Shown here: positions 1 to 57,086 of the stretch, piece after piece
Numbering within the stretch: the first letter of the stretch is position 1
Layout of the letters: each line of letters begins with the position of its first letter
Assembly (NCBI GenBank): GCA_038256975.1
Contig: JBBSJU010000001.1
Span: 1-57,086, forward strand
DNA: 57,086 nucleotides
Reading direction: 5' to 3'
From: Minisyncoccia bacterium
Lineage (GTDB): Bacteria; Patescibacteriota; Minisyncoccia; Phycocordibacterales; UBA5272
Position numbers and translations under genes: made by a program
The notes under the pieces: generated by a model
Databases searched by the model: none
Seen by the model: the letters and a program-made list of their open reading frames with translations, nothing else
What the model was told of the DNA's origin: nothing

Positions 1-103
1 GTTCTCCCCTATTGCAAAAAAACCTCTATTATCTATACTTATTACATAACTCTTCTTGATATCCGCATTAAAAGTGGTCTCATGAGAGTATCAAAACAAA
101 AAT

Positions 104-376
104 ATGAATAAAGCAGATCTCGTTGAAGCAGTACACGGTGTACTCCAAGGTACAAAAGTACAATCAGAGCAAGTTGTTGATACTGTAGTTGAGGCTATTG
201 TAAAAACACTTAAGAAAGGTGACGAAGTATCAATTGCTGGTCTTGGAATTTTTTCAGTAAAACCTCGCGCAGCACGAATGGCGCGAAATCCAAAGACAGG
301 TGAACAAGTAAAAGTTCCTGCAACAAAAGTTCCAAAGTTCCGAGCAGCGAAAGCGCTTAAGGATGCAGTAAAGTAA
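104..376 (+). CDS. hup: HU family DNA-binding protein
   Basis: MNKADLVEAV...GLGIFSVKPRAARMARNPKTGE...PKFRAAKALKDAVK, the canonical HU/IHF signature. Confidence 0.95.
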   Translation: MNKADLVEAVHGVLQGTKVQSEQVVDTVVEAIVKTLKKGDEVSIAGLGIFSVKPRAARMARNPKTGEQVKVPATKVPKFRAAKALKDAVK

Positions 377-388
377 ATTTTAGGAAAT

Positions 389-421
389 AATAAAAACCGT
401 TGCCTTGCAACGGTTTTTATT
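389..421. terminator. Bidirectional intrinsic terminator
   Basis: aataaaaaccgttgc-ctt-gcaacggtttttatt perfect hairpin between convergent genes. Confidence 0.85.
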
Positions 422-441
422 ATGCGTACTAAGAATGTGAA

Positions 442-708
442 TTATCGTGGCGCATGCTTACGTTCATTTGTACCGAGACTTCTATCACCAAATGCTCCGT
501 CTTCATTAGGGTTTCGAGATTGCAATTCTTTTGTAATAGCGTTAGCTGTTGGATCGTCATTTTCGTTGAGCGCTTTTAGAAGTTCTGTTTTTAGTGCCTG
601 AACGGTCAAGTATCGGAAAGGACGATTGTGAACATCTGCAATCTGTTCTCCTAGGTAATCAGCCCCTGGATTAAAATCAATACCATTTTCGTGATTTGTG
701 TTTTCCAT
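442..708 (-). CDS. Hypothetical protein (88 aa)
   Basis: Clean ATG ORF, tandem with the upstream ORF and ending at a terminator; no recognisable motif. Confidence 0.6.
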   Translation of the reverse strand: MENTNHENGIDFNPGADYLGEQIADVHNRPFRYLTVQALKTELLKALNENDDPTANAITKELQSRNPNEDGAFGDRSLGTNERKHAPR

Positions 709-714
709 AATATT

Positions 715-1011
715 TTAATGAATAGTTTGAGCACTTCTTTTTCTCTTCAGCTCAGCGACCTTTTCTAGTGCGTCTTCCAGAATCTTGGTATAAATGTCGA
801 TAAGTCTTGAGCTCATCTTCTCGTTTTCTGGCGAAGAAAGAGTCGTCGTGATATCTTCGATCTTTGATTCTAAGGTTGCGATATTTTTTTCGAGCGCTTG
901 CTCACGAGCTTCGAGAGTTTGGAGTGTTTCTTGGTCAGTAACAAAAAACTCACCATTTTGCTCACTAATACCTCCAGTGCTATCTAAATTTTTAGGCATT
1001 TCGAATGTCAT
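715..1011 (-). CDS. Hypothetical coiled-coil protein (98 aa)
   Basis: Heptad-rich LQTLEAREQALEKNIATLESKIEDI; a promoter lies immediately upstream. Confidence 0.65.
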   Translation of the reverse strand: MTFEMPKNLDSTGGISEQNGEFFVTDQETLQTLEAREQALEKNIATLESKIEDITTTLSSPENEKMSSRLIDIYTKILEDALEKVAELKRKRSAQTIH

Positions 1012-1019
1012 ATGTGTAT

Positions 1020-1048
1020 AGTATACTATAAATTATAATAGTTGTCAA
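1020..1048 (-). promoter_or_regulatory. sigma70 promoter for the 715..1011 ORF
   Basis: Minus strand TTGACA-17 nt-TATACT, 8 nt before the ATG. Confidence 0.7.
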
Positions 1049-1363
1049 TATGTATCTCTTCTGCCTTTATTCTACCATCAAAACAAAAGTTTAAATTAGA
1101 AGTATGCACTTTTTAAACAAACATATTTTGGTCACAGATAATATCTGCACGTCGCTCCGAAGAATCTTTTACTTTAACTCGTCTATTTTGGTCACCCATA
1201 ATTTTCTGACAAAAATTTGTTCGACCCCAGCTCGCGGTTTTTGCCTTTCGTTGCACTCAAACAAAAACATCGTTCATTCAGCGGAATGATCTACTGGGTC
1301 CGCTTCACAAAAACTAAAAAAGCTAATGAAGATAGCTTTTTCTTCACGTTTTTGTGCGGGATA

Positions 1364-1453
1364 AGAGAATCTCGTCTTACAGACGCAGTACAGGTTTCCC
1401 ATTTTCTCAAAGGAGAGCTTTTCGAAAATATGGGAGAACCTTTTCAATTCTCT
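1364..1453. repeat. 90-bp structured tRNA-trailer element, copy A
   Basis: Ungapped 66/90 match to 1664..1753 with compensatory changes in three stems. Confidence 0.75.
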
Positions 1454-1473
1454 GCAAATACTTCGTTTTATTG

Positions 1474-1544
1474 TGCGGGATAAGAGAATCGAACTCTTGT
1501 CCCCTGCTTGGAAGGCAGGTATTCTACCACTAAACCAATCCCGC
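1474..1544 (-). tRNA. tRNA-Gly (TCC)
   Basis: gcgggattggtttagtggtagaata-cctgc-cTTCCaa-gcagg-ggacaagagttcgattctcttatcccgca cloverleaf, anticodon TCC; CCA not encoded. Confidence 0.95.
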
Positions 1545-1663
1545 GATAGGCACATACTACTACAGTTCTAAATCTTTTTCTAGTTTTTACAGCATCTGGA
1601 TTCGATTCTTACCCAGTAGGTGATTGTGCTCAGTCACAGGATCAGTACGGGTTCAGTTTTAGG

Positions 1664-1753
1664 AGGGATTCTCGCCTTACAGGCGCTGTGCACCTTTTCT
1701 ATTTTCTCAAAGCAGAGCTTCTCAAAAATAAAGAAAAGGTTCTTCGAATCCCT
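1664..1753. repeat. 90-bp structured tRNA-trailer element, copy B
   Basis: Homologous to 1364..1453; outer stem agggattc/gaatccct matches the T-arm of the adjacent tRNA-Pro. Confidence 0.75.
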
Positions 1754-1779
1754 GACGAATGTGAAATTGTTCACATTCT

Positions 1780-1840
1780 CACTCCGACAAATACGTAAAA
1801 ACCCCTAAAATATGGGGGTTTTTACGTATTTGTCGGAGTG
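1780..1840. repeat. 26-bp perfect inverted repeat overlapping the tRNA-Pro 3' end (terminator-like)
   Basis: cactccgacaaatacgtaaaaacccc (1780-1805) / ggggtttttacgtatttgtcggagtg (1815-1840). Confidence 0.85.
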
Positions 1841-1905
1841 CAGGGATTCGAACCCTGAGTCTTTGGTACCCAAAACCAAAATGTTAGCCGTTACACCACA
1901 CTCCG
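1833..1905 (-). tRNA. tRNA-Pro (TGG)
   Basis: cggagtgtggtgtaacggctaacatt-ttggt-ttTGGgt-accaa-agactcagggttcgaatccctgcactccga. Confidence 0.93.
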
Positions 1906-1946
1906 AATGTACGAATGATAGCACGAAACCTTGAAGAATCAATCTT

Positions 1947-2336
1947 TTAGTTTAGGATAGGATTTTCTAAATAGCGCACTTTTGCTTGTTTGGTTGCCTG
2001 ATCAATGTAAATACAAAGCAGAATTGTTTTAAAAGACTTTATTCGCGGATGTTTCATCAAGTAGTACTCTATCACCTTCCCCATTTTTTCTGACTTAATG
2101 CGAGTAAAATTATCTCTAGGATCTATGTCCCCGAATGTTCCACGTGAAATATCAATTGATTTAACTTCAACAAAATATGTTTCACTACCTTTTCGAACAA
2201 CAGCATCAATTTCCCCGTGATATGTTTTAAAATTCTGTGTAACAAGAAAAAAACCTTTAGAAATAAGCCATTTTAAGGCGATGTCTTCTCCCAGTACCCC
2301 AGTGTTTGATTTATTTCTACCTATGCGTTTTTCCAT
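1947..2336 (-). CDS. YraN family (UPF0102) PD-(D/E)XK endonuclease-like protein
   Basis: G..GEDIA..WL..KGF....NF...GEIDAV......FVEVKS motif. Confidence 0.9.
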   Translation of the reverse strand: MEKRIGRNKSNTGVLGEDIALKWLISKGFFLVTQNFKTYHGEIDAVVRKGSETYFVEVKSIDISRGTFGDIDPRDNFTRIKSEKMGKVIEYYLMKHPRIKSFKTILLCIYIDQATKQAKVRYLENPILN

Positions 2337-2355
2337 AAATGTTTCACGTGTAACT

Positions 2356-2600
2356 TTTTATTTGATTTTAAAGACTTGAAAGCAATTATTTATATTGTCT
2401 TAAGAATATTGTTATTTATCAAGGTATTTTTACAATTAAAGACTAAGTATGTATATATTCTATACAAAAATGTCCTATGTTATCAACAATACCCACAGCT
2501 TTATCCACAGTTTTCTTAAAAAATAAGGATTTTTTTGGTGGATAACTGGTTGTTCTTTATACTTGTCTTTAAAAGTCCTTTAATATGTTTTTATGATAAA
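2356..2600. other. Putative replication origin (oriC)
   Basis: AT-rich non-coding gap with DnaA boxes ttatcaaca (2480), atacccaca (2489), ttatccaca (2501) and ggtggataa (2537). Flanked by parS sites; gene orientation switches nearby. Confidence 0.6.
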
Positions 2601-2784
2601 AAGAGAATCTTTTCTTGTGGGAACAGTACAGGTTTCTGATTTATGTTTTGGTCACAGATATTTTCTCGCCGTCGCTCCGAAAATTCCGCGACCCCGGCTC
2701 AGTATTTTGCATTGGGATGCAAAATATACTTCCGCCTCACAAACGCTAAAATCTTCGAGTAGTCGGAGATTTTTAACGCGTTTG

Positions 2785-2855
2785 TGCGGGTAGGGAGAAT
2801 CGAACTCCCGTCTCATCCTTGGCAAGGACGTGTTCTACCACTAAACCATACCCGC
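2785..2855 (-). tRNA. tRNA-Gly (GCC)
   Basis: gcgggtatggtttagtggtagaaca-cgtcc-ttGCCaa-ggatg-agacgggagttcgattctccctacccgca. Confidence 0.95.
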
Positions 2856-2929
2856 TTTATGTGAGAGTAGTATACGATATATGGCTTTTTTTTACAATAA
2901 AGCGTATACTCTTTCCATCACAGATATAT

Positions 2930-3004
2930 GCTCCTGTGGTGAAATGGATATCACAATGGTCTTCGGAACCATTATTGGGGGTTCGAATCCCTCCGGGAGC
3001 ACCA
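2930..3004 (+). tRNA. tRNA-Arg (TCG)
   Basis: gctcctgtggtgaaatggatatcaca-atggt-ctTCGga-accat-tattgggggttcgaatccctccgggagcacca; CCA encoded. Confidence 0.95.
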
Positions 3005-3032
3005 AAGTAAATCAAAATCTGTGAATATCTCT

Positions 3033-4520
3033 ATGAAGTTCACAATACCAGAAGAGGTGCTTAATACCGTAAAAACATTACAAAACAATGGTTTTGAAGC
3101 ATATATAGTAGGTGGGTCAGTTCGAGATCTTATCATGGCTCGAAATCCAAAGGATTGGGATGTTACAACAAATGCAAATCCATTACAGATTCAAAATATT
3201 TTCCCACGTACAGTATATGAGAATACGTTTGGTACAGTTGGTGTTGTAACTGAAACAGATGATGCATTACTTGATGCAAAGCCAGATACATTGCGAGTGG
3301 TTGAGGTGACACCGTACCGTACAGAAGAGAAATACGTCGATAGTCGACACCCTGAGACAGTTACTTTCGTACAGTTGTTAGAAGAAGATTTATCTCGACG
3401 AGACTTTACAGTAAATGCAATTGCATACGACCCAATCAAAGATACGATAAAAGACCCATTTGGTGGTGAAAAGGACATAAAAGACAAGATTATACGGACA
3501 GTCGGGAACCCAGAAGAAAGATTTAATGAAGACGCCCTACGTCTTATAAGAGCTGTTCGTTTTAGTGCTCAGCTTGATTTTTCTATAGAAAATAGCACTC
3601 AGGAGGCCATAAAAGTGTTACACGGGAAACTTTCTTTGATCTCTATTGAACGAATTAGAGATGAATTCATTAAAATATTGCTTTCAGACAGTCCAATGTT
3701 AGGACTTTTCATGTGTAACGCATTGGGGCTATTGCAACATTTCTTGCCAGAACTTGAGATGGGGGTTCACGTGAAACAAAATCAAGCTCATAGTTTTGAT
3801 GTTTGGGGTCATAATTTACGAACATGCCAGCATGCGGCGGACAAAAAATGGGGTCTTGATTTAAGGTTAGCAGGTCTTTTCCATGATATTGCTAAACCGC
3901 ATACTCGACGATGGTCTAAAGAGAAGAGTGACTACACTTTTCATGGCCATGAAGTAGTTGGTGGCAAGGTTACACGTGAAATCATGTTTAGAATGAAGTT
4001 TTCACGTGAAATGATAGACAAAGTTTCTACTTTAGTTCGCTGGCACATGTTTTTTTCCGATACAGAACAAATTACACTTTCTGCTGTTAGACGCATTGTT
4101 TCGCACGTTGGAGAGCAAAATATATGGGATTTAATGAATCTTCGCATATGCGACAGAATAGGCACAGGTCGTCCTAAAGAAAATCCTTATCGTTTCAGAA
4201 AGTACAAAGCAATGGTTGAACAGGCTCTACGTGATCCAATTTCTGTAAAAATGCTTAAAATTGATGGGAAACAGATAATGGATGTTACACATGAAACTCC
4301 TGGGCCTAAGGTTGGTTATGTTCTGCACGCTTTACTTGAGGAAGTTTTGGAAAATCCAGAAAAGAACACCGTTGAGTACTTAACACAGAAAGCAATAGAG
4401 CTCATGACTTTTGAGGTAGAGGACTTGAAACGTATGGGAGAGAAAGGAAAAATAAAAAAAGATGAAGTGGAAGATGATGAGGTAAAAAAGTTACACATGA
4501 AACATAATGTTTCTAAGTAG
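3033..4520 (+). CDS. cca: CCA tRNA nucleotidyltransferase / poly(A) polymerase family, with HD domain
   Basis: VGGSVRDL..RNPKDWDVTT, EDLSRRDFTVNAIA, EDALRLIRAVRF, ERIRDEF, LFHDIAKP..FHGHE. Confidence 0.92.
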   Translation: MKFTIPEEVLNTVKTLQNNGFEAYIVGGSVRDLIMARNPKDWDVTTNANPLQIQNIFPRTVYENTFGTVGVVTETDDALLDAKPDTLRVVEVTPYRTEEKYVDSRHPETVTFVQLLEEDLSRRDFTVNAIAYDPIKDTIKDPFGGEKDIKDKIIRTVGNPEERFNEDALRLIRAVRFSAQLDFSIENSTQEAIKVLHGKLSLISIERIRDEFIKILLSDSPMLGLFMCNALGLLQHFLPELEMGVHVKQNQAHSFDVWGHNLRTCQHAADKKWGLDLRLAGLFHDIAKPHTRRWSKEKSDYTFHGHEVVGGKVTREIMFRMKFSREMIDKVSTLVRWHMFFSDTEQITLSAVRRIVSHVGEQNIWDLMNLRICDRIGTGRPKENPYRFRKYKAMVEQALRDPISVKMLKIDGKQIMDVTHETPGPKVGYVLHALLEEVLENPEKNTVEYLTQKAIELMTFEVEDLKRMGEKGKIKKDEVEDDEVKKLHMKHNVSK

Positions 4521-4655
4521 ATAATTAGAAAAACGTAACTAGTGACAACGAGGTGCTTAGGACAAGTGATTTAAGGACAATAACAAAATTTTTCTTGTCT
4601 TTTAATTTTCATTGCGGGGTATAAAAAGTGAACATGGTATACTGGCTGAAATTAC

Positions 4656-6425
4656 ATGAACTATCAGGTACGGAACGTATTGGGGAATGCGGAGTGGCAA
4701 AAGGGAGCAACGCCACTTCTTGCACTTTTGCTTAATAATAGAGGGATTGCGGATACGTTTGATTCTTTTTCACGTCCTGACTATGAAAAAAGCATTCACG
4801 ATCCTCTACAAATTTCAGGAATGCTTCGAGTTGTAGAAAGAATTCTACAAGCACTGAACACCGGAGAACATATTGCTATTTATTCCGATTATGATTGCGA
4901 CGGTATACCGGGAGCCGTGGTTTTTTCTGATTTTTTTAAAAAGATTGACTATGAAAAAGTTACTTTCTACATTCCACATAGACATAAAGAGGGATATGGT
5001 TTAAATATCACAGCCATAGATTCTTTGTCTGAAAAAGGAGTCACTTTGATGATTACAGTGGATCTCGGTATTACAAACATCAAAGAAGTTGCATACGCGA
5101 AAAGCAAAGGCATTGATGTTATCGTCACCGACCACCACTTGCCACACGTTGAAATGGTAGACGGTATTGAAAAACAAATTCTTCCACCTGCGTATGAGGT
5201 GATCAATCTAAAGAAAACAGGTGAAACATATCCAGAGACAATGTTGTGTGGTTGTGCCACTGCGTGGAAAGTTGTCTGTGCGCTTTTAGCACACACAAGA
5301 AGTCACACAAAAGATGAGGTGGGTGAGTGGGGAGAGAAGATCAGTCAGATTCCCGAAGGTTGGGAAAAATGGTCGCTTGATATGGTAGGGCTTTCAACAA
5401 TTGCAGACATGGTGCCACTGACTGGAGAGAATAGGGTTCTTGCTTTGTATGGATTAAAGGTTTTGCGTAAGAGTAAACGTCCAGGACTTCGAGCCTTGCT
5501 GACAAGCGCTCGTGCAAATCAAGAGGGTCTCACAGAGGATGATATTGCTTTTACTATTGCTCCTCGCTTAAATGCAGCATCACGAATGGATACTCCTGAA
5601 CTTGCGTTTCGGCTTCTGTCTACTGATAATCCTGCCGAGGCGTATGAACTTGCGAAGACTTTAAATGCACTTAATACAAATCGCAAAGAGAGTGTTGGTT
5701 CGATCATGAAAGAAGTCTACAAAGATTTGAGTAAGCAAGATCTTGGAAGTGTCATAGTCATTGGTAATCCGATGTGGTCGCCAGGCGTACTTGGATTAAT
5801 CGCGAGTAAAGTGCTCGACATGTATAGCAAACCTGTTTTTGTCTGGGGGAGAGCGGAGGAAGAAAATCAATTCAAGGGTTCGTGTCGAAGTGATGGCTCG
5901 GTGAATCTTGTCGATTTGATGCTCGCTGTTGAGTCAAATGTATTTGCACACATGGGAGGCCACGAACTTGCAGGAGGATTTTCGGTATTCAAAGAACACA
6001 TTCACGTTCTTGAAAATCAACTCGTACGTGGATATGAGACTGTAAGGAAAATTGAGTTTGTTGCAGCAAAAAATATTTTTGTAGATTGCGAACTTCCGCT
6101 TTCGTATGTGCACTACAAAACAATGGACACTGTTGATAGCTTGGCACCGTACGGAATAGGAAATCAGAAACCAACTTTTTTATTGCGAGATCTTGAAATC
6201 ATGGAGGTGCGGCATTTTGGTAAAGAGAAAAATCATCTCGAACTTACCTTAAAAAGAGCAGATGGAGAATTCAAAGCATACGGATATTTTATTGGCACAC
6301 ATAGCTTCGAAAAAAATGTCGGACCCCTTGAAGTGGGAAAAGTCATTTCTGTTGTTGGTCAACTTGAACGAGAACTTTTTGGTTCACGTAAAAATATTAA
6401 AGTACGGATTGTTGATGTTGTGTAG
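4656..6425 (+). CDS. recJ: ssDNA-specific exonuclease RecJ
   Basis: DYDCDG, EGYGL, TVDLG, TDHH, TIADMVPL, PRLNAASR, GSCRS, GGHELAGG. Confidence 0.95.
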   Translation: MNYQVRNVLGNAEWQKGATPLLALLLNNRGIADTFDSFSRPDYEKSIHDPLQISGMLRVVERILQALNTGEHIAIYSDYDCDGIPGAVVFSDFFKKIDYEKVTFYIPHRHKEGYGLNITAIDSLSEKGVTLMITVDLGITNIKEVAYAKSKGIDVIVTDHHLPHVEMVDGIEKQILPPAYEVINLKKTGETYPETMLCGCATAWKVVCALLAHTRSHTKDEVGEWGEKISQIPEGWEKWSLDMVGLSTIADMVPLTGENRVLALYGLKVLRKSKRPGLRALLTSARANQEGLTEDDIAFTIAPRLNAASRMDTPELAFRLLSTDNPAEAYELAKTLNALNTNRKESVGSIMKEVYKDLSKQDLGSVIVIGNPMWSPGVLGLIASKVLDMYSKPVFVWGRAEEENQFKGSCRSDGSVNLVDLMLAVESNVFAHMGGHELAGGFSVFKEHIHVLENQLVRGYETVRKIEFVAAKNIFVDCELPLSYVHYKTMDTVDSLAPYGIGNQKPTFLLRDLEIMEVRHFGKEKNHLELTLKRADGEFKAYGYFIGTHSFEKNVGPLEVGKVISVVGQLERELFGSRKNIKVRIVDVV

Positions 6426-6437
6426 CAAATAAAAAGT

Positions 6438-6462
6438 CGGCGACGCATCACATGCGTCGCCG
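6438..6462. terminator. Hairpin between convergent genes
   Basis: cggcgacgcat-cac-atgcgtcgccg preceded by an A-tract. Confidence 0.7.
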
Positions 6463-6484
6463 GTTCTCGTGGACTACCTACAAG

Positions 6485-7126
6485 CTACTCAAAACCATCC
6501 TTGTGAAGTGGTTCTCGCCACTCATACGGGCGGATTGCTCCGTACAAGGTAAAGCTTGGAGCGAAGGCAGTAGTGCCAGTGTTTCCTCCAACAGCGTTCG
6601 GTACTGAAGTTTGTTCACATCCACATCGCAAGTCAGGGAACAGCGTCATACCTCCGAACCGTCCGGCATCCGGTGCGATGTCCACCTTCGTCGTCAACGT
6701 TTTTGTTGGAATGAAGGTAATTGCTGGGAATGTGACTTCGCACGAGTAGATATCTGTGGTCAGAGTCATCATGGCACAGTCACTCAGCTTGGGAATCAAA
6801 ATCAACTGATTCCCAAGCTCGTCGACGACCCTGAGATTTTTAAAGGTGCTATCCAGGACCAGTCCACCCTCCGCTGCTGCATCGTTCCAGTTTAACGGAG
6901 AGATATTATTTGGGCCACCACGGCGAATCGTAACCTTCAAGCGGTCGAGCGTCGTTGCCCCATGAAACGGGACATTCGGGGTGAACCACAGTTGGCACAT
7001 TTCTTCGGAAGAATCTGAAAGAATCGTGCCAGTCTGTTGGGTCGGGGACTGCTGCACGAACACTACTGGTTGTGCAACGGTTGCCGCGCTACATAAAACA
7101 AGGAAAACAAAGAGCAGGGTTTTCAT
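6485..7126 (-). CDS. Secreted hypothetical protein with C-terminal xxDGFE tail
   Basis: Signal peptide MKTLLFVFLVLCSAATVA; strong SD aggagg; ends ...LHKDGFE*. Confidence 0.75.
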   Translation of the reverse strand: MKTLLFVFLVLCSAATVAQPVVFVQQSPTQQTGTILSDSSEEMCQLWFTPNVPFHGATTLDRLKVTIRRGGPNNISPLNWNDAAAEGGLVLDSTFKNLRVVDELGNQLILIPKLSDCAMMTLTTDIYSCEVTFPAITFIPTKTLTTKVDIAPDAGRFGGMTLFPDLRCGCEQTSVPNAVGGNTGTTAFAPSFTLYGAIRPYEWREPLHKDGFE

Positions 7127-7224
7127 GGCAACCTCCTGGTTGCAGTGGGGGTACGTTCATATTGTCACAAAAAAACATTTTGTACAGAGATGTATCAACA
7201 TTTGAAATGATAGAATTCTATATT

Positions 7225-7917
7225 ATGGTACACATCTATACCGATGGCGCAGCACGAAATAATCCAGGTAAAGCAGGTTGGGGAGTAGTGATTGTTGATA
7301 CGGATCAGAAAATGGTTACTGAGCTTGGAGGCGCTTCACCACACGCAACTAATAATCAAATGGAACTCACAGGCGCGGCTGAAGCCCTCTCCTTTGTTTC
7401 ACAAGATAAAAAATATAAAGGTCAAAAGATAGCTCTCTATACCGATTCTTCATACGTTATTCGTGGCATGAAACAGTGGGTGAAGACGTGGCAAAAAAAT
7501 GGTTGGCAAACAAGTCAGAAAAAAGACGTTGAAAATGTCCGATTGTGGCAAGAGCTTGTGAGAGTGTCTTCCGATAAGGACATTGAGTGGCTGTATGTTC
7601 CTGGGCACTCTGGTGTCCCATTAAACGAACGAACGGATGTGATCGCTACTTCATTTGCGGACGGAAAACCAGAGATTCTTTTTTTAGGTATGATTGAGAT
7701 GTATCCATACGATGTCAGTGTTTCAAGTATTGTGAAACGCACAAGCTCAAAGAGTAAGGCATCGAAAGCAGGGTATTATATTGTTGTAAAAAATGGCATG
7801 CTTTCACGATATGAAACATGGATTGAGTGTGAAAGGGAGGTGAAAGGCGCGAAAGGGGTTCGTTTTAAAAAAGTAGCTAACAAAGAAGAGGAAGAGAAAT
7901 TTTTAAGACATACATAA
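7225..7917 (+). CDS. rnhA: Ribonuclease HI with C-terminal viroplasmin-like hybrid-binding domain
   Basis: IYTDGAARNNPG, TNNQMEL, YTDSSYV, W..NGW, VPGHSGVPLNERTD; C-terminal YETWIECEREVKG..RFKK. Confidence 0.92.
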   Translation: MVHIYTDGAARNNPGKAGWGVVIVDTDQKMVTELGGASPHATNNQMELTGAAEALSFVSQDKKYKGQKIALYTDSSYVIRGMKQWVKTWQKNGWQTSQKKDVENVRLWQELVRVSSDKDIEWLYVPGHSGVPLNERTDVIATSFADGKPEILFLGMIEMYPYDVSVSSIVKRTSSKSKASKAGYYIVVKNGMLSRYETWIECEREVKGAKGVRFKKVANKEEEEKFLRHT

Positions 7918-7918
7918 T

Positions 7919-9369
7919 GTGAAACGGGTTGCATTCGTTGGCCTCATAGGGCTTTGTCTTGGTATCACATGTGCCGAGTGGCAAAACATTTCGGACGCAT
8001 TTGTATATATATTTCTTGCAATTTTTTGCGGTCTCGCCCTAGTATATTTTTTTGATCCAAAAGTACGAACACCTTTTTTCTACACAACCCTTCTCTTTTT
8101 TGGTTTCAGCATTATTGGATTACTTCGTGTGCAGTATGCGTATGAAACTATTCCTCATGCATTACCAGATGAGCGAATACAAGGGACGCAGACACTTGTG
8201 GTTAAAGTTGTGTCAGCCTTAGACGTACGTGAAAATTCACTTCGATTTATTGTTGAACCTATAGATGAGAGTGGAAGTAAGAGAGAACGTATTCCGAACA
8301 TACGGATAACAACAGATAGGTTTTCGAGCGTTTCATACGGTGACGTTATTGTAGTTGAGGGAAAAATAAATAGTATTGTGTCGAACAATGAAACATACGC
8401 ACGAGTAGGTGAGACGCTTGTGCGAAAGGGTGTGTTGTATGAGATGGAGTCTCCACAGATCAGTATTCTTAGAAACACTGGTGGGAATTTGTTAAAACGA
8501 TACACGATTAGACTTCACGATTTGATACAGGAAACAATCACTCGGTATATTGGAGAACCAAGCGCTGGCTTTATCAATGGAATTTTAATTGGTGAAAAAC
8601 ATGGACTCTCGAAAGAGTGGTACGGCGCATTTACGGCAATTGGACTGACGCATATCATTGTGCTTTCCGGGTACAATCTCGCAGTCCTTTTTGCGTGGAC
8701 ACGAACTCTTTTGCGGCGGACTTCATTTGTTTTGCAAAATACTTTTGGAGCACTGAGTGTGATCACTCTCGTGCTTGTTTCGGGTGCAGAAGCACCTGCA
8801 ATCCGCGCAGGGATACTTGTGCTCATCGTCGCTCTTTCCTCCGTTCTTTTACGGCAAAAAGATACAGCATATTTTTTGTCGGGCACTGTTTTTATCATGC
8901 TTCTTTACAATCCATTCTACCTTTTATACGATGTTTCATTTCAACTTAGTGTGGCCGCAACGTATGGACTGGTGTATGTTGCGCCTATCATCGAAACCTA
9001 TCTTGTTCATTTCCCGAAACTTTTAAGTGAGCTTGTTCGCGACACTACATCAGCTCAACTTGCAGTTTTGCCACTGCAACTTTTTATTTTGGAAGTGTTT
9101 CCTCGATTTCTTTATTTGCAAATGTAGTTGTTTTACCGTTTATCCCGCTCCTTATGTTGTTGGGAACGGTCGTGTTGGCAACCTCCATCATTCCAAGTGT
9201 GGCAATTGTTGTGGGGGCAGGTACCAATATTATTTCAGACTTCGTACTACTTCTGGTTAAAAAGATGAGCCTTGTTGCAACCCCGATTCATTTTTCCATA
9301 GGTATATTAGGATTAAGTACAGCATATATTTTCTTGATACTATGGATTCAGAAATATAGAAAAATATGA
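7919..9369 (+). pseudogene. comEC: ComEC competence channel (DUF4131 + Competence domain), frameshifted at about 9081-9085
   Basis: GLTHIIVLSGYN, PAIRAG, SFQLS. Adding one T to the T5 run restores LQLFYFGSVSSISLFANVVVLPF and joins ORF 9154..9369. May be an assembly indel. Confidence 0.8.
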
Positions 9370-10241
9370 AAAAGATATTTGTACCAATTGCATGTATCGT
9401 TTTTGCGATAAGTTCTGTGTATGTGGTACGCGAAGCGTCTGTTCCTGAGAAGCTTCAAATATCTTTTCTTGATGTAGGGCAGGGAGATGCAATTTTTATA
9501 CAAAGTCCAAGTGGTATTCAGGTACTTATTGACGGGGGTAAGGATGCATCTGTTTTGGAAGAACTTCATAAGGTGATGCCATTTTTTGATAGATCAATTG
9601 ATGTTGTTGTTGCCACTCATCCAGACGCAGATCATATAGGTGGGCTTATTGATGTTGTAAAAAAGTTTCGTGTAGGAGTATTTCTTGAGTCTGGTGCGCA
9701 GAACGAAAACGGAGTTCAAGACGCGCTTGAGCGTACTCTGGTTCAAAAAAATATTCAGAGGAAAATTACAAAACGTGGAGATGTGTACAACCTCGGGGCA
9801 GGTGTTTTACTTAGTGTTTTATATCCGCACAAAGATGTATCGAAGGAAGAATCAAATGCGGGATCGCTTATCGTGAAGCTCTCATATGGCGAAGACTCTT
9901 TCTTGTTAACAGGAGATGCTCCTGTTTCATCAGAACTTATTCTCGTGGGAACTGATGATACACGCCTTCAATCGTCCGTTCTTAAATTTGGTCATCATGG
10001 GTCAGATACATCAACAAGTATTCCTTTTTTAGAAAATGTTCGTCCTATGTATGGAATTGTAAGTGCGGGGAAAAATAATCAATATGGTCACCCACACACG
10101 GATGTGCTTGAACGGGCAGAACGCTTCAATATCAAAATACTTTCAACTGCAGAACTTGGAACTATAACATTTTCCACAAACGGAAAAGGGATAAAGGTTT
10201 TAGGCCTTTCGGAGGATTTTCAAGTAAAGAGACCTGAATAG
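9366..10241 (+). CDS. ComEC/Rec2-type MBL-fold metallo-hydrolase
   Basis: FLDVGQGDA, LIDGG, THPDADHIGG, LLTGD, GHHGS, NQYGHPH. Confidence 0.92.
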   Translation: MKKIFVPIACIVFAISSVYVVREASVPEKLQISFLDVGQGDAIFIQSPSGIQVLIDGGKDASVLEELHKVMPFFDRSIDVVVATHPDADHIGGLIDVVKKFRVGVFLESGAQNENGVQDALERTLVQKNIQRKITKRGDVYNLGAGVLLSVLYPHKDVSKEESNAGSLIVKLSYGEDSFLLTGDAPVSSELILVGTDDTRLQSSVLKFGHHGSDTSTSIPFLENVRPMYGIVSAGKNNQYGHPHTDVLERAERFNIKILSTAELGTITFSTNGKGIKVLGLSEDFQVKRPE

Positions 10242-10893
10242 ATTTTAATACAAGGTTCAGGGATATGTCGCTTTTATCAAGCTCAAGAGAGAGAGAGGCG
10301 TACAAAGAGTCGATTCCTTGAAGAATTCGCTTTGAATTTTTTTCAGCATCAAGAACACGTTTTTGTACTGCTTTTAAATCTTGATCAAAAACATCCTGAC
10401 TGTAGTCGGACTTTTTGCACGAAACAAGTGCTTTATCATAAAGTTGAATAACCCCAGCTTCATATTGCTGGACGACATTCTTGATAGCCTTTGTTTTTTC
10501 ATCTAGTGTTTTGTCTACTCCAGAAGAGAATACCTCAAGCGAACTCTCAGTATTTTTTGAGTACAGAGTAAGATTTTCAGAAATTGTTTTTATTGTGTTT
10601 TGTATTGTTTCTGATTGATCAGGAAGTGCTTGCAGATCATTAAGAATAATTTCGAGTTCAAGTACTCGAGCAGCTGTTTTCTCTCGAATATGTGCAACTT
10701 TCTCAGCTTGTTTTTCCTTGACTGCTTTTAATGAAATGGCATCTTGTTCAAAAATTTTCACCTTTGCGGTCTCTAAACGTTTCAGTTGATTTTCTTTCCC
10801 CTTTTCTAAATCCAGACACGTTTCTGCAAACACGCTTTGTATACTAAAAACAAAAATAAGGGCGAGTGTAAAAATTTTTAGCATTGTTTTCAT
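10162..10893 (-). CDS. Secreted coiled-coil hypothetical protein
   Basis: Signal peptide MKTMLKIFTLALIFVFSIQSVFA followed by a long helical region; third gene of the ECF operon. Confidence 0.7.
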   Translation of the reverse strand: MKTMLKIFTLALIFVFSIQSVFAETCLDLEKGKENQLKRLETAKVKIFEQDAISLKAVKEKQAEKVAHIREKTAARVLELEIILNDLQALPDQSETIQNTIKTISENLTLYSKNTESSLEVFSSGVDKTLDEKTKAIKNVVQQYEAGVIQLYDKALVSCKKSDYSQDVFDQDLKAVQKRVLDAEKNSKRILQGIDSLYASLSLELDKSDISLNLVLKSIQVSLLENPPKGLKPLSLFRLWKML

Positions 10894-10897
10894 ATTG

Positions 10898-11359
10898 TTA
10901 TTCAAATAAATCTTGCAATGAAGTTTCCACATTTAGTGACTCAGTGAAAGATTCATCAGCTTGTGTTCTGGAAGTTGCTTTAGATTGGGCATCTATTTTT
11001 GCAAGAAGCCGTCTCTCCTCTGCTTCTGGTGCTACATCAGAAGAAACCGAAAATGAACGTACTTCAGGAGCATTTGACGTCGTTTTGAGTGCAACCGTTC
11101 CTGTTGGAAGGTGGTTATTTTGAGATGTAAGAATCATAACAAGTGCGAGGGCAGATGCAAAAACACTTCCAAAAATTGGTAAATAGTATCTTGATTTTAC
11201 TGATCGAGGTGAAGAAGAGGGTGTTGCGATTACAGGGGCTTGTTTTGTGTACCAAGCATGAGTATTTGTATAAGAAGGATTAATAGAACGAAACGCCGAA
11301 GTAACCGCAACGATAAGCGCACTGTCTCTTGTTTGTGGTTCTTGGTGGTTATATTTCAT
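10898..11359 (-). CDS. Single-TM hypothetical protein, possible anti-sigma factor
   Basis: Overlaps the ECF sigma stop; central TM YLPIFGSVFASALALVMIL. Confidence 0.65.
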   Translation of the reverse strand: MKYNHQEPQTRDSALIVAVTSAFRSINPSYTNTHAWYTKQAPVIATPSSSPRSVKSRYYLPIFGSVFASALALVMILTSQNNHLPTGTVALKTTSNAPEVRSFSVSSDVAPEAEERRLLAKIDAQSKATSRTQADESFTESLNVETSLQDLFE

Positions 11360-11924
11360 AGTCTATACCTTTGTTTTTTAAGCTCAGCCGTAACTTTTCA
11401 AGAGCTCTTGAAAAGGCTTTTCGAACAGAAACATCTGATTTTTCAAGCATTTCTGCAATTTCTGCATGGGAAAGATTTTCTAAGAGTCGGAAAGTTAGAA
11501 GATCTTTTTCCTCTTCCTCAAGTTCTTCTATGCTTTCAAGAATAGATACATAAAGTAACTGGTTTTCTACAGTTTTTTGCGTATTTTCTTCAGAAATGAA
11601 TGTTCCCCAGAGCTCATCAGGCATTGTTTCCGCTTGTTTTTTGCGTTTTTCATCGATGAGAGTGTTTCGTGCAACAGTAAAGAGATACTGAAGGGGGGAA
11701 GTTGCAGTCTCTTCAATTCTTTGAATATTTTGAAAAACTTTTGAAAATGTTATCTGAGCGCAATCCTCTGCTGTCTCCTTATGTTTAAGTCGAATGAGCA
11801 AATATCGATATACAGGAGTATAGAGTTCGTTAAAAAACTCATTGAATGCAATGGTTTCTCCAGATTTTGCTCGAGAAAGCAATTCCCAGAGATATTCGTT
11901 ACGTTGTATATTATCTCCCGTCAC
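11349..11924 (-). CDS. ECF RNA polymerase sigma factor
   Basis: LYTPVYRYL..AEDCAQITF..YLFTVARNTLID; region 4 LSHAEIAEML..SVRKAFSRALEKLR. Confidence 0.92.
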   Translation of the reverse strand: MTGDNIQRNEYLWELLSRAKSGETIAFNEFFNELYTPVYRYLLIRLKHKETAEDCAQITFSKVFQNIQRIEETATSPLQYLFTVARNTLIDEKRKKQAETMPDELWGTFISEENTQKTVENQLLYVSILESIEELEEEEKDLLTFRLLENLSHAEIAEMLEKSDVSVRKAFSRALEKLRLSLKNKGIDYEI

Positions 11925-11964
11925 AGATTATAACGAGAAGTATACCGTGATGTGACAAAAATGC

Positions 11965-12168
11965 CTATGCCGCAAGTGCTAGATGTTTTTTCGCCTTTAT
12001 ACAGCGTGTGCAGATTTTGATTCGAGACGCACCAGGGACTTGAGCCCATTGGAGGTTTGGGTAGCGGCGTTTTGCGCCAGTAGGAGTAAACTTAGTAGCA
12101 CGCACGCGATTTGAGTATCCGCCCGCTACTTGGGTGCCTTTTTCACAAAGAATACATTTACTTGCCAT
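11965..12168 (-). CDS. rpmB: 50S ribosomal protein L28 (Zn-type)
   Basis: MASKCILCEKG...KRRYPNLQ...KICTRCIK. Confidence 0.9.
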   Translation of the reverse strand: MASKCILCEKGTQVAGGYSNRVRATKFTPTGAKRRYPNLQWAQVPGASRIKICTRCIKAKKHLALAA

Positions 12169-12186
12169 AGGTTTTTTGATTTCACA

Positions 12187-12215
12187 ATGGTATCATAGAG
12201 TTTGACCAATTGCAA
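12187..12215 (-). promoter_or_regulatory. rpmB promoter
   Basis: Minus strand TTGCAA-17 nt-TACCAT with an extended -10 TG. Confidence 0.55.
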
Positions 12216-12247
12216 GAATAATAGTGCAAAACACCTAATTTTGTTTC

Positions 12248-12859
12248 ATGGAACCTATTCAAATTCTAACTCTACTCATTTTGATACTTTCTATTGTTGC
12301 CCATGAAGTTTCTCATGGGTATGCAGCTCTCCTTTGTGGCGATCCAACTGCAAAAATTGCAGGTCGTTTGACTCCAAACCCCTTAAAACATCTCGATTTT
12401 ATTGGCTCTTTTGTTGTTCCTGTTATATTTTTCTTGACTTCTGGAGGCATTGCGGGCTGGGCAAAGCCTGTTCCGTATAATCCCTATATGCTACAAGGGC
12501 GTTTTGCGGAGCTCTTTGTAGCATCAGCGGGTATTCTGATGAATTTACTTATCGCGATCTCCTTTGCTGGTATTTTACAGTTTTTACCATATGAAATTAT
12601 CTCAGGAGGCTATTATGAAGTATTTTTAACCATTATCTACATAAATATAGGTCTTGCTGTGTTTAATCTCCTTCCTTTTCCACCTTTTGACGGATTACGA
12701 ATCATAACAAGTTTTGCCCAAGGATTTGGAGTTTCACGAAACAAATTTGCTATTTTTGACAACCCAATGTGGATCTTTTTTTCACTCATCATTGCTTTTA
12801 ATATTTGGCCAGTTATTTCTCCTTTAGTACACACTGTCTTCAATTTTCTGACTACTTAA
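12248..12859 (+). CDS. Site-2 protease (M50 family)
   Basis: HEVSH, GRLTPNPLKHLD, GWAKPVP, FNLLPFPPFDG. Confidence 0.93.
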   Translation: MEPIQILTLLILILSIVAHEVSHGYAALLCGDPTAKIAGRLTPNPLKHLDFIGSFVVPVIFFLTSGGIAGWAKPVPYNPYMLQGRFAELFVASAGILMNLLIAISFAGILQFLPYEIISGGYYEVFLTIIYINIGLAVFNLLPFPPFDGLRIITSFAQGFGVSRNKFAIFDNPMWIFFSLIIAFNIWPVISPLVHTVFNFLTT

Positions 12860-13029
12860 AAATGGTGTTTGGACTTATCCACATATAATAAAAGACATTT
12901 TAGTTGTCTTTTATTATAGCCTTATATATAATGATGAGATGGTTAACCTTTGGCCTTATAAGACATTGCACTTTTTGCTATCGATTTCTTTCTCACAAAG
13001 GTTTTTAAAACTCTACCAAGTGCTTTAAT

Positions 13030-16000
13030 ATGCGGTATTTATTTTCTGTCTTTTTTTTACTCGTAATACTTACCTCATCAGTTGGGGCACTTGTAAATGA
13101 CAGGATGTCTCTTCTTGATAGTGTCGCCTTTCGATTTTATTGTCGAATGGGAATAGTTTTTAGTCAGGATATAGAAAGATGCGCTCTCAATGAAACAGAA
13201 AAGTTAAATTTCAATCTTATTGGAGGTCGGACACTGGCATCACCTGGTGTTTCGCAATCTGTTCCTCCAATTCAAGTAATTCAACAGGTAGTCCAAAGAG
13301 TCATTGAAAAACCTGTTGAAACAGTTAGTTATATTCAAGGTCCTGCTGGTCCGCAAGGCGAACAAGGGGCCACAGGCCTTTCTGGTGTTTCAGGCAAAGA
13401 TGCTACTTTTAGCGCAGCTACTCTACCCTTTTGGGTTGGACTTGGGTCAACTGGTGGTGGAAGTGTGGGGGCTACTGGACCTGCTGGACCTGCAGGTGCC
13501 GACGGAACAACAACGACTATTTACGTGGTTGCAAGTTCGACAGAAAACATTTCTGCTACGGGGACAATAACAACACTGAATCTGCTTGCAACAAATGCAA
13601 CGACAACAAATTTATATTCAAGTAACGCAAATTTTGACAATCTAATTTTTGGTAATGCAACAGGGACTAATCTCTCCCTCTTTAATAATTTTAATGTAAC
13701 TGGGATTACTACATTAAGCACAACTACTTTTTCAGCACTTCCAACTTTACCACTGAGTTTTGGAAGCTTGCTTATTGGAAACGTTTCAAATTTCGCATCG
13801 CCCTATGCTGCTGGCGCAACAGGTACGGTTTTATCCGTTCTGAATGGAACACCAACGTGGGTCGCCACTTCTTCTTTAGGTCTTACTTCAACAATTACAA
13901 ACCTCGCCTCAACCTCAGGTAATATCATCACCACTACCGTAAACAGTATCACTGCTACCACAACAGTTATCACTTCGAATGTTCTCACATCACTTGCTAA
14001 CACCTTAACTGCAACCGTAAATGGTATTGCTTCTGTTGCCGCGTCGATTGTCAATACTTTCACTCAAAGCCTCTCAGGGAATGTGCTCACCACAACTATT
14101 AATGGTGTAGTGGCAACCAGTAGTGTGATTGGGAACAACACATTTTCTTTCGCGACTTCAACAGGGATACTCACGAGCGATGTAAATGGAGTGGTGGGAA
14201 CAACAACACTTTCTCTAGCAGATCTTCCAGGACTTATAAATCTTACATCGCAAGTAAGTGGAGTTCTTGCCGCTGTGAATGGAGGAACGGGAACATCCAC
14301 AGCTCCGACACTTGGACAACTTCTTATTGGTGATGGATTAGGTGGATACAATCTTGTAGCAACTTCTTCGCTTGGAATATCAAGTTTGCCTGCCGGTTCA
14401 AATACACAGTTGCAGTTTAATAACGGCGGAGCTTTCGGAGCAACATCAACATTGGTCTGGGACAACTCTGCCAATGGACGATTAGGTATTGGAACAACAA
14501 GTCCAAGCGGTAGGCTGCACGTTGTTGGACCGGCGTACTTTGGGACCAATGCTGACCCAACAGGAATACTTAATTTCCCATCGGGTAACGTTTCATACTT
14601 ACCGTTCATTAAACAAAGAACTTCATACGGCGGACTTGGATTTGAGATAGGTTCTGAGGGGTCTGAATTCGGAGAGTTTAATTTTGATATTGGAAATGGC
14701 ATTTTGGGTATTTCGAAAGGACGTCTCACATTTGGATCTAATGACACCAGTCTCTCTCGAATTTCTGCCGGAGTAATTGGAATTGGAACAGGCGCAGCTG
14801 GAAGTTTTGCAGGGACTTTGCTAGTTGGTAGTATCGGCATCGGCACCACTACACCGGTGGCTACGCTTGGAATTGCAGGAAATCTCTTCGCCTCATCAAC
14901 CGCCACTTCAACATTCCAAGGCAATGGCATCAATTTAACGAGTGGTGGATGTTTTGCGATTGCAGGAGTTTGTGTGGGTGGAGGCGGAGGTACTCCTGCT
15001 GGTTCGGATACACAGCTACAGTTTAATAACGGAGGAGTTTTTGGAGCAACATCAACATTGGTGTGGGACAACTCTGCCAATGGACGACTGGGTATTGGTA
15101 CTACAAGTCCAATGTCGGTATTAGCAATCTCAACACGACAACCTGCAATCACATTACGAAATTCGTTCAATGGACAAACATATCAGATTAGAAATGGAGT
15201 AAGTAGTGATCTTGGTGATAACACATTTAAAATATTTAATCTTACTAACAGCACTACACCTCTGATGATTCAGACCGACGGCAACATGGCCATTGGGTCA
15301 AGTAGTATTCCGAATAATAATAGTCGTTTGTTTGTGTATGGTGGTGGCAATGGCGCAAATGTTGATGTTCGTGGTGACCCAGGAGTGAGCGATCAAGCGG
15401 TAATCGAGCTCGAAGGTTCTGACTATGATACAACTCCTAACTCTGTTCGGCTTCAGTATTATGGCCCAAATGGTTTGGGTACCACAGCAGGCTTTAACAA
15501 CCAAAGACTCGGGATGCTTGCCTTCCAGGGCGCAGATAATTCTATTATTGGAACAATAGATGCTAAGCCGCTTATTTTCTTTACTGATTTTTCAGAAAAA
15601 ATGCGCTTGACTGAGACAGGAAGATTGGGTATTGGAACAACAACCCCATCCGCCACTCTTGGTATTGCAGGAAACATTTTTGCTTCATCGACAGCTACCT
15701 CAACATTCCAAGGTAATGGTATTAATTTGAGTAATGGTGGATGTTTTGCCATTGCAGGAGTTTGTGTGGGAGGTGGTGGTGTTGCGGGCTCTGATACGCA
15801 GGTGCAATTTAACGATGGGGGCGCTTTCGGAGGTGACTCCGGATTTACATATAATAAGACCACAGACAGATTAACTGTAACTGGCGGAGTCTTAACAACA
15901 GGTAGTGTCGGTATCGGCACAACAACTCCAATGGCGTCCCTTCACATCCAAGGTGTGGGTGCGACTAGTTCGTTACTCATCTCATCGTCTACTGGCTCAA

Positions 16001-17370
16001 CATTATTATCCTTGAATTCGGCTGGACAACTTTCTTTTCATAATAATGCTCTTGGAAAAATAGACTTTGGTAGCTCTTATGGTTACATTTCTTTACCTGC
16101 GGGCAATCAGGTGAGTTTCAGATCTACAGACGGCGTAAATTCGGGGATTATTATAGGTAATACTCAAGGTGGACCAACCTCAATCGGTGGTGGTGTTGCG
16201 ATTTTTGGACCGCTACACAGTAGTTATTTATCAGACCTTACCATTTCTAGTGGTGGAACATACACGAATAGTCAGACCGCGGGAAATTTGTACTTACGGG
16301 GAGGAGAAAATTATGCAGGTGGAACAAATTCTAATGCTGGTAGCGTATTTGTGTTTGGTGGTCTCGGTTCTGGAACAGGTACAACAGGAAATGTCATACT
16401 TGCACATACAGGGACTGTTACCCAAGGTAATGTTGGTATCGGAACAACAAGTCCGGCCGTAAAACTCCAGGTTTTTGGTGATGTCCGTGTTGGCGATAGT
16501 GGTACCAATGGTTGTGTGCAACGTTTCGATGGCGCAGCACTGGCCGGTACGTGTACATCCGACCAGAATCTAAAAAAAGATATTACCTATTTAGATAATG
16601 TGCTAGGGAAAGTAATTGCTCTTAAGGCGTCTACGTATTCATGGAATGAAGTGGCAGTAAATAAATACAAATATACAGCGAGCACATCTATTACTGGACT
16701 TATCGCACAGGATGTAGAAACCGTCTTTCCGCATCTTGTTTCACTAAACAGTGACGGGTATAAAGTTGTTGATAGTCAGCCACTTGTATACTACGCACTG
16801 GAAGCTATACGTGAACTTAATGCTAAGCTAGGAGATTTGAGTAGTGAGAATAGCGACAGCACACAGTTTAGCGCGTCACTTATTTGGAAAAAGATTGTGT
16901 TAACATTTGAATCTTTTGGAGTAAAAATATCGCAAGGATTAGTGACGTTTAAAGATGTTGTTGCAGAGAAGTTCTCAGCAAAGGAAGTGAAGACACAATT
17001 ACTTTGTGTTGGTAGTGCTTGTGTAACGGAGAGTGAATTTATTCGATTGCTCCAAAATAGTGGGGTTACTAGTGTGGGCGCACCATCTGTTTCAGTCCAG
17101 CCCCCTCTTGACAGTATGGTTACTCAAGAGACTCAGATTCTTGTAACGGAAGCAGCTACCACAGCAAGTACAACTGAGGCTGTGGTGACTGATCCTAGTA
17201 CTGAAGCCAGCGCTGAGCTTGTTGCTGTTGAAGAAACGAATCCTAATTCCAGTACCGAAATCAGTTCTGGGCCTGCTGTTGTAGAAGAAACAACTCCTCT
17301 TCCGGGTGAAGATATCGTAGGAGAAGATCCTATTTCTGCAACTGTACCGAGCGAGGAGATTATTAATTAG
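13030..17370 (+). CDS. Large secreted fibre-like protein with collagen-like repeats, GIGTTxP repeats and C-terminal peptidase S74-type chaperone domain
   Basis: Signal peptide; GPAGPQGEQG; repeated GRLGIGTTSP; SDQNLKKDI...GLIAQDVETVFPHLV. Confidence 0.85.
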   Translation: MRYLFSVFFLLVILTSSVGALVNDRMSLLDSVAFRFYCRMGIVFSQDIERCALNETEKLNFNLIGGRTLASPGVSQSVPPIQVIQQVVQRVIEKPVETVSYIQGPAGPQGEQGATGLSGVSGKDATFSAATLPFWVGLGSTGGGSVGATGPAGPAGADGTTTTIYVVASSTENISATGTITTLNLLATNATTTNLYSSNANFDNLIFGNATGTNLSLFNNFNVTGITTLSTTTFSALPTLPLSFGSLLIGNVSNFASPYAAGATGTVLSVLNGTPTWVATSSLGLTSTITNLASTSGNIITTTVNSITATTTVITSNVLTSLANTLTATVNGIASVAASIVNTFTQSLSGNVLTTTINGVVATSSVIGNNTFSFATSTGILTSDVNGVVGTTTLSLADLPGLINLTSQVSGVLAAVNGGTGTSTAPTLGQLLIGDGLGGYNLVATSSLGISSLPAGSNTQLQFNNGGAFGATSTLVWDNSANGRLGIGTTSPSGRLHVVGPAYFGTNADPTGILNFPSGNVSYLPFIKQRTSYGGLGFEIGSEGSEFGEFNFDIGNGILGISKGRLTFGSNDTSLSRISAGVIGIGTGAAGSFAGTLLVGSIGIGTTTPVATLGIAGNLFASSTATSTFQGNGINLTSGGCFAIAGVCVGGGGGTPAGSDTQLQFNNGGVFGATSTLVWDNSANGRLGIGTTSPMSVLAISTRQPAITLRNSFNGQTYQIRNGVSSDLGDNTFKIFNLTNSTTPLMIQTDGNMAIGSSSIPNNNSRLFVYGGGNGANVDVRGDPGVSDQAVIELEGSDYDTTPNSVRLQYYGPNGLGTTAGFNNQRLGMLAFQGADNSIIGTIDAKPLIFFTDFSEKMRLTETGRLGIGTTTPSATLGIAGNIFASSTATSTFQGNGINLSNGGCFAIAGVCVGGGGVAGSDTQVQFNDGGAFGGDSGFTYNKTTDRLTVTGGVLTTGSVGIGTTTPMASLHIQGVGATSSLLISSSTGSTLLSLNSAGQLSFHNNALGKIDFGSSYGYISLPAGNQVSFRSTDGVNSGIIIGNTQGGPTSIGGGVAIFGPLHSSYLSDLTISSGGTYTNSQTAGNLYLRGGENYAGGTNSNAGSVFVFGGLGSGTGTTGNVILAHTGTVTQGNVGIGTTSPAVKLQVFGDVRVGDSGTNGCVQRFDGAALAGTCTSDQNLKKDITYLDNVLGKVIALKASTYSWNEVAVNKYKYTASTSITGLIAQDVETVFPHLVSLNSDGYKVVDSQPLVYYALEAIRELNAKLGDLSSENSDSTQFSASLIWKKIVLTFESFGVKISQGLVTFKDVVAEKFSAKEVKTQLLCVGSACVTESEFIRLLQNSGVTSVGAPSVSVQPPLDSMVTQETQILVTEAATTASTTEAVVTDPSTEASAELVAVEETNPNSSTEISSGPAVVEETTPLPGEDIVGEDPISATVPSEEIIN

Positions 17371-17422
17371 AAGGGGCTTCAGGCTAAGGGGACATTTTTT
17401 AATACTATATTCTAATAATTTA

Positions 17423-17450
17423 TTGACTCCAGGTCTTTTTCCTGTATAAT
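17423..17450 (+). promoter_or_regulatory. tuf/S10 operon promoter
   Basis: TTGACT-16 nt-TATAAT. Confidence 0.7.
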
Positions 17451-17552
17451 TGTCGGCATCGCGTTATATGCGTGTTTTTGCGTCCGCATTCGAATAGATG
17501 AGTGCTGGCTTAGCTTAAAATTAATAGGTTTAATAAAAACAAATAGTACATT

Positions 17553-18743
17553 ATGGCAGAATTTAATCGATCAAAACCACACTTAAATGTGGGTACCATT
17601 GGTCACGTAGACCACGGAAAGACTACTCTTACCGCGGCTATCTTGAATGTTCTTGGACTTGCTGGTAATACAGTAAAGCTTCGAGGAATTGACGAAATTG
17701 ACAAGGCTCCTGAGGAAAAGGCGCGAGGTATTACTATTTCACTCTCACACAATGAGTATGAAACAGCATCTCGACACTATGCGCATATTGATGCTCCAGG
17801 TCACGCTGACTACATCAAAAACATGATCACCGGTGCCGCTCAAATGGACGGTGCTATCTTGGTGTGTGCTGCGACAGACGGACCAATGCCACAGACTCGA
17901 GAACACATCCTTCTTGCAAAGCAGGTAGGTGTTCCTCGAATGGTGGTGTTCTTGAACAAGTGTGACATGGTAGATGATGAAGAAATGATCATGTTGGTGG
18001 AAGAGGAAATCCGAGAACTCCTTACAAAACAAGGGTTTGACGGCGCAAACACTCCTATCATCCGAGGTTCAGGTCTCAAGGCTCTTGAAGCAAAAGATCT
18101 CAATGACCCATGGGCACAGAAAGTTTTGGAACTTATGAATGCAGTAGATACATGGATTGAAGTGCCAGAACGAGATACCACAAAGCCATTCCTTATGCCA
18201 GTAGAAGACATCTTCACTATTGAAGGTCGTGGAACTGTAGTAACAGGAAAAATTGAGCGAGGTATCGTAAAAGTTGGTGAAGAAATTGAAATCGTTGGTC
18301 TTAAGGACACAATGAAAACAACAGTTACAGGTATTGAAATGTTCAACAAAACTTTGAATGAAGGTATGGCAGGTGACAACGCCGGCATCCTTCTTCGAGG
18401 CGCTAAGAAAGAAGATATCACTCGTGGACAAGTTCTCGCGAAGCCAGGAAGTGTGAAGCCTCATACAGACTTCGAATGCGAAGTATATGTACTTAAAAAG
18501 GAAGAAGGTGGACGACATACACCATTCTTCAATGGTTACAAACCTCAGTTCTACGTTCGAACAACAGACGTAACAGGAGACGTAACACTCGCCGCTGGCA
18601 CAGAAATGGTTATGCCTGGTGACAATGTTAAATTTACTGTTAAGCTCGTTGCGCCTATCGCTCTCGAAGAGCAAGGACGTTTTGCGATCCGAGAAGGAGG
18701 TAAAACTGTAGGAGCCGGTGTGGTAACAAAAATTATCGCCTAA
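17553..18743 (+). CDS. tuf: Elongation factor Tu
   Basis: [46 protein letters not shown]. Confidence 0.99.
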
Positions 18744-18805
18744 AGCAAAACCGTATCTTGAAGAGGTTTCCTCTTTGAAACGGCGACTGCGTACCCCTTT
18801 GTACT

Positions 18806-19168
18806 ATGACAGTAACAGCAAAAACAGCTACTCCTAAAACAAAAGCGCCAAAAGCAGGCGTGGAAAACAAGCTGCGCATTCGCATTCGAGCCTACGAGCA
18901 CAAGATTCTTGATATGTCTATAAAGCAAATCATGGATGTTGCTGAACGATACGAAGCTCAAGTTCTTGGTCCTGTGCCACTTCCAACAGATATTAAGAAG
19001 TACACCGTAAACCGAGCAACCTTTGTGTACAAAGATGCACGTGAGCAATTCGAAATGCGAATTCACAAGCGAATGCTTGATATCGTAAACCCTTCACAAA
19101 AACTTGTTGAAGCACTTACGAATCTTACACTTCCATCAGGTGTTGATATTGATGTGAAGATGATGTAA
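18806..19168 (+). CDS. rpsJ: 30S ribosomal protein S10 (N-terminal extension)
   Basis: LRIRIRAYEH, GPVPLPT, REQFEMRIHKR. Confidence 0.97.
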   Translation: MTVTAKTATPKTKAPKAGVENKLRIRIRAYEHKILDMSIKQIMDVAERYEAQVLGPVPLPTDIKKYTVNRATFVYKDAREQFEMRIHKRMLDIVNPSQKLVEALTNLTLPSGVDIDVKMM

Positions 19169-19231
19169 GAAGAGACCATTACAAACCTATTAATTCGTAT
19201 GAACCGCCTCCGAGCGGTTCCTCTGCGCTAT

Positions 19232-19843
19232 ATGAAATTCTTACTTACAAAAAAAATGCATATGACACAGTTCTATGATTCTCATGGAACTGCGTTTCCC
19301 GCTACCGTACTCACGGTAGACAACAACCTTGTGACTGCAATTCGAACTGTTGAAAAAAACGGTTACTCCGCAGTCCAAGTTGCTTCGTTTGAAAAACGAA
19401 CAAAAAACACTTCAAAGGCAGCTCTTGGAAATCTTGGAGGCAAAGCCTACGAACGTGTGCAAGAATTTCGAATCGACACTCCAACTATGAATGTTGGTGA
19501 TGTCTTTACTGCTGATACCTTTGCCCCAGGGGAAGTTATCGCAGCAACCGGAGTTTCTAAAGGAAAAGGTTTCCAAGGTGTGGTTAAACGCCATGGATTC
19601 AAAGGAGGGCCTCGATCACACGGACAGAAGCACTCTGAACGTGAGGCGGGTTCTATTGGTGGAGGTGGACGCGCTGGAGGACGTGTAGCGAAAGGTATGC
19701 GTATGGCCGGCCGAATGGGTGGCGATCGAGTCACCATTAAAAACCTTACCGTTCTTGCAACAGACAAAGAAAACGGCGTTATCCTTTTGAAGGGTGCCGT
19801 TCCTGGAAAGCGAGGCGATATTATCGAACTTCGATCACTATAA
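19232..19843 (+). CDS. rplC: 50S ribosomal protein L3
   Basis: SKGKGFQGVVKRHGF, MAGRMG, KGAVPG. Confidence 0.97.
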   Translation: MKFLLTKKMHMTQFYDSHGTAFPATVLTVDNNLVTAIRTVEKNGYSAVQVASFEKRTKNTSKAALGNLGGKAYERVQEFRIDTPTMNVGDVFTADTFAPGEVIAATGVSKGKGFQGVVKRHGFKGGPRSHGQKHSEREAGSIGGGGRAGGRVAKGMRMAGRMGGDRVTIKNLTVLATDKENGVILLKGAVPGKRGDIIELRSL

Positions 19844-19847
19844 TAAT

Positions 19848-20510
19848 ATGGAAAAAACACTATATTCAATAAAAGGAACGAAGGCAGGCAGTATCACACT
19901 CCCAAGCTCTCTTTTCGAAGCAAAATGGAATGCTGACCTTGTGCATCAGGTTATTACTTCTATGGAGTCTAATCAGCGTGCAAATACTGCTCACACACAA
20001 AACCGTGGTGAAGTAGAAGGTTCACGTGCAAAACCATGGAAACAAAAAGGAACAGGACGTGCTCGTCATGGTGACAAGCGTTCCCCAATCTGGAAAGGTG
20101 GAGGTGTAACGCATGGCCCTCGAAATGAACGAAACTACAAGAAGACAATTACTCAGGCAGTGAAGAATGTTGCACTCGCGAGTGTTCTTTCTCGAAAAGT
20201 AAAAGGCGATACCGTGCTTTTCACTGAGAAAGTGAATCTTACTGATGCGAAAACAAAAGACGCTGCAGGTATTCTTGCAACTCTTTCAAAAATCGATGGA
20301 GCAAAAAATATCACACGAAAAGACGCTCGCGTTTGTCTTGTGGTAGCCGAAGCCCCTCGCGCATTGATAAACAGCTTCCGAAATCTTCCACAGATTACTT
20401 TGGTAAGTGCTCGGCAGCTTTCCCCGCAAGATATCGTAATGAGTCGATACGTTATCGTAACTGATGCTGAAGCAGCAGTTGGTGTATTACAAGCTCGAAT
20501 CGAAAAATAA
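19848..20510 (+). CDS. rplD: 50S ribosomal protein L4
   Basis: KPWKQKGTGRARHG..SPIWKGGGVTHGP. Confidence 0.97.
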   Translation: MEKTLYSIKGTKAGSITLPSSLFEAKWNADLVHQVITSMESNQRANTAHTQNRGEVEGSRAKPWKQKGTGRARHGDKRSPIWKGGGVTHGPRNERNYKKTITQAVKNVALASVLSRKVKGDTVLFTEKVNLTDAKTKDAAGILATLSKIDGAKNITRKDARVCLVVAEAPRALINSFRNLPQITLVSARQLSPQDIVMSRYVIVTDAEAAVGVLQARIEK

Positions 20511-20511
20511 T

Positions 20512-20823
20512 ATGGCACGAACAAAAAAAGAAACAAAAGAGGTTGCAGCAACGAATGCGTTGACTCTTATTCCTCGTGTGACAGAAAAAACTTCGATTCT
20601 TACTGACAAATCTGTGTACACATTTGATGTCCCTGTTACTGCAAATAAGCTTGAAATTAAAAAAGCTTTTGTTGCAAAATACAAGAAGAATCCAACAAAG
20701 CTTCACATCGTTCGCATGGCTCCACAGAATGTATTTAAGAGTGGTAAGCGTGGCATGCAATCAGGATACAAAAAAGTAGTCGTGTATCTTAAGAAGGGTG
20801 AGACTATTGCATTTGCAGCATAA
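20512..20823 (+). CDS. rplW: 50S ribosomal protein L23
   Basis: PRVTEKT..YTFDV...ANKLEIKKA...KKVVVYL; operon position. Confidence 0.93.
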   Translation: MARTKKETKEVAATNALTLIPRVTEKTSILTDKSVYTFDVPVTANKLEIKKAFVAKYKKNPTKLHIVRMAPQNVFKSGKRGMQSGYKKVVVYLKKGETIAFAA

Positions 20824-20828
20824 TATCT

Positions 20829-21668
20829 ATGAAAACATATAATCCTGTAACGCCATCACAACGAAATCGAGTATCGGTACCATACCGAAAATACTTAACA
20901 GTGAATGAGCCACACAAGGCTCTCACGACTGGTTTTAGACGTGGATCGGGACGTAATGCGTTTGGTCGCATTACAACTCGCCATAAGGGAGCTGGGCATA
21001 AGCGAAATTACCGAGAGGTAGATTTCGTATACGATAAAAAAGATATTCCTGCTCGTATCGAAACAGTTGAATATGATCCAAACCGATCAGCATTCATCTC
21101 ACTTGTTTGTTACCGAGACGGAGAGCGTCGGTATGTCGTGTCTTCTAAGAACACAAAGGTTGGCACAACGTTCATCGTCTCAGAAACAGCACCACTAACT
21201 TTTGGAAACAGAACAACTCTTAAGAATATTCCCGTAGGTACATTCGTATACAATGTTGAGCTCAAGCCTGGCGCTGGAGCAAAACTTGGCCGATCGGCGG
21301 GAAACTATATTGAAGTAGTGGCGCATGACCTTGGGTATGCATCGCTTAAACTTCCTTCTTCAGAGGTTCGAAAAGTGCCTGATGCATGTTGGGCATCTAT
21401 TGGTGAAGTTTCAAACGACGAATATCGTCTTACGAACCTCGGTAAAGCCGGACGATCTCGATGGCTCGGTATTCGACCGACTGTGCGAGGTTCGGTCATG
21501 AACCCAGTTGATCACCCATACGGTGGTGGTGAAGGACGACAAGGACGTGGAACCCGTCGACCGAAGACCCAATGGGGTAAGGTGACAGGTGGTCGAAAAA
21601 CACGTACTCCAAAGAAATACTCAAACGTTCACATCGTGACGCGTCGAGCAAAGAAATTACGAAAATAA
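20829..21668 (+). CDS. rplB: 50S ribosomal protein L2
   Basis: EYDPNRSA, RPTVRGSVMNPVDHPYGGGEG. Confidence 0.98.
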   Translation: MKTYNPVTPSQRNRVSVPYRKYLTVNEPHKALTTGFRRGSGRNAFGRITTRHKGAGHKRNYREVDFVYDKKDIPARIETVEYDPNRSAFISLVCYRDGERRYVVSSKNTKVGTTFIVSETAPLTFGNRTTLKNIPVGTFVYNVELKPGAGAKLGRSAGNYIEVVAHDLGYASLKLPSSEVRKVPDACWASIGEVSNDEYRLTNLGKAGRSRWLGIRPTVRGSVMNPVDHPYGGGEGRQGRGTRRPKTQWGKVTGGRKTRTPKKYSNVHIVTRRAKKLRK

Positions 21669-21671
21669 CCT

Positions 21672-21700
21672 TTGACGCCTGGGTCTTTGCGTGCTATTCT
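21672..21700 (+). promoter_or_regulatory. Internal promoter upstream of rpsS
   Basis: TTGACG-17 nt-TATTCT with an extended -10 TG in a 70-bp gap. Confidence 0.55.
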
Positions 21701-21738
21701 AGCAAGCAGAGAGCCTGCCTAGGCTCATTTTTCTACTC

Positions 21739-22086
21739 ATGACACGATCACTCAAAAAAGGCCCATTCGTTGACGAACGAGTACTCAATAAAGTACTTGG
21801 CAAACGACCTGAAACTACAGGGCCTATTAAAACATGGATCAGACGAAGCGATATCTCTCCAGAAATGGTTGGGTTCACATTTCAGGTATACAACGGTAAG
21901 AACTTTATCGATGTACTTGTTACTGAAGACATGGTTGGACACAAGCTTGGAGAGTTTTCTCCTACTCGAAAGTTCACCCGTCACGGAGGTAAGATGCAGA
22001 AAGAGCTTGACCAGAAGAAGAAGCAGGCCGAAATAGATTCAGCTAAGACAGCAAAGGCAACAACCGACGCTAAACCTAAGAAATAA
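21739..22086 (+). CDS. rpsS: 30S ribosomal protein S19 (C-terminal extension)
   Basis: [23 protein letters not shown]. Confidence 0.97.
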
Positions 22087-22089
22087 TCT

Positions 22090-22416
22090 ATGAAAGCTCA
22101 ACTTACAAATTATAGACAAGCTCCACGAAAAGTTCGCCTCGTTGCGGATCTTATTAAAGGGAAAAAAGTATCTGTTGCTCTTGAACAGCTCGCATTTTTA
22201 CCAAAACGTGCTGCTCTTCCAATCGCCCAACTTCTTCGCTCTGCTATTGCAAACGCCAAAAACACAACATCCACTCAAGAGGGAAGTCTCTTTGTAAAGA
22301 ATATTCGTGTTGATGCCGGCACAGTATTGAAACGTATGATGCCTCGAGCACGAGGATCCGGCGCTCAGATATTAAAGCGGTCAAGTACAGTCACCTTAGA
22401 CTTAGAACAAAAATAA
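22090..22416 (+). CDS. rplV: 50S ribosomal protein L22
   Basis: PRKVRLVADLIKG, SAIANA, PRARG. Confidence 0.97.
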   Translation: MKAQLTNYRQAPRKVRLVADLIKGKKVSVALEQLAFLPKRAALPIAQLLRSAIANAKNTTSTQEGSLFVKNIRVDAGTVLKRMMPRARGSGAQILKRSSTVTLDLEQK

Positions 22417-22417
22417 T

Positions 22418-23104
22418 ATGCCACATACAGTACATCCCTACGCACACCGACTTGGTATTCTTCGAGACTGGAGAAGCCGATGGTTTGCCGACACAAAAGA
22501 TTTCAAGACACTCCTTCGAAGTGACGTATTTCTTCGCGAGTATCTTGTAAAGAAACTTCGCACAATGCATGTCTCATCAGTTGAAATTGAGCGTGGTTCA
22601 AAGTCTTCTCGTATTATTATTGCAACTGCACGACCAGGACTCATCATTGGCCGTAGTGGAGAAGGAATGACAAAGATTAAAACAGATCTTGAAAAGTACA
22701 TGAAGCGAATGAAGCTCGGCAAGATTCAGGATTTCAAAATCGATGTTGTTGAAGTTCGAGAACCAGAGGCTGACGCAAAAATTGTTGCCCTCATGGTTGT
22801 TGAAGGTCTTGAAAAACGGTTTCCGTTCCGTCGCGTACTCAAACAGACACTTGAAAAAGTAATGCAGAATCGCAACGTGAAGGGGGCAAAAATCGAAATC
22901 GGTGGACGGCTCGGTGGAGCAGATATGGCTCGAACGGAAAAAGTTCTTAAAGGAAACATTCCGCTTCAGACACTTCGTGCCGATATTGACTTCGCGCGTG
23001 AACGAGCACTTATGACCTACGGTATTATTGGTATCAAGGTTTGGATTTATAAGGGTGAAGTCTTCGAAAAAGACCTTGCACAAAAGAATCAGCCAAAAAA
23101 TTAG
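22418..23104 (+). CDS. rpsC: 30S ribosomal protein S3
   Basis: RPGLIIGRSG, GRLGGADMAR, PLQTLRADID, YGIIGIKVWI. Confidence 0.98.
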   Translation: MPHTVHPYAHRLGILRDWRSRWFADTKDFKTLLRSDVFLREYLVKKLRTMHVSSVEIERGSKSSRIIIATARPGLIIGRSGEGMTKIKTDLEKYMKRMKLGKIQDFKIDVVEVREPEADAKIVALMVVEGLEKRFPFRRVLKQTLEKVMQNRNVKGAKIEIGGRLGGADMARTEKVLKGNIPLQTLRADIDFARERALMTYGIIGIKVWIYKGEVFEKDLAQKNQPKN

Positions 23105-23113
23105 AAAACGAGT

Positions 23114-23536
23114 ATGTTATTTCCTAAAAAAGTAAAATTCAGAAAGTGGCACAGTGACCGAAAGGGCACAGAGAAACTTGTGAAGCCAGAAACTCGCGGA
23201 ACAACACTTGCGTTCGGATCTTTTGGTTTGAAGGCTCAGTCTCAGGCACGAGTATTTTCAAATCAGCTTGAAGCGGCTCGTCGTGCTATGGCACGTGAAC
23301 TTGGTAAAACTGCAAAATCATGGACACGTATTTTCCCTGACCGACCAATTACCGAAAAAGCGGCCGAAGTACCGATGGGTAAAGGTAAAGGTGACCTCAA
23401 GGGCTATTGCTTCGATGTTCGTCCAGGGCGTATGATATTTGAAGTTGATGGCGTAACCCCGGAAGTTGCAAAAGAAGCGCTTCGAAAGGCGGGAACAAAG
23501 TTGCCAGTAAAGACTAAAATAATCGCTCGCGACTAA
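23114..23536 (+). CDS. rplP: 50S ribosomal protein L16
   Basis: [26 protein letters not shown]. Confidence 0.97.
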
Positions 23537-23543
23537 AACGTAT

Positions 23544-23792
23544 ATGGAAAAGAAACAATCTACAAAAAAGCAGTTACAGGGAAAGGTGGTATCTAACAAG
23601 ATGCAGAAGACCGTTGTGGTGTCTGTATCTCGATATATCCAACATCCGAAGTACAAAAAGTTCTACACAGTAGACAAAAAACACAAAGCACACGATGAAA
23701 AGGGTGAGTACAAAGTAGGTGATAGGGTTATCATTGAGGAAACTCGACCAATTTCAAAGGACAAACACTTTGTTGTTATTAGTAAAGTTTAA
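23544..23792 (+). CDS. rpsQ: 30S ribosomal protein S17
   Basis: [33 protein letters not shown]. Confidence 0.97.
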
Positions 23793-23809
23793 TACATTAT
23801 AAATAGAGT

Positions 23810-24190
23810 ATGATTCAAGTAGGAACAAATGTAAAAATCGCAGACAACTCAGGAGCAAAATTTGGACGTGTGTTCAAAGTACTCGGGGGATCAAAGCGAC
23901 GATACGCAGAGATTGGTGACCTCGTGATTCTCTCTATCAAGGTTGCTGAACCTCGCAAAGCAACAAAGAAGAAAGATGTTGTCTGTGGAGTTGTGGTGCG
24001 ACAACGCAAACAGTTTCGCCGAAAGGATGGATCATATATCTATTTTGACGAAAATGCTGTTGTGATTGTAGACAAGGCAAAGAAAGATCCAAAAGCAGGT
24101 CGTGTGTTTGGCCCGATTCCAAAAGAATTTTCTGAAAGTACTATTGATGGCTTCAAAAAGATCGCATCACTTGCTCCAGAAGTAATCTAA
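23810..24190 (+). CDS. rplN: 50S ribosomal protein L14
   Basis: MIQ..ADNSGAK, FDENAVV, RVFGPI, SLAPEV. Confidence 0.97.
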   Translation: MIQVGTNVKIADNSGAKFGRVFKVLGGSKRRYAEIGDLVILSIKVAEPRKATKKKDVVCGVVVRQRKQFRRKDGSYIYFDENAVVIVDKAKKDPKAGRVFGPIPKEFSESTIDGFKKIASLAPEVI

Positions 24191-24196
24191 ATCAAT

Positions 24197-24484
24197 ATGA
24201 GTATGCATGTAAAAAAAGGACAAACAGTAGAGGTCATTCGTGGAGCACACAAAGGTAAAACAGGTGTTGTTGCTAAAGCGCTTCCTAAAACAAATCAAGT
24301 TATTTTGGCAGGAGTGAATCTCAAAAAGAAACACGTAAAGCCAACTCGAAATGAGAAAGGAAAGACTATCGAAGTAGCACACCCACTCTCTGTATCTAAT
24401 GTTCGACCAACAGAGAAAGTTGTAAAAACTGCAAAAGCGCCAAAAGCTAAAGTTGCAAAGAAAACAACAAAAAAGGCTGAGTAA
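24197..24484 (+). CDS. rplX: 50S ribosomal protein L24
   Basis: KOW motif KKGQTVEVIRGAHKGKTG, GVNLKKKHVKP, SNV. Confidence 0.95.
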   Translation: MSMHVKKGQTVEVIRGAHKGKTGVVAKALPKTNQVILAGVNLKKKHVKPTRNEKGKTIEVAHPLSVSNVRPTEKVVKTAKAPKAKVAKKTTKKAE

Positions 24485-24500
24485 CTTTATACAAAAAGCT

Positions 24501-24538
24501 AACAAACCCCACACAGAAATGTGTGGGGTTTGTTTTTC
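24501..24538 (+). terminator. Intrinsic terminator after rplX
   Basis: aacaaaccccacac-agaaat-gtgtggggtttgttttt. Confidence 0.85.
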
Positions 24539-24570
24539 CCAAAAAGTATCTTTTTTGATAGGATAGCTTT

Positions 24571-26133
24571 ATGAACGAAACATCACCGGGATTAAATAGA
24601 CAGCATTCTGGGCTTGAGAGTCAGGAAAGAATGAACGAGATTGAAGGGGTAAAAATAACTCTTGAAGCAGCAAGAGAACTCAGGACTTATTTTGAGGGAG
24701 TACATCCAAAAGTAGATCGTCCAAGCGGCAAGGAGTTCCTTACTGTATCTTTTGGGACAGACCGGGATAAAGAGAAAGCAAAAATACTTCTTGACCTTAT
24801 AGATATCTTTCCTTGGGAGAACGAATCGAGAAACAGCCTCACCATGGATTCCAAGTGGGATATCGAAAAACTTGTTCTCATGGGAATTGTCGAATACGGT
24901 TCAAATGATGAAGGATCAGAACATCCAGAACATAAAGATTATGATCTTGACCCACCTATTTTTGGTGGCTTCAAACTAGCTTCTGCTCAGAAAAATCAAA
25001 ATAGAAAAAAAGATGCGGTTGTACTAGATGAGAGTGTAACAATGAAGGTGGAAGATGAAATCACGGGCTCTGTTGACGAGTATATACGAAATGAAGGATT
25101 TTATGATGAATATCTCACAGAGCTTTTATTGAAAGAAACACCGGGCCTGTATACAAACATTGATACAGTAAAAGGTTTTAACTTTCTCCGTAATCAGTCG
25201 CATTATCGGTGGCGGTTAGACAGTGAGGGGAACAAAAGGTTGTTTCGTAAAAAAGACGGACAAGAGATCTCAAAAGAGGAACGTCAGAAAACACTTGCAT
25301 TAGCAAAAGAGGGAGATAAAAATGCAATGAATCAGGCGGTTGAGATGAATGTAGGGCTTGTGTATTTTGTACTTAATAACATGCTTTACCATGGTTTGCG
25401 GGTGAGATCTCTTGAAGATGTTTTACAAGAAGGAATGATTGCTTTACAACGGGCTATTGAATTACATGATAGTAATATCGGGGCATTTAGCACCTATGCT
25501 GTTGTTTGTATTGAGGGTGAAATGAGAACGTTTATTGATGGTGACGATTTGGTGCGTATACCACCTCAAACCCAACAATTACGTTCAAAAATGCGCCGAA
25601 TCGCTGAACGTCAAATGCAAATAGATTCTGAAAATCCAAATATCCGCGATGTTGCAGCCGCTCTCGAATTGGATCCGAAGATAGTTGCCGTACGATTACA
25701 CAACACTCTCTATCATCAGAAACTCGAAGAAATAGAAAAGTATGTAGAAATTCTGGCAGATAATGAGGCGTCTTCTCCAGAAGAGTATGCAGAGCAAGAG
25801 GAGTTAAAGAAGCTCATAAGAGAGGCGATCGGAAGTCTTATGCCGAGACAAAAAGAAGTCTTACGTCGTCGTTTTGGCATTAAAGATGGTGACCAATATG
25901 ATCAGGATCAAAGTTTAGAAAGTGTTGGAAGAGATTTCGATGTATCACGCGAAAGACCTCGTCAGATAGAAGTTGATGCTTTGCGAAAACTACGACACCC
26001 GTTACGTTCGGAAGTTTTAGTCGACCTGATTGACTACAGAGGTGCGCCAAAAGTGGACTACTCTAAAATTCATCCTAACGATATTAATACCACAACTTCT
26101 GCTCTGCATGATCGGGAGCAAATAGAGGATTAG
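24571..26133 (+). CDS. Divergent RpoD/sigma70-family protein with a unique N-terminal half
   Basis: NVGLV, EDVLQEGMIALQRAIE, FSTYA, LVRIP, region 4 LRRRFGI..SLESVGRDFDVSRER.RQIE..ALRKLRHP. Confidence 0.85.
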   Translation: MNETSPGLNRQHSGLESQERMNEIEGVKITLEAARELRTYFEGVHPKVDRPSGKEFLTVSFGTDRDKEKAKILLDLIDIFPWENESRNSLTMDSKWDIEKLVLMGIVEYGSNDEGSEHPEHKDYDLDPPIFGGFKLASAQKNQNRKKDAVVLDESVTMKVEDEITGSVDEYIRNEGFYDEYLTELLLKETPGLYTNIDTVKGFNFLRNQSHYRWRLDSEGNKRLFRKKDGQEISKEERQKTLALAKEGDKNAMNQAVEMNVGLVYFVLNNMLYHGLRVRSLEDVLQEGMIALQRAIELHDSNIGAFSTYAVVCIEGEMRTFIDGDDLVRIPPQTQQLRSKMRRIAERQMQIDSENPNIRDVAAALELDPKIVAVRLHNTLYHQKLEEIEKYVEILADNEASSPEEYAEQEELKKLIREAIGSLMPRQKEVLRRRFGIKDGDQYDQDQSLESVGRDFDVSRERPRQIEVDALRKLRHPLRSEVLVDLIDYRGAPKVDYSKIHPNDINTTTSALHDREQIED

Positions 26134-26359
26134 GGATTTTTAAATACTTCACAACTAGACTTCCGATATGCGCACATAAAATTTTTCTGAATTTTTGCTC
26201 ATTCTATTGAATTGAATGAGCCGACCGGGTCACGCTCGGTTATCCATCTGCGCGAGGCACAGTAGAAATTCGTTTGCTTCATAACTAAAATATTGACACG
26301 CATACATTTCCATAGTACGAATTAGAATAGCTCGCGCGGTGCGGGTATGGAGAGTCAGA

Positions 26360-26623
26360 ATGGCTTATATTGTTTTTTGGGAAGCTGAGAGTCGAATTGA
26401 TGATTCTAGGGACTCTTTCGGTGTAACATTCCACCATTCCTTACAGTCTGTTGAGGGGTGGAAAAAGGATCCCGAGGGCAATTTTTCCAGGTTGCCTGGC
26501 GTGGAAATACCAGGCTTTTTGGTCATCGAATTCGTTGGTCAAAGGGAGCTTGTTGACCCTGATCCCGAATTGCTTCAAAGGGTCAAGGAGGAAGTTTTTT
26601 TTGATCCAAAGTATCAATGGTAA
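26360..26623 (+). CDS. Hypothetical protein (87 aa)
   Basis: ATG with ggag SD; followed by a terminator-like hairpin at about 26643-26670. Confidence 0.5.
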   Translation: MAYIVFWEAESRIDDSRDSFGVTFHHSLQSVEGWKKDPEGNFSRLPGVEIPGFLVIEFVGQRELVDPDPELLQRVKEEVFFDPKYQW

Positions 26624-26804
26624 AGTGGGGCCCGCAGAAACAAGAAGCCTGTTTCGGTGGGCTTTTTGTTATTTTTACATTTTATAAATCTGTGCTACAG
26701 TATGGAAACTTCGTAGAAAAGTAACACTTTTTACAAGCTTATTTATTTTAATCCAATGCGACGTATATCTTCCGTAAAAAGAAGACAATCGTGCATTATG
26801 CAAT

Positions 26805-27347
26805 ATGCAAACAATTAAAGAACGACAAGACGCTTCATATTCAATTTTACAAAAAGAGTTCGGATATAAAGCAAAGTTACAAGCTCCTCGAATCTTAAAG
26901 GTAAGTATCTCCGCAGCGACAGGTACAAAGATGAAGGCTGACCGACATAAGAACGACTTTATCATCGACCGTCTTTCAAAGATTGCCGGACAAAAACCAG
27001 TAACTCGTCAGGCAAAACAATCTGTTGCGGCATTCAAAATCCGCCAAGGTGATCCAATTGGTGTTATGGTAACGCTCCGTGGTGCTCGTATGTATGCATT
27101 CCTCGACAAACTTCTTACTGTTGCAATCCCTCGAACAAAAGACTTCCGAGGACTCAAGAAAGAAGCAATCGATGTGATGGGCAACATGACAATCGGTATC
27201 AAAGAGCACACCATTTTCCCAGAAATTAAAGACGAAGAATTGAAGGACGTATTCGGCTTTGCAATTACTATCGTAACAACGGCAAAATCAAAGAAAGAGG
27301 CGACTCGATTTTTCGAACTTCTCCAGATTCCTTTCAAGAAAGACTAA
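26805..27347 (+). CDS. rplE: 50S ribosomal protein L5
   Basis: IAGQKP, FKIRQGDPIGVMVTLRG, IPRTKDFRG, EHTIFPEI. Confidence 0.97.
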   Translation: MQTIKERQDASYSILQKEFGYKAKLQAPRILKVSISAATGTKMKADRHKNDFIIDRLSKIAGQKPVTRQAKQSVAAFKIRQGDPIGVMVTLRGARMYAFLDKLLTVAIPRTKDFRGLKKEAIDVMGNMTIGIKEHTIFPEIKDEELKDVFGFAITIVTTAKSKKEATRFFELLQIPFKKD

Positions 27348-27451
27348 GTCTCTCTTGGCGCATCTTCCACTTATAAGTAGTTTTTCTTTGCCAAACCTTC
27401 CCTCACTCAAAGAAAAACTCTTATTCGTTCTAGATATGCAAGATATTTAAT

Positions 27452-27490
27452 ATACACAAAAACCACTCATTTTGAGTGGTTTTTGTGTAT
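27452..27490. terminator. Intrinsic terminator after rplE
   Basis: atacacaaaaaccactca-ttt-tgagtggtttttgtgtat. Confidence 0.85.
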
Positions 27491-27542
27491 TACCGTCACG
27501 GAAAGGGTATAAAGGCGTTATAATAAATACATCTATCCTTAT

Positions 27543-29621
27543 ATGAAAAATATTATAGTTTTACTCGCTTTTCTTGTCCCCGCATTCTCTTTTGCTGTTA
27601 CTGAACCAGTAGCATGTACTATGGATGCGAAGCTGTGCCCAGATGGCGTGACATACGTTGGCCGTGTTGGTCCAAGCTGTGCGTTTGCTGCTTGTCCTGG
27701 TGAAACTAAACCGCTTCCGCCTATTTGTACGGACCTTAAGTTTAATTTTGATATCGGGGCAACTGATACTACAACCCAAGGCGAAGTTTCCCTCATACAA
27801 AACTTTCTGTACCCACAGTACTTAAAAGTTAAACCAACGGGCGCCTTTTATAGCTTAACTCGTGCTGCGCTTGCACAGTTTCAAAAAGATAATGGAGTCT
27901 TTCCTGCTCGAGGATACATGGGTCCGATTACACGCGCAAAGATAAAAGAACTTCTTTGTAATGGTGGGGTGGTAACGGCTCCAACTATCACCACTCTTGA
28001 TCCCAAAACCGCAAAGGTGGGTGAGACTATTACACTTTCCGGACCAGGACTAAATGCAGGCGGAGATTACATTCTGTTTGGCGGTTATCAAGTCGAGACA
28101 CATGCCTTAAAAGTTGCAAACAGAGTGAGTTTCACTGTGCCGGAGATACTATCAAAAACAATTTATTGTATTACCGCACCATGCCCACAACCCGCTCCCG
28201 AAAAAGTTCTTCCAGGCACGTATTCAATTCAAGTTGTAAATAATGTTGGAAGATCAAATACAGTTACTCTTACCATTACTGATGGAACAGTTGCTGTGAA
28301 TGACAAGATTTCTATTTCTTTTGTTGAACCATCTGCGGCGAAGGTGGGTGCTTCTGTGGTGATTTACGGATACAATCTTTTCCGTCCAGAAACAAGAATT
28401 CTTTTTGACGGTATGAGTATCAAAGGTAAACCTATCTACACAAAACGATTTGGGGATTTTAATTCTGCACTTGAGTTTACGGTCCCAAGCTATCTTTCAT
28501 CGTGTAGTGATTTTGTTTGTACGGCAGGACTTGGAAGAAAAGTAACCCCAGGTGGATATGAGCTTGCTGTTGATAATAAATATGGCCGCGCCGCAGTTAA
28601 GTTTGAGGTCCTTGGAGACGTAGTTGTGGGCGGAAAGCCATATCTACAGTATTCAAACCCAACACAAGGTGTTGTGGGAAGCGAGGTGTACGTATTTGGT
28701 GAAAATCTTAACAGTGGATTAGAAAAGATTTACTTCGGTGGCTCGCAAGTTCCATCAACCTCACTTGCTACTGATCGAAGAGGAATGGTTCGATTTAAGA
28801 TTCCAGAATATATTACTCCGTGTGGCTATGAAGACGGTATTATGTGTCGTATGATGGCGCAGATGGTGACTCCAGGGAAGTACGACATTGTTGTAAAAAA
28901 TAAGAACGGACTTTCAAACACACTGTCATTCAATGTTGTTGGGGTGGTTACTAATCCAAAACCAGAAATTACCTCACTTGCTCCATCTAGAGGAGGGGTT
29001 GGTACAGAAGTAGGTATTCGAGGTACCGGTCTTAATGGTGCTGAGAACAAGATTTATTTTGGCGGTTCACTTGTGCCGTCTGTGTACACAATATCGTCCT
29101 CTGTGTCGGGAGATATTGTTGGTACGATACCTTTTTTCCGTGTTCCTGAATTCATAACGCCGTGTGGTGTTGGTAATGAAAATTTCTGTAAAATTGCATC
29201 AATACCAGTGACCCCAGGAAAATATGACGTAGTCGTTGTAAATAAAAATGGCATCTCGAACACGCTTTCATTTGAAGTAACGGGTTCTCCAAATACAATT
29301 TCAAGCATCAGTCCTGCTTCAGGTGGTACTGGAACTTCAGTAACCTTGTACGGCCAAGGTCTTTCCTCATCTTCTGATTTTGTGTGGTTTGGCGATGTCA
29401 AAATTACTCCAGATAGAAGTATAAAGGCAGCAAATGTATTGGTTTTCACGGTTCCAAAAACATTGTTTCAATGTAATTCAAAACCTGGAGAAGAATGTCT
29501 TGCTATATATACACCAACACCGCTTGGCACGTATGAAGTAAAAGCAGAGACAATAAATGGACTTGTTTCAAACGCGGTTAAATATCAAGTAACAAGTAAC
29601 GGTTCAAGCACGGATTATTAA
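27543..29621 (+). CDS. Secreted protein: Cys-rich CTMDAKLCPDG motif, peptidoglycan-binding domain, about 5 IPT/TIG repeats
   Basis: Signal peptide; TGAFYSLTRAALAQFQK..GYMGPITRAKI (PG-binding type); repeated I.S..P..G..G..V.I.G..L and TPGKYD.VV.N. Confidence 0.85.
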   Translation: MKNIIVLLAFLVPAFSFAVTEPVACTMDAKLCPDGVTYVGRVGPSCAFAACPGETKPLPPICTDLKFNFDIGATDTTTQGEVSLIQNFLYPQYLKVKPTGAFYSLTRAALAQFQKDNGVFPARGYMGPITRAKIKELLCNGGVVTAPTITTLDPKTAKVGETITLSGPGLNAGGDYILFGGYQVETHALKVANRVSFTVPEILSKTIYCITAPCPQPAPEKVLPGTYSIQVVNNVGRSNTVTLTITDGTVAVNDKISISFVEPSAAKVGASVVIYGYNLFRPETRILFDGMSIKGKPIYTKRFGDFNSALEFTVPSYLSSCSDFVCTAGLGRKVTPGGYELAVDNKYGRAAVKFEVLGDVVVGGKPYLQYSNPTQGVVGSEVYVFGENLNSGLEKIYFGGSQVPSTSLATDRRGMVRFKIPEYITPCGYEDGIMCRMMAQMVTPGKYDIVVKNKNGLSNTLSFNVVGVVTNPKPEITSLAPSRGGVGTEVGIRGTGLNGAENKIYFGGSLVPSVYTISSSVSGDIVGTIPFFRVPEFITPCGVGNENFCKIASIPVTPGKYDVVVVNKNGISNTLSFEVTGSPNTISSISPASGGTGTSVTLYGQGLSSSSDFVWFGDVKITPDRSIKAANVLVFTVPKTLFQCNSKPGEECLAIYTPTPLGTYEVKAETINGLVSNAVKYQVTSNGSSTDY

Positions 29622-29634
29622 TACATTGGTAACA

Positions 29635-29673
29635 ATAGAAAAACCCTCATCTTATCGTGGGGGTTTTTCTATT
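29635..29673. terminator. Bidirectional terminator
   Basis: aatagaaaaaccc...gggtttttctatt between convergent genes. Confidence 0.75.
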
Positions 29674-31873
29674 CAAGGTGAATTGATTCTCGTTTTGCTA
29701 TTTCAGCGCGAACACGTGGAAGTGTCTGGAGCTCGGCATCTCTTTTTATTATATCGTGTGCCTCGTTACGAGCCGCTTCTACGAGTTTGATATTTTTTAT
29801 TGCCTCCATGCCAATGTCGGTGATGCCGGACTGCTTACCACCAGTAAGCTCACCTGCTCCTCGGAAGAGGAGATCTTGTTCGGCGAGCTCAAACCCGTTT
29901 GAACTTTTTTGTAGCGCAAGAAGTCTTTGGACTGAATGCTCGCTCTCGGTGTCACTTATGATGTAGCAATATGGCTGATGTGTTCCGCGGAGCACTCGTC
30001 CTCGAAGCTGATGTAATTGTGAAAGCCCAAAACGCTCTGCGCCTTCAATCATAATCACTGAGGCGTTTGGTACATTAACCCCTACTTCAATAACTGTAGT
30101 TGAAACAAGGATGTCTATTTTCTTGTCAGTAAAGTCTTTCATTACTTTTTCTTTTTCGAGTGGTCGCATTTTCCCATGGAGCACCCCAACTTCCCATTTC
30201 TGGAAGATATTTTCTTGCAGACGTTTCGCTTCTGTTACGACAGCCTTCTGTGTTTTCTTTTGAGACTCTTCTTCGTCGGGCTCATCAATGCGAGGACAAA
30301 TAACGTATGCTTGTCGGCCATCCGCGAGTTCTTTTTTCACAGCGTCATACATGCGGTCTCGGGCATGTGGCGGGATAACCTCTGTGATAATTTTTTTTCT
30401 GCCTGGAGGCATTTCGTCTAATATTGTTAAATCAAGGTCGCCATAAATAGTGAGCGCAAGCGTGCGAGGAATAGGGGTTGCGGTCATGGAAAGGAGGTGG
30501 GCTACTTTTCCAAAGTCGTTTGACTTTTGGGCCAACTCTTTTCTTTGCTTGATACCAAAGCGATGTTGTTCATCTACAATCACGAGTCCTAAATGTTTGA
30601 AACTAACTTTTTTCTGAATGAGTGCGTGGGTACCGATAACAATAGCAATCTCGCCATTGTCCACCCACTTGAGAAGCTGTGTTTTAGAAATCTTGGTTGC
30701 TTCACCTGGGCGTGCTTTTGATGGATACTTTAAACATGTCTCTCCAGTAATGAGTCCGAGTGATATTCCTGTTCCTTTAAAAAAGTCACAAAATGATGCA
30801 AAGTGTTGGCGAGCCAATATTTCTGTTGGAGCCATGTATGCAACCTGAAGTGTGCCAAAACTTTGGTCCACTTGTTTTCCTTTTTGATCAACAAAACTCG
30901 GACGCGTCGTGATAGTTGTATATGCACACGCGGCAGCAACGGCAGTTTTTCCAGAACCTACGTCTCCTTCAAGAAGTCGTGACATTGGATGAGTTTTTTG
31001 AATATCGTCCACAATATAGCTAACCGCTCTTTCTTGTGCCCCTGTTGGGTGTATTCCTTTTTCTTTCAAAAAGGCGAGCGCGCTCTTTCTACTACTTTTA
31101 ATGCTATATGCTGGAGTCTCTTGTGTTTTGGCACGATCTTTTGCTTTTATAAGCTGAATGAAAAATATTTCTTCGAAAGCAAAACGTTTGCGTGCGGCAG
31201 TTACATGGTCTTGTGTCTTAGGAAAGTGAATATAGGTGAGGGCTTTTTTGAGCTCAGGCAGATGATATTTTTCAAGAATTGTTTCAGGAATAGGGTCTTC
31301 AATGTTTTCAAGTGCACCTTGGGTGATTATCTTTTGAATAGTGTATGAAATAAGTCGGGAAGAAATACCTTTCGTCTCTTTGTATACAGGAGTGAGAAAA
31401 TCACCACCGTCTTTTCCTTCTTGTGTTTGGGTACTTGTTTCTTTTTGTGCGAAAAGAGAATCATGGGTGTCGATAGGCATGTCGGCAATTCTTGCGATCT
31501 CAGGATTTGAAAGAAAAAGCCCTTGCGTGCCACTTGAAATTTTCCCCGATAGTTTCACCAGGCTTCCCTCAGGATACATTTTTGCAATGTAGGCTTGGTT
31601 GAACCAAATAATCTTTATTCGCCCACGATGGTCTTCAAGGTATGCTTCTGCCATCGGCACTTTACTTTTCCATGCCTTACGGAGTTTTACCCCAGTTAAT
31701 TTTCCGTATAAAGTTACCTGCGTACCTGCTTCAAGAGTTGCGGTGTCTCCTAATTCTCGAATATCAGCATAGCGCACAGGGAAGTGGTACAGAAAATCCT
31801 GTGTCGACACAATCCCTAGTTTCTTTAGGGCGAGCTTTTGGGCAGGGCTAAATCGAAGAAAAGACGGAAACAT
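29669..31873 (-). CDS. recG: ATP-dependent DNA helicase RecG
   Basis: RLLEGDVGSGKT, MAPTEILARQH, DEQHRFG, MTATPIPRTL, AERFGLSQLHQLRGRV. Confidence 0.97.
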   Translation of the reverse strand: MFPSFLRFSPAQKLALKKLGIVSTQDFLYHFPVRYADIRELGDTATLEAGTQVTLYGKLTGVKLRKAWKSKVPMAEAYLEDHRGRIKIIWFNQAYIAKMYPEGSLVKLSGKISSGTQGLFLSNPEIARIADMPIDTHDSLFAQKETSTQTQEGKDGGDFLTPVYKETKGISSRLISYTIQKIITQGALENIEDPIPETILEKYHLPELKKALTYIHFPKTQDHVTAARKRFAFEEIFFIQLIKAKDRAKTQETPAYSIKSSRKSALAFLKEKGIHPTGAQERAVSYIVDDIQKTHPMSRLLEGDVGSGKTAVAAACAYTTITTRPSFVDQKGKQVDQSFGTLQVAYMAPTEILARQHFASFCDFFKGTGISLGLITGETCLKYPSKARPGEATKISKTQLLKWVDNGEIAIVIGTHALIQKKVSFKHLGLVIVDEQHRFGIKQRKELAQKSNDFGKVAHLLSMTATPIPRTLALTIYGDLDLTILDEMPPGRKKIITEVIPPHARDRMYDAVKKELADGRQAYVICPRIDEPDEEESQKKTQKAVVTEAKRLQENIFQKWEVGVLHGKMRPLEKEKVMKDFTDKKIDILVSTTVIEVGVNVPNASVIMIEGAERFGLSQLHQLRGRVLRGTHQPYCYIISDTESEHSVQRLLALQKSSNGFELAEQDLLFRGAGELTGGKQSGITDIGMEAIKNIKLVEAARNEAHDIIKRDAELQTLPRVRAEIAKRESIHLE

Positions 31874-31955
31874 ACTCTCTATTGTACACCGGAGTGCGTA
31901 AAGCAAGGTTACCTCGAGATTGTTTTGATGGTACAATTAAAGACATTAAGAATAT

Positions 31956-33770
31956 ATGAAAAAAATAGTATTTATTCTCGCAGCAGTCCTTATTTCTTCG
32001 GTGTATACGTATGCAGATCAAACTGTGTATGTAGAAAAAGATTGGTTTAACTACAATTACGAAGAAGATGCTCCTCAGTACAGAGCAACGGCACAGTTTA
32101 CCACCACTGCGCCGACGACTCTTACTCCGGGTGAAACTTTTTACGCACAAGGCACAGCGTCGCGGTCAGGGTATTACTTTAATGCGCGACCAGGAGGAAC
32201 GCATGAGTGTCCGCAGGGGGTTGGATGTGATTCTTCTTTTGTTTCTGGACATCCAGGTATTGGACTTTCAAGTTCAAATAGTGGTGGCGTGACAGGAAGT
32301 GGAACTTTTGCTGCCCCAAGCACACCCGGGACATACAAGATGGGTTTTGCTGCATATTTTTCTGAAGACCCAGTGAGTGCTGGATTTTGTACTGGCTCAA
32401 CAGGTGCTCAAGTTTGTGGAGTAACACCTTTTTCATATGCGCAAGTAAATTTTACTGTGAGCGCAACTGCCTGCTCCGACTCTCTCAACAATGATAGTGC
32501 TCAAGGTGCCGATAGTGCCGATCCACAATGTCACTCTGACTGTAATGTAAACAACGCCGCATCATACGTTCCAACACATACAAGTGAAACAACTCAAGTA
32601 GGATCATGTCCAGCCCCAACACTAAACCTCACTGGTCGTTCAGCGTCACTTTTTAATTCTTTAGTTGCTTTTTTTACCGATAAGGCTGTAGCCCAAGAAA
32701 CGCAACAGGTATCAAGTGACAGACAGGCAACTTCAAACGGAGGAGTTATTGCAAGTGTAGGAATTTACAGTGGCGCAATCAAAGAAACAAAGATAAACAC
32801 TATTGAAGCTGGCTTTACTCTTAAATCTGATCTTGGTGCACAAGGAGGAGTACTGTATGGTCTTGTAATAAAAAAGAAAGATACACAGGAAGTTGTAGAC
32901 ACGGTGGCAGGAGGAGAAACGATCACGCTTAAATATGCAGAATATGCGTATAAGACTCTTTCGTATACTGCACCGGTAACGCTCGGAGGTGAGCATGATG
33001 TATATCTTGTTGTGGCAACTGATTCAAATATCCCTCTTGCTACAAAAAAACTTGGAAGCTACGCATTTACCAAAAGTCGTGACACAAACTCTTTTATTAA
33101 AGAATGTACTTTCGATACAACAGCGTTTACAGCAACATGTATAGCGGGTAACAGGGACAAGGTATCTCCGAGTGACACACTTCTTGCGGTGAACACGAGA
33201 AATGGCGGTATGTTTGGGGCAACTACGGGCACACAGCAAATTGCCAACCTCACTTTTGACGCAAAAGGTTTTGCAACAGCAACTTTTCCAATTTCTCGAG
33301 AACCAGGAATGCACGCGCTTGATGTGACCCTAGTGCAAGGACAGACTCCTCTTTCACACATTGCCTATGAATACGATATCGAAGGTAAGGGGGTAACTAT
33401 AGACAGTGTGTTTGTAGAACAAGCGGATAAAAAAATGTTTTCAGTTGGTGTTATCTCGCTTTCTCTTGCAAGAGAAGCAAAGACGGTAAAAGTGTTACTT
33501 ACAAGAAATGGTAAAGAACTTGCACAAAGTTCCACAGCTTTTACTCGTCCGCGCACCGATGTTTCATTTACATACAAAGGTTTCCGTCAGCCAGATGCAG
33601 TGATTGTAAATATTACAGATGCAAGTGGTACGGTGCTTGCAGAGAAGACGGTCCCATACGCATCTCCATTTGAAAAGAGCGGTAGTGCAGCAGCAGGATG
33701 GGGAGGAATCATTGTTCTTGCAATTATTGTACTCGGGTATATCGTGAGTCTTTTGCGAAGGAAGGTGTAG
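31956..33770 (+). CDS. Secreted, C-terminally anchored surface protein
   Basis: Signal peptide, CSD..ND....D..DP.C motif, C-terminal TM followed by RRKV. Confidence 0.8.
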   Translation: MKKIVFILAAVLISSVYTYADQTVYVEKDWFNYNYEEDAPQYRATAQFTTTAPTTLTPGETFYAQGTASRSGYYFNARPGGTHECPQGVGCDSSFVSGHPGIGLSSSNSGGVTGSGTFAAPSTPGTYKMGFAAYFSEDPVSAGFCTGSTGAQVCGVTPFSYAQVNFTVSATACSDSLNNDSAQGADSADPQCHSDCNVNNAASYVPTHTSETTQVGSCPAPTLNLTGRSASLFNSLVAFFTDKAVAQETQQVSSDRQATSNGGVIASVGIYSGAIKETKINTIEAGFTLKSDLGAQGGVLYGLVIKKKDTQEVVDTVAGGETITLKYAEYAYKTLSYTAPVTLGGEHDVYLVVATDSNIPLATKKLGSYAFTKSRDTNSFIKECTFDTTAFTATCIAGNRDKVSPSDTLLAVNTRNGGMFGATTGTQQIANLTFDAKGFATATFPISREPGMHALDVTLVQGQTPLSHIAYEYDIEGKGVTIDSVFVEQADKKMFSVGVISLSLAREAKTVKVLLTRNGKELAQSSTAFTRPRTDVSFTYKGFRQPDAVIVNITDASGTVLAEKTVPYASPFEKSGSAAAGWGGIIVLAIIVLGYIVSLLRRKV

Positions 33771-33975
33771 GAAGTAACAGGTTAAGAAATAAAAACGATG
33801 AGTCTATCATCGTTTGAATTTTTTTGTGTGGGCATAATTACTTGACTAAATGATGCAGGGGAGGTAGGGTGCGGGTAGAGAGTTTACAGTTCACGGTCGT
33901 GTTCTGAACCCTCAGTCTGTCTTCGGTATGCGCATATCTAGATAGATTTGTACATTTACTCCATGGAGAATCACA

Positions 33976-34491
33976 ATGCAAACCCAAACCGCTATCGCTG
34001 ATGTAGCAACTGACTCACTGGTTTCAGCAATGGCGCTCCGTAGCGCGCTTTACCAGAAGTTTCAGGGTTACCAGTTCAAGCCTTTGCTTGTACGTCTGCA
34101 GCGCGAGCTTGGAATCCGGGCTGAAGAAGCTCAGCAACTCTTTACTGATTTGAAGACCTGGATGTTCTTGTGCGCTGTCTCCGACAAGCCGCTCAGTCCC
34201 CCGAAAATCATTGACGAAGCTTGGCACAATTTTGTCCTGTTCACCAAGGAATACGCCAGCTTTTGTCAGGGCTTCTGTGGGCGTTTTGTGCATCACGTGC
34301 CATTTGACGGGGTGTGTCAATCTGAGGAGAGTGAATCAACACGCACCTCAGCGCACCAAAACACCCTGAACCTGATTGCTTCCCTCGGTCTTTCTGGCAA
34401 GAATTGGTTGATGGGAAGTTCTAGTTCGTGTTGCGACGGCGGTAACTGCAGCAACTCTCCTGGTGGATGCAGTCACTGTAGCGAAGGTTGA
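33976..34491 (+). CDS. DUF1399/glycine-rich-domain-like protein with Ser/Gly/Cys tail
   Basis: PPKIIDEAWHNFVLFTKEYASFC...GRFVHHVP; tail SSSSCCDGGNCSNSPGGCSHCSEG; ggag SD. Confidence 0.75.
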   Translation: MQTQTAIADVATDSLVSAMALRSALYQKFQGYQFKPLLVRLQRELGIRAEEAQQLFTDLKTWMFLCAVSDKPLSPPKIIDEAWHNFVLFTKEYASFCQGFCGRFVHHVPFDGVCQSEESESTRTSAHQNTLNLIASLGLSGKNWLMGSSSSCCDGGNCSNSPGGCSHCSEG

Positions 34492-34561
34492 TCTCGCCAC
34501 TTTTCCACTTTGGGCCGGCTAATGCCGGCCCATTTATTTTTCTTTATACTATAATCTGTAA

Positions 34562-35089
34562 ATGCAAGATATACATTTGATTTCCCAATATATAGAAATA
34601 AAAAATAAAAAAGTTTTTGATATTGGATGTGCTGGTGGTAAATTCGCTGATTTCTTCATAAGTAAAGGTGCGCACGTATTTGCTATTGATAAAATAGATA
34701 ATGTAAGTACAGGTGTGAAGGAAAATTCTAGTTTTGCCTTTCAGGAAGCAAGTATTGATACTTTTGAAACAAAAGAGAAGTTCGATATAATTTTTTCTAG
34801 AAATGTTTTTCCTTTCTGTGATAGTAAATTAGAGATGCTTTTAAATAAATTGAATAAAAATATAGTTAAAGGCGGCGTGGTATTTTTTACATATTTTGGA
34901 GATAAGGAAATCTGGGGTCAAGATGACAAGATAAAAACTTTAAAACGATTAGAAATCGATAAAATTTTAGAAGAGTATAAAAATCTTTTTGATTTGAAAT
35001 ATTTTGCTGAGGAAATTTTTGAAGGGAAGACTATGGGTGGAGGCATAAAGAATTGGCATATTTTCAGAGTGATTCTGAAAAAGAAATAA
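34562..35089 (+). CDS. Class I SAM-dependent methyltransferase
   Basis: VFDIGCAGG, VFAIDK, KFDIIFS, KGGVVF; C-terminal K.WHIF (TehB-like). Confidence 0.88.
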   Translation: MQDIHLISQYIEIKNKKVFDIGCAGGKFADFFISKGAHVFAIDKIDNVSTGVKENSSFAFQEASIDTFETKEKFDIIFSRNVFPFCDSKLEMLLNKLNKNIVKGGVVFFTYFGDKEIWGQDDKIKTLKRLEIDKILEEYKNLFDLKYFAEEIFEGKTMGGGIKNWHIFRVILKKK

Positions 35090-35260
35090 CTATTTGTAAT
35101 GTTTCTAGGTGACAGATATTCCATATTGTAAGTTCCTTAAATCTAACTTCGGTAGAAATACTAAAGGTGTGGATATTGCCTAATTAATGAAGGATTTGCA
35201 TATAAAGGTGAAAAAATAAGGGTAAAACTCTGACTCCATTATACCTGTGGATAACGGGGA

Positions 35261-35289
35261 TTGACTTGACATGTACACGGATATATTAT
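35261..35289 (+). promoter_or_regulatory. sigma70 promoter, with a DnaA box at 35246-35254
   Basis: TTGACT-17 nt-TATTAT; tgtggataa just upstream. Confidence 0.55.
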
Positions 35290-35406
35290 GATATTAGGTC
35301 CGTAATCTCCCGGTGAGGGTGTGTGCGGACAATAAATTCTCGTCATTCCGGCGGGGCGCCCAGGTGAGCTGCGTATTGCTCACTGATCTTTGATAAGGAG
35401 ACGAAA

Positions 35407-37272
35407 ATGAACAATACCTTGTTCGGGTTCGTGGCGTCCCTGATCGCCACACTCGCCCTGTTCTTGGGCTCGACCCAGGCGCAGGCACAAGTTGCAAGTG
35501 ACCGTCTGACTGTGGTCGAGTTCAAAATCGATCAGATCGGCGGTGCGGACGGCACTGGCTGTGGTGGTCCTACCATCGCCAAAAACCACTACACGATGAT
35601 CGATGATGTCAAAGTTATCGATCCCGTGCTTTGGGCGCAGTTGCCACAATCTCTGCGAGATCAGATTCCGACGGGGCGAGAAATCGAACTGTTGGACGCT
35701 GGCATCGCTGGCCCGTGGTATCGGACTGGAAACAACTTTGAGGCATGGAAGCTTGGTACACCGGGCACGGTTGCAATGCACCGCATTCAGGCCGTTCAGT
35801 TTTGTTCACATCTGTGGATTACTGAAGTCGACCTGCTCTATGGTGAGAACGCAATCGCCTGGCTCGTGCGCCAGCGCGACGGTGCCGGTAATCAAATCTA
35901 CAAGGACAACGGCGCAAGCTTCGGGGTCAAGATTCCAGTCAACGGATATCCGCTCACAGGCACACGCATGGCCTACCGTGCATACAACGGCGCCGCTTTC
36001 AAACGCGGTCAGTTGACCGTGCCGGTTGCTTATCTCGAGAATGATCCCAATTGGAGATTTATTTTCAACTGGGTTCGATGGGAAGAGACGCAGCTACTCC
36101 CTGGTTGGGAGTTGGCACGGATTGACGCGGATGCAAGTACTGATCCGAATGCTGGTAAGTTCTTGATACCAGCGGATGCGAAGTCGGTGTGGGTGGCAAA
36201 CCAAACTCCCGACGGAGTCGTGAACGATCCAGTGTACGGGCTGACGGGCAACTACCTGTCGGTGTTCAACATGGACACGCAAAACTGGGCAGCCAGTGCG
36301 CGTGTTGACGTCTCGGTGTCGGGCAAGTCGCGGAGTGTCGATTTTGACAATTCCCGCGATGTCGCCTATATGCCGCGAGGTAGTTTCCGTACGTTCCAGG
36401 CGAAATCTACGGGCCCCACGGTCACTCATGTGGCTATGGTCCCTGACACTCGCTTAGCAGCGCTTGTGTATGAGCGAACTGGCGAGGTGTTTCATCTTGC
36501 TGGGTCTGATTACGGCAATCGGGTCTTTGTGTGGAATCCGAAGACTGATACAATTTGGGACTTCATTCCTGCAACGGGAGTGGTCCCTAATCTGGATACA
36601 ACTGTCGATGGGCACATTCAAGGTGCGATTTTTGGCAACACCTTCTTCCGCGTGATTGGTATCAACAATTATACGCAGACGAAGGTTGAGGTGTACGACA
36701 TCCCAGATCGCGCGCAACGCGCGACGTACATCATCAACAAGCAGTTGGCAAATGGGGGAGGGGTTTTTGGGGCACGTCCTCAGATGTCTTTCGATCCCAA
36801 TACCAATAGTTTGTGGTTTGCTACCATCTATGACGGTTCGCTCGGAGAGCTTGATCTTGATACTGGTGTCTTTGCCGACTTCCCAATTCCGCAAGAAGCG
36901 GGGGTGGCGGTAGGAGCGACGGACGTCAAGGTTGATTCGCTGCGAAACAAGCTGTACGTGAGTATCGCGAAGTTTCGTCCCGTGTGGCAAGGTGCTTCGA
37001 CACCATTTGTTGACGGAAGCCTGTACGAGATCGATCTTGCTACCAAGCAGATCGCTCGACAGGTGACCCTTCAAGTGTACCCGTGGAGTGTTGCGATCCT
37101 TCCAACTTCGACAGGTACATATGTCGCGGTGACCAACAACGCAACAGTGTCAGGTAACAACGTGAGCGTGCCGAGCACGATCTCGGTCGTGAATGTTTCA
37201 AACTTTGCCGAAGTCGCCCGGTTGCAGACGCAGAAGCAGCCGACGGCGATGGCAGTCGAGTTCAAGGATTGA
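35407..37272 (+). CDS. Secreted protein with YncE-like beta-propeller C-terminus
   Basis: Signal peptide ending AQAQ; SD taaggag; blade-like repeats VWVAN, LYVS, YVAVTN..TISVVN; visibly GC-rich. Confidence 0.75.
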   Translation: MNNTLFGFVASLIATLALFLGSTQAQAQVASDRLTVVEFKIDQIGGADGTGCGGPTIAKNHYTMIDDVKVIDPVLWAQLPQSLRDQIPTGREIELLDAGIAGPWYRTGNNFEAWKLGTPGTVAMHRIQAVQFCSHLWITEVDLLYGENAIAWLVRQRDGAGNQIYKDNGASFGVKIPVNGYPLTGTRMAYRAYNGAAFKRGQLTVPVAYLENDPNWRFIFNWVRWEETQLLPGWELARIDADASTDPNAGKFLIPADAKSVWVANQTPDGVVNDPVYGLTGNYLSVFNMDTQNWAASARVDVSVSGKSRSVDFDNSRDVAYMPRGSFRTFQAKSTGPTVTHVAMVPDTRLAALVYERTGEVFHLAGSDYGNRVFVWNPKTDTIWDFIPATGVVPNLDTTVDGHIQGAIFGNTFFRVIGINNYTQTKVEVYDIPDRAQRATYIINKQLANGGGVFGARPQMSFDPNTNSLWFATIYDGSLGELDLDTGVFADFPIPQEAGVAVGATDVKVDSLRNKLYVSIAKFRPVWQGASTPFVDGSLYEIDLATKQIARQVTLQVYPWSVAILPTSTGTYVAVTNNATVSGNNVSVPSTISVVNVSNFAEVARLQTQKQPTAMAVEFKD

Positions 37273-37394
37273 ATTTGATGAACAGAGTCTCAGAGTCCCT
37301 ATGCACTAGTATGTGTGTAGGGCTCTTTTCTATAAGGATGTAGGGTATGGAAGGAATACGTATTATGTCTATGGAGTATACTTATTTGAATATA

Positions 37395-39218
37395 ATGAAA
37401 AAGAAAATCAAAGTTGGAATTTTTGTAGAGGGGAAATTTCTACCAGCATATGACGGTGCTAATAATCGCTTCCAGTATCTATCAAAGTTTTTACAGTTAT
37501 CTGGAAAAGTTGATGTTGTAATTTTTCATTGCCATCGTGGGTATACAGATATTAAATTAGTGAAAGGTCAACTTTTTACAACTTACCTTGTTTCCGAAGA
37601 AAACTATTATAATAATTTGGAATTATTAGCAATTCTAATTCAGAAAGAACAGATTGATATTTTACAATTCAATGATTTAGAACCGATTTTGTATCAAGGG
37701 GTAAAATTGTCAAAAATGACTAATACAAAATTAGTTTACGAAATTCATTACAATTCTGCACAATTAGCAAAAACACTTGGTGAAAAAGACGAGATCATCA
37801 ACAGTATTATAAAAAACCAAAGCAAGGTTGGAAAAAACATTGACTACGCAATTTGTCTAAGTGGTGATGACAAAAAAGACTCAATTAAAAACTTACGAAT
37901 TAAAGAAAACGAATTGACCGTGATTTCAAGTGGCGTTGATTTAAGTGAGAATAATTATCATTCTCCGAATTTGAGAGACAAAACCATAGTTTTTTTAGGT
38001 AATTTATATTTTAAACCAAACGAAGATGCGGTTAAGGTTTTAAAAGATAAAATATATCCAAAATTATTAGATCATGGTTTTTCGTTTATAGTGGCGGGCG
38101 ATTGCCCAATAAAATTAAAAACGAAATTGAGTGATAAAAACTTTGATTTTATTGGAACAGTGAAAGATTTGAATTTTCTTTTTGCAAAAGCTAGTATATG
38201 TGTCGCACCGATTTTTGAGGGCACCGGAATTAGAATCAAGTTTTTGAATTTTATGTCGGGCGGTATTCCGGTTTTAACAACACGAATTGCAACTAATGGT
38301 TTTCTAAACAAAAGTAACTTTATTATCGAAGATAATATTGATAGGTATGCCGAAAAAATAGTTCATCTTTTTAACGATGATAGACTCGTTAAGATTTCAA
38401 AAAATAGCAGAAAATTAATTGAGCAAGATTATTCTTGGCAAAAAATTGCTAAGCAAGTTATTAGGGTCTATAGAAAAGTTTTAAATAAAAAGACTAAAAA
38501 CAAGACAGAGGGTGTAGAAATTTTACAAAAACCAGCTTGGTTAAGAGAATTGATTAGTAAAGGTAGATACAAGTTAATTCAAAAACTACCAAGAGGCTTC
38601 TCCTTTTCAAAGGTGTCAAACGGTAAGGTTGAAAACTTTATATTGAAAAATATTATTGCAATTGAAGGAATGCCGGGGGCGGGTAAAACAACTTTTGTGA
38701 ATAATTTGCAATTTAAAAAGGTAAAAACTATAAAGGAGTGGCATATAAAGATTCCTAAAAATATTAAAAGCAATTTTGAAATTCAGAGACTGTATATATT
38801 ATCTGAAAAAAACAAGTATAAAATAAATAGCAAGTTTTACCAAAAAAAAGAAAAAATAGTTTTGGACCGAAGTTTTATATCTACTTTGGCGTATTCGTAT
38901 GCTGATTGTAAAACAAATAATGTGATGACTGATTATAAGAAAATACTAAAATTGTTGGGAAATATTAAGTACGAAATTTTATGGCCAACTAAAATTATTG
39001 TTTTAGATTGCTCGATTAAAGAAAGTATTAAAAGACGAAAAAGATTTCAAAATATTATTGAATACAGAAAATGGTTTGATCAAAAGTTTTTAGTAAATTT
39101 TAGTGATTTCTATCACAATGAATTACCAAAACTCCTAGAAGTTAAACCTATTTTTGTGGATACTAGCAACAAAACAATTTTAGAAGTTGAAAACGAAGTC
39201 ATGAAAGAAATTCTATGA
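37395..39218 (+). CDS. GT4 glycosyltransferase fused to a thymidylate-kinase-like P-loop NMP kinase
   Basis: FLGNLYFKPN, APIFEGTGIRIKFLNFMSGGIPVLTT, YSWQKIA; then IAIEGMPGAGKTT, LDRSFIST. Confidence 0.85.
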   Translation: MKKKIKVGIFVEGKFLPAYDGANNRFQYLSKFLQLSGKVDVVIFHCHRGYTDIKLVKGQLFTTYLVSEENYYNNLELLAILIQKEQIDILQFNDLEPILYQGVKLSKMTNTKLVYEIHYNSAQLAKTLGEKDEIINSIIKNQSKVGKNIDYAICLSGDDKKDSIKNLRIKENELTVISSGVDLSENNYHSPNLRDKTIVFLGNLYFKPNEDAVKVLKDKIYPKLLDHGFSFIVAGDCPIKLKTKLSDKNFDFIGTVKDLNFLFAKASICVAPIFEGTGIRIKFLNFMSGGIPVLTTRIATNGFLNKSNFIIEDNIDRYAEKIVHLFNDDRLVKISKNSRKLIEQDYSWQKIAKQVIRVYRKVLNKKTKNKTEGVEILQKPAWLRELISKGRYKLIQKLPRGFSFSKVSNGKVENFILKNIIAIEGMPGAGKTTFVNNLQFKKVKTIKEWHIKIPKNIKSNFEIQRLYILSEKNKYKINSKFYQKKEKIVLDRSFISTLAYSYADCKTNNVMTDYKKILKLLGNIKYEILWPTKIIVLDCSIKESIKRRKRFQNIIEYRKWFDQKFLVNFSDFYHNELPKLLEVKPIFVDTSNKTILEVENEVMKEIL

Positions 39219-40120
39219 ACAAATTATCTGTAATTATCTCTACTTATAGACATCAAAACAGAATTCTGGGGTTAAAAAAAATCGCTCTATCTTTATCAAA
39301 AAAAGAAAATGATGATTTGTTGCTAGAAATAATCATTGTGGATAATGGAGGCTCTCTTTCTGAAAGTGAAAAAAGTGATTTATTAGCAATACATTCAAAA
39401 ATTTTCTTTATTATTGAAAATGAAATTGGTTTGAATATTGCTAGGAATACAGGTGTAAAAAGTAGTAACGGCGACATTATCGCTTTTATGGATGATGACG
39501 TTTGGGTTTCAGAAACTTGGGCAAAAAACATTTTGGATGCTTATGAAAATAGCAGTGTTTGGTGTGCTGGTGGAAAAGTCACTATGACAAATATGGAAAT
39601 TATTAAAGATAAAAAATGGTTAACAAATTATTTTCTACGTTTTTTATTTCCAACGGAATTCCCGGAACATACTGGGCAAATTATCGCCCCGTATTTTCTA
39701 GTTGGTGCAAATATGTCATTTAGAAAAGATATTTTTGAAAAATATGGACTGTTTGATAAAAAACTCGATAGAGTTGCGAATAAGCTTTTATCTTGTGGGG
39801 ATACAGAATTCATAGGGAGATTACCTAAAGAAAATATTTTCTTTATAAAAGATGCTGTAGTTTATGGAGAAATCGATGAAAAACGGTTGAACGTAAAATA
39901 TATGTTAAAACGATTATATTGGCAAGGATATTCAGATTTTATTTTTATACAAAAGGTTGGTATAGATAGATTTTTTGATAGACACGAGATTCAATTTGGG
40001 CGGAGCTTTTTGGAGTTTATTTTTTCAAAACTGTTTCAGTTTAAGTTTTTTGAATCTATCTGTGTTATAGCGAGGTGCGTTGGTTTTTATGTCTCAAAAA
40101 AGAAAAATGAGAGCAAATAG
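39215..40120 (+). CDS. GT2 family glycosyltransferase
   Basis: LSVIISTY, IIIVDNG, GLNIARNTG, FMDDD, GANMSFRK, GDTEF. Confidence 0.92.
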   Translation: MNKLSVIISTYRHQNRILGLKKIALSLSKKENDDLLLEIIIVDNGGSLSESEKSDLLAIHSKIFFIIENEIGLNIARNTGVKSSNGDIIAFMDDDVWVSETWAKNILDAYENSSVWCAGGKVTMTNMEIIKDKKWLTNYFLRFLFPTEFPEHTGQIIAPYFLVGANMSFRKDIFEKYGLFDKKLDRVANKLLSCGDTEFIGRLPKENIFFIKDAVVYGEIDEKRLNVKYMLKRLYWQGYSDFIFIQKVGIDRFFDRHEIQFGRSFLEFIFSKLFQFKFFESICVIARCVGFYVSKKKNESK

Positions 40121-40129
40121 GGCGTGCTC

Positions 40130-40678
40130 TCATTCAATTATAGTAAGTATTTTGGAAAAAGCGTTTTGTGGATTATCAGAGGAATTATCAATTATTACAT
40201 CCGGTAGAACTCTCTTAAATTCCTCTAAACACCTTCTTTCTGACTCCTGTCTTATATAATCTTTACTGTAGTCATTAATGGGGTCTCTTTTGGAAATTCG
40301 TTCCAACCTGATCTGATTTTCGCAAAAAATTAAGAAACAAAAGTCAGGCATAAGAATGTTAAGTTGTGGGAAGCAAGAAAGATCTAAGCCGAGTGTTTTG
40401 TGATAGCAAAAAGTTGACCAAATGTATTTATCACAAATGACAGGCTTCTCTCTCAGTATTTCGCTAACTTCTGAGGATACTTGTAGATTGAGTGATAAAT
40501 AAAAGTAATATCTTGCTTCAATTGATAAACTTCTATCTGCTAGTGAACGTATTTCTCGAAAACTTGCCGGAGTATTGTAGTAAACACCACCAAGTCTTTC
40601 TGCAAGCATTTTTGCGAGTGTAGTTTTACCACTTCCCATAATTCCTTCCAGAACGATAAATCTGTTTTGTGTACACAC
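40130..40678 (-). CDS. Thymidylate kinase-like (CMPK2-like) nucleotide kinase
   Basis: IVLEGIMGSGKTT, FYLSLN, PVICDKYIWSTFCY, RLERISKR. Confidence 0.85.
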   Translation of the reverse strand: MCTQNRFIVLEGIMGSGKTTLAKMLAERLGGVYYNTPASFREIRSLADRSLSIEARYYFYLSLNLQVSSEVSEILREKPVICDKYIWSTFCYHKTLGLDLSCFPQLNILMPDFCFLIFCENQIRLERISKRDPINDYSKDYIRQESERRCLEEFKRVLPDVIIDNSSDNPQNAFSKILTIIE

Positions 40679-40744
40679 AGGAATCTCCTTCTGTAAAGAG
40701 CTTACTTTTCTTTTTATAACACTCTACAGATAAAAGTCAAGCTT

Positions 40745-41281
40745 TTAGAGAAACGATTTCAGCTCTTCGGTTAGTTTCCATAAATACTTTTTTGCCAAAG
40801 AATCCTCGCAAGAATCTAAGAAATTTTGAATTTGAGCAACATATTTATCATTGTTAACGAATTTTGGGTACAAATGCTGCTCATTCTTTTGATAAATTTT
40901 AATAAAGTTACCCATATGTGAGGTGAAGTCAGCAATCTTAATCAATTTTGCTCCATCAGAAATTCTTCTAATGTGTTCATAATATTCTGTCATCAAATCT
41001 TGTTTTGTCAGTTCAGGCCTCGTCGAGTCTTTCCAGTCTTTTACATGCGATACCTCTAAAATCAAATTTAAAACATCTAGTCCAAATTTTTCAATAATTT
41101 CTTCGTTTGTTGCATTAGTATCCTCTAAAACATCGTGTAAAAGTCCAGCAATCAAGATATTGGTATCTTCTACTTTAAAATCTTCTTTTAATAAAAAATA
41201 AACCTCTAAAAAATGATTCTCAATGTTAACCTCGGAGAATTTTCTAGTAGCAAATTCTTTAGCTTGCTCGATGTTATCCAT
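40745..41281 (-). CDS. HD-domain protein, RelA/SpoT hydrolase (SAH/Mesh1)-like
   Basis: H.LEV, AGLLHDVLEDT, FG.DV..L..EVS, AKLIKIAD; start codon uncertain. Confidence 0.85.
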   Translation of the reverse strand: MDNIEQAKEFATRKFSEVNIENHFLEVYFLLKEDFKVEDTNILIAGLLHDVLEDTNATNEEIIEKFGLDVLNLILEVSHVKDWKDSTRPELTKQDLMTEYYEHIRRISDGAKLIKIADFTSHMGNFIKIYQKNEQHLYPKFVNNDKYVAQIQNFLDSCEDSLAKKYLWKLTEELKSFL

Positions 41282-41462
41282 ATACATGTGTATACCATTT
41301 TTTAGAGTATTTTTCAATTTTTTTATCTGTCAAAAATGTGAGTAGGGAACTGACTAAATAAGTAAGGTTAATAAATAATGATCTCTAAGTCCTGCATGCA
41401 AGCACCTGTGTGTAGGGCTCTTTTTTATATCTACATCTTTGATATACTTTTTGTATAGCACT

Positions 41463-43742
41463 ATGACTAAATTTTTATCTCTTCTCTCGTTCGCACTGCT
41501 TATTACGTTTGGAATGTTTAACATTTCATACGCAGCCTGCGGAACTATTAATCTTTCTTGTACTCAGGATTTAGAATTAAGTTGGACTTCAACGGGGCAA
41601 ACTCCTCAGTTGTGTGAGGTTGGTGGGGCGGGTTGGTCAGGATCTTCGCAGTGTACTTCTCAAGCTGAGCCGAGCGCGAGTAATGGCTGGATACGGATTT
41701 CTGCAGACAGTATTCCAAATGGAACAAGTCTCTATTCTTTCCAAGGCGTACCGCTCTCAGGCACTCCACCACAGATGACAGATACGTGTACTATTGTTAA
41801 ACCAACAAATTGTGTACCTTCAGGCTCTGGTACTTACGACATCTCTGCTGCGCCGAATCCTGTGCAAATTTGTAGCCCAGCAACTACAGGAGCAAGTAAT
41901 ATTTCTTGGGTAGCACCAAGCGGCGAGAGTGTGCGGGTGGATGTGAACGGGACACTTTTTAGTAATGGAACAGGTAATGGCTCACAATCAGCAAACTATA
42001 TTTCACTTGGCACTCCATACACATTCAGTTTGTATCGTACAACAGGTGGAGTAAATGAACTTAAAGATACGGTGAGTGTAAGTGGTACAACTGATGGATG
42101 TCCAGGAGCAACATCATTTAAATGTGCAAGTAATTCATGTCAGGCGTGTGGGGGATCAACAGGCGTTGCCTGCGATAGTACTGGGGGAAGCTGTACAGCA
42201 GTAGGGGAGTCTTGTGCTGTAACGCCGCCAGCCGCAACAAATGATGTTGGATTTGGTAATCCTACAGGAGCAGGCTTTGCAAAAAATCTCACTATCTCAC
42301 AAGGAACGAATGCCCAACTTAACTGGACATCATCTGGTACAGGACTTACAAATTGTCGCATTCAACGTTCTGATAACGGTGGTTCAACTTGGTACGATAA
42401 TGGCTGGACAGGAGCGGTGGGTGGAAATACTGCCACAAACTGGGCGGTGGGAACATATCCATTTCGACACATTTGTGCACAGTCATCAGGTGGAAATTTA
42501 ATAAGCGCAACAGCAACGTTGACTATTCAAAGTGGACCGGTAGCAACTGCAGCGCTTGGATTTAATGTCGTTGGAAATAGCGTTACGGAGCCAACAAAAA
42601 CTATTAATTCTGGTCAAACAACGAATCTTTATTACGGTGTTGAAAATGTTGTAGCAAATTCTTGTACCATTACACAAAGTCCAACGGGCGGACTTCCTGC
42701 CGCGAATGCTTCTACGCAAGCAACACAGACATTTCAATCAGGAAGTCTTTCTGCGCCATGGGGGGCAACTGCAGGCGTATCATCTTTCACCTACACGATG
42801 ACATGTACAAGAACTTCTGGAGGAACCATTGCTTCAAATGTGGCAACACTTACCGTGAACCAAGTGCCGAGTTGTGGTAATAATATTTGTAACGGAAATG
42901 AGACGTGCAGTAGTTGTCCACAGGATTGTGGAGCTTGCGCAGGTAGTGGGACACTTGACGCGGCGTGCCTTACTAGTCCGAGTGTTCCGACCGTACGTTC
43001 AGGACAGCAATTTACCGTGAATGTGCCGTTTACAAACACAGGGAGTAAGGTCTGGACTCCTTCGCAGACGATGTCGTATCTTGCTCGTTCATCCGCCCAA
43101 GTAAGCACAGGATGGAACGGTCTCACCCAAGGTCTTTCGTATGCTATTCCAGGTACTCCAGCATCAGGGGTCTTTACTCCAAGTTTTGCTCTTACCGCAC
43201 CATATGTTTCTTCGGTAACAGATTTTATTCTCACCTTTAGAATGCAAGAAAACGGAGTTCCTTTTGGATCGACATGTTTTGTAAATGGGACAGGGAATGT
43301 CACCGTGGCTCCGCCCCGATGTAGTGATGGAGTGGATAATGATATTGATGGTTTAACAGATTGTACAACAGGAGCTGAAGATCCTGGATGTTATCCAGAC
43401 GGAAACGGAGGTGGTGGGGCATGTAATCCACAAGATGATGATGAAAATGACGCAACTGGTGCAGTGCTTCGAATTTCTGCAAATCCGCAACTCGTGCGTC
43501 AAGGAGGATCATCACAGATCTCATATGAAGTAACTGGATGCGTGAGTCAAGATAAAGGCAATCCTGTTGCTTGGGAACTTCTTCGAGACGGACTTTCTAT
43601 TGGAGTGTCAGGTTCAGAAAGTAGCGACGGAGAACAAAAGTATCCTGTTACGGATATTCAAAACAAGACGACCTTTACGCTATCTTGCGGTGGCACATCA
43701 CGTGCAGCAACAATATCAGTGATAAAGATTGGAGAGTTTTAA
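41463..43742 (+). CDS. Secreted Cys/Thr/Gly-rich multi-domain surface protein
   Basis: Signal peptide; Ig-like LSWTS repeats; CGNNICNGNETCSSCPQDCG; FTNTGSKVW; CSDGVDNDIDGLTD..DPGC. Confidence 0.82.
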   Translation: MTKFLSLLSFALLITFGMFNISYAACGTINLSCTQDLELSWTSTGQTPQLCEVGGAGWSGSSQCTSQAEPSASNGWIRISADSIPNGTSLYSFQGVPLSGTPPQMTDTCTIVKPTNCVPSGSGTYDISAAPNPVQICSPATTGASNISWVAPSGESVRVDVNGTLFSNGTGNGSQSANYISLGTPYTFSLYRTTGGVNELKDTVSVSGTTDGCPGATSFKCASNSCQACGGSTGVACDSTGGSCTAVGESCAVTPPAATNDVGFGNPTGAGFAKNLTISQGTNAQLNWTSSGTGLTNCRIQRSDNGGSTWYDNGWTGAVGGNTATNWAVGTYPFRHICAQSSGGNLISATATLTIQSGPVATAALGFNVVGNSVTEPTKTINSGQTTNLYYGVENVVANSCTITQSPTGGLPAANASTQATQTFQSGSLSAPWGATAGVSSFTYTMTCTRTSGGTIASNVATLTVNQVPSCGNNICNGNETCSSCPQDCGACAGSGTLDAACLTSPSVPTVRSGQQFTVNVPFTNTGSKVWTPSQTMSYLARSSAQVSTGWNGLTQGLSYAIPGTPASGVFTPSFALTAPYVSSVTDFILTFRMQENGVPFGSTCFVNGTGNVTVAPPRCSDGVDNDIDGLTDCTTGAEDPGCYPDGNGGGGACNPQDDDENDATGAVLRISANPQLVRQGGSSQISYEVTGCVSQDKGNPVAWELLRDGLSIGVSGSESSDGEQKYPVTDIQNKTTFTLSCGGTSRAATISVIKIGEF

Positions 43743-43766
43743 TAGAAGAGGGGAGGCTACAAATAA

Positions 43767-43790
43767 AAACCAGCAGAGATGCTGGTTTTG
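43767..43790. terminator. Intrinsic terminator
   Basis: aaaaccagc-agagat-gctggtttt. Confidence 0.75.
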
Positions 43791-43891
43791 TTTTTGCGGA
43801 TTTTTAACTCCTTGGGATTTTAAGATAACAAGCAATATTGATATCTTGAATAAGTTTTGGAGTTAGATCATTTTTTGCTAGACTTTAGATT

Positions 43892-45127
43892 ATGAATACT
43901 TTTATTGATACTTCAAAAAATCCTTTGGATATAGAAGTAGTTGAACGTAAAGGTATAGGTCACCCCGACTCGTTGGCAGATATAATTGCTGAGGATTTTT
44001 CAAATAGGTACTCGTTATTCTGTTTAGAGCAGTTTGGTACTGTTTTAAACTATTGGTTTGACAAGGTGACCCTTTCAGGGGGTGTCTGTGATTTAGGTTT
44101 TGGTAGGTGTAGTATTTTAAAACCAATAACAATATATTTATTTGGTAGAGTAACTACAAAATTTGCTGATCATAAGATACCTGTCGAAGCCATGTTTAAA
44201 GAAAGCTGTTTCGGTGTTTTTGATCAAATTTTCGGAGACTCTTATCCAAAGGAATCAATCAATTTTTTCTTTGACGTAAATAGTGCTATCGGCGCTGATC
44301 ATGAAAGAACGTACTATTCCCCAGATTCTATCGGTTCGTTAAAAACGTATGAGAATTTTACTGCAAATGATACTGTTGTCTGTCATGGGTATGCCCCTTA
44401 TACAAAAACTGAGACTATTTGTATTGCTATTGAAAACTTTCTTAACTCAACCTCATTCAAAAATAAATATAATGCAACGGGTTGGGACGTAAAGGTTTTA
44501 ATTATTCGTGAGAATTCTTCTTATAGAATAACAATCTGCATTCCTTTTATTGCCAATAAAACACAATCCCATGAATTTTATTTAAATTCAAAAAATGAAA
44601 TTAAAAAGGAAATAAGCGAGTATCTTAAAAGTAGCAATTTTTTCTCTATTGAAGATAGCTATGAAATCTATTTAAATACAAAGGATAAAGATAACCTTGC
44701 TTATCTTGTTGCATTTGGCTCGGCTGTGGATAAAGGAGATTATGGTGCTGTTGGAAGAGGGAATAGATACTCGGGTGTTATTTCGGTAAATCGTGGTACG
44801 AATGTTGAAGCTGTTAATGGAAAAAATTCTCGAAATCATAGTGGTAAATTGTATACAGTTTTGTCGTATGCAGTAGCTTCTTTTGTCTACGAGAAAACAG
44901 GTGAACCCTGTCAGGTTATTATTACTACTGATAATGGTAGACTTCTGAATAATCCCACTATGGTTGTGATTCGTTTTGATAACAAAGGGTTCACTTTGAA
45001 TAAAGAAGACGATTTAGTAATCAAGGAATATATTAAAACAATCTTTAGTGAAATCGATAAACTTTCTTCTTCCATAATATTGCGTAATCCTGTCACTGAT
45101 TTTAAAAACATTTTTATCTATGCTTAA
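43892..45127 (+). CDS. Archaeal-type S-adenosylmethionine synthetase homologue (divergent)
   Basis: EVVERKGIGHPDSLAD, ANDT, GAVGRGNR, EAVNGKN.RNHSGKLY. Confidence 0.88.
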   Translation: MNTFIDTSKNPLDIEVVERKGIGHPDSLADIIAEDFSNRYSLFCLEQFGTVLNYWFDKVTLSGGVCDLGFGRCSILKPITIYLFGRVTTKFADHKIPVEAMFKESCFGVFDQIFGDSYPKESINFFFDVNSAIGADHERTYYSPDSIGSLKTYENFTANDTVVCHGYAPYTKTETICIAIENFLNSTSFKNKYNATGWDVKVLIIRENSSYRITICIPFIANKTQSHEFYLNSKNEIKKEISEYLKSSNFFSIEDSYEIYLNTKDKDNLAYLVAFGSAVDKGDYGAVGRGNRYSGVISVNRGTNVEAVNGKNSRNHSGKLYTVLSYAVASFVYEKTGEPCQVIITTDNGRLLNNPTMVVIRFDNKGFTLNKEDDLVIKEYIKTIFSEIDKLSSSIILRNPVTDFKNIFIYA

Positions 45128-45680
45128 AGTAATACTAATTGGTGGCGGAGAATTAACTGAAGACACCCTTTTAAAAATAAAAGAAGAGTCTACTTCAGGT
45201 TTTTTAAAATCAACAAATATTAAGACGATGGTCATTCCATTTGCGAGACATGAAGAGGATTGGGATGCTGTATACAATAAGAATGTAACTAAATATGCCC
45301 ATGAGGGTTACAATTACTCGTTTGTATGTCCAAGCAGGATTCATGATGTTTTTTTGAAACAACTGGTTGATTCAGAACTTATTATTATCTGTGGGGGTAG
45401 TGAGTTGAGTCTCGCAAAGAATCTACCGACTCTTTCAGGTGCTAATTTTGATAATAAGGTAATAATTGCAACATCTGCAGGTGCTAATTTTTTAGCAACT
45501 TCCTATTATTCTAATGATAGAAATGAATTTGCCGTAGGCGCTAATCTTTTAAAGATAAACACGTTTTGTCATTTTAAAGATGGCATGAACGATAAATTAA
45601 AAAAGTTGGCAGAATCAAACGGATTACCAACTCTCCCTATAAGAGAAGGTAGTTTTATTGTATTATATGAAAGCAAATAG
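45120..45680 (+). CDS. Peptidase S51 / type 1 glutamine amidotransferase-like protein
   Basis: ILIGGG, VIPFA, IICGGS, TSAGA nucleophile elbow, CHF. Confidence 0.75.
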   Translation: MLKVILIGGGELTEDTLLKIKEESTSGFLKSTNIKTMVIPFARHEEDWDAVYNKNVTKYAHEGYNYSFVCPSRIHDVFLKQLVDSELIIICGGSELSLAKNLPTLSGANFDNKVIIATSAGANFLATSYYSNDRNEFAVGANLLKINTFCHFKDGMNDKLKKLAESNGLPTLPIREGSFIVLYESK

Positions 45681-46170
45681 TCATGTTTTAAATTTTCTGG
45701 AGATATTTTCTAAAAATTATGATAATAGTATCGAAGATAGTGTAATTGTGCTTCTTAAACCTGATTTTCCGGAAGACAAAAAATATGATTTTTTGTCTTA
45801 CTGTAGCGAAAGATCGTTAAAGATTATATTCGAAGACTCTTCTATTTTAGATAGAGATAAAATCTTTGGTATTTATTATGATATTTTCAAACAAAGAGAT
45901 GATGATAGAAAATATGGAATATCATGGAAATTAAAATTAATCGATTACTTAACAACCGGAAAATCTGCTTATTACATAGTTCAAGGAGTAAATGCCCAAA
46001 AGTTATTAAATGACTATAAAAAAATGATTAGAGAAGAATATAATAAAATTACTACGCCAAAAGAAACTTTAAATGAAAATGATTTTTTTGAAAAAGTAAT
46101 TAAAAATCTAATTCATATTACAAATGAGAAAGAATTTGTTCCGACATGTTGGTTTTTATTTATGAAGTAA
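45667..46170 (+). CDS. Nucleoside-diphosphate-kinase-like protein
   Basis: VLLKPD, LIDYLTTGKS, K..IR, NLIH; start codon uncertain. Confidence 0.65.
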   Translation: MKANSHVLNFLEIFSKNYDNSIEDSVIVLLKPDFPEDKKYDFLSYCSERSLKIIFEDSSILDRDKIFGIYYDIFKQRDDDRKYGISWKLKLIDYLTTGKSAYYIVQGVNAQKLLNDYKKMIREEYNKITTPKETLNENDFFEKVIKNLIHITNEKEFVPTCWFLFMK

Positions 46171-46173
46171 GTC

Positions 46174-47532
46174 ATGGAGAAAAGGGAGAAAATACCTAAT
46201 GGTTTTGATGATGAAGACAATAAAGAAAGCATTTTTCGTCTGGGTGTCTCACCTGTAAAGGCAAATTTTCGTATTGGCCCTCTTCGATCACATTTGTATA
46301 ACTATATTTATGCCAGTAATGAAAAATTAAAAAATAAAGATTCCAAAGTTTATTTTCGAGTCGACGACTCAAATCAAGAGAAAGGAGACAGGGAAATGTC
46401 TGATAAACTTTTTTGTTTTTTTTCAGAAACCTTAGGAATGGTATTTGATCAGCACGAAGATGGTAGTCGAATGATCTTTCAGTCTGAAAGAGTTGATTTA
46501 TATCGCGAGTATTTAGAGAAGTTATTTGATATAGGTGTGGTATTTTTGGATAAGGAGTCTGGCTTAACTCTTTTTGATATTGAAAAGTTTATTGATATTC
46601 ACGGAGAAATAATTCAATTTCATGATCTCGTGAGAGGTGACGTGACATTAAAATTAAAAAAGCTTTTAGATAAACAAAAGTTTTTCCCCTTAGTGAGATC
46701 AAATGGCTCTGTGTTATATCACTTAGCTTCTGTTACTGACGACGATCTTCTCGGTGTTACGCATGTTGTACGAGGGACTGATAAGCTTTCTGTTGCACAG
46801 TATCAAGAAATGGTAAGAATTGCTCTTGAATTGGAACCTAAAAAATTTATGCACACACCGCTCATGTTGGACGATGAAGGCGGTTTATTAAAGGGAGATG
46901 TTTTATATGATTCTTTTATTAAAAAAGGTATTTTACCTCAAGCGATGTTATCCTATATGATTTCATCAGGTTATGGCGACCCTGATATGGTGTATGAGTC
47001 GATAGATGCCATTATAGAGAGATTTGATTATAAGAGAGTAAGACAAAATAATGGAAGGTTTGATTTTAAAAAATTAGTTAGTATAAATAGAAAAATTTTG
47101 TCTGGTATTAGTGATGAGGATTATGGTATTTCATTAAGATTATATTTTGCGAAAGTAAATAGAGAAGATATACAAAAAGGTCTTAATAATGATGTAGAAT
47201 TGCTATCTCTGTTTTTAAAACTAAAAATACCCTTCGAAAAAGCTGAAGCGTTTTACAATGCTTTAAATCAGCCAGACTATTCCAATATCGAAAAACTTGA
47301 TCAGGAAGTTATAGATGCACTTATCTTTTTTATTGAAGAATTTAACGCGAGCAAGTTTAATTGTAAAGATATTTTTTATTCTGCAGATAGGAATAAAATT
47401 AAAGCATTAAGATTTCTCCTCATCGGAGGCTTAGAAATATCAGGAGGTTTGTTGGAGATAGTAGAGTATTTAATTTCTAAAAAACTCATTTCTAAAAGAC
47501 TAGAGACACTAGGTAGTTTTTTAAGTGTATGA
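46174..47532 (+). CDS. Glutamyl-tRNA synthetase paralogue with degenerate HIGH/KMSKS motifs
   Basis: R...SP, FRVDD, QSER..LY, RSNG..LYHLASVTDD, VTHVVRGTD, H.PLM, FD.KKL..IN; HIGH position reads RIGP and KMSKS position reads LLKG. Confidence 0.82.
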   Translation: MEKREKIPNGFDDEDNKESIFRLGVSPVKANFRIGPLRSHLYNYIYASNEKLKNKDSKVYFRVDDSNQEKGDREMSDKLFCFFSETLGMVFDQHEDGSRMIFQSERVDLYREYLEKLFDIGVVFLDKESGLTLFDIEKFIDIHGEIIQFHDLVRGDVTLKLKKLLDKQKFFPLVRSNGSVLYHLASVTDDDLLGVTHVVRGTDKLSVAQYQEMVRIALELEPKKFMHTPLMLDDEGGLLKGDVLYDSFIKKGILPQAMLSYMISSGYGDPDMVYESIDAIIERFDYKRVRQNNGRFDFKKLVSINRKILSGISDEDYGISLRLYFAKVNREDIQKGLNNDVELLSLFLKLKIPFEKAEAFYNALNQPDYSNIEKLDQEVIDALIFFIEEFNASKFNCKDIFYSADRNKIKALRFLLIGGLEISGGLLEIVEYLISKKLISKRLETLGSFLSV

Positions 47533-47559
47533 CCTTACCTATTTGTAATAGGTAAGGTA
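47533..47559. terminator. Hairpin after the AT-rich operon
   Basis: ccttacctat-ttgta-ataggtaagg. Confidence 0.55.
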
Positions 47560-47820
47560 TGAAATCTCTATGACGAAAGAGGCTGATAAGTACTCATTTT
47601 CAGAATCAAATACTAAAACGTTCGTTCTTAATTCTAGGTTAGGAAGCGTTTCAGGGATGATTTGTATATAAAGCAGGGGAAATAGGCAGGCAACTTCAGG
47701 TTTTTGTTATCCCCACCTTTTCGACATGTATTCTTGCCATAACTATATACGTGTGACATAGTTCACCTTATCTGTATTGAAGTACAGGTAGTTGCGGTTT
47801 ATTACAATTATTTTATATAT

Positions 47821-50800
47821 ATGAAGAAAAACTATGCGTTCGTGCTCATGGCTCTTGTGCTATTTGGTGCGACATCAATCTCTTTTGCTCAAAACGTTGA
47901 GGTTGCAGGAAAGGTGACAGGTATTCGAGGTATTGCGCTTCGAACATACTGTAGTTTCTCCACACTTTTTGGTGCAAATAATGACAAGTGTTTCGATTTA
48001 ACAAAAACAGGTGCGATTAACGCTGCGGCTATTGGAGCAGTAGATCTCGGTGTTGGATCAGAGACTCCATCTGGAACAGGAACGCCACAAGGTAACCCAA
48101 CAACTCCAGGAATTAATTCACCAGTTGTTGAGCGAACAGTGGTAGTGCAGGGAGCACCTGGCCCTCAGGGTCCACAAGGTCCTGCTGGCTCAACAGGTCC
48201 AGCACCGACATTCCCTAACATGCCTTTGGTATTTTGGAGCGGGGGTGGTGCGGGAGGTGGTTCAACACAAACAATTGTTAATAACTCAATCTCACCACTT
48301 CCTGGAGGTGCACTTCCTGGGCAAGTATTGAGTACCAACGCGTCAGGAACCGCTGAGTGGCAGTTCGTTACCCTTCCAGGGACAACGAGTACGCCTTCTA
48401 TATTAGGATCACTCACTGACCTTTCTGCAACAAATGGTCTTAATCTCGCAACTACTTCTACTTCAACAACTCTCAAATTAGGTGGCTCTCTTACGGAAGA
48501 CACAACTATTCTTCAGGATGTTTTTAATTTTGGTCTTAACCGATTAGGTTTCGGGTTCTTTAATCAAGGGACAACAACTGTTCCTGGTGCAAGTACTTCA
48601 ACTGAAAATACAACATTCACAGGTCTTTCTGGAACAGAAGGAACACAAAATATTTTTGCAGGACTTTTCCGACGCGCAACTTCTTTGTTTCCAATATATG
48701 AAGTACGAGCGTTTGATTCTGCCACGAATAAAGAAGGTTATTCAACTGTAGAATCTGGTGGTATCGAAACAGGTGTGACCAATGGTACAAGTACGGCAGA
48801 GCTTTCTATTGATGTAAGTGAGGTACAGATTTCAGCATTTGACAGCGCCTCTTCTACTGGAATTAAAGTTACGGCAACGGGAGGGGTCGAGTTTAATTCA
48901 AGTGAAGGGGGGTACTCATTTCCCCGAATGGACGGCACAACAAACACGCTCCTTACTACAAATGGCGCAGGACAACTTCGCTACGAAACAATCAGTAACA
49001 TTATTGGGACATCCTCAACATCAACAATTAATGCGTGGGGCTTGAATGGAAATAGTGGTATTGATGATACGGTAAACTTCTTTGGCACAACGGATGCACA
49101 GGATGTTGTTATAAAAACAAACAATATCGAACGGGCACGTTTTGCAGCGAATGGAAATTTTTCACTCTTCACGAATGATCAGAACACAACTTCTGCTATC
49201 ACGGTAAAAGGTATTCATAGTGATGGACGATGGGGAATCTTTGACGAGGCAAATAACAAGCTTTTGCAAAACAGATCAGATGCGGGAATTTTAGGATTTG
49301 GAACAGGAGACTTTGTATCGTACGGATTTAATTCTGCAATGGGAATCCGCGGCGCAGATGTGCACATTCCTCACCTTGTGGTGGGTGGAAATCACACGGG
49401 GCCAAACAATATCTCGCAGCTTCGTATGGAGGCAAGCTCACAAACTGAGTACAATTACGCAGGTTCCTACCCAACAGGAGTAAATACATACAAAATTTCA
49501 ACAATATTGCATGCGCCGCTTCCTGGGAATGTACGAGCACCTATCCTAATTGGAGGCCGCGAATTAAAATTTGTTACAGGAGCAAATGATACAGGAACTC
49601 CGGAAATGACCATTACTGAAAATGGAAATATAGGAGTTGGGACAGTGCTTCCATCGACACGTTTTGAGGTGAACAGCGGTGTTGCAAACGACTCCGGTTT
49701 TGCTTTCTCGCAACTCAATGCTACTTCAACCCTTGTTGGTACGGCACTTAACTTCCTTACTGTAGACGCGCTTGGGAAAGTGGTCCTCTCTGGACTTGAT
49801 CCGTCTACATTTGCGACAACATCAGCGGCTGGAATTACAGGGAATATTCAGTTTAATGAAGGTGGTCTTTTTGCAGCAAATTCAAATTTCAATTGGGACA
49901 ATGTGAATAATAGATTCAGTATTCAAGGTACATCAACACAGTCGGCGAATCTTACTGAATGGAAAAATAGCGCAGGAACTAATGTGCTTAGTGTAAACCC
50001 AAATGGCGGAATGAACATGGCGTACCAACAAGCTCTCACTTTTGCGTTTGGAGGAAGTGTAGGTAATACAGGTGGCGTTGGAGGTGCTGTTGAGTTGCTT
50101 GCTGAAAGTGGAGGTGGTGTATCTGGTATTCGAGTTGAATTTGGAAACAGAATTCAGCTCCTTGGTGGCAACATGAGTGTCTTTCCTCAAAACAACACAT
50201 CAAATTCAATTACTCTTCGGGGGGCTGATAATGGAAATGTAGGTAATGGTGGAGATCTTATTCTTCGAGGAGGTAACGCAACTCTTACAAGTGGTATGGG
50301 TGGGCTTGCTACCTTCAAATCAGGAGACTCTATTGGAACAAATATGTCTGGTACAAATGCGGTTCTTGCAGGTGGTGCAGCAACTGGTAACGCTGTTGGT
50401 GGATCTCTCTTATTCCAAACTTCTGATGTTGGAGCAAGTGGTTCAGCATTGCAACCTTTTACAACTAAGATGGCGCTTACCGCAGATGGACGTCTTGGCA
50501 TTGGAACAACATCACCTGCGCGACAGCTCCATGTTGCAATTAATACAACAGGACAAGTTGCTCGCTTCCAAAACAGTTCTGCAACCTGTAACATCAATCC
50601 TTCAATCTTCCTCGCTTTCAATTGTCTCTCCGATCAATCTCTGAAGAAAGATATTGTTTCTCTTGATTCAAAACTTGCAGCTTTCACCAAGTTGAACCCT
50701 GTGAATTATCACTGGAACACTGAAGAAGTGGGAAGTCCACTTCAGTACGGTTTTATCGCCCAAGAAGTTGAGGCAGTATTCCCTGACTTTGTGACAACAG

Positions 50801-51363
50801 ATTCTGAAACAGGACTTAAATCAGTTGCATTTGGAAATCTCATTCCACTTACTGTAAAGGCCGTGAGTGAAATCAACGCGCATCTTGGCGATCTTTCAGA
50901 AGAAACAACTCCGGAGAAATTTGCTCAGTCGACAATCTTTAAACGATTTACTGACGCGTTTAAAACCCTCACACTTGCATTCAAAGATATTACCGCGGAC
51001 AAAGCGACAATCAAGGAACTCTGTCTTCCTAAGTCTGACGGCACTGTGATTTGTCTTTCAGGTGACCAAGTTGCTCAGATTGCTGCAAGTGCAGGTATCC
51101 AGACGGTTACTCCCGCACCAGTACCAGTAGTTGTAGTTGACCCAACTCCAGTTCCGGTTGTGGAAGAAGAGCCAGTGGTCCCACCGACAGATGAACCAGT
51201 TGATCCTATTGTTGAAGAGGTAATACCTGTAGTGCAAGTTGAGTCAACTCCTGTTGTTGTAGAACCCGTGACTCCTGTGGTGCAAGACGTTCCTACGGCT
51301 GTAATAGTACCAGAGCAAGTTTCAACTCCCGCTCCAACCACCCCGCCTACTCCCACAGAATAG
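47821..51363 (+). CDS. Large secreted fibre-like protein with peptidase S74-type chaperone domain (paralogue of 13030..17370)
   Basis: Signal peptide; GAPGPQGPQGPAG; WGLNGNSG..FFGTTDAQD; GRLGIGTTSP; SDQSLKKDI..GFIAQEVEAVFPDFV; P/V/E-rich tail. Confidence 0.85.
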   Translation: MKKNYAFVLMALVLFGATSISFAQNVEVAGKVTGIRGIALRTYCSFSTLFGANNDKCFDLTKTGAINAAAIGAVDLGVGSETPSGTGTPQGNPTTPGINSPVVERTVVVQGAPGPQGPQGPAGSTGPAPTFPNMPLVFWSGGGAGGGSTQTIVNNSISPLPGGALPGQVLSTNASGTAEWQFVTLPGTTSTPSILGSLTDLSATNGLNLATTSTSTTLKLGGSLTEDTTILQDVFNFGLNRLGFGFFNQGTTTVPGASTSTENTTFTGLSGTEGTQNIFAGLFRRATSLFPIYEVRAFDSATNKEGYSTVESGGIETGVTNGTSTAELSIDVSEVQISAFDSASSTGIKVTATGGVEFNSSEGGYSFPRMDGTTNTLLTTNGAGQLRYETISNIIGTSSTSTINAWGLNGNSGIDDTVNFFGTTDAQDVVIKTNNIERARFAANGNFSLFTNDQNTTSAITVKGIHSDGRWGIFDEANNKLLQNRSDAGILGFGTGDFVSYGFNSAMGIRGADVHIPHLVVGGNHTGPNNISQLRMEASSQTEYNYAGSYPTGVNTYKISTILHAPLPGNVRAPILIGGRELKFVTGANDTGTPEMTITENGNIGVGTVLPSTRFEVNSGVANDSGFAFSQLNATSTLVGTALNFLTVDALGKVVLSGLDPSTFATTSAAGITGNIQFNEGGLFAANSNFNWDNVNNRFSIQGTSTQSANLTEWKNSAGTNVLSVNPNGGMNMAYQQALTFAFGGSVGNTGGVGGAVELLAESGGGVSGIRVEFGNRIQLLGGNMSVFPQNNTSNSITLRGADNGNVGNGGDLILRGGNATLTSGMGGLATFKSGDSIGTNMSGTNAVLAGGAATGNAVGGSLLFQTSDVGASGSALQPFTTKMALTADGRLGIGTTSPARQLHVAINTTGQVARFQNSSATCNINPSIFLAFNCLSDQSLKKDIVSLDSKLAAFTKLNPVNYHWNTEEVGSPLQYGFIAQEVEAVFPDFVTTDSETGLKSVAFGNLIPLTVKAVSEINAHLGDLSEETTPEKFAQSTIFKRFTDAFKTLTLAFKDITADKATIKELCLPKSDGTVICLSGDQVAQIAASAGIQTVTPAPVPVVVVDPTPVPVVEEEPVVPPTDEPVDPIVEEVIPVVQVESTPVVVEPVTPVVQDVPTAVIVPEQVSTPAPTTPPTPTE

Positions 51364-51388
51364 GTTGTATAAAAGATATTTAATGAAT

Positions 51389-51416
51389 AAAAACCACCTT
51401 AAAAAGGTGGTTTTTG
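51389..51416. terminator. Intrinsic terminator
   Basis: aaaaaccacc-ttaaaaa-ggtggttttt. Confidence 0.8.
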
Positions 51417-51430
51417 TGTGGAGGAGGCCT

Positions 51431-51460
51431 TTGACACAAGGGGCTTCTTTGTAGTATTAT
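51431..51460 (+). promoter_or_regulatory. secE-nusG-rplK promoter
   Basis: TTGACA-18 nt-TATTAT. Confidence 0.6.
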
Positions 51461-51505
51461 GACAAACATATAAAGAAGCCCGGAAGGGCGGTTTTTAATA
51501 AGAAT

Positions 51506-51691
51506 ATGCGTATAACACAATATCTAAAAGAAACTCGGGCTGAGATGGCAAATATCAAATGGCCAACTAGAAAAGAAACTATTCTACATACTACACTTGT
51601 TGTCTTGATTTCAGTGCTCGTTGGACTGGGACTTTCAGGTCTTGATCTTAGTTTTCAAAAAGTAATAACGTCGCTTCTTAATAGTTTTTAA
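51506..51691 (+). CDS. secE: Preprotein translocase subunit SecE
   Basis: YLKETRAEMANIKWPTRKET plus a TM segment, upstream of nusG. Confidence 0.93.
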   Translation: MRITQYLKETRAEMANIKWPTRKETILHTTLVVLISVLVGLGLSGLDLSFQKVITSLLNSF

Positions 51692-51700
51692 ACTGAATGT

Positions 51701-52246
51701 ATGTCTAAACAAGAAACATCAGGCGATCGTCACTGGTACGCGGTGCATACATACGCTGGATATGAAAATGCAGTACTTCGAAATCTCAAACAGCGCATCG
51801 AGTCACTTAATATGGAAAATAAAATTTTCGAAGTGATTGTTCCTATTGAAAAAAAAATAAAGGTAAAGGCTGGAAAACGAGTTGAGGTAGAAGAAAAGAT
51901 TTATCCAGGATATGTGCTTGTAGACATGATTGTGGATGAAAACTCTTGGTATGTTGTTCGCAACACTCCTCGAGTGACGGGGTTTGTGGGCGCCGGAACA
52001 ACCCCTGTGCCACTCAATGAGAAAGAGCTCGGGTATCTTTTTGAGAAAATGAAGTCAACCAAGACAGAACACGACATTGAGATCGAAGAAACAGATATGG
52101 TAAAGATTGTTGACGGTCCATTTAAAGATTTTGAAGGTAAAGTGGAAGGGGTTGATAAGGAGCGCGGAAAATTAAAAGTGCTTGTATCAATGTTTGGACG
52201 AGAAACTCCCGTTGAGCTCGACTTCTTGCAGGTTAAGAAAATATAA
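51701..52246 (+). CDS. nusG: Transcription factor NusG
   Basis: WYAVHTYAGYE, PGYVLV, VRNTPRVTGFVG, DGPF, MFGRETPVEL. Confidence 0.98.
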   Translation: MSKQETSGDRHWYAVHTYAGYENAVLRNLKQRIESLNMENKIFEVIVPIEKKIKVKAGKRVEVEEKIYPGYVLVDMIVDENSWYVVRNTPRVTGFVGAGTTPVPLNEKELGYLFEKMKSTKTEHDIEIEETDMVKIVDGPFKDFEGKVEGVDKERGKLKVLVSMFGRETPVELDFLQVKKI

Positions 52247-52269
52247 GGTAGTCTATAAAAACTAAAAGT

Positions 52270-52695
52270 ATGGCAGCTAAAAAAGTACAGAAATACGTAA
52301 AGGTTCAAATCGAGGCAGCAAAGGCAACTCCAGCCCCACCACTTGGTCCTGCCCTTGGTCAGGCCGGTGTTAATATTGCTGAATTCGTAAAGAAATTTAA
52401 CGATGCGACACAAGGAATGCAAGGAAAGGTAACGGCTCGTATCTATGTATATGAAGACCGTTCATACGACTTCAAAATCGTTTCTCCAACTGCAACTTCA
52501 ATGATCAAGAAATCTCTTAATCTTGAGAAAGGATCTTCTAAAAATGCTACGGTGAAAGTAGGTAAAATCACCCAAGCGCAGCTCCAGGCTATTGCAACTT
52601 CAAAGATGAAAGACTTGAATGCACACACAGTAGAGCAAGCAGCAAAGATTATTGCTGGCTCATGTCGCTCAATGGGTATCGAGGTGGTAGGCTAA
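52270..52695 (+). CDS. rplK: 50S ribosomal protein L11
   Basis: ATPAPPLGPALGQAGVNI, IAGSCRSMGI. Confidence 0.97.
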   Translation: MAAKKVQKYVKVQIEAAKATPAPPLGPALGQAGVNIAEFVKKFNDATQGMQGKVTARIYVYEDRSYDFKIVSPTATSMIKKSLNLEKGSSKNATVKVGKITQAQLQAIATSKMKDLNAHTVEQAAKIIAGSCRSMGIEVVG

Positions 52696-52699
52696 ATAC

Positions 52700-52735
52700 A
52701 AAAAGAAAAATCACCACTTGGTGGTTTTTCTTTTT
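52700..52735. terminator. Terminator directly after rplK
   Basis: aaaaagaaaaatcacc-actt-ggtggtttttcttttt. Confidence 0.75.
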
Positions 52736-52746
52736 ACCAAATTATT

Positions 52747-53508
52747 ATGAAGTGTATTGCCATACAAACACGAAAGATACTCCCGCCGAAAGATGATTTT
52801 TTAGGTGCGCTTTTTACGGCGAAGAAATTTAAACCAAAAAATGGAGATGTAATCGCTATCTCTTCAAAGGTGCTTGCGATAGACGAAGGCGTGTGTGTAC
52901 CTGCGGGCACTCGAGAAGACAAAGAAGAACTTGCTAAAAAACTTGCTGAAAGATATGTCGAACTTCCGTATGGTCGCGATAGAAAGGCGGTATTTACAGT
53001 GACGAACGGAGTACTCATTCGTACTGCTGGGATTGATGAGAGTAACGGCAATGGACACTTTATTTTGTGGCCAAAGGATCCGAAGAAAACTGCACAGATA
53101 TTGAAACGTGCTATTGAGAAAAAATATAGAGTAACGCTTACTGGGGTTATTGTTACTGATTCCTACTCTGTACCGCTTCGTCGAGGCGCTCTTGGGTTTG
53201 CTCTTGCGTGGGCGGGGATACATCCAACAAAAGATTATCGTGGAAAACCAGATGTCTTTGGTAGAAAGTTAAAGGTAACCCTTGCTAATATTGTGGATGC
53301 TATCGCTTCAGCTTCCGTGCTTGTAATGGGAGAGGCGAATGAAGCGACGCCTGTTGTTATCGTTCGTGATTTAAAAAATGTACAAAAGGAGCACAAAGTG
53401 AAAGACGAGCTTGATACATTCCCTGTTCGAATGGAGGACGATATTTTCAGCACATTCCTTTTGTCGCAAAAGTGGAGGAAGGGAGGTAAAAACAGCCTTG
53501 CAAAATAA
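52747..53508 (+). CDS. CofE-like gamma-glutamate ligase (putative alternative folylpolyglutamate synthase)
   Basis: GDVIAISSKVLAIDEG, AGIDESN, VIVTDS..PLRRG, DYRGKPDVFGRKL, VMGEANEATP. Confidence 0.85.
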   Translation: MKCIAIQTRKILPPKDDFLGALFTAKKFKPKNGDVIAISSKVLAIDEGVCVPAGTREDKEELAKKLAERYVELPYGRDRKAVFTVTNGVLIRTAGIDESNGNGHFILWPKDPKKTAQILKRAIEKKYRVTLTGVIVTDSYSVPLRRGALGFALAWAGIHPTKDYRGKPDVFGRKLKVTLANIVDAIASASVLVMGEANEATPVVIVRDLKNVQKEHKVKDELDTFPVRMEDDIFSTFLLSQKWRKGGKNSLAK

Positions 53509-53595
53509 AGCTCGGCGCGACTCTTTATTTTGTGATATGAATATGTATAGACCCTGATCTTTAGGGAAATATTTCTTAGTCACAAAGGAAAAGTC

Positions 53596-54081
53596 ATGAT
53601 AAAAATCATTGCAGCAATGACGCCGTTAAGGGTGATGGGTAACAAAGGAAAACTTCCTTGGAAGTCTAAAGATGTTCCCGGGGAACTCAAATGGTTTCAG
53701 GAAGCGACTGATGGTTGTACGGTAGTTATGGGTCGCAAGACCTGGGACTCACTCCCGGTAGGGTTTCGCCCACTTCCAGGAAGAGACAATATCGTTGTCT
53801 CTCAATCTCTTGGAGAAGATGCTTTACCTGGGGCTATTGTCGCACATACACTCAAGCAGGCGTTTAATATGGCACTTGTAGGGAAAGATGTGTGGATCGT
53901 CGGTGGTGCGCAGCTTTATACCGATGCACTTCCACTCGCCGACGAGCTTTACCTCACGTTTCTCGGTAGGGAATTTGAGGGAGACACACTCTTTCCAGAG
54001 TTTGAAAGTCAATTTACCTACATTGAAGACATTCGAAAAGGTGATGGGTGGACGGTGAAGAAGTTTATCAAAAACATGTAA
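53596..54081 (+). CDS. folA: Dihydrofolate reductase
   Basis: GKLPW, VVMGRKTWDSLP..RPLPGR.NIVVS, IVGGAQLY, GDTLFP. Confidence 0.95.
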   Translation: MIKIIAAMTPLRVMGNKGKLPWKSKDVPGELKWFQEATDGCTVVMGRKTWDSLPVGFRPLPGRDNIVVSQSLGEDALPGAIVAHTLKQAFNMALVGKDVWIVGGAQLYTDALPLADELYLTFLGREFEGDTLFPEFESQFTYIEDIRKGDGWTVKKFIKNM

Positions 54082-54101
54082 ACCAAGGAGACAATACAGT
54101 C

Positions 54102-54983
54102 ATGAACACAACACAACACGATGTAACCTATCAAGGAATGTTGCAAGATATCCTTGGAAATGCGCGAAACCACGCTGATCGTACAGGAGTAGGAACACAC
54201 TCTGTGTTTGGTGGGGAGTATCGATACCCGCTTTCGGAGGGTTTTCCACTTCTTACAACAAAAAAGATGGCGTGGAAATCCATCGTGAACGAACTCGTTT
54301 GGTTCTTGCAAGGGCGTACAGATGTACAGTGGCTCCAAGAGCACAAGTGCACCATTTGGGATGAGTGGGCGACCACCGAAGCTTGTGCAAAGTTTGGACG
54401 CAAAGAAGGCGATCTCGGTCCGGTGTATGGATTCTTGTGGCGACATTTCGGTGCTTCATACCAGGATGCGTGGACGGATTATTCAGGTCAAGGGATTGAC
54501 CAGATCAAACGACTCTCCGGTATGCTCCTCAAGGATTCTGGGAGCCGTCGTTTGATTGTAACTGGCTGGGATCCGGCAGTGTGTGACAAGGTGGCACTTC
54601 CGCCATGTCATACTCTCTGGCAGTGCAAGGTCCACGAAGGTGGTGTGCTTGACCTTAAGCTTCATCAGCGTAGTGCGGACAGTTTTCTTGGGGTGCCTTT
54701 CAATATTGCATCCTACGCATTGCTTTTGGAGTTGCTTGCTTGGACGCATGGGCTTACGCCAGGGACATTCATTCACTCATTTGGTGATCTCCATGTGTAT
54801 AAAAACCATGTCGATCAAGTGAATGAACAACTTGGACGGCAGCCTTTTTCGGCGCCAACAGTCAAGATTTCAGACCGTCTTAAGGGACGAGGGTTTGAGG
54901 GGCTTATGGAATTTACCATCGAAGACGTGGAACTTTTGGACTATCAAAGTCATGAAAAAATTGCGGCACCTGTCGCGAAGTAG
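54102..54983 (+). CDS. thyA: Thymidylate synthase
   Basis: DRTGVGT, GFPLLTTKK, LGPVYG, SRRL, LPPCH, QRSADSFLGVPFNIASY; SD aaggag. Confidence 0.97.
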   Translation: MNTTQHDVTYQGMLQDILGNARNHADRTGVGTHSVFGGEYRYPLSEGFPLLTTKKMAWKSIVNELVWFLQGRTDVQWLQEHKCTIWDEWATTEACAKFGRKEGDLGPVYGFLWRHFGASYQDAWTDYSGQGIDQIKRLSGMLLKDSGSRRLIVTGWDPAVCDKVALPPCHTLWQCKVHEGGVLDLKLHQRSADSFLGVPFNIASYALLLELLAWTHGLTPGTFIHSFGDLHVYKNHVDQVNEQLGRQPFSAPTVKISDRLKGRGFEGLMEFTIEDVELLDYQSHEKIAAPVAK

Positions 54984-55010
54984 AAAAAACAAAAGGTGGT
55001 CTACCTTTTA

Positions 55011-55046
55011 CGCCGAGTGCATTCTGTGCTCGGCGGCTTTCTTTTT
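55011..55046. terminator. Terminator between thyA and dcd
   Basis: cgccgagtgc-attct-gtgctcggcg followed by a T-rich tract. Confidence 0.7.
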
Positions 55047-55052
55047 ATAGTT

Positions 55053-56159
55053 TTACCAGATGAACATTTTACCAAGACGAGCAGTCATTTGGTCGGTATA
55101 GTTTGAGCCTATGGTGTCGTAGTGCGCTTCAGCTTTTGCAATCATTTTTTCATAACGAATACGAGCTACGGGTTGACCATGATACATAGCAATATCTTCA
55201 AATGCCCTAACTTCAAGAGTGAAAGGTCGTCCATGTTCATTGTTCACACCCCATCCTGGATCAAGAAAGCCCGCATAGTGACTTCTGAACTCACCCAACT
55301 TTTCATCTATTGTAATCATTTCACATGCATATTCTTCGGGTACCTTGCAGTATTCTCGGGAGGATAGAATATAAAATCTGTCTTTCTCAAAGATAAGTGG
55401 AGTGTCGGTATGGGCTTTAGTAATCTCTTCAAAAAAAGTATGCGCATCATTCTTGGCATTCCAAATCACTGGTTCGAATACATGGCGTTTTGCGATGAAT
55501 CCAGCAGGTGCACCTTCATGAGCACGAAGATCGATAGTGAGTAGAGCAGTTTTTTGATCTGTACAAACCTCATCGTAAGAAAGATTCCGTTCGTCTTTTG
55601 TTGAATAAATAATATTTGAGTCCACAAGTGTTTTCAAGGTGTCGTCTTGGAGACGTGTATCGCCATTAAAAAACCGAATTTGGTTTAAGCTAAAGTCTGA
55701 ATCAAATTGTATGCGAAACGAATTTGGTTTAATGAATACATAGAGTTTTCCTTCAAAACCAATTGGAATCGTATCGTATTCCTGTACAAAGTCAGCCATA
55801 AGGCGAACGTGAAGATCGGCGCGGCCAGTAGATGATTTTGGATTTGCGTAGGCATAGACCCCGAGTTCTTTCGGGAGAATAATCTTCTCACGAACTTCGG
55901 CAACGTACATTCTTCCAGGTTCAAGAATAAAATCTTTAAGTTTACGCCCTCGGAACTCTTTTAAGGTTTCTGCAATTGATTTTTTGATTGATGCTTGAAA
56001 ACAGAAGGGAACTTCCATGAGACTCTCTCGTACAATAGTGAGGTCAAGTGAACTTGGTTTTACTGACCCAGCTTCTGTATTTTGAATAAGATTTTCATCT
56101 ATCAAAAAACGTATTGCAGTATCGTTAAACGCCCCCTTTCCTTCAAATGGAAGTTTCAT
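55053..56159 (-). CDS. dcd: dCTP deaminase, long two-domain form
   Basis: PSSLDL, ANPKSSTGRAD, LNQIRF, FYILSSRE, GEFRSHYAGFLDPGWG, LEVR. Confidence 0.9.
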   Translation of the reverse strand: MKLPFEGKGAFNDTAIRFLIDENLIQNTEAGSVKPSSLDLTIVRESLMEVPFCFQASIKKSIAETLKEFRGRKLKDFILEPGRMYVAEVREKIILPKELGVYAYANPKSSTGRADLHVRLMADFVQEYDTIPIGFEGKLYVFIKPNSFRIQFDSDFSLNQIRFFNGDTRLQDDTLKTLVDSNIIYSTKDERNLSYDEVCTDQKTALLTIDLRAHEGAPAGFIAKRHVFEPVIWNAKNDAHTFFEEITKAHTDTPLIFEKDRFYILSSREYCKVPEEYACEMITIDEKLGEFRSHYAGFLDPGWGVNNEHGRPFTLEVRAFEDIAMYHGQPVARIRYEKMIAKAEAHYDTIGSNYTDQMTARLGKMFIW

Positions 56160-56231
56160 TCCAAAATGGTACCTTTTTTATAATTTTTGTGAAGCACTGG
56201 TCAGGGGTGGATAAAGTGATATAGTTTTTGG

Positions 56232-57086
56232 ATGAAAGACAAAGAGCTTAAAAAGATTCTCGATGCAGAAAAAATGCGTCAAAAGAAAACGGTTACTTTG
56301 ATAGCTTCGGAAAATTATTGTTCAGATGATGTACGTGAAGCGCTTGCTTCGGAGATTGTAAATAAATACTCAGAAGGGTATCCGGGACGCCGTTACTATC
56401 GTGGACAGGAAAATGCCGACAAGGTAGAAAAACTTTGCCAAGAGAGGGCGCTGAAAGCATTTCACCTTTCTCCAAAAAATTGGGCAGTGAATGTTCAAGC
56501 GCTTTCTGGATCTCCTGCAAATCTCGCAACACTCCTTGCGCTTGTGCCACTTGGTGAGAAAGTAATGGGACTTCGTCTTGATCATGGAGGACACCTCACG
56601 CATGGGCACAGTGTTTCTGCAACAGGAAAATTATGGAAACAGGTTCCATACGGTGTTGATGAAAAAACCGAAGTGTTTGATTATGAAAATATCAAAGCAA
56701 TTGCGCTGAAAGAAAAGCCGTATTTGATTATCGCTGGTTATACTGCGTATCCTCGAAAAGTGGATTGGAAAAAGTTTCGGGAAATAGCGGATGCGTGTGG
56801 AGCGATACTTTTATGTGATATGTCGCATCTTTCTGGACTTGTAGCTGGCGGAGCGTATCCTGCACCATTTGGATACGCAGATGTGGTAACCACAACAACT
56901 CACAAGACACTTCGTGGACCCCGAAGCGCACTTATCTTTTCAAAAATTGATACTCGAAACTTATCAGTAAAAATAGATAAAGCGGTGTTTCCAGGGATTC
57001 AAGGTGGACCGCACATGAATCAGATTGCCGCTGTTGCAGTTGCACTTAAAGAAGCATCTCTTCCAAAATTTAAGACATATGCAAAG
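56232..57086 (+). CDS. glyA: Serine hydroxymethyltransferase, truncated by the window end (absent from the ORF track)
   Basis: Translated from ATG 56232: LIASENY, NKYSEGYPGRRYY, NVQALSGSPAN, GGHLTHG, DMSHLSGLVAG, TTTTHKTLRGPR, FPGIQGGP. Confidence 0.96.
   Translation, partial: MKDKELKKILDAEKMRQKKTVTLIASENYCSDDVREALASEIVNKYSEGYPGRRYYRGQENADKVEKLCQERALKAFHLSPKNWAVNVQALSGSPANLATLLALVPLGEKVMGLRLDHGGHLTHGHSVSATGKLWKQVPYGVDEKTEVFDYENIKAIALKEKPYLIIAGYTAYPRKVDWKKFREIADACGAILLCDMSHLSGLVAGGAYPAPFGYADVVTTTTHKTLRGPRSALIFSKIDTRNLSVKIDKAVFPGIQGGPHMNQIAAVAVALKEASLPKFKTYAK

What the first reader, a model, noticed from the sequence alone, without database searches (positions are those of the whole stretch)
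1364..1753. Covarying 90-bp structured element whose closing stem copies the neighbouring tRNA's T-arm
Seen: 1364-1453 and 1664-1753 align without gaps (66/90 by hand count). The differences concentrate in stems and preserve pairing: outer agagaat/attctct versus agggattc/gaatccct; small hairpin cgtct-tac-agacg versus cgcct-tac-aggcg; long stem aggtttcccat/atgggagaacct versus accttttct/agaaaaggt. The core attttctcaaag.agagctt.tc.aaaata is nearly invariant. Each outer stem equals the T-arm sequence of the adjacent tRNA (Gly: agagaatc; Pro: agggattc). A partial third copy (agagaatc-N14-cagtacaggtttc, 2602-2636) lies behind tRNA-Gly(GCC). Inference: a structure under selection with tRNA-specific arms, such as a tRNA-targeted mini mobile element, or a cis/antisense RNA addressing each tRNA. 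I do not recognise it as a known family.
Basis: partly seen in the sequence, partly recalled or inferred. Interest (0 to 1): 0.78.

Follow-up and report, generated by a model that had tools for sequence, protein, structure and literature searches.

The report
tRNA-mimicking insertion modules behind tRNA genes
Small structured DNA modules carry copies of the neighbouring tRNA gene's end on both flanks, fold like a tRNA stem, and sit behind many tRNA genes in one group of tiny bacteria; no known family or enzyme explains them.

Summary
The two 90-bp copies (74% identical) belong to a family with 9 full copies in this 683-kb genome. A covariance model finds it in 34 of 101 related genomes, with up to 33 matches per genome. 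It was found in 0 of 150 other genomes sampled across the phylum.

Each unit lies just downstream of a tRNA or tmRNA gene, on the tRNA's strand, which is the window's minus strand. Its left arm is an inverted copy of that tRNA's T loop and T stem. Its right arm is a direct repeat of tRNA positions about 57-73. Full units also carry a copy of the acceptor 5' strand plus a small hairpin, so the whole folds like a tRNA acceptor/T minihelix.

Covariation is strong. Rfam has no match. A congener has an empty site. Cores cluster by genome, not by tRNA, and one block has moved between two tRNA-Ser-type sites. G000 has no reverse transcriptase, Y1 or IS110 enzyme, and only one Xer-like recombinase.

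Best reading: a non-autonomous mobile module living inside tRNA transcription units. The mechanism is unknown.

The parts
1832..1905 (-). tRNA-Pro(TGG), the gene whose 3' end is copied by the unit downstream of it
   Evidence: ARAGORN; Rfam tRNA 61.8 bits
1780..1840 (-). Spacer palindrome. It has 26-nt perfectly complementary arms around a 9-nt loop. The first arm in tRNA orientation is the tRNA-Pro acceptor 3' strand plus trailer. The second arm recreates the acceptor 5' strand.
   Evidence: Inverted repeat I1; context printed. Congeners lack this palindrome.
1663..1779 (-). Full type-A unit behind tRNA-Pro. In tRNA orientation it runs: small hairpin hp1 (about 1757-1778), left arm (inverted copy of T loop + T-stem 3' strand, about 1743-1754), long hairpin hp2 (about 1692-1740), small hairpin hp3 (about 1673-1685), right arm (about 1664-1671).
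   Evidence: R1 match at 129.9 bits; structure and covariation
1473..1544 (-). tRNA-Gly(TCC), the gene whose 3' end is copied by the unit downstream of it
   Evidence: ARAGORN; Rfam tRNA 71.2 bits
1363..1473 (-). Type-A unit behind tRNA-Gly(TCC), a reduced form with no hp1 and no acceptor-5' copy.
   Evidence: R1 match at 97.6 bits; nhmmer. It is absent at the orthologous site of congener G003.
1352..1371 (-). Right-arm direct repeat. It is a 20-nt perfect copy of 1471-1490: tRNA-Gly T-loop 3' part, T-stem 3' strand, acceptor 3' strand, discriminator and first trailer bases. With 4 mismatches the repeat extends to 30 nt (1342-1371 vs 1461-1490).
   Evidence: family D2, 87% over 30 nt; a single copy in G003
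2601..2642 (-). Remnant of a third unit: 3' strand of hp2, a degenerate hp3, and a right arm of the Gly(TCC) type with no acceptor part
   Evidence: family D3, 76% over 42 nt; weak nhmmer hit with E=10
2784..2855 (-). tRNA-Gly(GCC). Its downstream flank (2643-2686) is homologous to the flank behind the Gly(TCC) unit (1123-1166).
   Evidence: (family D5, 82%)

Best explanation
The two copies are members of a family of small (about 120-180 bp) non-coding insertion modules. They live at the ends of tRNA and tmRNA genes in one order of Patescibacteria.

In tRNA orientation a full module has these parts:
- a spacer hairpin;
- a copy of the tRNA's acceptor 5' strand;
- a small hairpin (hp1);
- an inverted copy of the tRNA's T loop and T-stem 3' strand (left arm);
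- a conserved two-hairpin core;
- a direct repeat of tRNA positions about 54/57-73 (right arm).

The tRNA gene itself stays intact. As a single strand the module folds into a tRNA-like acceptor/T helix whose T loop is replaced by the core.

My reading is that the spacer, left arm and core spread as a block between tRNA gene ends. The spread is by insertion or by break repair copied from a filled site, and it leaves the tRNA end duplicated. Because the modules sit inside tRNA transcription units, they are probably transcribed. The tRNA-like helix probably lets host RNase P and RNase Z cut them out, so neighbouring tRNAs still mature.

Shown: the architecture, the tracking of the tRNA, covariation, the copy-number pattern, one empty site, and one transferred block.

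Inferred: transcription, processing, the way of moving, and how the left arm comes to match a new tRNA. For the last, I suggest re-templating of one hairpin arm on the other.
For: **Placement**
- 39 of 47 model matches in 39 loci have a same-strand tRNA or tmRNA within 250 nt upstream, 33 of them within 60 nt.
- 19 of 19 matches in 8 further loci lie in arrays headed by a tRNA.

**Arms copy the cognate tRNA**
- Inverted 12-mer at least 10 nt exact: 27 of 33 cognate pairs against 55 of 1028 non-cognate pairs.
- Direct repeat at least 12 nt: 22 of 33 against 2 of 1028.
- Acceptor-5' copy at least 7 of 8: 16 of 33 against 5 of 1028.
- An independent pattern-derived set gives 30 of 46 against 47 of 2018, and 22 of 46 against 0 of 2018.

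**Signs of insertion and spread**
- Congener G003 has the same tRNA-Gly(TCC) and the same downstream flank but no unit. G000 has 119 extra bp bounded by a 20-nt perfect repeat.
- G003 has no type-A match genome-wide, against 13 in G000. In the window's own family only 6 of 60 genomes have matches. Counts range from 1 to 33 per genome.
- Cores are 74.7% identical between different tRNAs of one genome (n=24). They are 53.3% identical between the same tRNA in different families (n=13). Background is 50.2% (n=476).
- G000 C2:76650-76812 is about 96% identical to the unit behind tRNA-Ser(GCT), including the spacer and the Ser(GCT)-specific left arm. It is nevertheless flanked by repeats of the tRNA-Ser(ACT) type.
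- Exact tandem duplicates and one chimeric unit exist.

**Fold**
- Whole units fold as acceptor-like stem + hp1 + T-like stem enclosing hp2 and hp3, with z -6.8, -6.9 and -9.5.
- 41 of 42 pairs show compensatory change.

**Likely transcription**
- In three congeners tRNA-Pro and tRNA-Gly(TCC) are about 27-84 nt apart. In G000 the Pro unit lies between them.
- The only promoter-like site found there is upstream of tRNA-Pro.
- G-U pairs outnumber A-C pairs 82 to 45 on the tRNA strand.
Against: - No enzyme that could move the modules was found in G000. Reverse transcriptase, Y1 transposase and IS110 DEDD each gave 0 matches. Nearly every genome searched has one Xer-like tyrosine recombinase whatever its unit count. 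TnpB, serine recombinases and HUH Rep proteins were not searched.
- Only one clean empty site was found. It could equally be a deletion between the direct repeats rather than an insertion. Downstream flanks at the other two loci compared were too diverged to use.
- Clustering of cores by genome can also come from gene conversion.
- In the one recent transfer the left arm travelled with the block. How arms come to match very different tRNAs is therefore not shown.
- Order-wide conservation with heavy covariation and conserved junction bases is as typical of a working RNA as of selfish DNA.
- There is no expression evidence. The RNA runs laid on the region matched only tRNA genes, apparently of other organisms.
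- The excess of G-U on the tRNA strand is modest, and the alignment was fitted on that strand.
Confidence: 0.55

Rival explanations
1. The modules are primarily working non-coding RNAs. In this reading a conserved structured RNA is presented on a tRNA-like acceptor/T scaffold, transcribed with the tRNA and released by tRNA-processing enzymes. It would act as a protein-binding RNA, as a decoy for factors that bind tRNA ends, or as a minihelix that can be CCA-tailed or charged. Copies would arise by local duplication and be kept alike by gene conversion.
For: - Covariation is strong in every helix, and junction bases are conserved across about 30 genera.
- The fold is tRNA-like.
- Units lie inside tRNA clusters on the tRNA strand.
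- Some placements recur across families: tmRNA, Leu-GAG, Arg-CCT.
- In G000, units are rarer behind tRNA genes that encode CCA: 2 of 15 against 13 of 23, p=0.016. This would fit a need for RNase Z-type processing.
- The type-A core recurs as an internal domain of a longer RNA of about 200 nt.
Against: - Distribution is patchy: 0 matches against 13 within one genus, and 6 of 60 genomes in the window's family.
- Copy number ranges from 1 to 33.
- The right arm copies non-conserved trailer DNA, which an RNA function would not need.
- Many units lack the acceptor part of the right arm and so cannot close the tRNA-like helix. Pro, tmRNA and Glu units in G000 are examples.
- Cores do not cluster by tRNA.
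- The CCA bias did not reach significance in the other genomes' loci (p=0.22).
Confidence: 0.25
2. The module is a folded single-stranded DNA attachment site. The two inverted arms, about 75-200 nt apart, would fold into a duplex replica of the tRNA gene's T-loop-to-3'-end segment. A host recombinase, perhaps the single Xer-like enzyme, would integrate the small circle there. This is how CTX-type phages use folded hairpins at dif (recalled from memory, not from a call).
For: - The integrated layout is target, short body, inverted arm, loop, direct arm.
- Tandem arrays occur.
- One tyrosine recombinase is present in 99 of 101 genomes.
- A three-way-junction fold encloses the cargo.
Against: - The target is not a dif site, and no recombinase binding motif was identified.
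- The recombinase is equally present in genomes without units.
- Each unit would need both arms re-made for each tRNA.
- The excess of G-U pairs on one strand suggests RNA, though single-stranded DNA of that strand is not excluded.
Confidence: 0.08
3. The module is an RNA that acts on the tRNA itself. The left arm would be a guide complementary to the tRNA's T loop, T stem and acceptor 3' strand, and the right arm a spare copy of that segment. This is the layout of a trans-splicing or end-replacing ribozyme, or of a cis-antisense regulator of tRNA maturation.
For: - The left arm is a contiguous complement of tRNA positions 54-65, and up to about 73 in type B.
- The long form is ribozyme-sized, with several conserved junctions.
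- The left arm travels with the core.
Against: - No known ribozyme family matches at E up to 10.
- The type-A core, about 75 nt, has no recognised catalytic motif.
- The left and right arms pair with each other in every predicted fold.
- The target region of a folded tRNA is tightly structured.
Confidence: 0.07
4. There is no element. The repeats would be by-products of palindromic terminators behind tRNA genes that grew by template switching, with chance similarity of their loops.
For: The spacers are long perfect palindromes that include the tRNA 3' end. Template switching at quasi-palindromes is a known process (recalled from memory).
Against: The core of 75-200 nt is conserved in sequence and structure across about 30-40 genera. 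Within G000 the copies match the profile at E down to 1e-26. Chance and local growth cannot give that.
Confidence: 0.03

Closest known systems
Genomic islands and prophages that integrate into tRNA/tmRNA gene 3' ends by tyrosine integrases (recalled from memory)
   Same: The insert lies behind an intact tRNA or tmRNA gene. It is bounded by a direct repeat running from the T loop to the gene's 3' end or a few bases beyond. Arrays can form.
   Different: The insert is only 120-180 bp and encodes nothing. There is no integrase; each genome has one Xer-like recombinase. An inverted copy of the same tRNA segment lies inside the insert, and the conserved core sits between the inverted and direct copies, where an att core would be uninterrupted.
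MITEs and REP-type structured intergenic repeats
   Same: Small, non-coding, multi-copy and hairpin-forming, with patchy copy number between close relatives and cores more alike within a genome.
   Different: The terminal inverted repeats are not constant. They are copies of whichever tRNA lies next door. The duplication is 17-30 nt of a defined gene segment rather than a short fixed target-site duplication. No parent transposase was found.
CTX-type IMEX elements, whose single-stranded DNA folds two inverted att arms into a duplex target mimic (recalled from memory)
   Same: Two inverted copies of the target separated by a structured loop of about 75-200 nt. The integrated order is target, body, inverted arm, loop, direct arm. 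Tandem copies occur. No element-encoded recombinase is present.
   Different: The target is a tRNA gene end, not dif. The body is tens of bases, not a phage genome. The arms differ at every locus.
tRNA-like RNAs built on an acceptor/T minihelix, such as the tmRNA tRNA-like domain, mascRNA and YrlA (recalled from memory)
   Same: An acceptor-like stem stacked on a T-like stem, with the D/anticodon part replaced (here by hp1). RNase P, RNase Z and the CCA-adding enzyme are plausible processors (fold).
   Different: The T loop is replaced by a 75-200 nt insert. The stems are exact copies of the adjacent tRNA, including trailer DNA. There are many copies per genome, one kind per tRNA. Neither the Rfam tRNA model nor ARAGORN calls them.
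Guide-bearing RNAs of mobile elements, such as the group I intron internal guide, TnpB/IscB omega RNA and IS110 bridge RNA (recalled from memory)
   Same: A conserved scaffold joined to a locus-specific segment that matches the insertion target. The left arm is a contiguous complement of the target.
   Different: There is no Rfam match to group I introns at E up to 10. There is no IS110 or Y1 enzyme in G000. The tRNA is not interrupted. The target is duplicated, which those systems do not do.

Membership tests
Any Rfam 15 family | Covariance-model score at or above the family's gathering score | tested here: not met
   Apart from tRNA genes (and one tmRNA in L096), no match reached its gathering score. 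This holds for type A (E up to 10), type B (E up to 1), long-form and other loci (E up to 0.001), and long forms again (E up to 10).
tRNA / pseudo-tRNA | Cloverleaf with D arm, anticodon arm and 7-nt T loop | tested here: not met
   ARAGORN and the Rfam tRNA model call only the 4 true tRNAs in the window. The units have one hairpin in place of the D and anticodon arms, and a 75-nt insert in place of the T loop.
tRNA-like minihelix | Acceptor-like stem continuous with a T-like stem on the 3' strand | tested here: met
   Minimum-free-energy folds of three full units give a 9-bp acceptor-like stem plus a T-like stem, z -6.8 to -9.5. The stems equal those of the cognate tRNA. This does not hold for units that lack the acceptor part: Pro, tmRNA and Glu in G000.
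MITE | Constant terminal inverted repeats shared by all copies | tested here: not met
   The arms differ at every locus and match the adjacent tRNA.
MITE | Short target-site duplication of fixed length | tested here: not met
   The direct repeat is 17-30 nt. It starts in the T loop and ends at or up to about 16 nt past the tRNA end.
MITE | A related autonomous element with a transposase in the same genomes | tested here: inconclusive
   PF01797 and PF01548 gave 0 matches in G000. Y1-like proteins are present in G076, G084 and G098. DDE families and TnpB were not searched.
Integrase-type tRNA-integrating element | Direct repeat of the tRNA 3' part flanking the insert | tested here: met
Integrase-type tRNA-integrating element | Element-encoded tyrosine or serine integrase | tested here: not met
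   The units have no coding capacity. PF00589 gives a single Xer-like match per genome in most of the 101 genomes, regardless of unit count. Serine recombinases were not searched.
IMEX (Xer-exploiting element) | Integration at dif with XerC/XerD binding arms | not tested
   No dif site was defined for these genomes. The target here is a tRNA gene end.
IS110 bridge-RNA element | DEDD recombinase (PF01548) next to or in the same genome as the RNA | tested here: not met
   0 of 5 genomes had a match, including the three richest in units.
Retron or other reverse-transcriptase-dependent element | Reverse transcriptase gene | tested here: not met
   PF00078 gave 0 matches in G000, G076 and G084. It is present in G003, which has no type-A unit.
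RNase P RNA | Match to RF00010 | tested here: not met
   The genome's RNase P RNA is elsewhere (C1:131733-132100, 119 bits). The units do not match the model. Short resemblances seen by eye are the two strands of hp2.

The most novel reading that the evidence does not exclude
This is a protein-independent, RNA-based parasite or helper of tRNA genes. A ribozyme-sized RNA (long form about 200 nt; the 90-bp copies would be its minimal domain) carries a guide arm complementary to the 3' third of a particular tRNA, plus a spare copy of that third. It would use tRNA-like ends to be processed by the host. It would either home into tRNA genes by RNA-guided or break-repair copying without any enzyme of its own, or exchange or repair damaged tRNA 3' ends in trans.
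Probability: 0.12. Interest if true: 0.95.

Novelty: new variant of a known kind. Interest (0 to 1): 0.8.

Why it matters
These genomes are among the smallest known for bacteria. Even so, G000 carries 13 type-A and 10 type-B model matches. By a separate repeat test, 16 of its 39 tRNA/tmRNA genes have a unit-like copy of their own 3' end downstream.

- If the modules are mobile, they show a new way of targeting tRNA genes safely. The gene end is duplicated, and the insert disguises itself as a tRNA-like helix that the host's own tRNA-processing enzymes could remove. No element-encoded enzyme is apparent.
- If they are working RNAs, they are a large undescribed RNA family of about 75-200 nt with strong covariation, tied to tRNA biology in organisms that cannot yet be grown alone.

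Either way, tRNA and tRNA-fragment annotation in Patescibacteria will be confused by them. They also mark sites where recombination and island insertion occur.

Tried and rejected
- **Expression.** One search for sequencing runs and one laying of reads (one likely source DNA run, one related DNA run, two metatranscriptomes, all kept as contigs). The RNA runs covered only tRNA-gene stretches, with several mismatches, so apparently from other organisms. Nothing can be said about transcription of the units. No joint skipping a unit was seen in the DNA runs.
- **RNase P RNA relationship.** I suspected it from short motifs. It is rejected: the true gene is elsewhere, and the motifs are the two strands of hp2.
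- **Group I intron or known small ribozyme.** No Rfam match even at E up to 10.
- **The unit as the far end of a gene-carrying island.** In G000 C5 the Arg(TCT)-type unit lies 5.8 kb from its tRNA. The stretch between holds a Cap15-like gene, a deaminase-methyltransferase and no integrase. However, a degenerate copy of the tRNA end sits directly before the unit. The island is therefore better read as a separate insertion between array members.
- **More empty sites.** At the tRNA-Asn, Leu(CAA) and Ser(ACT) loci the downstream flanks of congeners were not alignable.
- **First register-based count of arm identity.** It under-counted because of 1-2 nt shifts, so I replaced it with the longest-common-substring test.
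- **Apparent lack of a tRNA near many pattern hits.** A long form explains many of these: its tRNA would lie beyond the 300-nt flank. This was not checked hit by hit. 12 of 42 strong hits also had no tRNA within 200 nt and were not examined.
- **Literature.** Six full-text searches listed nothing describing such elements. Only listings and abstract starts were seen, and no paper was read. One search failed on a formatting rule.
Full report
**1. What is in the window**

ARAGORN finds four tRNA genes: Gly(TCC) at 1473-1544 (-), Pro(TGG) at 1832-1905 (-), Gly(GCC) at 2784-2855 (-) and Arg(TCG) at 2930-3004 (+). A third stretch, 2601-2642, matches the first 42 nt at 76%.

Each copy lies just downstream of a tRNA gene on the minus strand. 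Two features were not in the finding:
- A 20-nt perfect direct repeat (1352-1371 = 1471-1490). It copies the last 20 bases of the tRNA-Gly(TCC) region: T-loop 3' part, T-stem 3' strand, acceptor 3' strand, discriminator and first trailer bases. With 4 mismatches it extends to 30 nt.
- A 26-nt perfect palindrome (1780-1805 / 1815-1840). Its arm nearest the tRNA is the tRNA-Pro acceptor 3' strand plus trailer.

Nearby genes encode an HU protein, a UPF0102/NERD nuclease-like protein, a CCA-adding enzyme with an HD domain, and RecJ.

**2. The family in this genome**

The window's assembly has 683 kb in 14 contigs, with 38 tRNA genes and one tmRNA gene. A profile of the two copies finds 9 full copies, with E from 5e-26 to 9e-11.

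The other two, on C5 and C14, are preceded by degenerate copies of a tRNA 3' end.

In tRNA orientation a full unit reads:
1. the tRNA 3' end;
2. a spacer hairpin, either a long palindrome that includes the acceptor 3' strand or a GCGAAGC mini-hairpin;
3. a copy of the acceptor 5' strand;
4. AG, then hairpin hp1 (9 bp, variable sequence), then CGTG;
5. the left arm, an inverted copy of the T loop plus T-stem 3' strand;
6. the long hairpin hp2;
7. the junction GTACWG;
8. hairpin hp3, with loop and closing bases CTGTAAG;
9. the right arm, a direct copy of tRNA positions about 54/57-73.

The Gly(TCC) unit in the window is a reduced form without hp1 or the acceptor-5' copy.

**3. Structure**
- On the 9 copies, 87.0% of cells pair against 74.2% in shuffles. 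Of 42 pairs, 22 changed on both sides. No shuffle of 500 reached this, and partners slid by 1-3 columns pair at 39-57%.
- On 47 model-aligned copies from about 30 genomes, 90.9% pair against 62.4%. Of 42 pairs, 41 changed on both sides, and slid partners pair at 37-52%. That alignment is fitted to the model, so it leans toward the structure.
- G-U pairs on the tRNA strand number 82. A-C pairs, which would be G-U on the other strand, number 45.
- Three full units folded with their flanks give an acceptor-like stem, hp1, and a T-like stem enclosing hp2 and hp3, with z -6.8, -6.9 and -9.5.

The fold is therefore a tRNA-like acceptor/T helix. The D and anticodon arms are replaced by hp1, and the T loop by a 75-nt two-hairpin core.

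**4. Distribution**

A covariance model (R1) matches 34 of 101 related genomes, in 30 of 48 genera. In the window's own family only 6 of 60 genomes match. Counts run from 1 to 33 per genome. G000 has 13 matches and its congener G003 has 0 (85% complete). None of 150 other genomes sampled across the phylum matched at E up to 1e-5.

Their record titles name Paceibacterota/Parcubacteria-group candidates (Nomura-, Zambryski-, Taylor- and Yonath-bacteria). Many MAGs are labelled Saccharibacteria, and one contig is labelled Spirosoma.

Related genomes are not independent, so these counts describe the spread and are not a statistical test.

**5. Association with tRNAs, and arm tracking**
- In 39 loci, 39 of 47 matches have a same-strand tRNA or tmRNA within 250 nt upstream. 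33 of those are within 60 nt and 6 are second members of arrays. The other 8 have no such tRNA within 250 nt.
- In 8 further loci chosen for clustered hits, 19 of 19 matches lie in arrays headed by a tRNA.
- For the 33 adjacent pairs:
  - The inverted 12-mer is at least 10 nt exact in 27, against 55 of 1028 non-cognate pairings.
  - The direct repeat is at least 12 of 17 nt in 22, against 2 of 1028.
  - The acceptor-5' copy is at least 7 of 8 in 16, against 5 of 1028.
- In the pattern-derived set, 46 of 117 matches with enough upstream sequence had an adjacent tRNA. Of these, 30 of 46 and 22 of 46 passed the first two tests above, against 47 of 2018 and 0 of 2018 for non-cognate pairs.
- Among strong model hits in that set, 30 of 42 had the tRNA and 12 did not. 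Among weak hits only 9 of 44 did.
- Many of the weak hits are a long form, described in section 8. Its tRNA would lie outside the 300-nt flank. I did not confirm this for each hit.

**6. Evidence that the modules come and go**
- G003 has tRNA-Gly(TCC) followed directly by the same downstream flank. G000 has 119 extra bases bounded by the 20-nt repeat. This is either an insertion with duplication or a precise loss between the repeats.
- In G001, G002 and G003, tRNA-Pro and tRNA-Gly(TCC) are about 84, 27 and 54 nt apart. In G000 they are 287 nt apart, with the palindrome and the Pro unit between them. G001 may keep a decayed 3' piece of a unit there; I saw this by eye in the alignment.
- Cores are 74.7% identical between different tRNAs in one genome (n=24). 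They are 53.3% identical between the same tRNA in different families (n=13), and 50.2% otherwise (n=476).
- In G000, C2:76650-76812 is about 96% identical to the unit behind tRNA-Ser(GCT). Identity starts right after the tRNA end and stops inside the right arm. The left arm is Ser(GCT)-specific, but both flanking repeats are of the Ser(ACT) type. So the spacer, left arm and core moved, or were copied, as a block into a similar target.
- Exact tandem duplicates exist, and one unit has its left arm from one tRNA and its right arm from another. Both point to recombination between units.

**7. What could move them**

G000 has no match to reverse transcriptase (PF00078), Y1 transposase (PF01797) or IS110 DEDD (PF01548). 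PF00589 gives one Xer-like recombinase in nearly every one of 101 genomes, with no relation to unit count. Y1-like proteins occur in three unit-rich genomes but not in G000. TnpB, serine recombinases, HUH Rep and DDE families were not searched. No enzyme is therefore tied to the family.

**8. Wider family, seen in passing**

*Type B.* By a repeat test, 16 of 39 tRNA/tmRNA genes in G000 have a copy of their own 3' end downstream, inverted or direct, of at least 11 nt. Several of these enclose a different core, type B: Val-TAC, Tyr, Trp, Ser-GCT, Ser-TGA and Leu-TAA. In type B the left arm is a contiguous inverted copy with no hp1.
- A model of type B (R2) matches 60 of 101 related genomes (40 of 48 genera), with up to 21 per genome, 10 in G000 and 2 in G003.
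- Of 30 matches examined, 22 have an upstream same-strand tRNA or tmRNA. Of these 22, the inverted arm is at least 10 nt in 19 and the direct repeat at least 12 nt in 12.

*Long form.* A form of about 200 nt has the type-A core as an internal domain of type B. It has no Rfam match at E up to 10.

*Mirror-image form.* The type-A core also occurs upstream of tRNA genes, preceded by a duplicated copy of the tRNA's 5' end. In the one G000 case I read closely, before tRNA-Ser(GGA), the core sits in the D loop of that copy (C1:124546-124660). In a scan, 7 loci had a tRNA downstream of the core, and 5 of them held a copy of 17-25 nt of the tRNA 5' end upstream of it.

The cargo therefore sits at the T loop or, in at least one case, the D loop. 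Those are the two loops that meet at the tRNA elbow (established tRNA structure).

**9. How it most likely works**

*Shown:* the architecture, the tRNA-specific arms, covariation, patchy and genome-specific copy families, one empty site, and one transferred block.

*Inferred:*
- The units are transcribed. The Pro unit lies between two tRNA genes that are close neighbours in three congeners, and the only promoter-like site found is upstream of tRNA-Pro. Units also lie between co-oriented tRNA genes in other genomes.
- The tRNA-like helix lets RNase P and RNase Z remove the unit, so flanking tRNAs mature. A weak hint is that in G000 units follow 13 of 23 tRNA genes without encoded CCA but only 2 of 15 with it (p=0.016). 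The loci of other genomes gave p=0.22.
- Spread is by copying spacer, left arm and core into another tRNA end, with the end duplicated. This fits repair of a break from a filled template, or an unknown insertion reaction.
- The left arm is later re-templated on the right arm within the hairpin. That would explain near-perfect arm complementarity at unrelated tRNAs carrying closely related cores. For example, the Gly and Asn units have 92% identical cores but quite different arms. This last step is my proposal and is untested.

The rival readings, with their evidence, are listed separately. A working RNA and a mobile element are not mutually exclusive.

**10. Comparison with known systems**

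The modules share the direct repeat of the tRNA 3' end with integrase-borne islands. They share small size and copy dynamics with MITEs, the inverted-arm/loop/direct-arm order with CTX-type folded att sites, and the acceptor/T helix with tRNA-like RNAs. They fail a defining feature of each:
- no integrase;
- no constant terminal repeats and no short fixed duplication;
- not at dif;
- no cloverleaf;
- no Rfam match.

Six literature searches listed nothing similar. Only listings and abstract starts were seen, so this does not prove absence from print.

**Verdict**

This is a real and abundant structured element with tRNA-specific arms that is absent from Rfam 15. Most likely it is a non-autonomous mobile module of tRNA operons that mimics a tRNA helix. 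The mechanism is open.

Noticed in passing
G000 C5:19271-19377, C7:1394-1513, C7:3624-3702, C1:150551-150659, C5:29814-29933, C8:26270-26420 (outside the window): A second cargo family, type B, has the same bracket of tRNA-derived arms. Its left arm is a contiguous inverted copy of the tRNA 3' end with no hp1. Model R2 matches 60 of 101 related genomes. Of 30 matches examined, 22 have an upstream tRNA or tmRNA. No Rfam match.
   Followed up: yes
L133:220-457, L120:167-406, L162:171-382 (public contigs): A long form of about 200 nt in which the type-A core (hp2 + hp3) is an internal domain of the type-B RNA, again closed by tRNA-type arms. No Rfam match at E up to 10. It is ribozyme-sized, with several conserved junctions.
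   Followed up: partly
G000 C1:124546-124660, before tRNA-Ser(GGA) at 124693-124782; also L080, L083, L130, L143, L179: A mirror-image arrangement: the type-A core lies upstream of a tRNA gene and is preceded by a copy of the tRNA's 5' end. In the G000 case the core sits in the D loop of that copy. In the other five loci the scan found a 17-25 nt copy of the tRNA 5' end upstream of the core.
   Followed up: partly
G000 C7:14044-14200, behind tRNA-Lys(CTT): A possible third cargo type between an imperfect inverted arm and an 11-nt direct repeat of the tRNA-Lys 3' end.
   Followed up: no
G000 C2:76650-76812: A type-B unit about 96% identical to the one behind tRNA-Ser(GCT), including the spacer and the Ser(GCT)-specific left arm. 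It is flanked by Ser(ACT)-type repeats, 1.3 kb from tRNA-Ser(ACT).
   Followed up: yes
G000 C5:21146-26946 (L076 1147-6947): 5.8 kb separate tRNA-Arg(TCT) from its Arg-specific unit, whereas the two are 48 nt apart in G001. The stretch holds a Cap15-like gene (cyclic-dinucleotide receptor plus TM helices), a deaminase-methyltransferase fusion and several ORFs with no Pfam match, but no integrase.
   Followed up: partly
G000 C2:75206-75293; also G001 and G002 (L054, L055, L057): ARAGORN calls a tRNA-Ser with anticodon ACT, conserved in three congeners. An A at the first anticodon position is unusual for a bacterial tRNA-Ser.
   Followed up: no
window 1124-1142, 1184-1202, 2644-2662: A 19-nt motif (TATTTTGGTCACAGATAAT and variants) occurs three times in the flanks downstream of the two tRNA-Gly genes. 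These flanks are themselves homologous: 1123-1166 vs 2643-2686 at 82% (families D5 and D6).
   Followed up: no
Spacers in L014, L018, L020, L026, L034, L062, L064, L065: In many units the spacer between the tRNA and the unit is not a long palindrome but a short stem around the mini-hairpin GCGAAGC or GTGAAGC.
   Followed up: no
G084 loci L058, L059, L060 (sequence after the units): Another short repeat (AGTCGGTAATCAATA-like, next to C-rich runs) follows several arrays in genome G084.
   Followed up: no
G000, all tRNA genes: Units follow 13 of 23 tRNA genes without encoded CCA but only 2 of 15 with it (Fisher p=0.016). In loci of other genomes the figures are 34 of 44 against 5 of 9 (p=0.22).
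   Followed up: partly
L087 (contig titled Spirosoma sp. MAG): This is the one pattern hit outside Patescibacteria-type titles. The flanking sequence looks protein-coding and lacks the unit's other parts, so it is probably a chance match.
   Followed up: no

Follow-up and report, generated by a model that had tools for sequence, protein, structure and literature searches.

Do the AT-rich genes between positions 34562 and 47532 of the window (the whole stretch of DNA that was analysed, 57,086 nucleotides from a Minisyncoccia bacterium) belong to a single biosynthetic pathway? The original prediction was that they do, and that two blocks of genes together make a modified nucleotide. All of the genes it named are present, as judged by matches to Pfam and NCBIfam or, for the NDK-like protein, by structure, and all have the low GC content ascribed to them (0.24–0.35 compared to 0.411 for the genome). 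The listed genes are not one pathway; they are two unrelated acquisitions within one hypervariable, surface-protein-rich island that is bounded by recG and the gene for a large tail-fibre-like protein. The genes that we refer to as block 1, and the part of the island in which they lie, are:

31956..43742, forward strand: variable surface island from RecG to the block-2 insertion, with secreted-protein genes interleaved with block 1.
34562..35089, forward strand: class I SAM-dependent methyltransferase, 175 aa (Methyltransf_23, 35.5 bits; GC 0.284).
37347..39218, forward strand: fusion protein of 623 aa, GT4 glycosyltransferase plus Tmk/dNK-like P-loop kinase (Pfam, NCBIfam; GC 0.286).
39215..40120, forward strand: GT2 glycosyltransferase (PF00535, 60.2 bits; GC 0.301), overlapping the GT4-kinase gene by 4 nt.
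40130..40678, reverse strand: stand-alone Tmk-like kinase, a second copy (PF02223, 64.9 bits; GC 0.346).
40745..41317, reverse strand: HD_4 (SpoT-type) phosphohydrolase, 190 aa (PF13328, 40 bits; GC 0.304).

The genes of block 2 span 43892–47532:

43730..47727, no strand assigned: block-2 insertion of ~4.0 kb, present here and absent from G003, a genome of the same genus.
43892..45127, forward strand: archaeal-type methionine adenosyltransferase (MAT, SAM synthetase), 411 aa (PF01941, 268 bits; GC 0.328).
45120..45680, forward strand: S51-family serine hydrolase with a class I glutamine-amidotransferase-like fold, 186 aa (PF03575, 34.9 bits; GC 0.333).
45658..46170 (likely start ATG 45667), forward strand: divergent NDK-fold protein, 170 aa (predicted structure; GC 0.242).
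46174..47532, forward strand: GluRSp, a full-length GluRS paralogue, 452 aa (PF00749, 76.8 bits; GC 0.320).
47534..47558, forward strand: terminator-like hairpin and candidate operon end directly 3′ of the GluRSp stop codon, read from the sequence: CCTTACCTATTTGTAATAGGTAAGG

Note that 1-kb windows with a GC content of 0.335 or below make up 2.5% of the 678 such windows in the genome. (The AT-rich genes alternate with secreted-protein genes of higher GC content, 0.44–0.54.) The original prediction viewed several of the enzymes as paralogues of housekeeping proteins, and a search of the same genome bears this out: canonical GluRS, NDK and Tmk are all encoded elsewhere, the canonical Tmk on contig C1 at 57461–58036, just past the 3′ end of the window.

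Comparison with G003 by blastn revealed that blocks 1 and 2 are separate indels with a conserved 76-nt remnant between them. Moreover, in a survey of distant genomes that yielded 38 loci with a GluRSp relative (the breakdown given below is for 14 distinct genome loci and 23 metagenome loci), block-1 proteins were not found by tblastn, with the one exception of a generic methyltransferase in L053 that is 27% identical to the product of 34562–35089 and is encoded downstream of GluRSp-NUDIX. The GT4-Tmk fusion was likewise not found in any of the five whole genomes that carry the block-2 module. These findings contradict the idea of one pathway across both blocks. We therefore regard it as highly improbable that the two blocks jointly make a glycosylated, glutamylated or aminoalkylated nucleotide whose triphosphate form, produced by NMP kinases and NDK, would serve in DNA hypermodification, chain termination or anti-phage defence. 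The blocks do have a similarly low GC content and kinases that act at the NMP and the NDP level, the stand-alone Tmk-like kinase matches two PADLOC models (PDC-M51B, E 1.6e-21; VakA, E 5.8e-20), glycosyltransferases occur beside GluRSp in one variant of the module (variant B) and in L031, and the L053 methyltransferase is weakly similar to that of block 1. The glycosyltransferases of variant B, however, are of the MJ1255/VC2487 family and thus of a different family from those of block 1, the block-2 proteins have no PADLOC match and no relatives in the viral collection searched, and neither a polymerase nor a DNA- or base-modifying enzyme is encoded among the identified genes of the region.

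The sugar-transferase genes of block 1 look like a cell-surface island that is unrelated to block 2. Interleaved with them are genes for three Thr/Ser/Gly/Ala-rich proteins (31956–33770, 35407–37272 and 41439–43742) that are taken to be secreted from their signal-peptide-like N-termini and composition and that match no Pfam family; in G003, just the last 28 codons of the 41439–43742 gene are present, within ~300 bp of RecG. The GT4 part of the fusion lies at residues 212–344 (Glyco_trans_1_4, 69.2 bits) and the kinase part at residues 439–617 (Thymidylate_kin, 23.6 bits against a cut-off of 27; TIGR00041, E 2.4e-8). There are ~55 full-length homologues of the fusion (37–97% identity), one of which, P0207 (918 aa), has a GT2 domain too, and the kinase part (beyond residue ~393) found no match among 400 genomes of the phylum. 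The best NCBIfam match of the GT2 protein is to the AglG-type glucosyl-dolichyl-phosphate glucuronosyltransferase (E 1.7e-30, far under the cut-off). The fusion, the GT2 protein and the methyltransferase most likely put a glycan on the envelope or on the secreted Thr/Ser-rich proteins encoded next to them. The Tmk-like kinase and the SpoT-type HD hydrolase, which are convergent (the latter matching the hydrolase part only of TIGR00691 spoT_relA, E 3.4e-13), are best explained as a separate small nucleotide-metabolism pair.

Block 2 entered as one unit. Positions 43654–43729 of the window align to 4339–4414 of the G003 contig L042, and positions 47728–47978 to 4519–4762 of that contig; G003 has ~105 bp where the window has ~4.0 kb. 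As had been described, the four genes form a tight operon, in which MAT and S51 overlap by 8 nt, S51 and the NDK-like gene by 23 nt (14 nt if the latter starts at ATG 45667), and a 3-nt gap separates the NDK-like gene from that for GluRSp. This is a mobile operon that is foreign in composition: the GC content of the module is below that of its flanks in 6/6 other loci (L023, L024, L026, L031, L036, where the difference is slight, and L065), a tRNA gene lies within ~600 bp of it in L023, L026, L027, L035, L037, L046 and L065, and in L036 an rve integrase gene sits between a tRNA gene and the module. Thus, the horizontal acquisition of these genes stands, and neutral decay is contradicted by dN/dS values of 0.10–0.18 (0.10 for MAT compared to L023, 0.15 for S51, 0.18 for the NDK-like gene and 0.12 for GluRSp); block 2 is under purifying selection.

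In the survey, a gene for S51 lies within ~3.5 kb of that for GluRSp in 12 of the 14 distinct genome loci (the other two are short or truncated contigs) and near it in at least 21 of the 23 metagenome loci; MAT is found in 10/14 and 11/23, respectively. The synteny of MAT, S51 and GluRSp is kept even where GluRSp identity is 25–31% (L034–L037). The module was found in none of 60 sampled relatives, where the best matches were canonical GluRS genes, 26–33% identical. Other variants carry genes for kinases and for HAD, NUDIX and phosphatase-superfamily proteins (the ‘Sulfatase’-family genes of variant D are generic alkaline-phosphatase-superfamily matches only). In variant B, a SAM hydrolase homologue replaces MAT in the cluster, so that this variant may use up SAM instead of providing it. 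Variant C (L029, L057) encodes a truncated AlaRS-like protein of 391–396 aa, with weak alaS matches and a TM score of 0.71 to the N-terminal part of AlaRS in an Atlas structure search. The NDK-like gene occurs in 4 of the 38 loci besides the window and is an optional accessory of the module.

The archaeal-type MAT belongs to the module. It scores 313 bits against NCBIfam NF003362 (under the 481-bit equivalog cut-off) and aligns to the M. jannaschii MAT 7p82 (E 1.7e-48) with the stretches GHPDS, ANDT, GD.G.VGRGNR and GKN..NH.GK retained; in L057/L058 the gene is seemingly split into two frames. PF01941 is present in 5/5 genomes with the module (in G460 the copy lies away from the cluster, and that genome encodes a bacterial MetK too), and among the 60 relatives without the module PF01941 is present in four and bacterial MetK in six. 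A search of the genome studied here for further PF01941 matches, or for PF02773, found no second MAT; as the sole one, the block-2 MAT may serve general SAM supply too. One might then view block 2 as nutritional salvage without special chemistry, with S51 a dipeptidase, MAT the SAM synthetase of the cell, the NDK-like protein a regenerator of NTPs and GluRSp a degenerate passenger duplicate. The absence of any MAT from ~50 of the 60 relatives implies that acquiring one could be beneficial by itself, and S51 members include the dipeptidase PepE, which the protein encoded here matches in NCBIfam (E 1.2e-5). We nonetheless consider this reading distinctly unlikely, given that GluRSp, itself under purifying selection, is better conserved than any other protein of the cluster, that the association of MAT, S51 and GluRSp holds across variants and phyla, and that the archaeal-type MAT goes with GluRSp even beside the bacterial MetK of G460.

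GluRSp scores 135 bits against TIGR00464 (cut-off 290 bits), whereas the canonical GluRS of the genome (contig C10) scores 424.6 bits. Its relatives form a family of ~50 proteins, set off from canonical GluRS by a score gap from 158 to 123 bits, of which we found no published account. The description of this protein as motif-degenerate was apt: RIGP occupies the position of HIGH, and of the KMSKS loop a shortened LLKG-D remains. All 16 family members aligned have K/R-I-G-P instead of HIGH and a deletion of the KMSKS loop; going by these alignments, the family as a whole has lost both signatures, which in synthetases hold ATP and pyrophosphate. In other respects GluRSp resembles canonical bacterial GluRS in fold, domain order and most core residues. 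The AF2 model (pLDDT 80) has a TM score of 0.77 to GluRS 8jpv over 459 columns, C-terminal domains included, and GluRSp is thereby predicted to retain the whole GluRS fold together with its anticodon-binding domain; its C-terminal ALRW.L.GK aligns to the canonical P.RYALSGK. Columns R38, R62, D65, Q103-S104, D189-D190, H197, R200 and P229 are invariant between GluRSp and canonical GluRS, and the conserved residues would presumably bind glutamate and adenine, as in GluRS structures.

Loss of both class I catalytic signatures throughout the family might mean that GluRSp is a catalytically inert binding protein, acting either as a decoy or immunity protein for a Glu-AMP-like inhibitor or as a sensor of glutamate or tRNA(Glu) through which MAT or S51 is regulated. 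An accessory, horizontally moving distribution would suit such a role, as would the frequency with which aminoacyl-tRNA synthetase paralogues in gene clusters are resistance genes, according to an excerpt of PMC5388404. A resistance copy, however, must charge tRNA and would retain HIGH and KMSKS. Moreover, many core residues remain invariant in a family whose identity falls to 25%, which together with the dN/dS of 0.12 is more in keeping with an active site than with a sponge, and GluRSp is translationally coupled inside an operon of enzymes. We judge an inert GluRSp to be unlikely.

The NDK-like open reading frame has no Pfam or NCBIfam match, but its product is predicted to be a genuine NDK-fold protein: a Foldseek search of the PDB with the AF2 model (pLDDT 90) gave NDKs throughout among the matches listed (ranks 1–50). 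Its relatives comprise 33 cluster representatives among 1.84 billion proteins; 8 of 27 have a weak Pfam NDK match, and in the 27-member alignment K34, P35, W90, R125, N150 and H153 are invariant, H153 aligning to the NDK histidine of 3vvt. In S51, S119-A120-G121 and H151 are invariant in an alignment of 19 module-linked homologues, the catalytic Ser and His being among the invariant positions. Members of the S51 family cleave after N-terminal acidic residues.

By analogy with known systems, we tentatively propose, as a reading with an appreciable if less than even chance of being right, that GluRSp is an aminoacyl-tRNA-dependent glutamyl transferase with a SAM- or adenosine-derived acceptor and that S51 is the matching hydrolase. 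GluRSp would no longer activate glutamate; it would take ready-made Glu-tRNA(Glu) from canonical GluRS and hand its glutamyl group on to an acceptor that contains adenosine and occupies the pocket once used by the adenylate. The acceptor would be SAM, or a derivative of SAM or adenosine, from the co-encoded MAT, and in one variant would be processed by the SAM hydrolase homologue. S51 would take the glutamyl group off again, whether for activation, for recycling or as self-protection, and the NDK-like protein, kinases, HAD, NUDIX and phosphatase-superfamily proteins may adjust how far the nucleoside part is phosphorylated.

The scheme follows the logic of AcmF, AcmD and AcmE in ascamycin biosynthesis and of SbzA. 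As set out in an excerpt of PMC12945691, AcmF is without the residues for ATP and alanine activation, retains the tRNA-recognition domain, receives Ala-tRNA from AcmD and acts, where the adenylate once bound, on an acceptor of the adenosine type, and the AcmE hydrolase takes off the alanyl group. GluRSp would be the counterpart of AcmF (HIGH and KMSKS lost, anticodon-binding domain kept), S51 that of AcmE, and the canonical GluRS that is fused or adjacent to GluRSp in some loci that of AcmD. Canonical GluRS is encoded within the cluster in just three loci, L025, L028 and L059, and P0234, which comes from one 4.4-kb contig and might be an assembly or gene-calling artefact, is a single 1002-aa protein with GluRSp (residues 1–430) followed by a GluRS with HIGS and KLSKR. 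The truncated AlaRS-like gene of variant C is AcmF-sized. There are differences: AcmF has a truncated class II AlaRS scaffold whereas GluRSp has a full-length class I GluRS scaffold, AcmE is an alpha/beta-hydrolase, and the module has an archaeal-type MAT or a SAM hydrolase homologue in place of sulfamoyl-adenosine genes (acceptor-building genes for sulfamoyl chemistry were not identified in the module loci). SbzA, an IleRS-like protein of SB-203208 biosynthesis, is likewise a class I paralogue with full synthetase architecture in an accessory cluster, and the same excerpt has it using Ile-tRNA from the housekeeping synthetase as donor to acylate a small molecule in the aminoacylation site (PMC12945691). 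Unlike GluRSp, SbzA as described there keeps HYGH and AMSKA, charges weakly and doubles as a resistance copy (PMC12945691); motif loss would thus not be required for such enzymes.

A different use of the same fold would make GluRSp a SAM-dependent tRNA-modifying enzyme that binds tRNA(Glu) or a related tRNA normally, holds SAM supplied by MAT in the former adenylate pocket, and puts a methyl, aminocarboxypropyl or adenosyl/ribosyl group on the tRNA. The comparison here is with GluQRS (YadB, the glutamyl-queuosine tRNA(Asp) synthetase), a paralogue that arose from GluRS and took on a job outside translation, the modification of tRNA(Asp). NCBIfam GluQRS models match the GluRSp core at E ~1e-20, far under their cut-offs. 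GluQRS, however, has ~300 aa, is without the anticodon-binding domain (TM-query of just 0.44–0.45 for PDB 1nzj/4a91) and still activates glutamate using ATP, whereas GluRSp is full length and without the ATP motifs. The full-length fold with its anticodon-binding domain, the loss of the phosphate-handling motifs only, and the tight coupling to MAT by synteny and phyletic pattern would all suit a tRNA modifier, as would the additional SAM methyltransferases in variant C and L053, the weakly PSTK-like P-loop kinase in L032, and a TGT in the genome, which implies that tRNA is hypermodified in this organism. Yet S51, the most constant neighbour, would be left without a role, as would the NUDIX, HAD, NDK-like and phosphatase genes, which point to free nucleotides; the patchy, island-like distribution is unusual for a modification that optimises translation; and we know of no precedent for the use of SAM by a class I synthetase fold. 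We give tRNA modification a modest chance, on the unlikely side.

Of the chemistry originally proposed, then, the nucleoside or aminoacyl-nucleoside type is the best available reading for block 2, to which glutamyl transfer by GluRSp would belong, and it does not span block 1, whose neighbourhoods are unrelated. The ascamycin host is a Streptomyces, whereas the hosts of the GluRSp module are CPR and other small-genome bacteria; MAT, S51 and GluRSp constitute a conserved, horizontally moving module of tiny symbiotic bacteria.

All of the genes named in the original prediction were recovered in an ORF list and by family scans, and the low GC content ascribed to them was borne out (0.24–0.35, compared to 0.411 for the 683-kb genome); GC that low is found in only 2.5% of the 1-kb windows of this genome, which is 99% complete as judged by marker genes. 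The genes form two blocks, block 1 (34562–41317) and block 2 (43892–47532):

34562–35089: class I methyltransferase
37347–39218: GT4 glycosyltransferase fused to a Tmk/dNK-like P-loop kinase
39215–40120: GT2, with a 4-nt overlap with the GT4-kinase fusion
40130–40678, minus strand: second Tmk-like kinase (convergent)
40745–41317, minus strand: SpoT-type HD_4 hydrolase
43892–45127: MAT (archaeal-type SAM synthetase)
45120–45680: S51 protein
45658–46170: NDK-like protein
46174–47532: GluRSp, a GluRS paralogue

The last four genes constitute one tightly packed operon. Elsewhere the genome carries a housekeeping GluRS on another contig, C10 (424.6 bits against TIGR00464), and a canonical NDK and a canonical Tmk farther along the window's own contig. 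(Four tRNA genes at 1473–3004, Gly-TCC, Pro-TGG, Gly-GCC and Arg-TCG, are unrelated to the finding described here.)

The last gene of the operon had been described as a motif-degenerate GluRS, and this description proved accurate: GluRSp reads RIGP at the HIGH position and has a shortened LLKG-D at the KMSKS loop. In class I synthetases, HIGH and KMSKS serve to hold the phosphates of ATP and the pyrophosphate as it leaves. All 16 GluRSp family members that were aligned read K/R-I-G-P/A/R at the HIGH position, where three canonical GluRS in the same alignment read H-V/I-G-T/G, and the KMSKS loop of GluRSp is shorter by about 5 residues, a deletion common to most of the family (bacterial GluRS read K-L-S-K-R). 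The HIGH histidines and the KMSKS lysines are missing from every aligned member. Many invariant core residues are common to GluRSp and canonical GluRS, and the AF2 model of GluRSp superposes on the full-length bacterial GluRS 8jpv (TM 0.77, 459 alignment columns), with the catalytic and the C-terminal anticodon-binding domains both kept. Because the GluRS fold and core residues are kept and HIGH and KMSKS are lost, the family looks suited to binding glutamate, tRNA and an adenosine moiety, and not to adenylation.

Assignment of GluRSp to a known class was also considered. GluQRS (YadB), for which the catalytic domain only (~300 aa) and a score above the GluQRS cut-offs would be expected, was rejected: GluRSp has 452 aa with C-terminal domains and scores 72.8 bits against TIGR03838 (cut-off 276.7). 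(With regard to the queuosine context, TGT is present in this genome.) A canonical GluRS was rejected on the HIGH and KMSKS motifs and on a TIGR00464 score of 135.2 bits, under the equivalog cut-off of 289.95 bits, its domain composition being in agreement. A resistance copy was rejected since an aaRS that confers resistance needs both HIGH and KMSKS, and GluRSp has neither. The GluRSp family consists of ~50 proteins, mostly from CPR metagenome-assembled genomes, which a gap in scores sets apart from canonical GluRS and which give no Pfam anticodon-domain match. GluRSp was not found in any of the 60 sampled relatives, and no relative of the family was found in the viral collection.

MAT scores 268 bits against PF01941 (cut-off 27), its conserved catalytic stretches are intact when aligned to solved archaeal MATs (7p82), and it probably makes SAM. 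Note that it lies under the NCBIfam equivalog cut-off (313 versus 481), and therefore its substrate could differ. A search of the genome for a second PF01941 match or a bacterial MetK found none, leaving the window MAT as the sole MAT. An archaeal-type MAT is present in only 4 of the 60 relatives and bacterial MetK in 6, and neither was found in three same-genus genomes; because so few of the relatives and no same-genus genome have any, MAT does not appear to be an ordinary housekeeping gene in this lineage. Some 50 of the 60 relatives (G001–G060), many of them more than 95% complete, show neither an archaeal-type nor a bacterial SAM synthetase, which implies that members of this order import SAM or obtain it by an unknown route.

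The S51 protein scores 34.9 bits against Pfam Peptidase S51 (cut-off 23.9). The serine of its G-x-S-A-G motif (S119-A120-G121) and H151 are invariant in 19 module-linked homologues, and most, not all, of the 19 have Glu as the third triad residue; we take these residues to be the catalytic triad by analogy with PepE. The protein is likely to be active as a hydrolase. (In arrangement C, described below, the stronger S51 homologues also match a CobQ-type amidotransferase model; a PDB sequence search with S51 found no match.) The label 'NDK-like' was correct, though Pfam and NCBIfam give the window protein no match. Among its relatives, 8 of 27 match PF00334 weakly (best E 9.3e-4), and the family, which is small (33 cluster representatives), has invariant Lys, Arg, Asn and His residues. 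With an AF2 model of pLDDT 90, all of the PDB matches that Foldseek listed (ranks 1–50) were NDKs, and the invariant H153 aligns with the NDK histidine of 3vvt.

Loci carrying GluRSp relatives, 15 from species-representative genomes (14 distinct, L029 and L030 being the same) and 23 from metagenomes, were examined by tblastn and Pfam. An S51 homologue lies ~3.5 kb or less from GluRSp in 12 of the 14 distinct genome loci and in at least 21 of the 23 metagenome loci, and the two genome loci that are without one are short or truncated contigs. An archaeal-type MAT neighbours GluRSp in 10 of the 14 and 11 of the 23, respectively. Four recurrent arrangements were seen:

Arrangement A: MAT, S51, (NDK-like), GluRSp, the order seen in the window
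Arrangement B: (R)-SAM-hydrolase-like SAM_HAT, P-loop protein, MJ1255-family glycosyltransferase, S51, GluRSp
Arrangement C: MAT, truncated AlaRS-like protein, S51, methyltransferase, GluRSp
Arrangement D: MAT, GluRSp, then a HAD or alkaline-phosphatase-superfamily gene, S51, P-loop kinase, NUDIX

Because some GluRSp relatives in arrangement D are only 25–31% identical, the trio of MAT, S51 and GluRSp is old. MAT also tracks GluRSp phyletically, in 5 of 5 module genomes, in one of which MAT is unlinked to GluRSp and bacterial MetK is also there. Arrangement B sometimes holds a canonical GluRS in the cluster, and its 309-aa protein gave only noise in a PDB sequence search. As for a dedicated tRNA(Glu), a tRNA-Glu lies in the fetched span of only 3 of 26 loci scanned and never within the operon. 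At L066, a 277-aa NDK-NUDIX fusion protein (3817–4647) lies ~1 kb downstream of an arrangement D module, which independently ties NDK-type and NUDIX functions to the module. In several loci genes are split across two frames (MAT in L057/L058, at 4065–5284, and in L063; GluRSp in L060), reflecting either frameshift errors or real pseudogenisation. L029 and L030, labelled Patescibacteria group and Omnitrophota, have the same gene layout with identical tblastn identities and lengths, and are probably a shared or mis-binned contig.

Decay of block 2 is excluded, because dN/dS between the window and L023 (80% GluRSp identity) is 0.10 for MAT, 0.15 for S51, 0.18 for the NDK-like protein and 0.12 for GluRSp. 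The GC content of the module is under that of its flanks in 6 of 6 other loci checked, marginally so in L036, and tRNA genes are frequently found next to the module; in L036 the two are separated by an integrase. Comparison with the same-genus genome G003, whose recG is 82% identical to that of the window, delimits the insertion. In G003, 76 nt that remain from the 3′ end of the window gene at 41439–43742 lie ~300 bp after recG, and ~105 bp past this remnant come the upstream region and start of a homologue of the gene at 47821–51363. Relative to G003, the window thus has ~11.8 kb extra between recG and 43654 and a separate ~4.0 kb extra, 43730–47727, which is exactly the MAT-to-GluRSp operon. 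Because these are separated by the remnant kept in G003, the island is the product of at least two events. The ends of the 4-kb insertion showed no direct repeats of the kind that would suggest a target-site duplication. The interval from recG to the S74-domain gene is hypervariable in the genus (~440 bp in G003, ~15.9 kb in the window).

The first extra stretch is a mosaic in which three secreted-protein genes (GC 0.44–0.54) alternate with the AT-rich genes of block 1. The three products (604, 621 and 767 aa, within 31956–43742) have signal peptides, are rich in Thr/Ser/Gly/Ala and belong to no known family, and the first (604 aa) has a C-terminal membrane anchor. A 171-aa ORF at 33976–34491 (plus strand, GC 0.516, Cys/Gly/Ser-rich C-terminus) gives a weak Integrase_1 match (E 0.0025, under the cut-off) and may be a mobile-element remnant inside the island. 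Beyond the operon, the gene at 47821–51363 (plus strand) encodes an 1180-aa protein with a Peptidase_S74 intramolecular-chaperone domain at residues 937–991 and PHROG tail-fibre or baseplate matches in its C-terminal part; its G003 homologue is at the same place and diverged (49–59% identity in pieces). The product is either a phage-tail-fibre-like bacterial surface protein or a prophage remnant.

The original prediction had tentatively joined both blocks in a single tailoring pathway yielding a modified nucleotide for uses such as anti-phage DNA modification. The link between the blocks was not supported: none of the block-1 proteins was detected at the 38 GluRSp loci, bar a methyltransferase in L053 that is 27% identical to that of block 1, and the GT4-kinase fusion was found in 0 of 5 module genomes. 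As to the DNA-modification role, 0 of 4 block-2 proteins match any defence model in PADLOC 2.0. MAT, S51 and the NDK-like protein have no PHROG match, and the sole PHROG match of GluRSp is phrog_35649, of unknown function. In block 1, the Tmk-like kinase at 40130–40678 (minus strand) matches PADLOC PDC-M51B (E 1.6e-21) and VakA (E 5.8e-20), and might, jointly with the neighbouring SpoT-type HD hydrolase, represent a candidate for nucleotide-based defence; beyond this kinase, PADLOC 2.0 matched just the methyltransferase, to mad2, and the kinase domain of the GT4-kinase protein, to PDC-M51B. The joining of a GT4 to such a kinase is a real and conserved architecture, shared by ~55 full-length homologues. 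Because one of these, P0207, carries a GT2 domain as well, the GT4-kinase gene and the GT2 gene appear to work together, and this GT2 fusion is the one piece of evidence that block 1 may be conserved as a unit. No match reaching the kinase part was found in 400 sampled genomes of the phylum, and no relative of the GT4-kinase fusion was found in the viral collection with a single-protein query, which reaches close relatives only. GT2 is most like AglG-type lipid-carrier glycosyltransferases, far under the cut-off, and its setting amid genes for secreted proteins rich in Thr and Ser suggests that the envelope or glycoproteins are glycosylated.

For block 2, a precedent is offered by AcmF, an AlaRS-like protein that, as outlined in a 2026 review (PMC12945691), is without the residues for ATP and alanine activation, keeps tRNA recognition, and uses Ala-tRNA from the co-encoded AlaRS AcmD to acylate an adenosine analogue in the adenylate site, after which the hydrolase AcmE removes the alanyl group; SbzA is described there as doing the equivalent with Ile-tRNA. 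Like transferases of this kind, GluRSp has an aaRS fold in which the tRNA-recognition part is kept and activation residues are lost. The truncated AlaRS-like protein of arrangement C (391–396 aa) is of AcmF-like size and fold. In P0234 (1002 aa), the single record found in a search for fused forms, GluRSp is fused to a canonical GluRS with HIGS and KLSKR, and a canonical GluRS lies inside the cluster in L025, L028 and L059; the window operon is without one, its GluRS being on the other contig. On the basis of the P0234 fusion, the clustered GluRS and the AlaRS-like protein, we propose that GluRSp would use Glu-tRNA(Glu) to glutamylate an acceptor derived from SAM or adenosine, that S51 would be the matching de-glutamylase, and that phosphates would be trimmed by the products of the NDK-like, kinase, HAD and NUDIX genes. 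We advance this mechanism as a whole tentatively, judging it somewhat less probable than an even chance. Rival explanations, each of which we give less weight, are that GluRSp is a SAM-dependent tRNA modifier, that it is an inert decoy or regulator, that block 2 is plain salvage, and that both blocks make up the originally predicted DNA-modification pathway.

A bolder reading, which we regard as improbable, is that GluRSp swapped ATP for SAM, with the sulfonium in the old adenylate pocket being attacked by the glutamate carboxylate or the terminal adenosine of tRNA. A class I synthetase fold would then be doing SAM-driven, ATP-independent adenosyl, aminocarboxypropyl or aminoacyl transfer, which, if true, would be new chemistry for the aaRS superfamily. 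Such a swap would account for the obligatory pairing with a MAT of its own, for the presence of a SAM hydrolase homologue in arrangement B and for a selective loss confined to the motifs that handle the triphosphate.

A full-text literature search turned up no account of the GluRSp family, nor of MAT and S51 being associated with it. We provisionally place GluRSp among the aaRS-like transferases, with a putative function. CPR (Patescibacteria) are regarded as biosynthetically minimal, and here an operon that circulates horizontally, and is conserved in CPR as well as in other small-genome lineages, combines a strongly conserved GluRS look-alike without ATP activation with a dedicated archaeal-type MAT, which points to undescribed tRNA- or SAM-linked chemistry in symbionts. 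The family is small, well defined and easy to express, and thus directly testable. If the proposed AcmF-like glutamyl transfer is true, GluRSp would give the aminoacyl-tRNA-dependent aaRS-like transferases their first member that is of class I and specific for glutamate. It would also hint at the production, by episymbiotic bacteria, of metabolites of the aminoacyl-nucleoside type, which may target the translation machinery of hosts or competitors.
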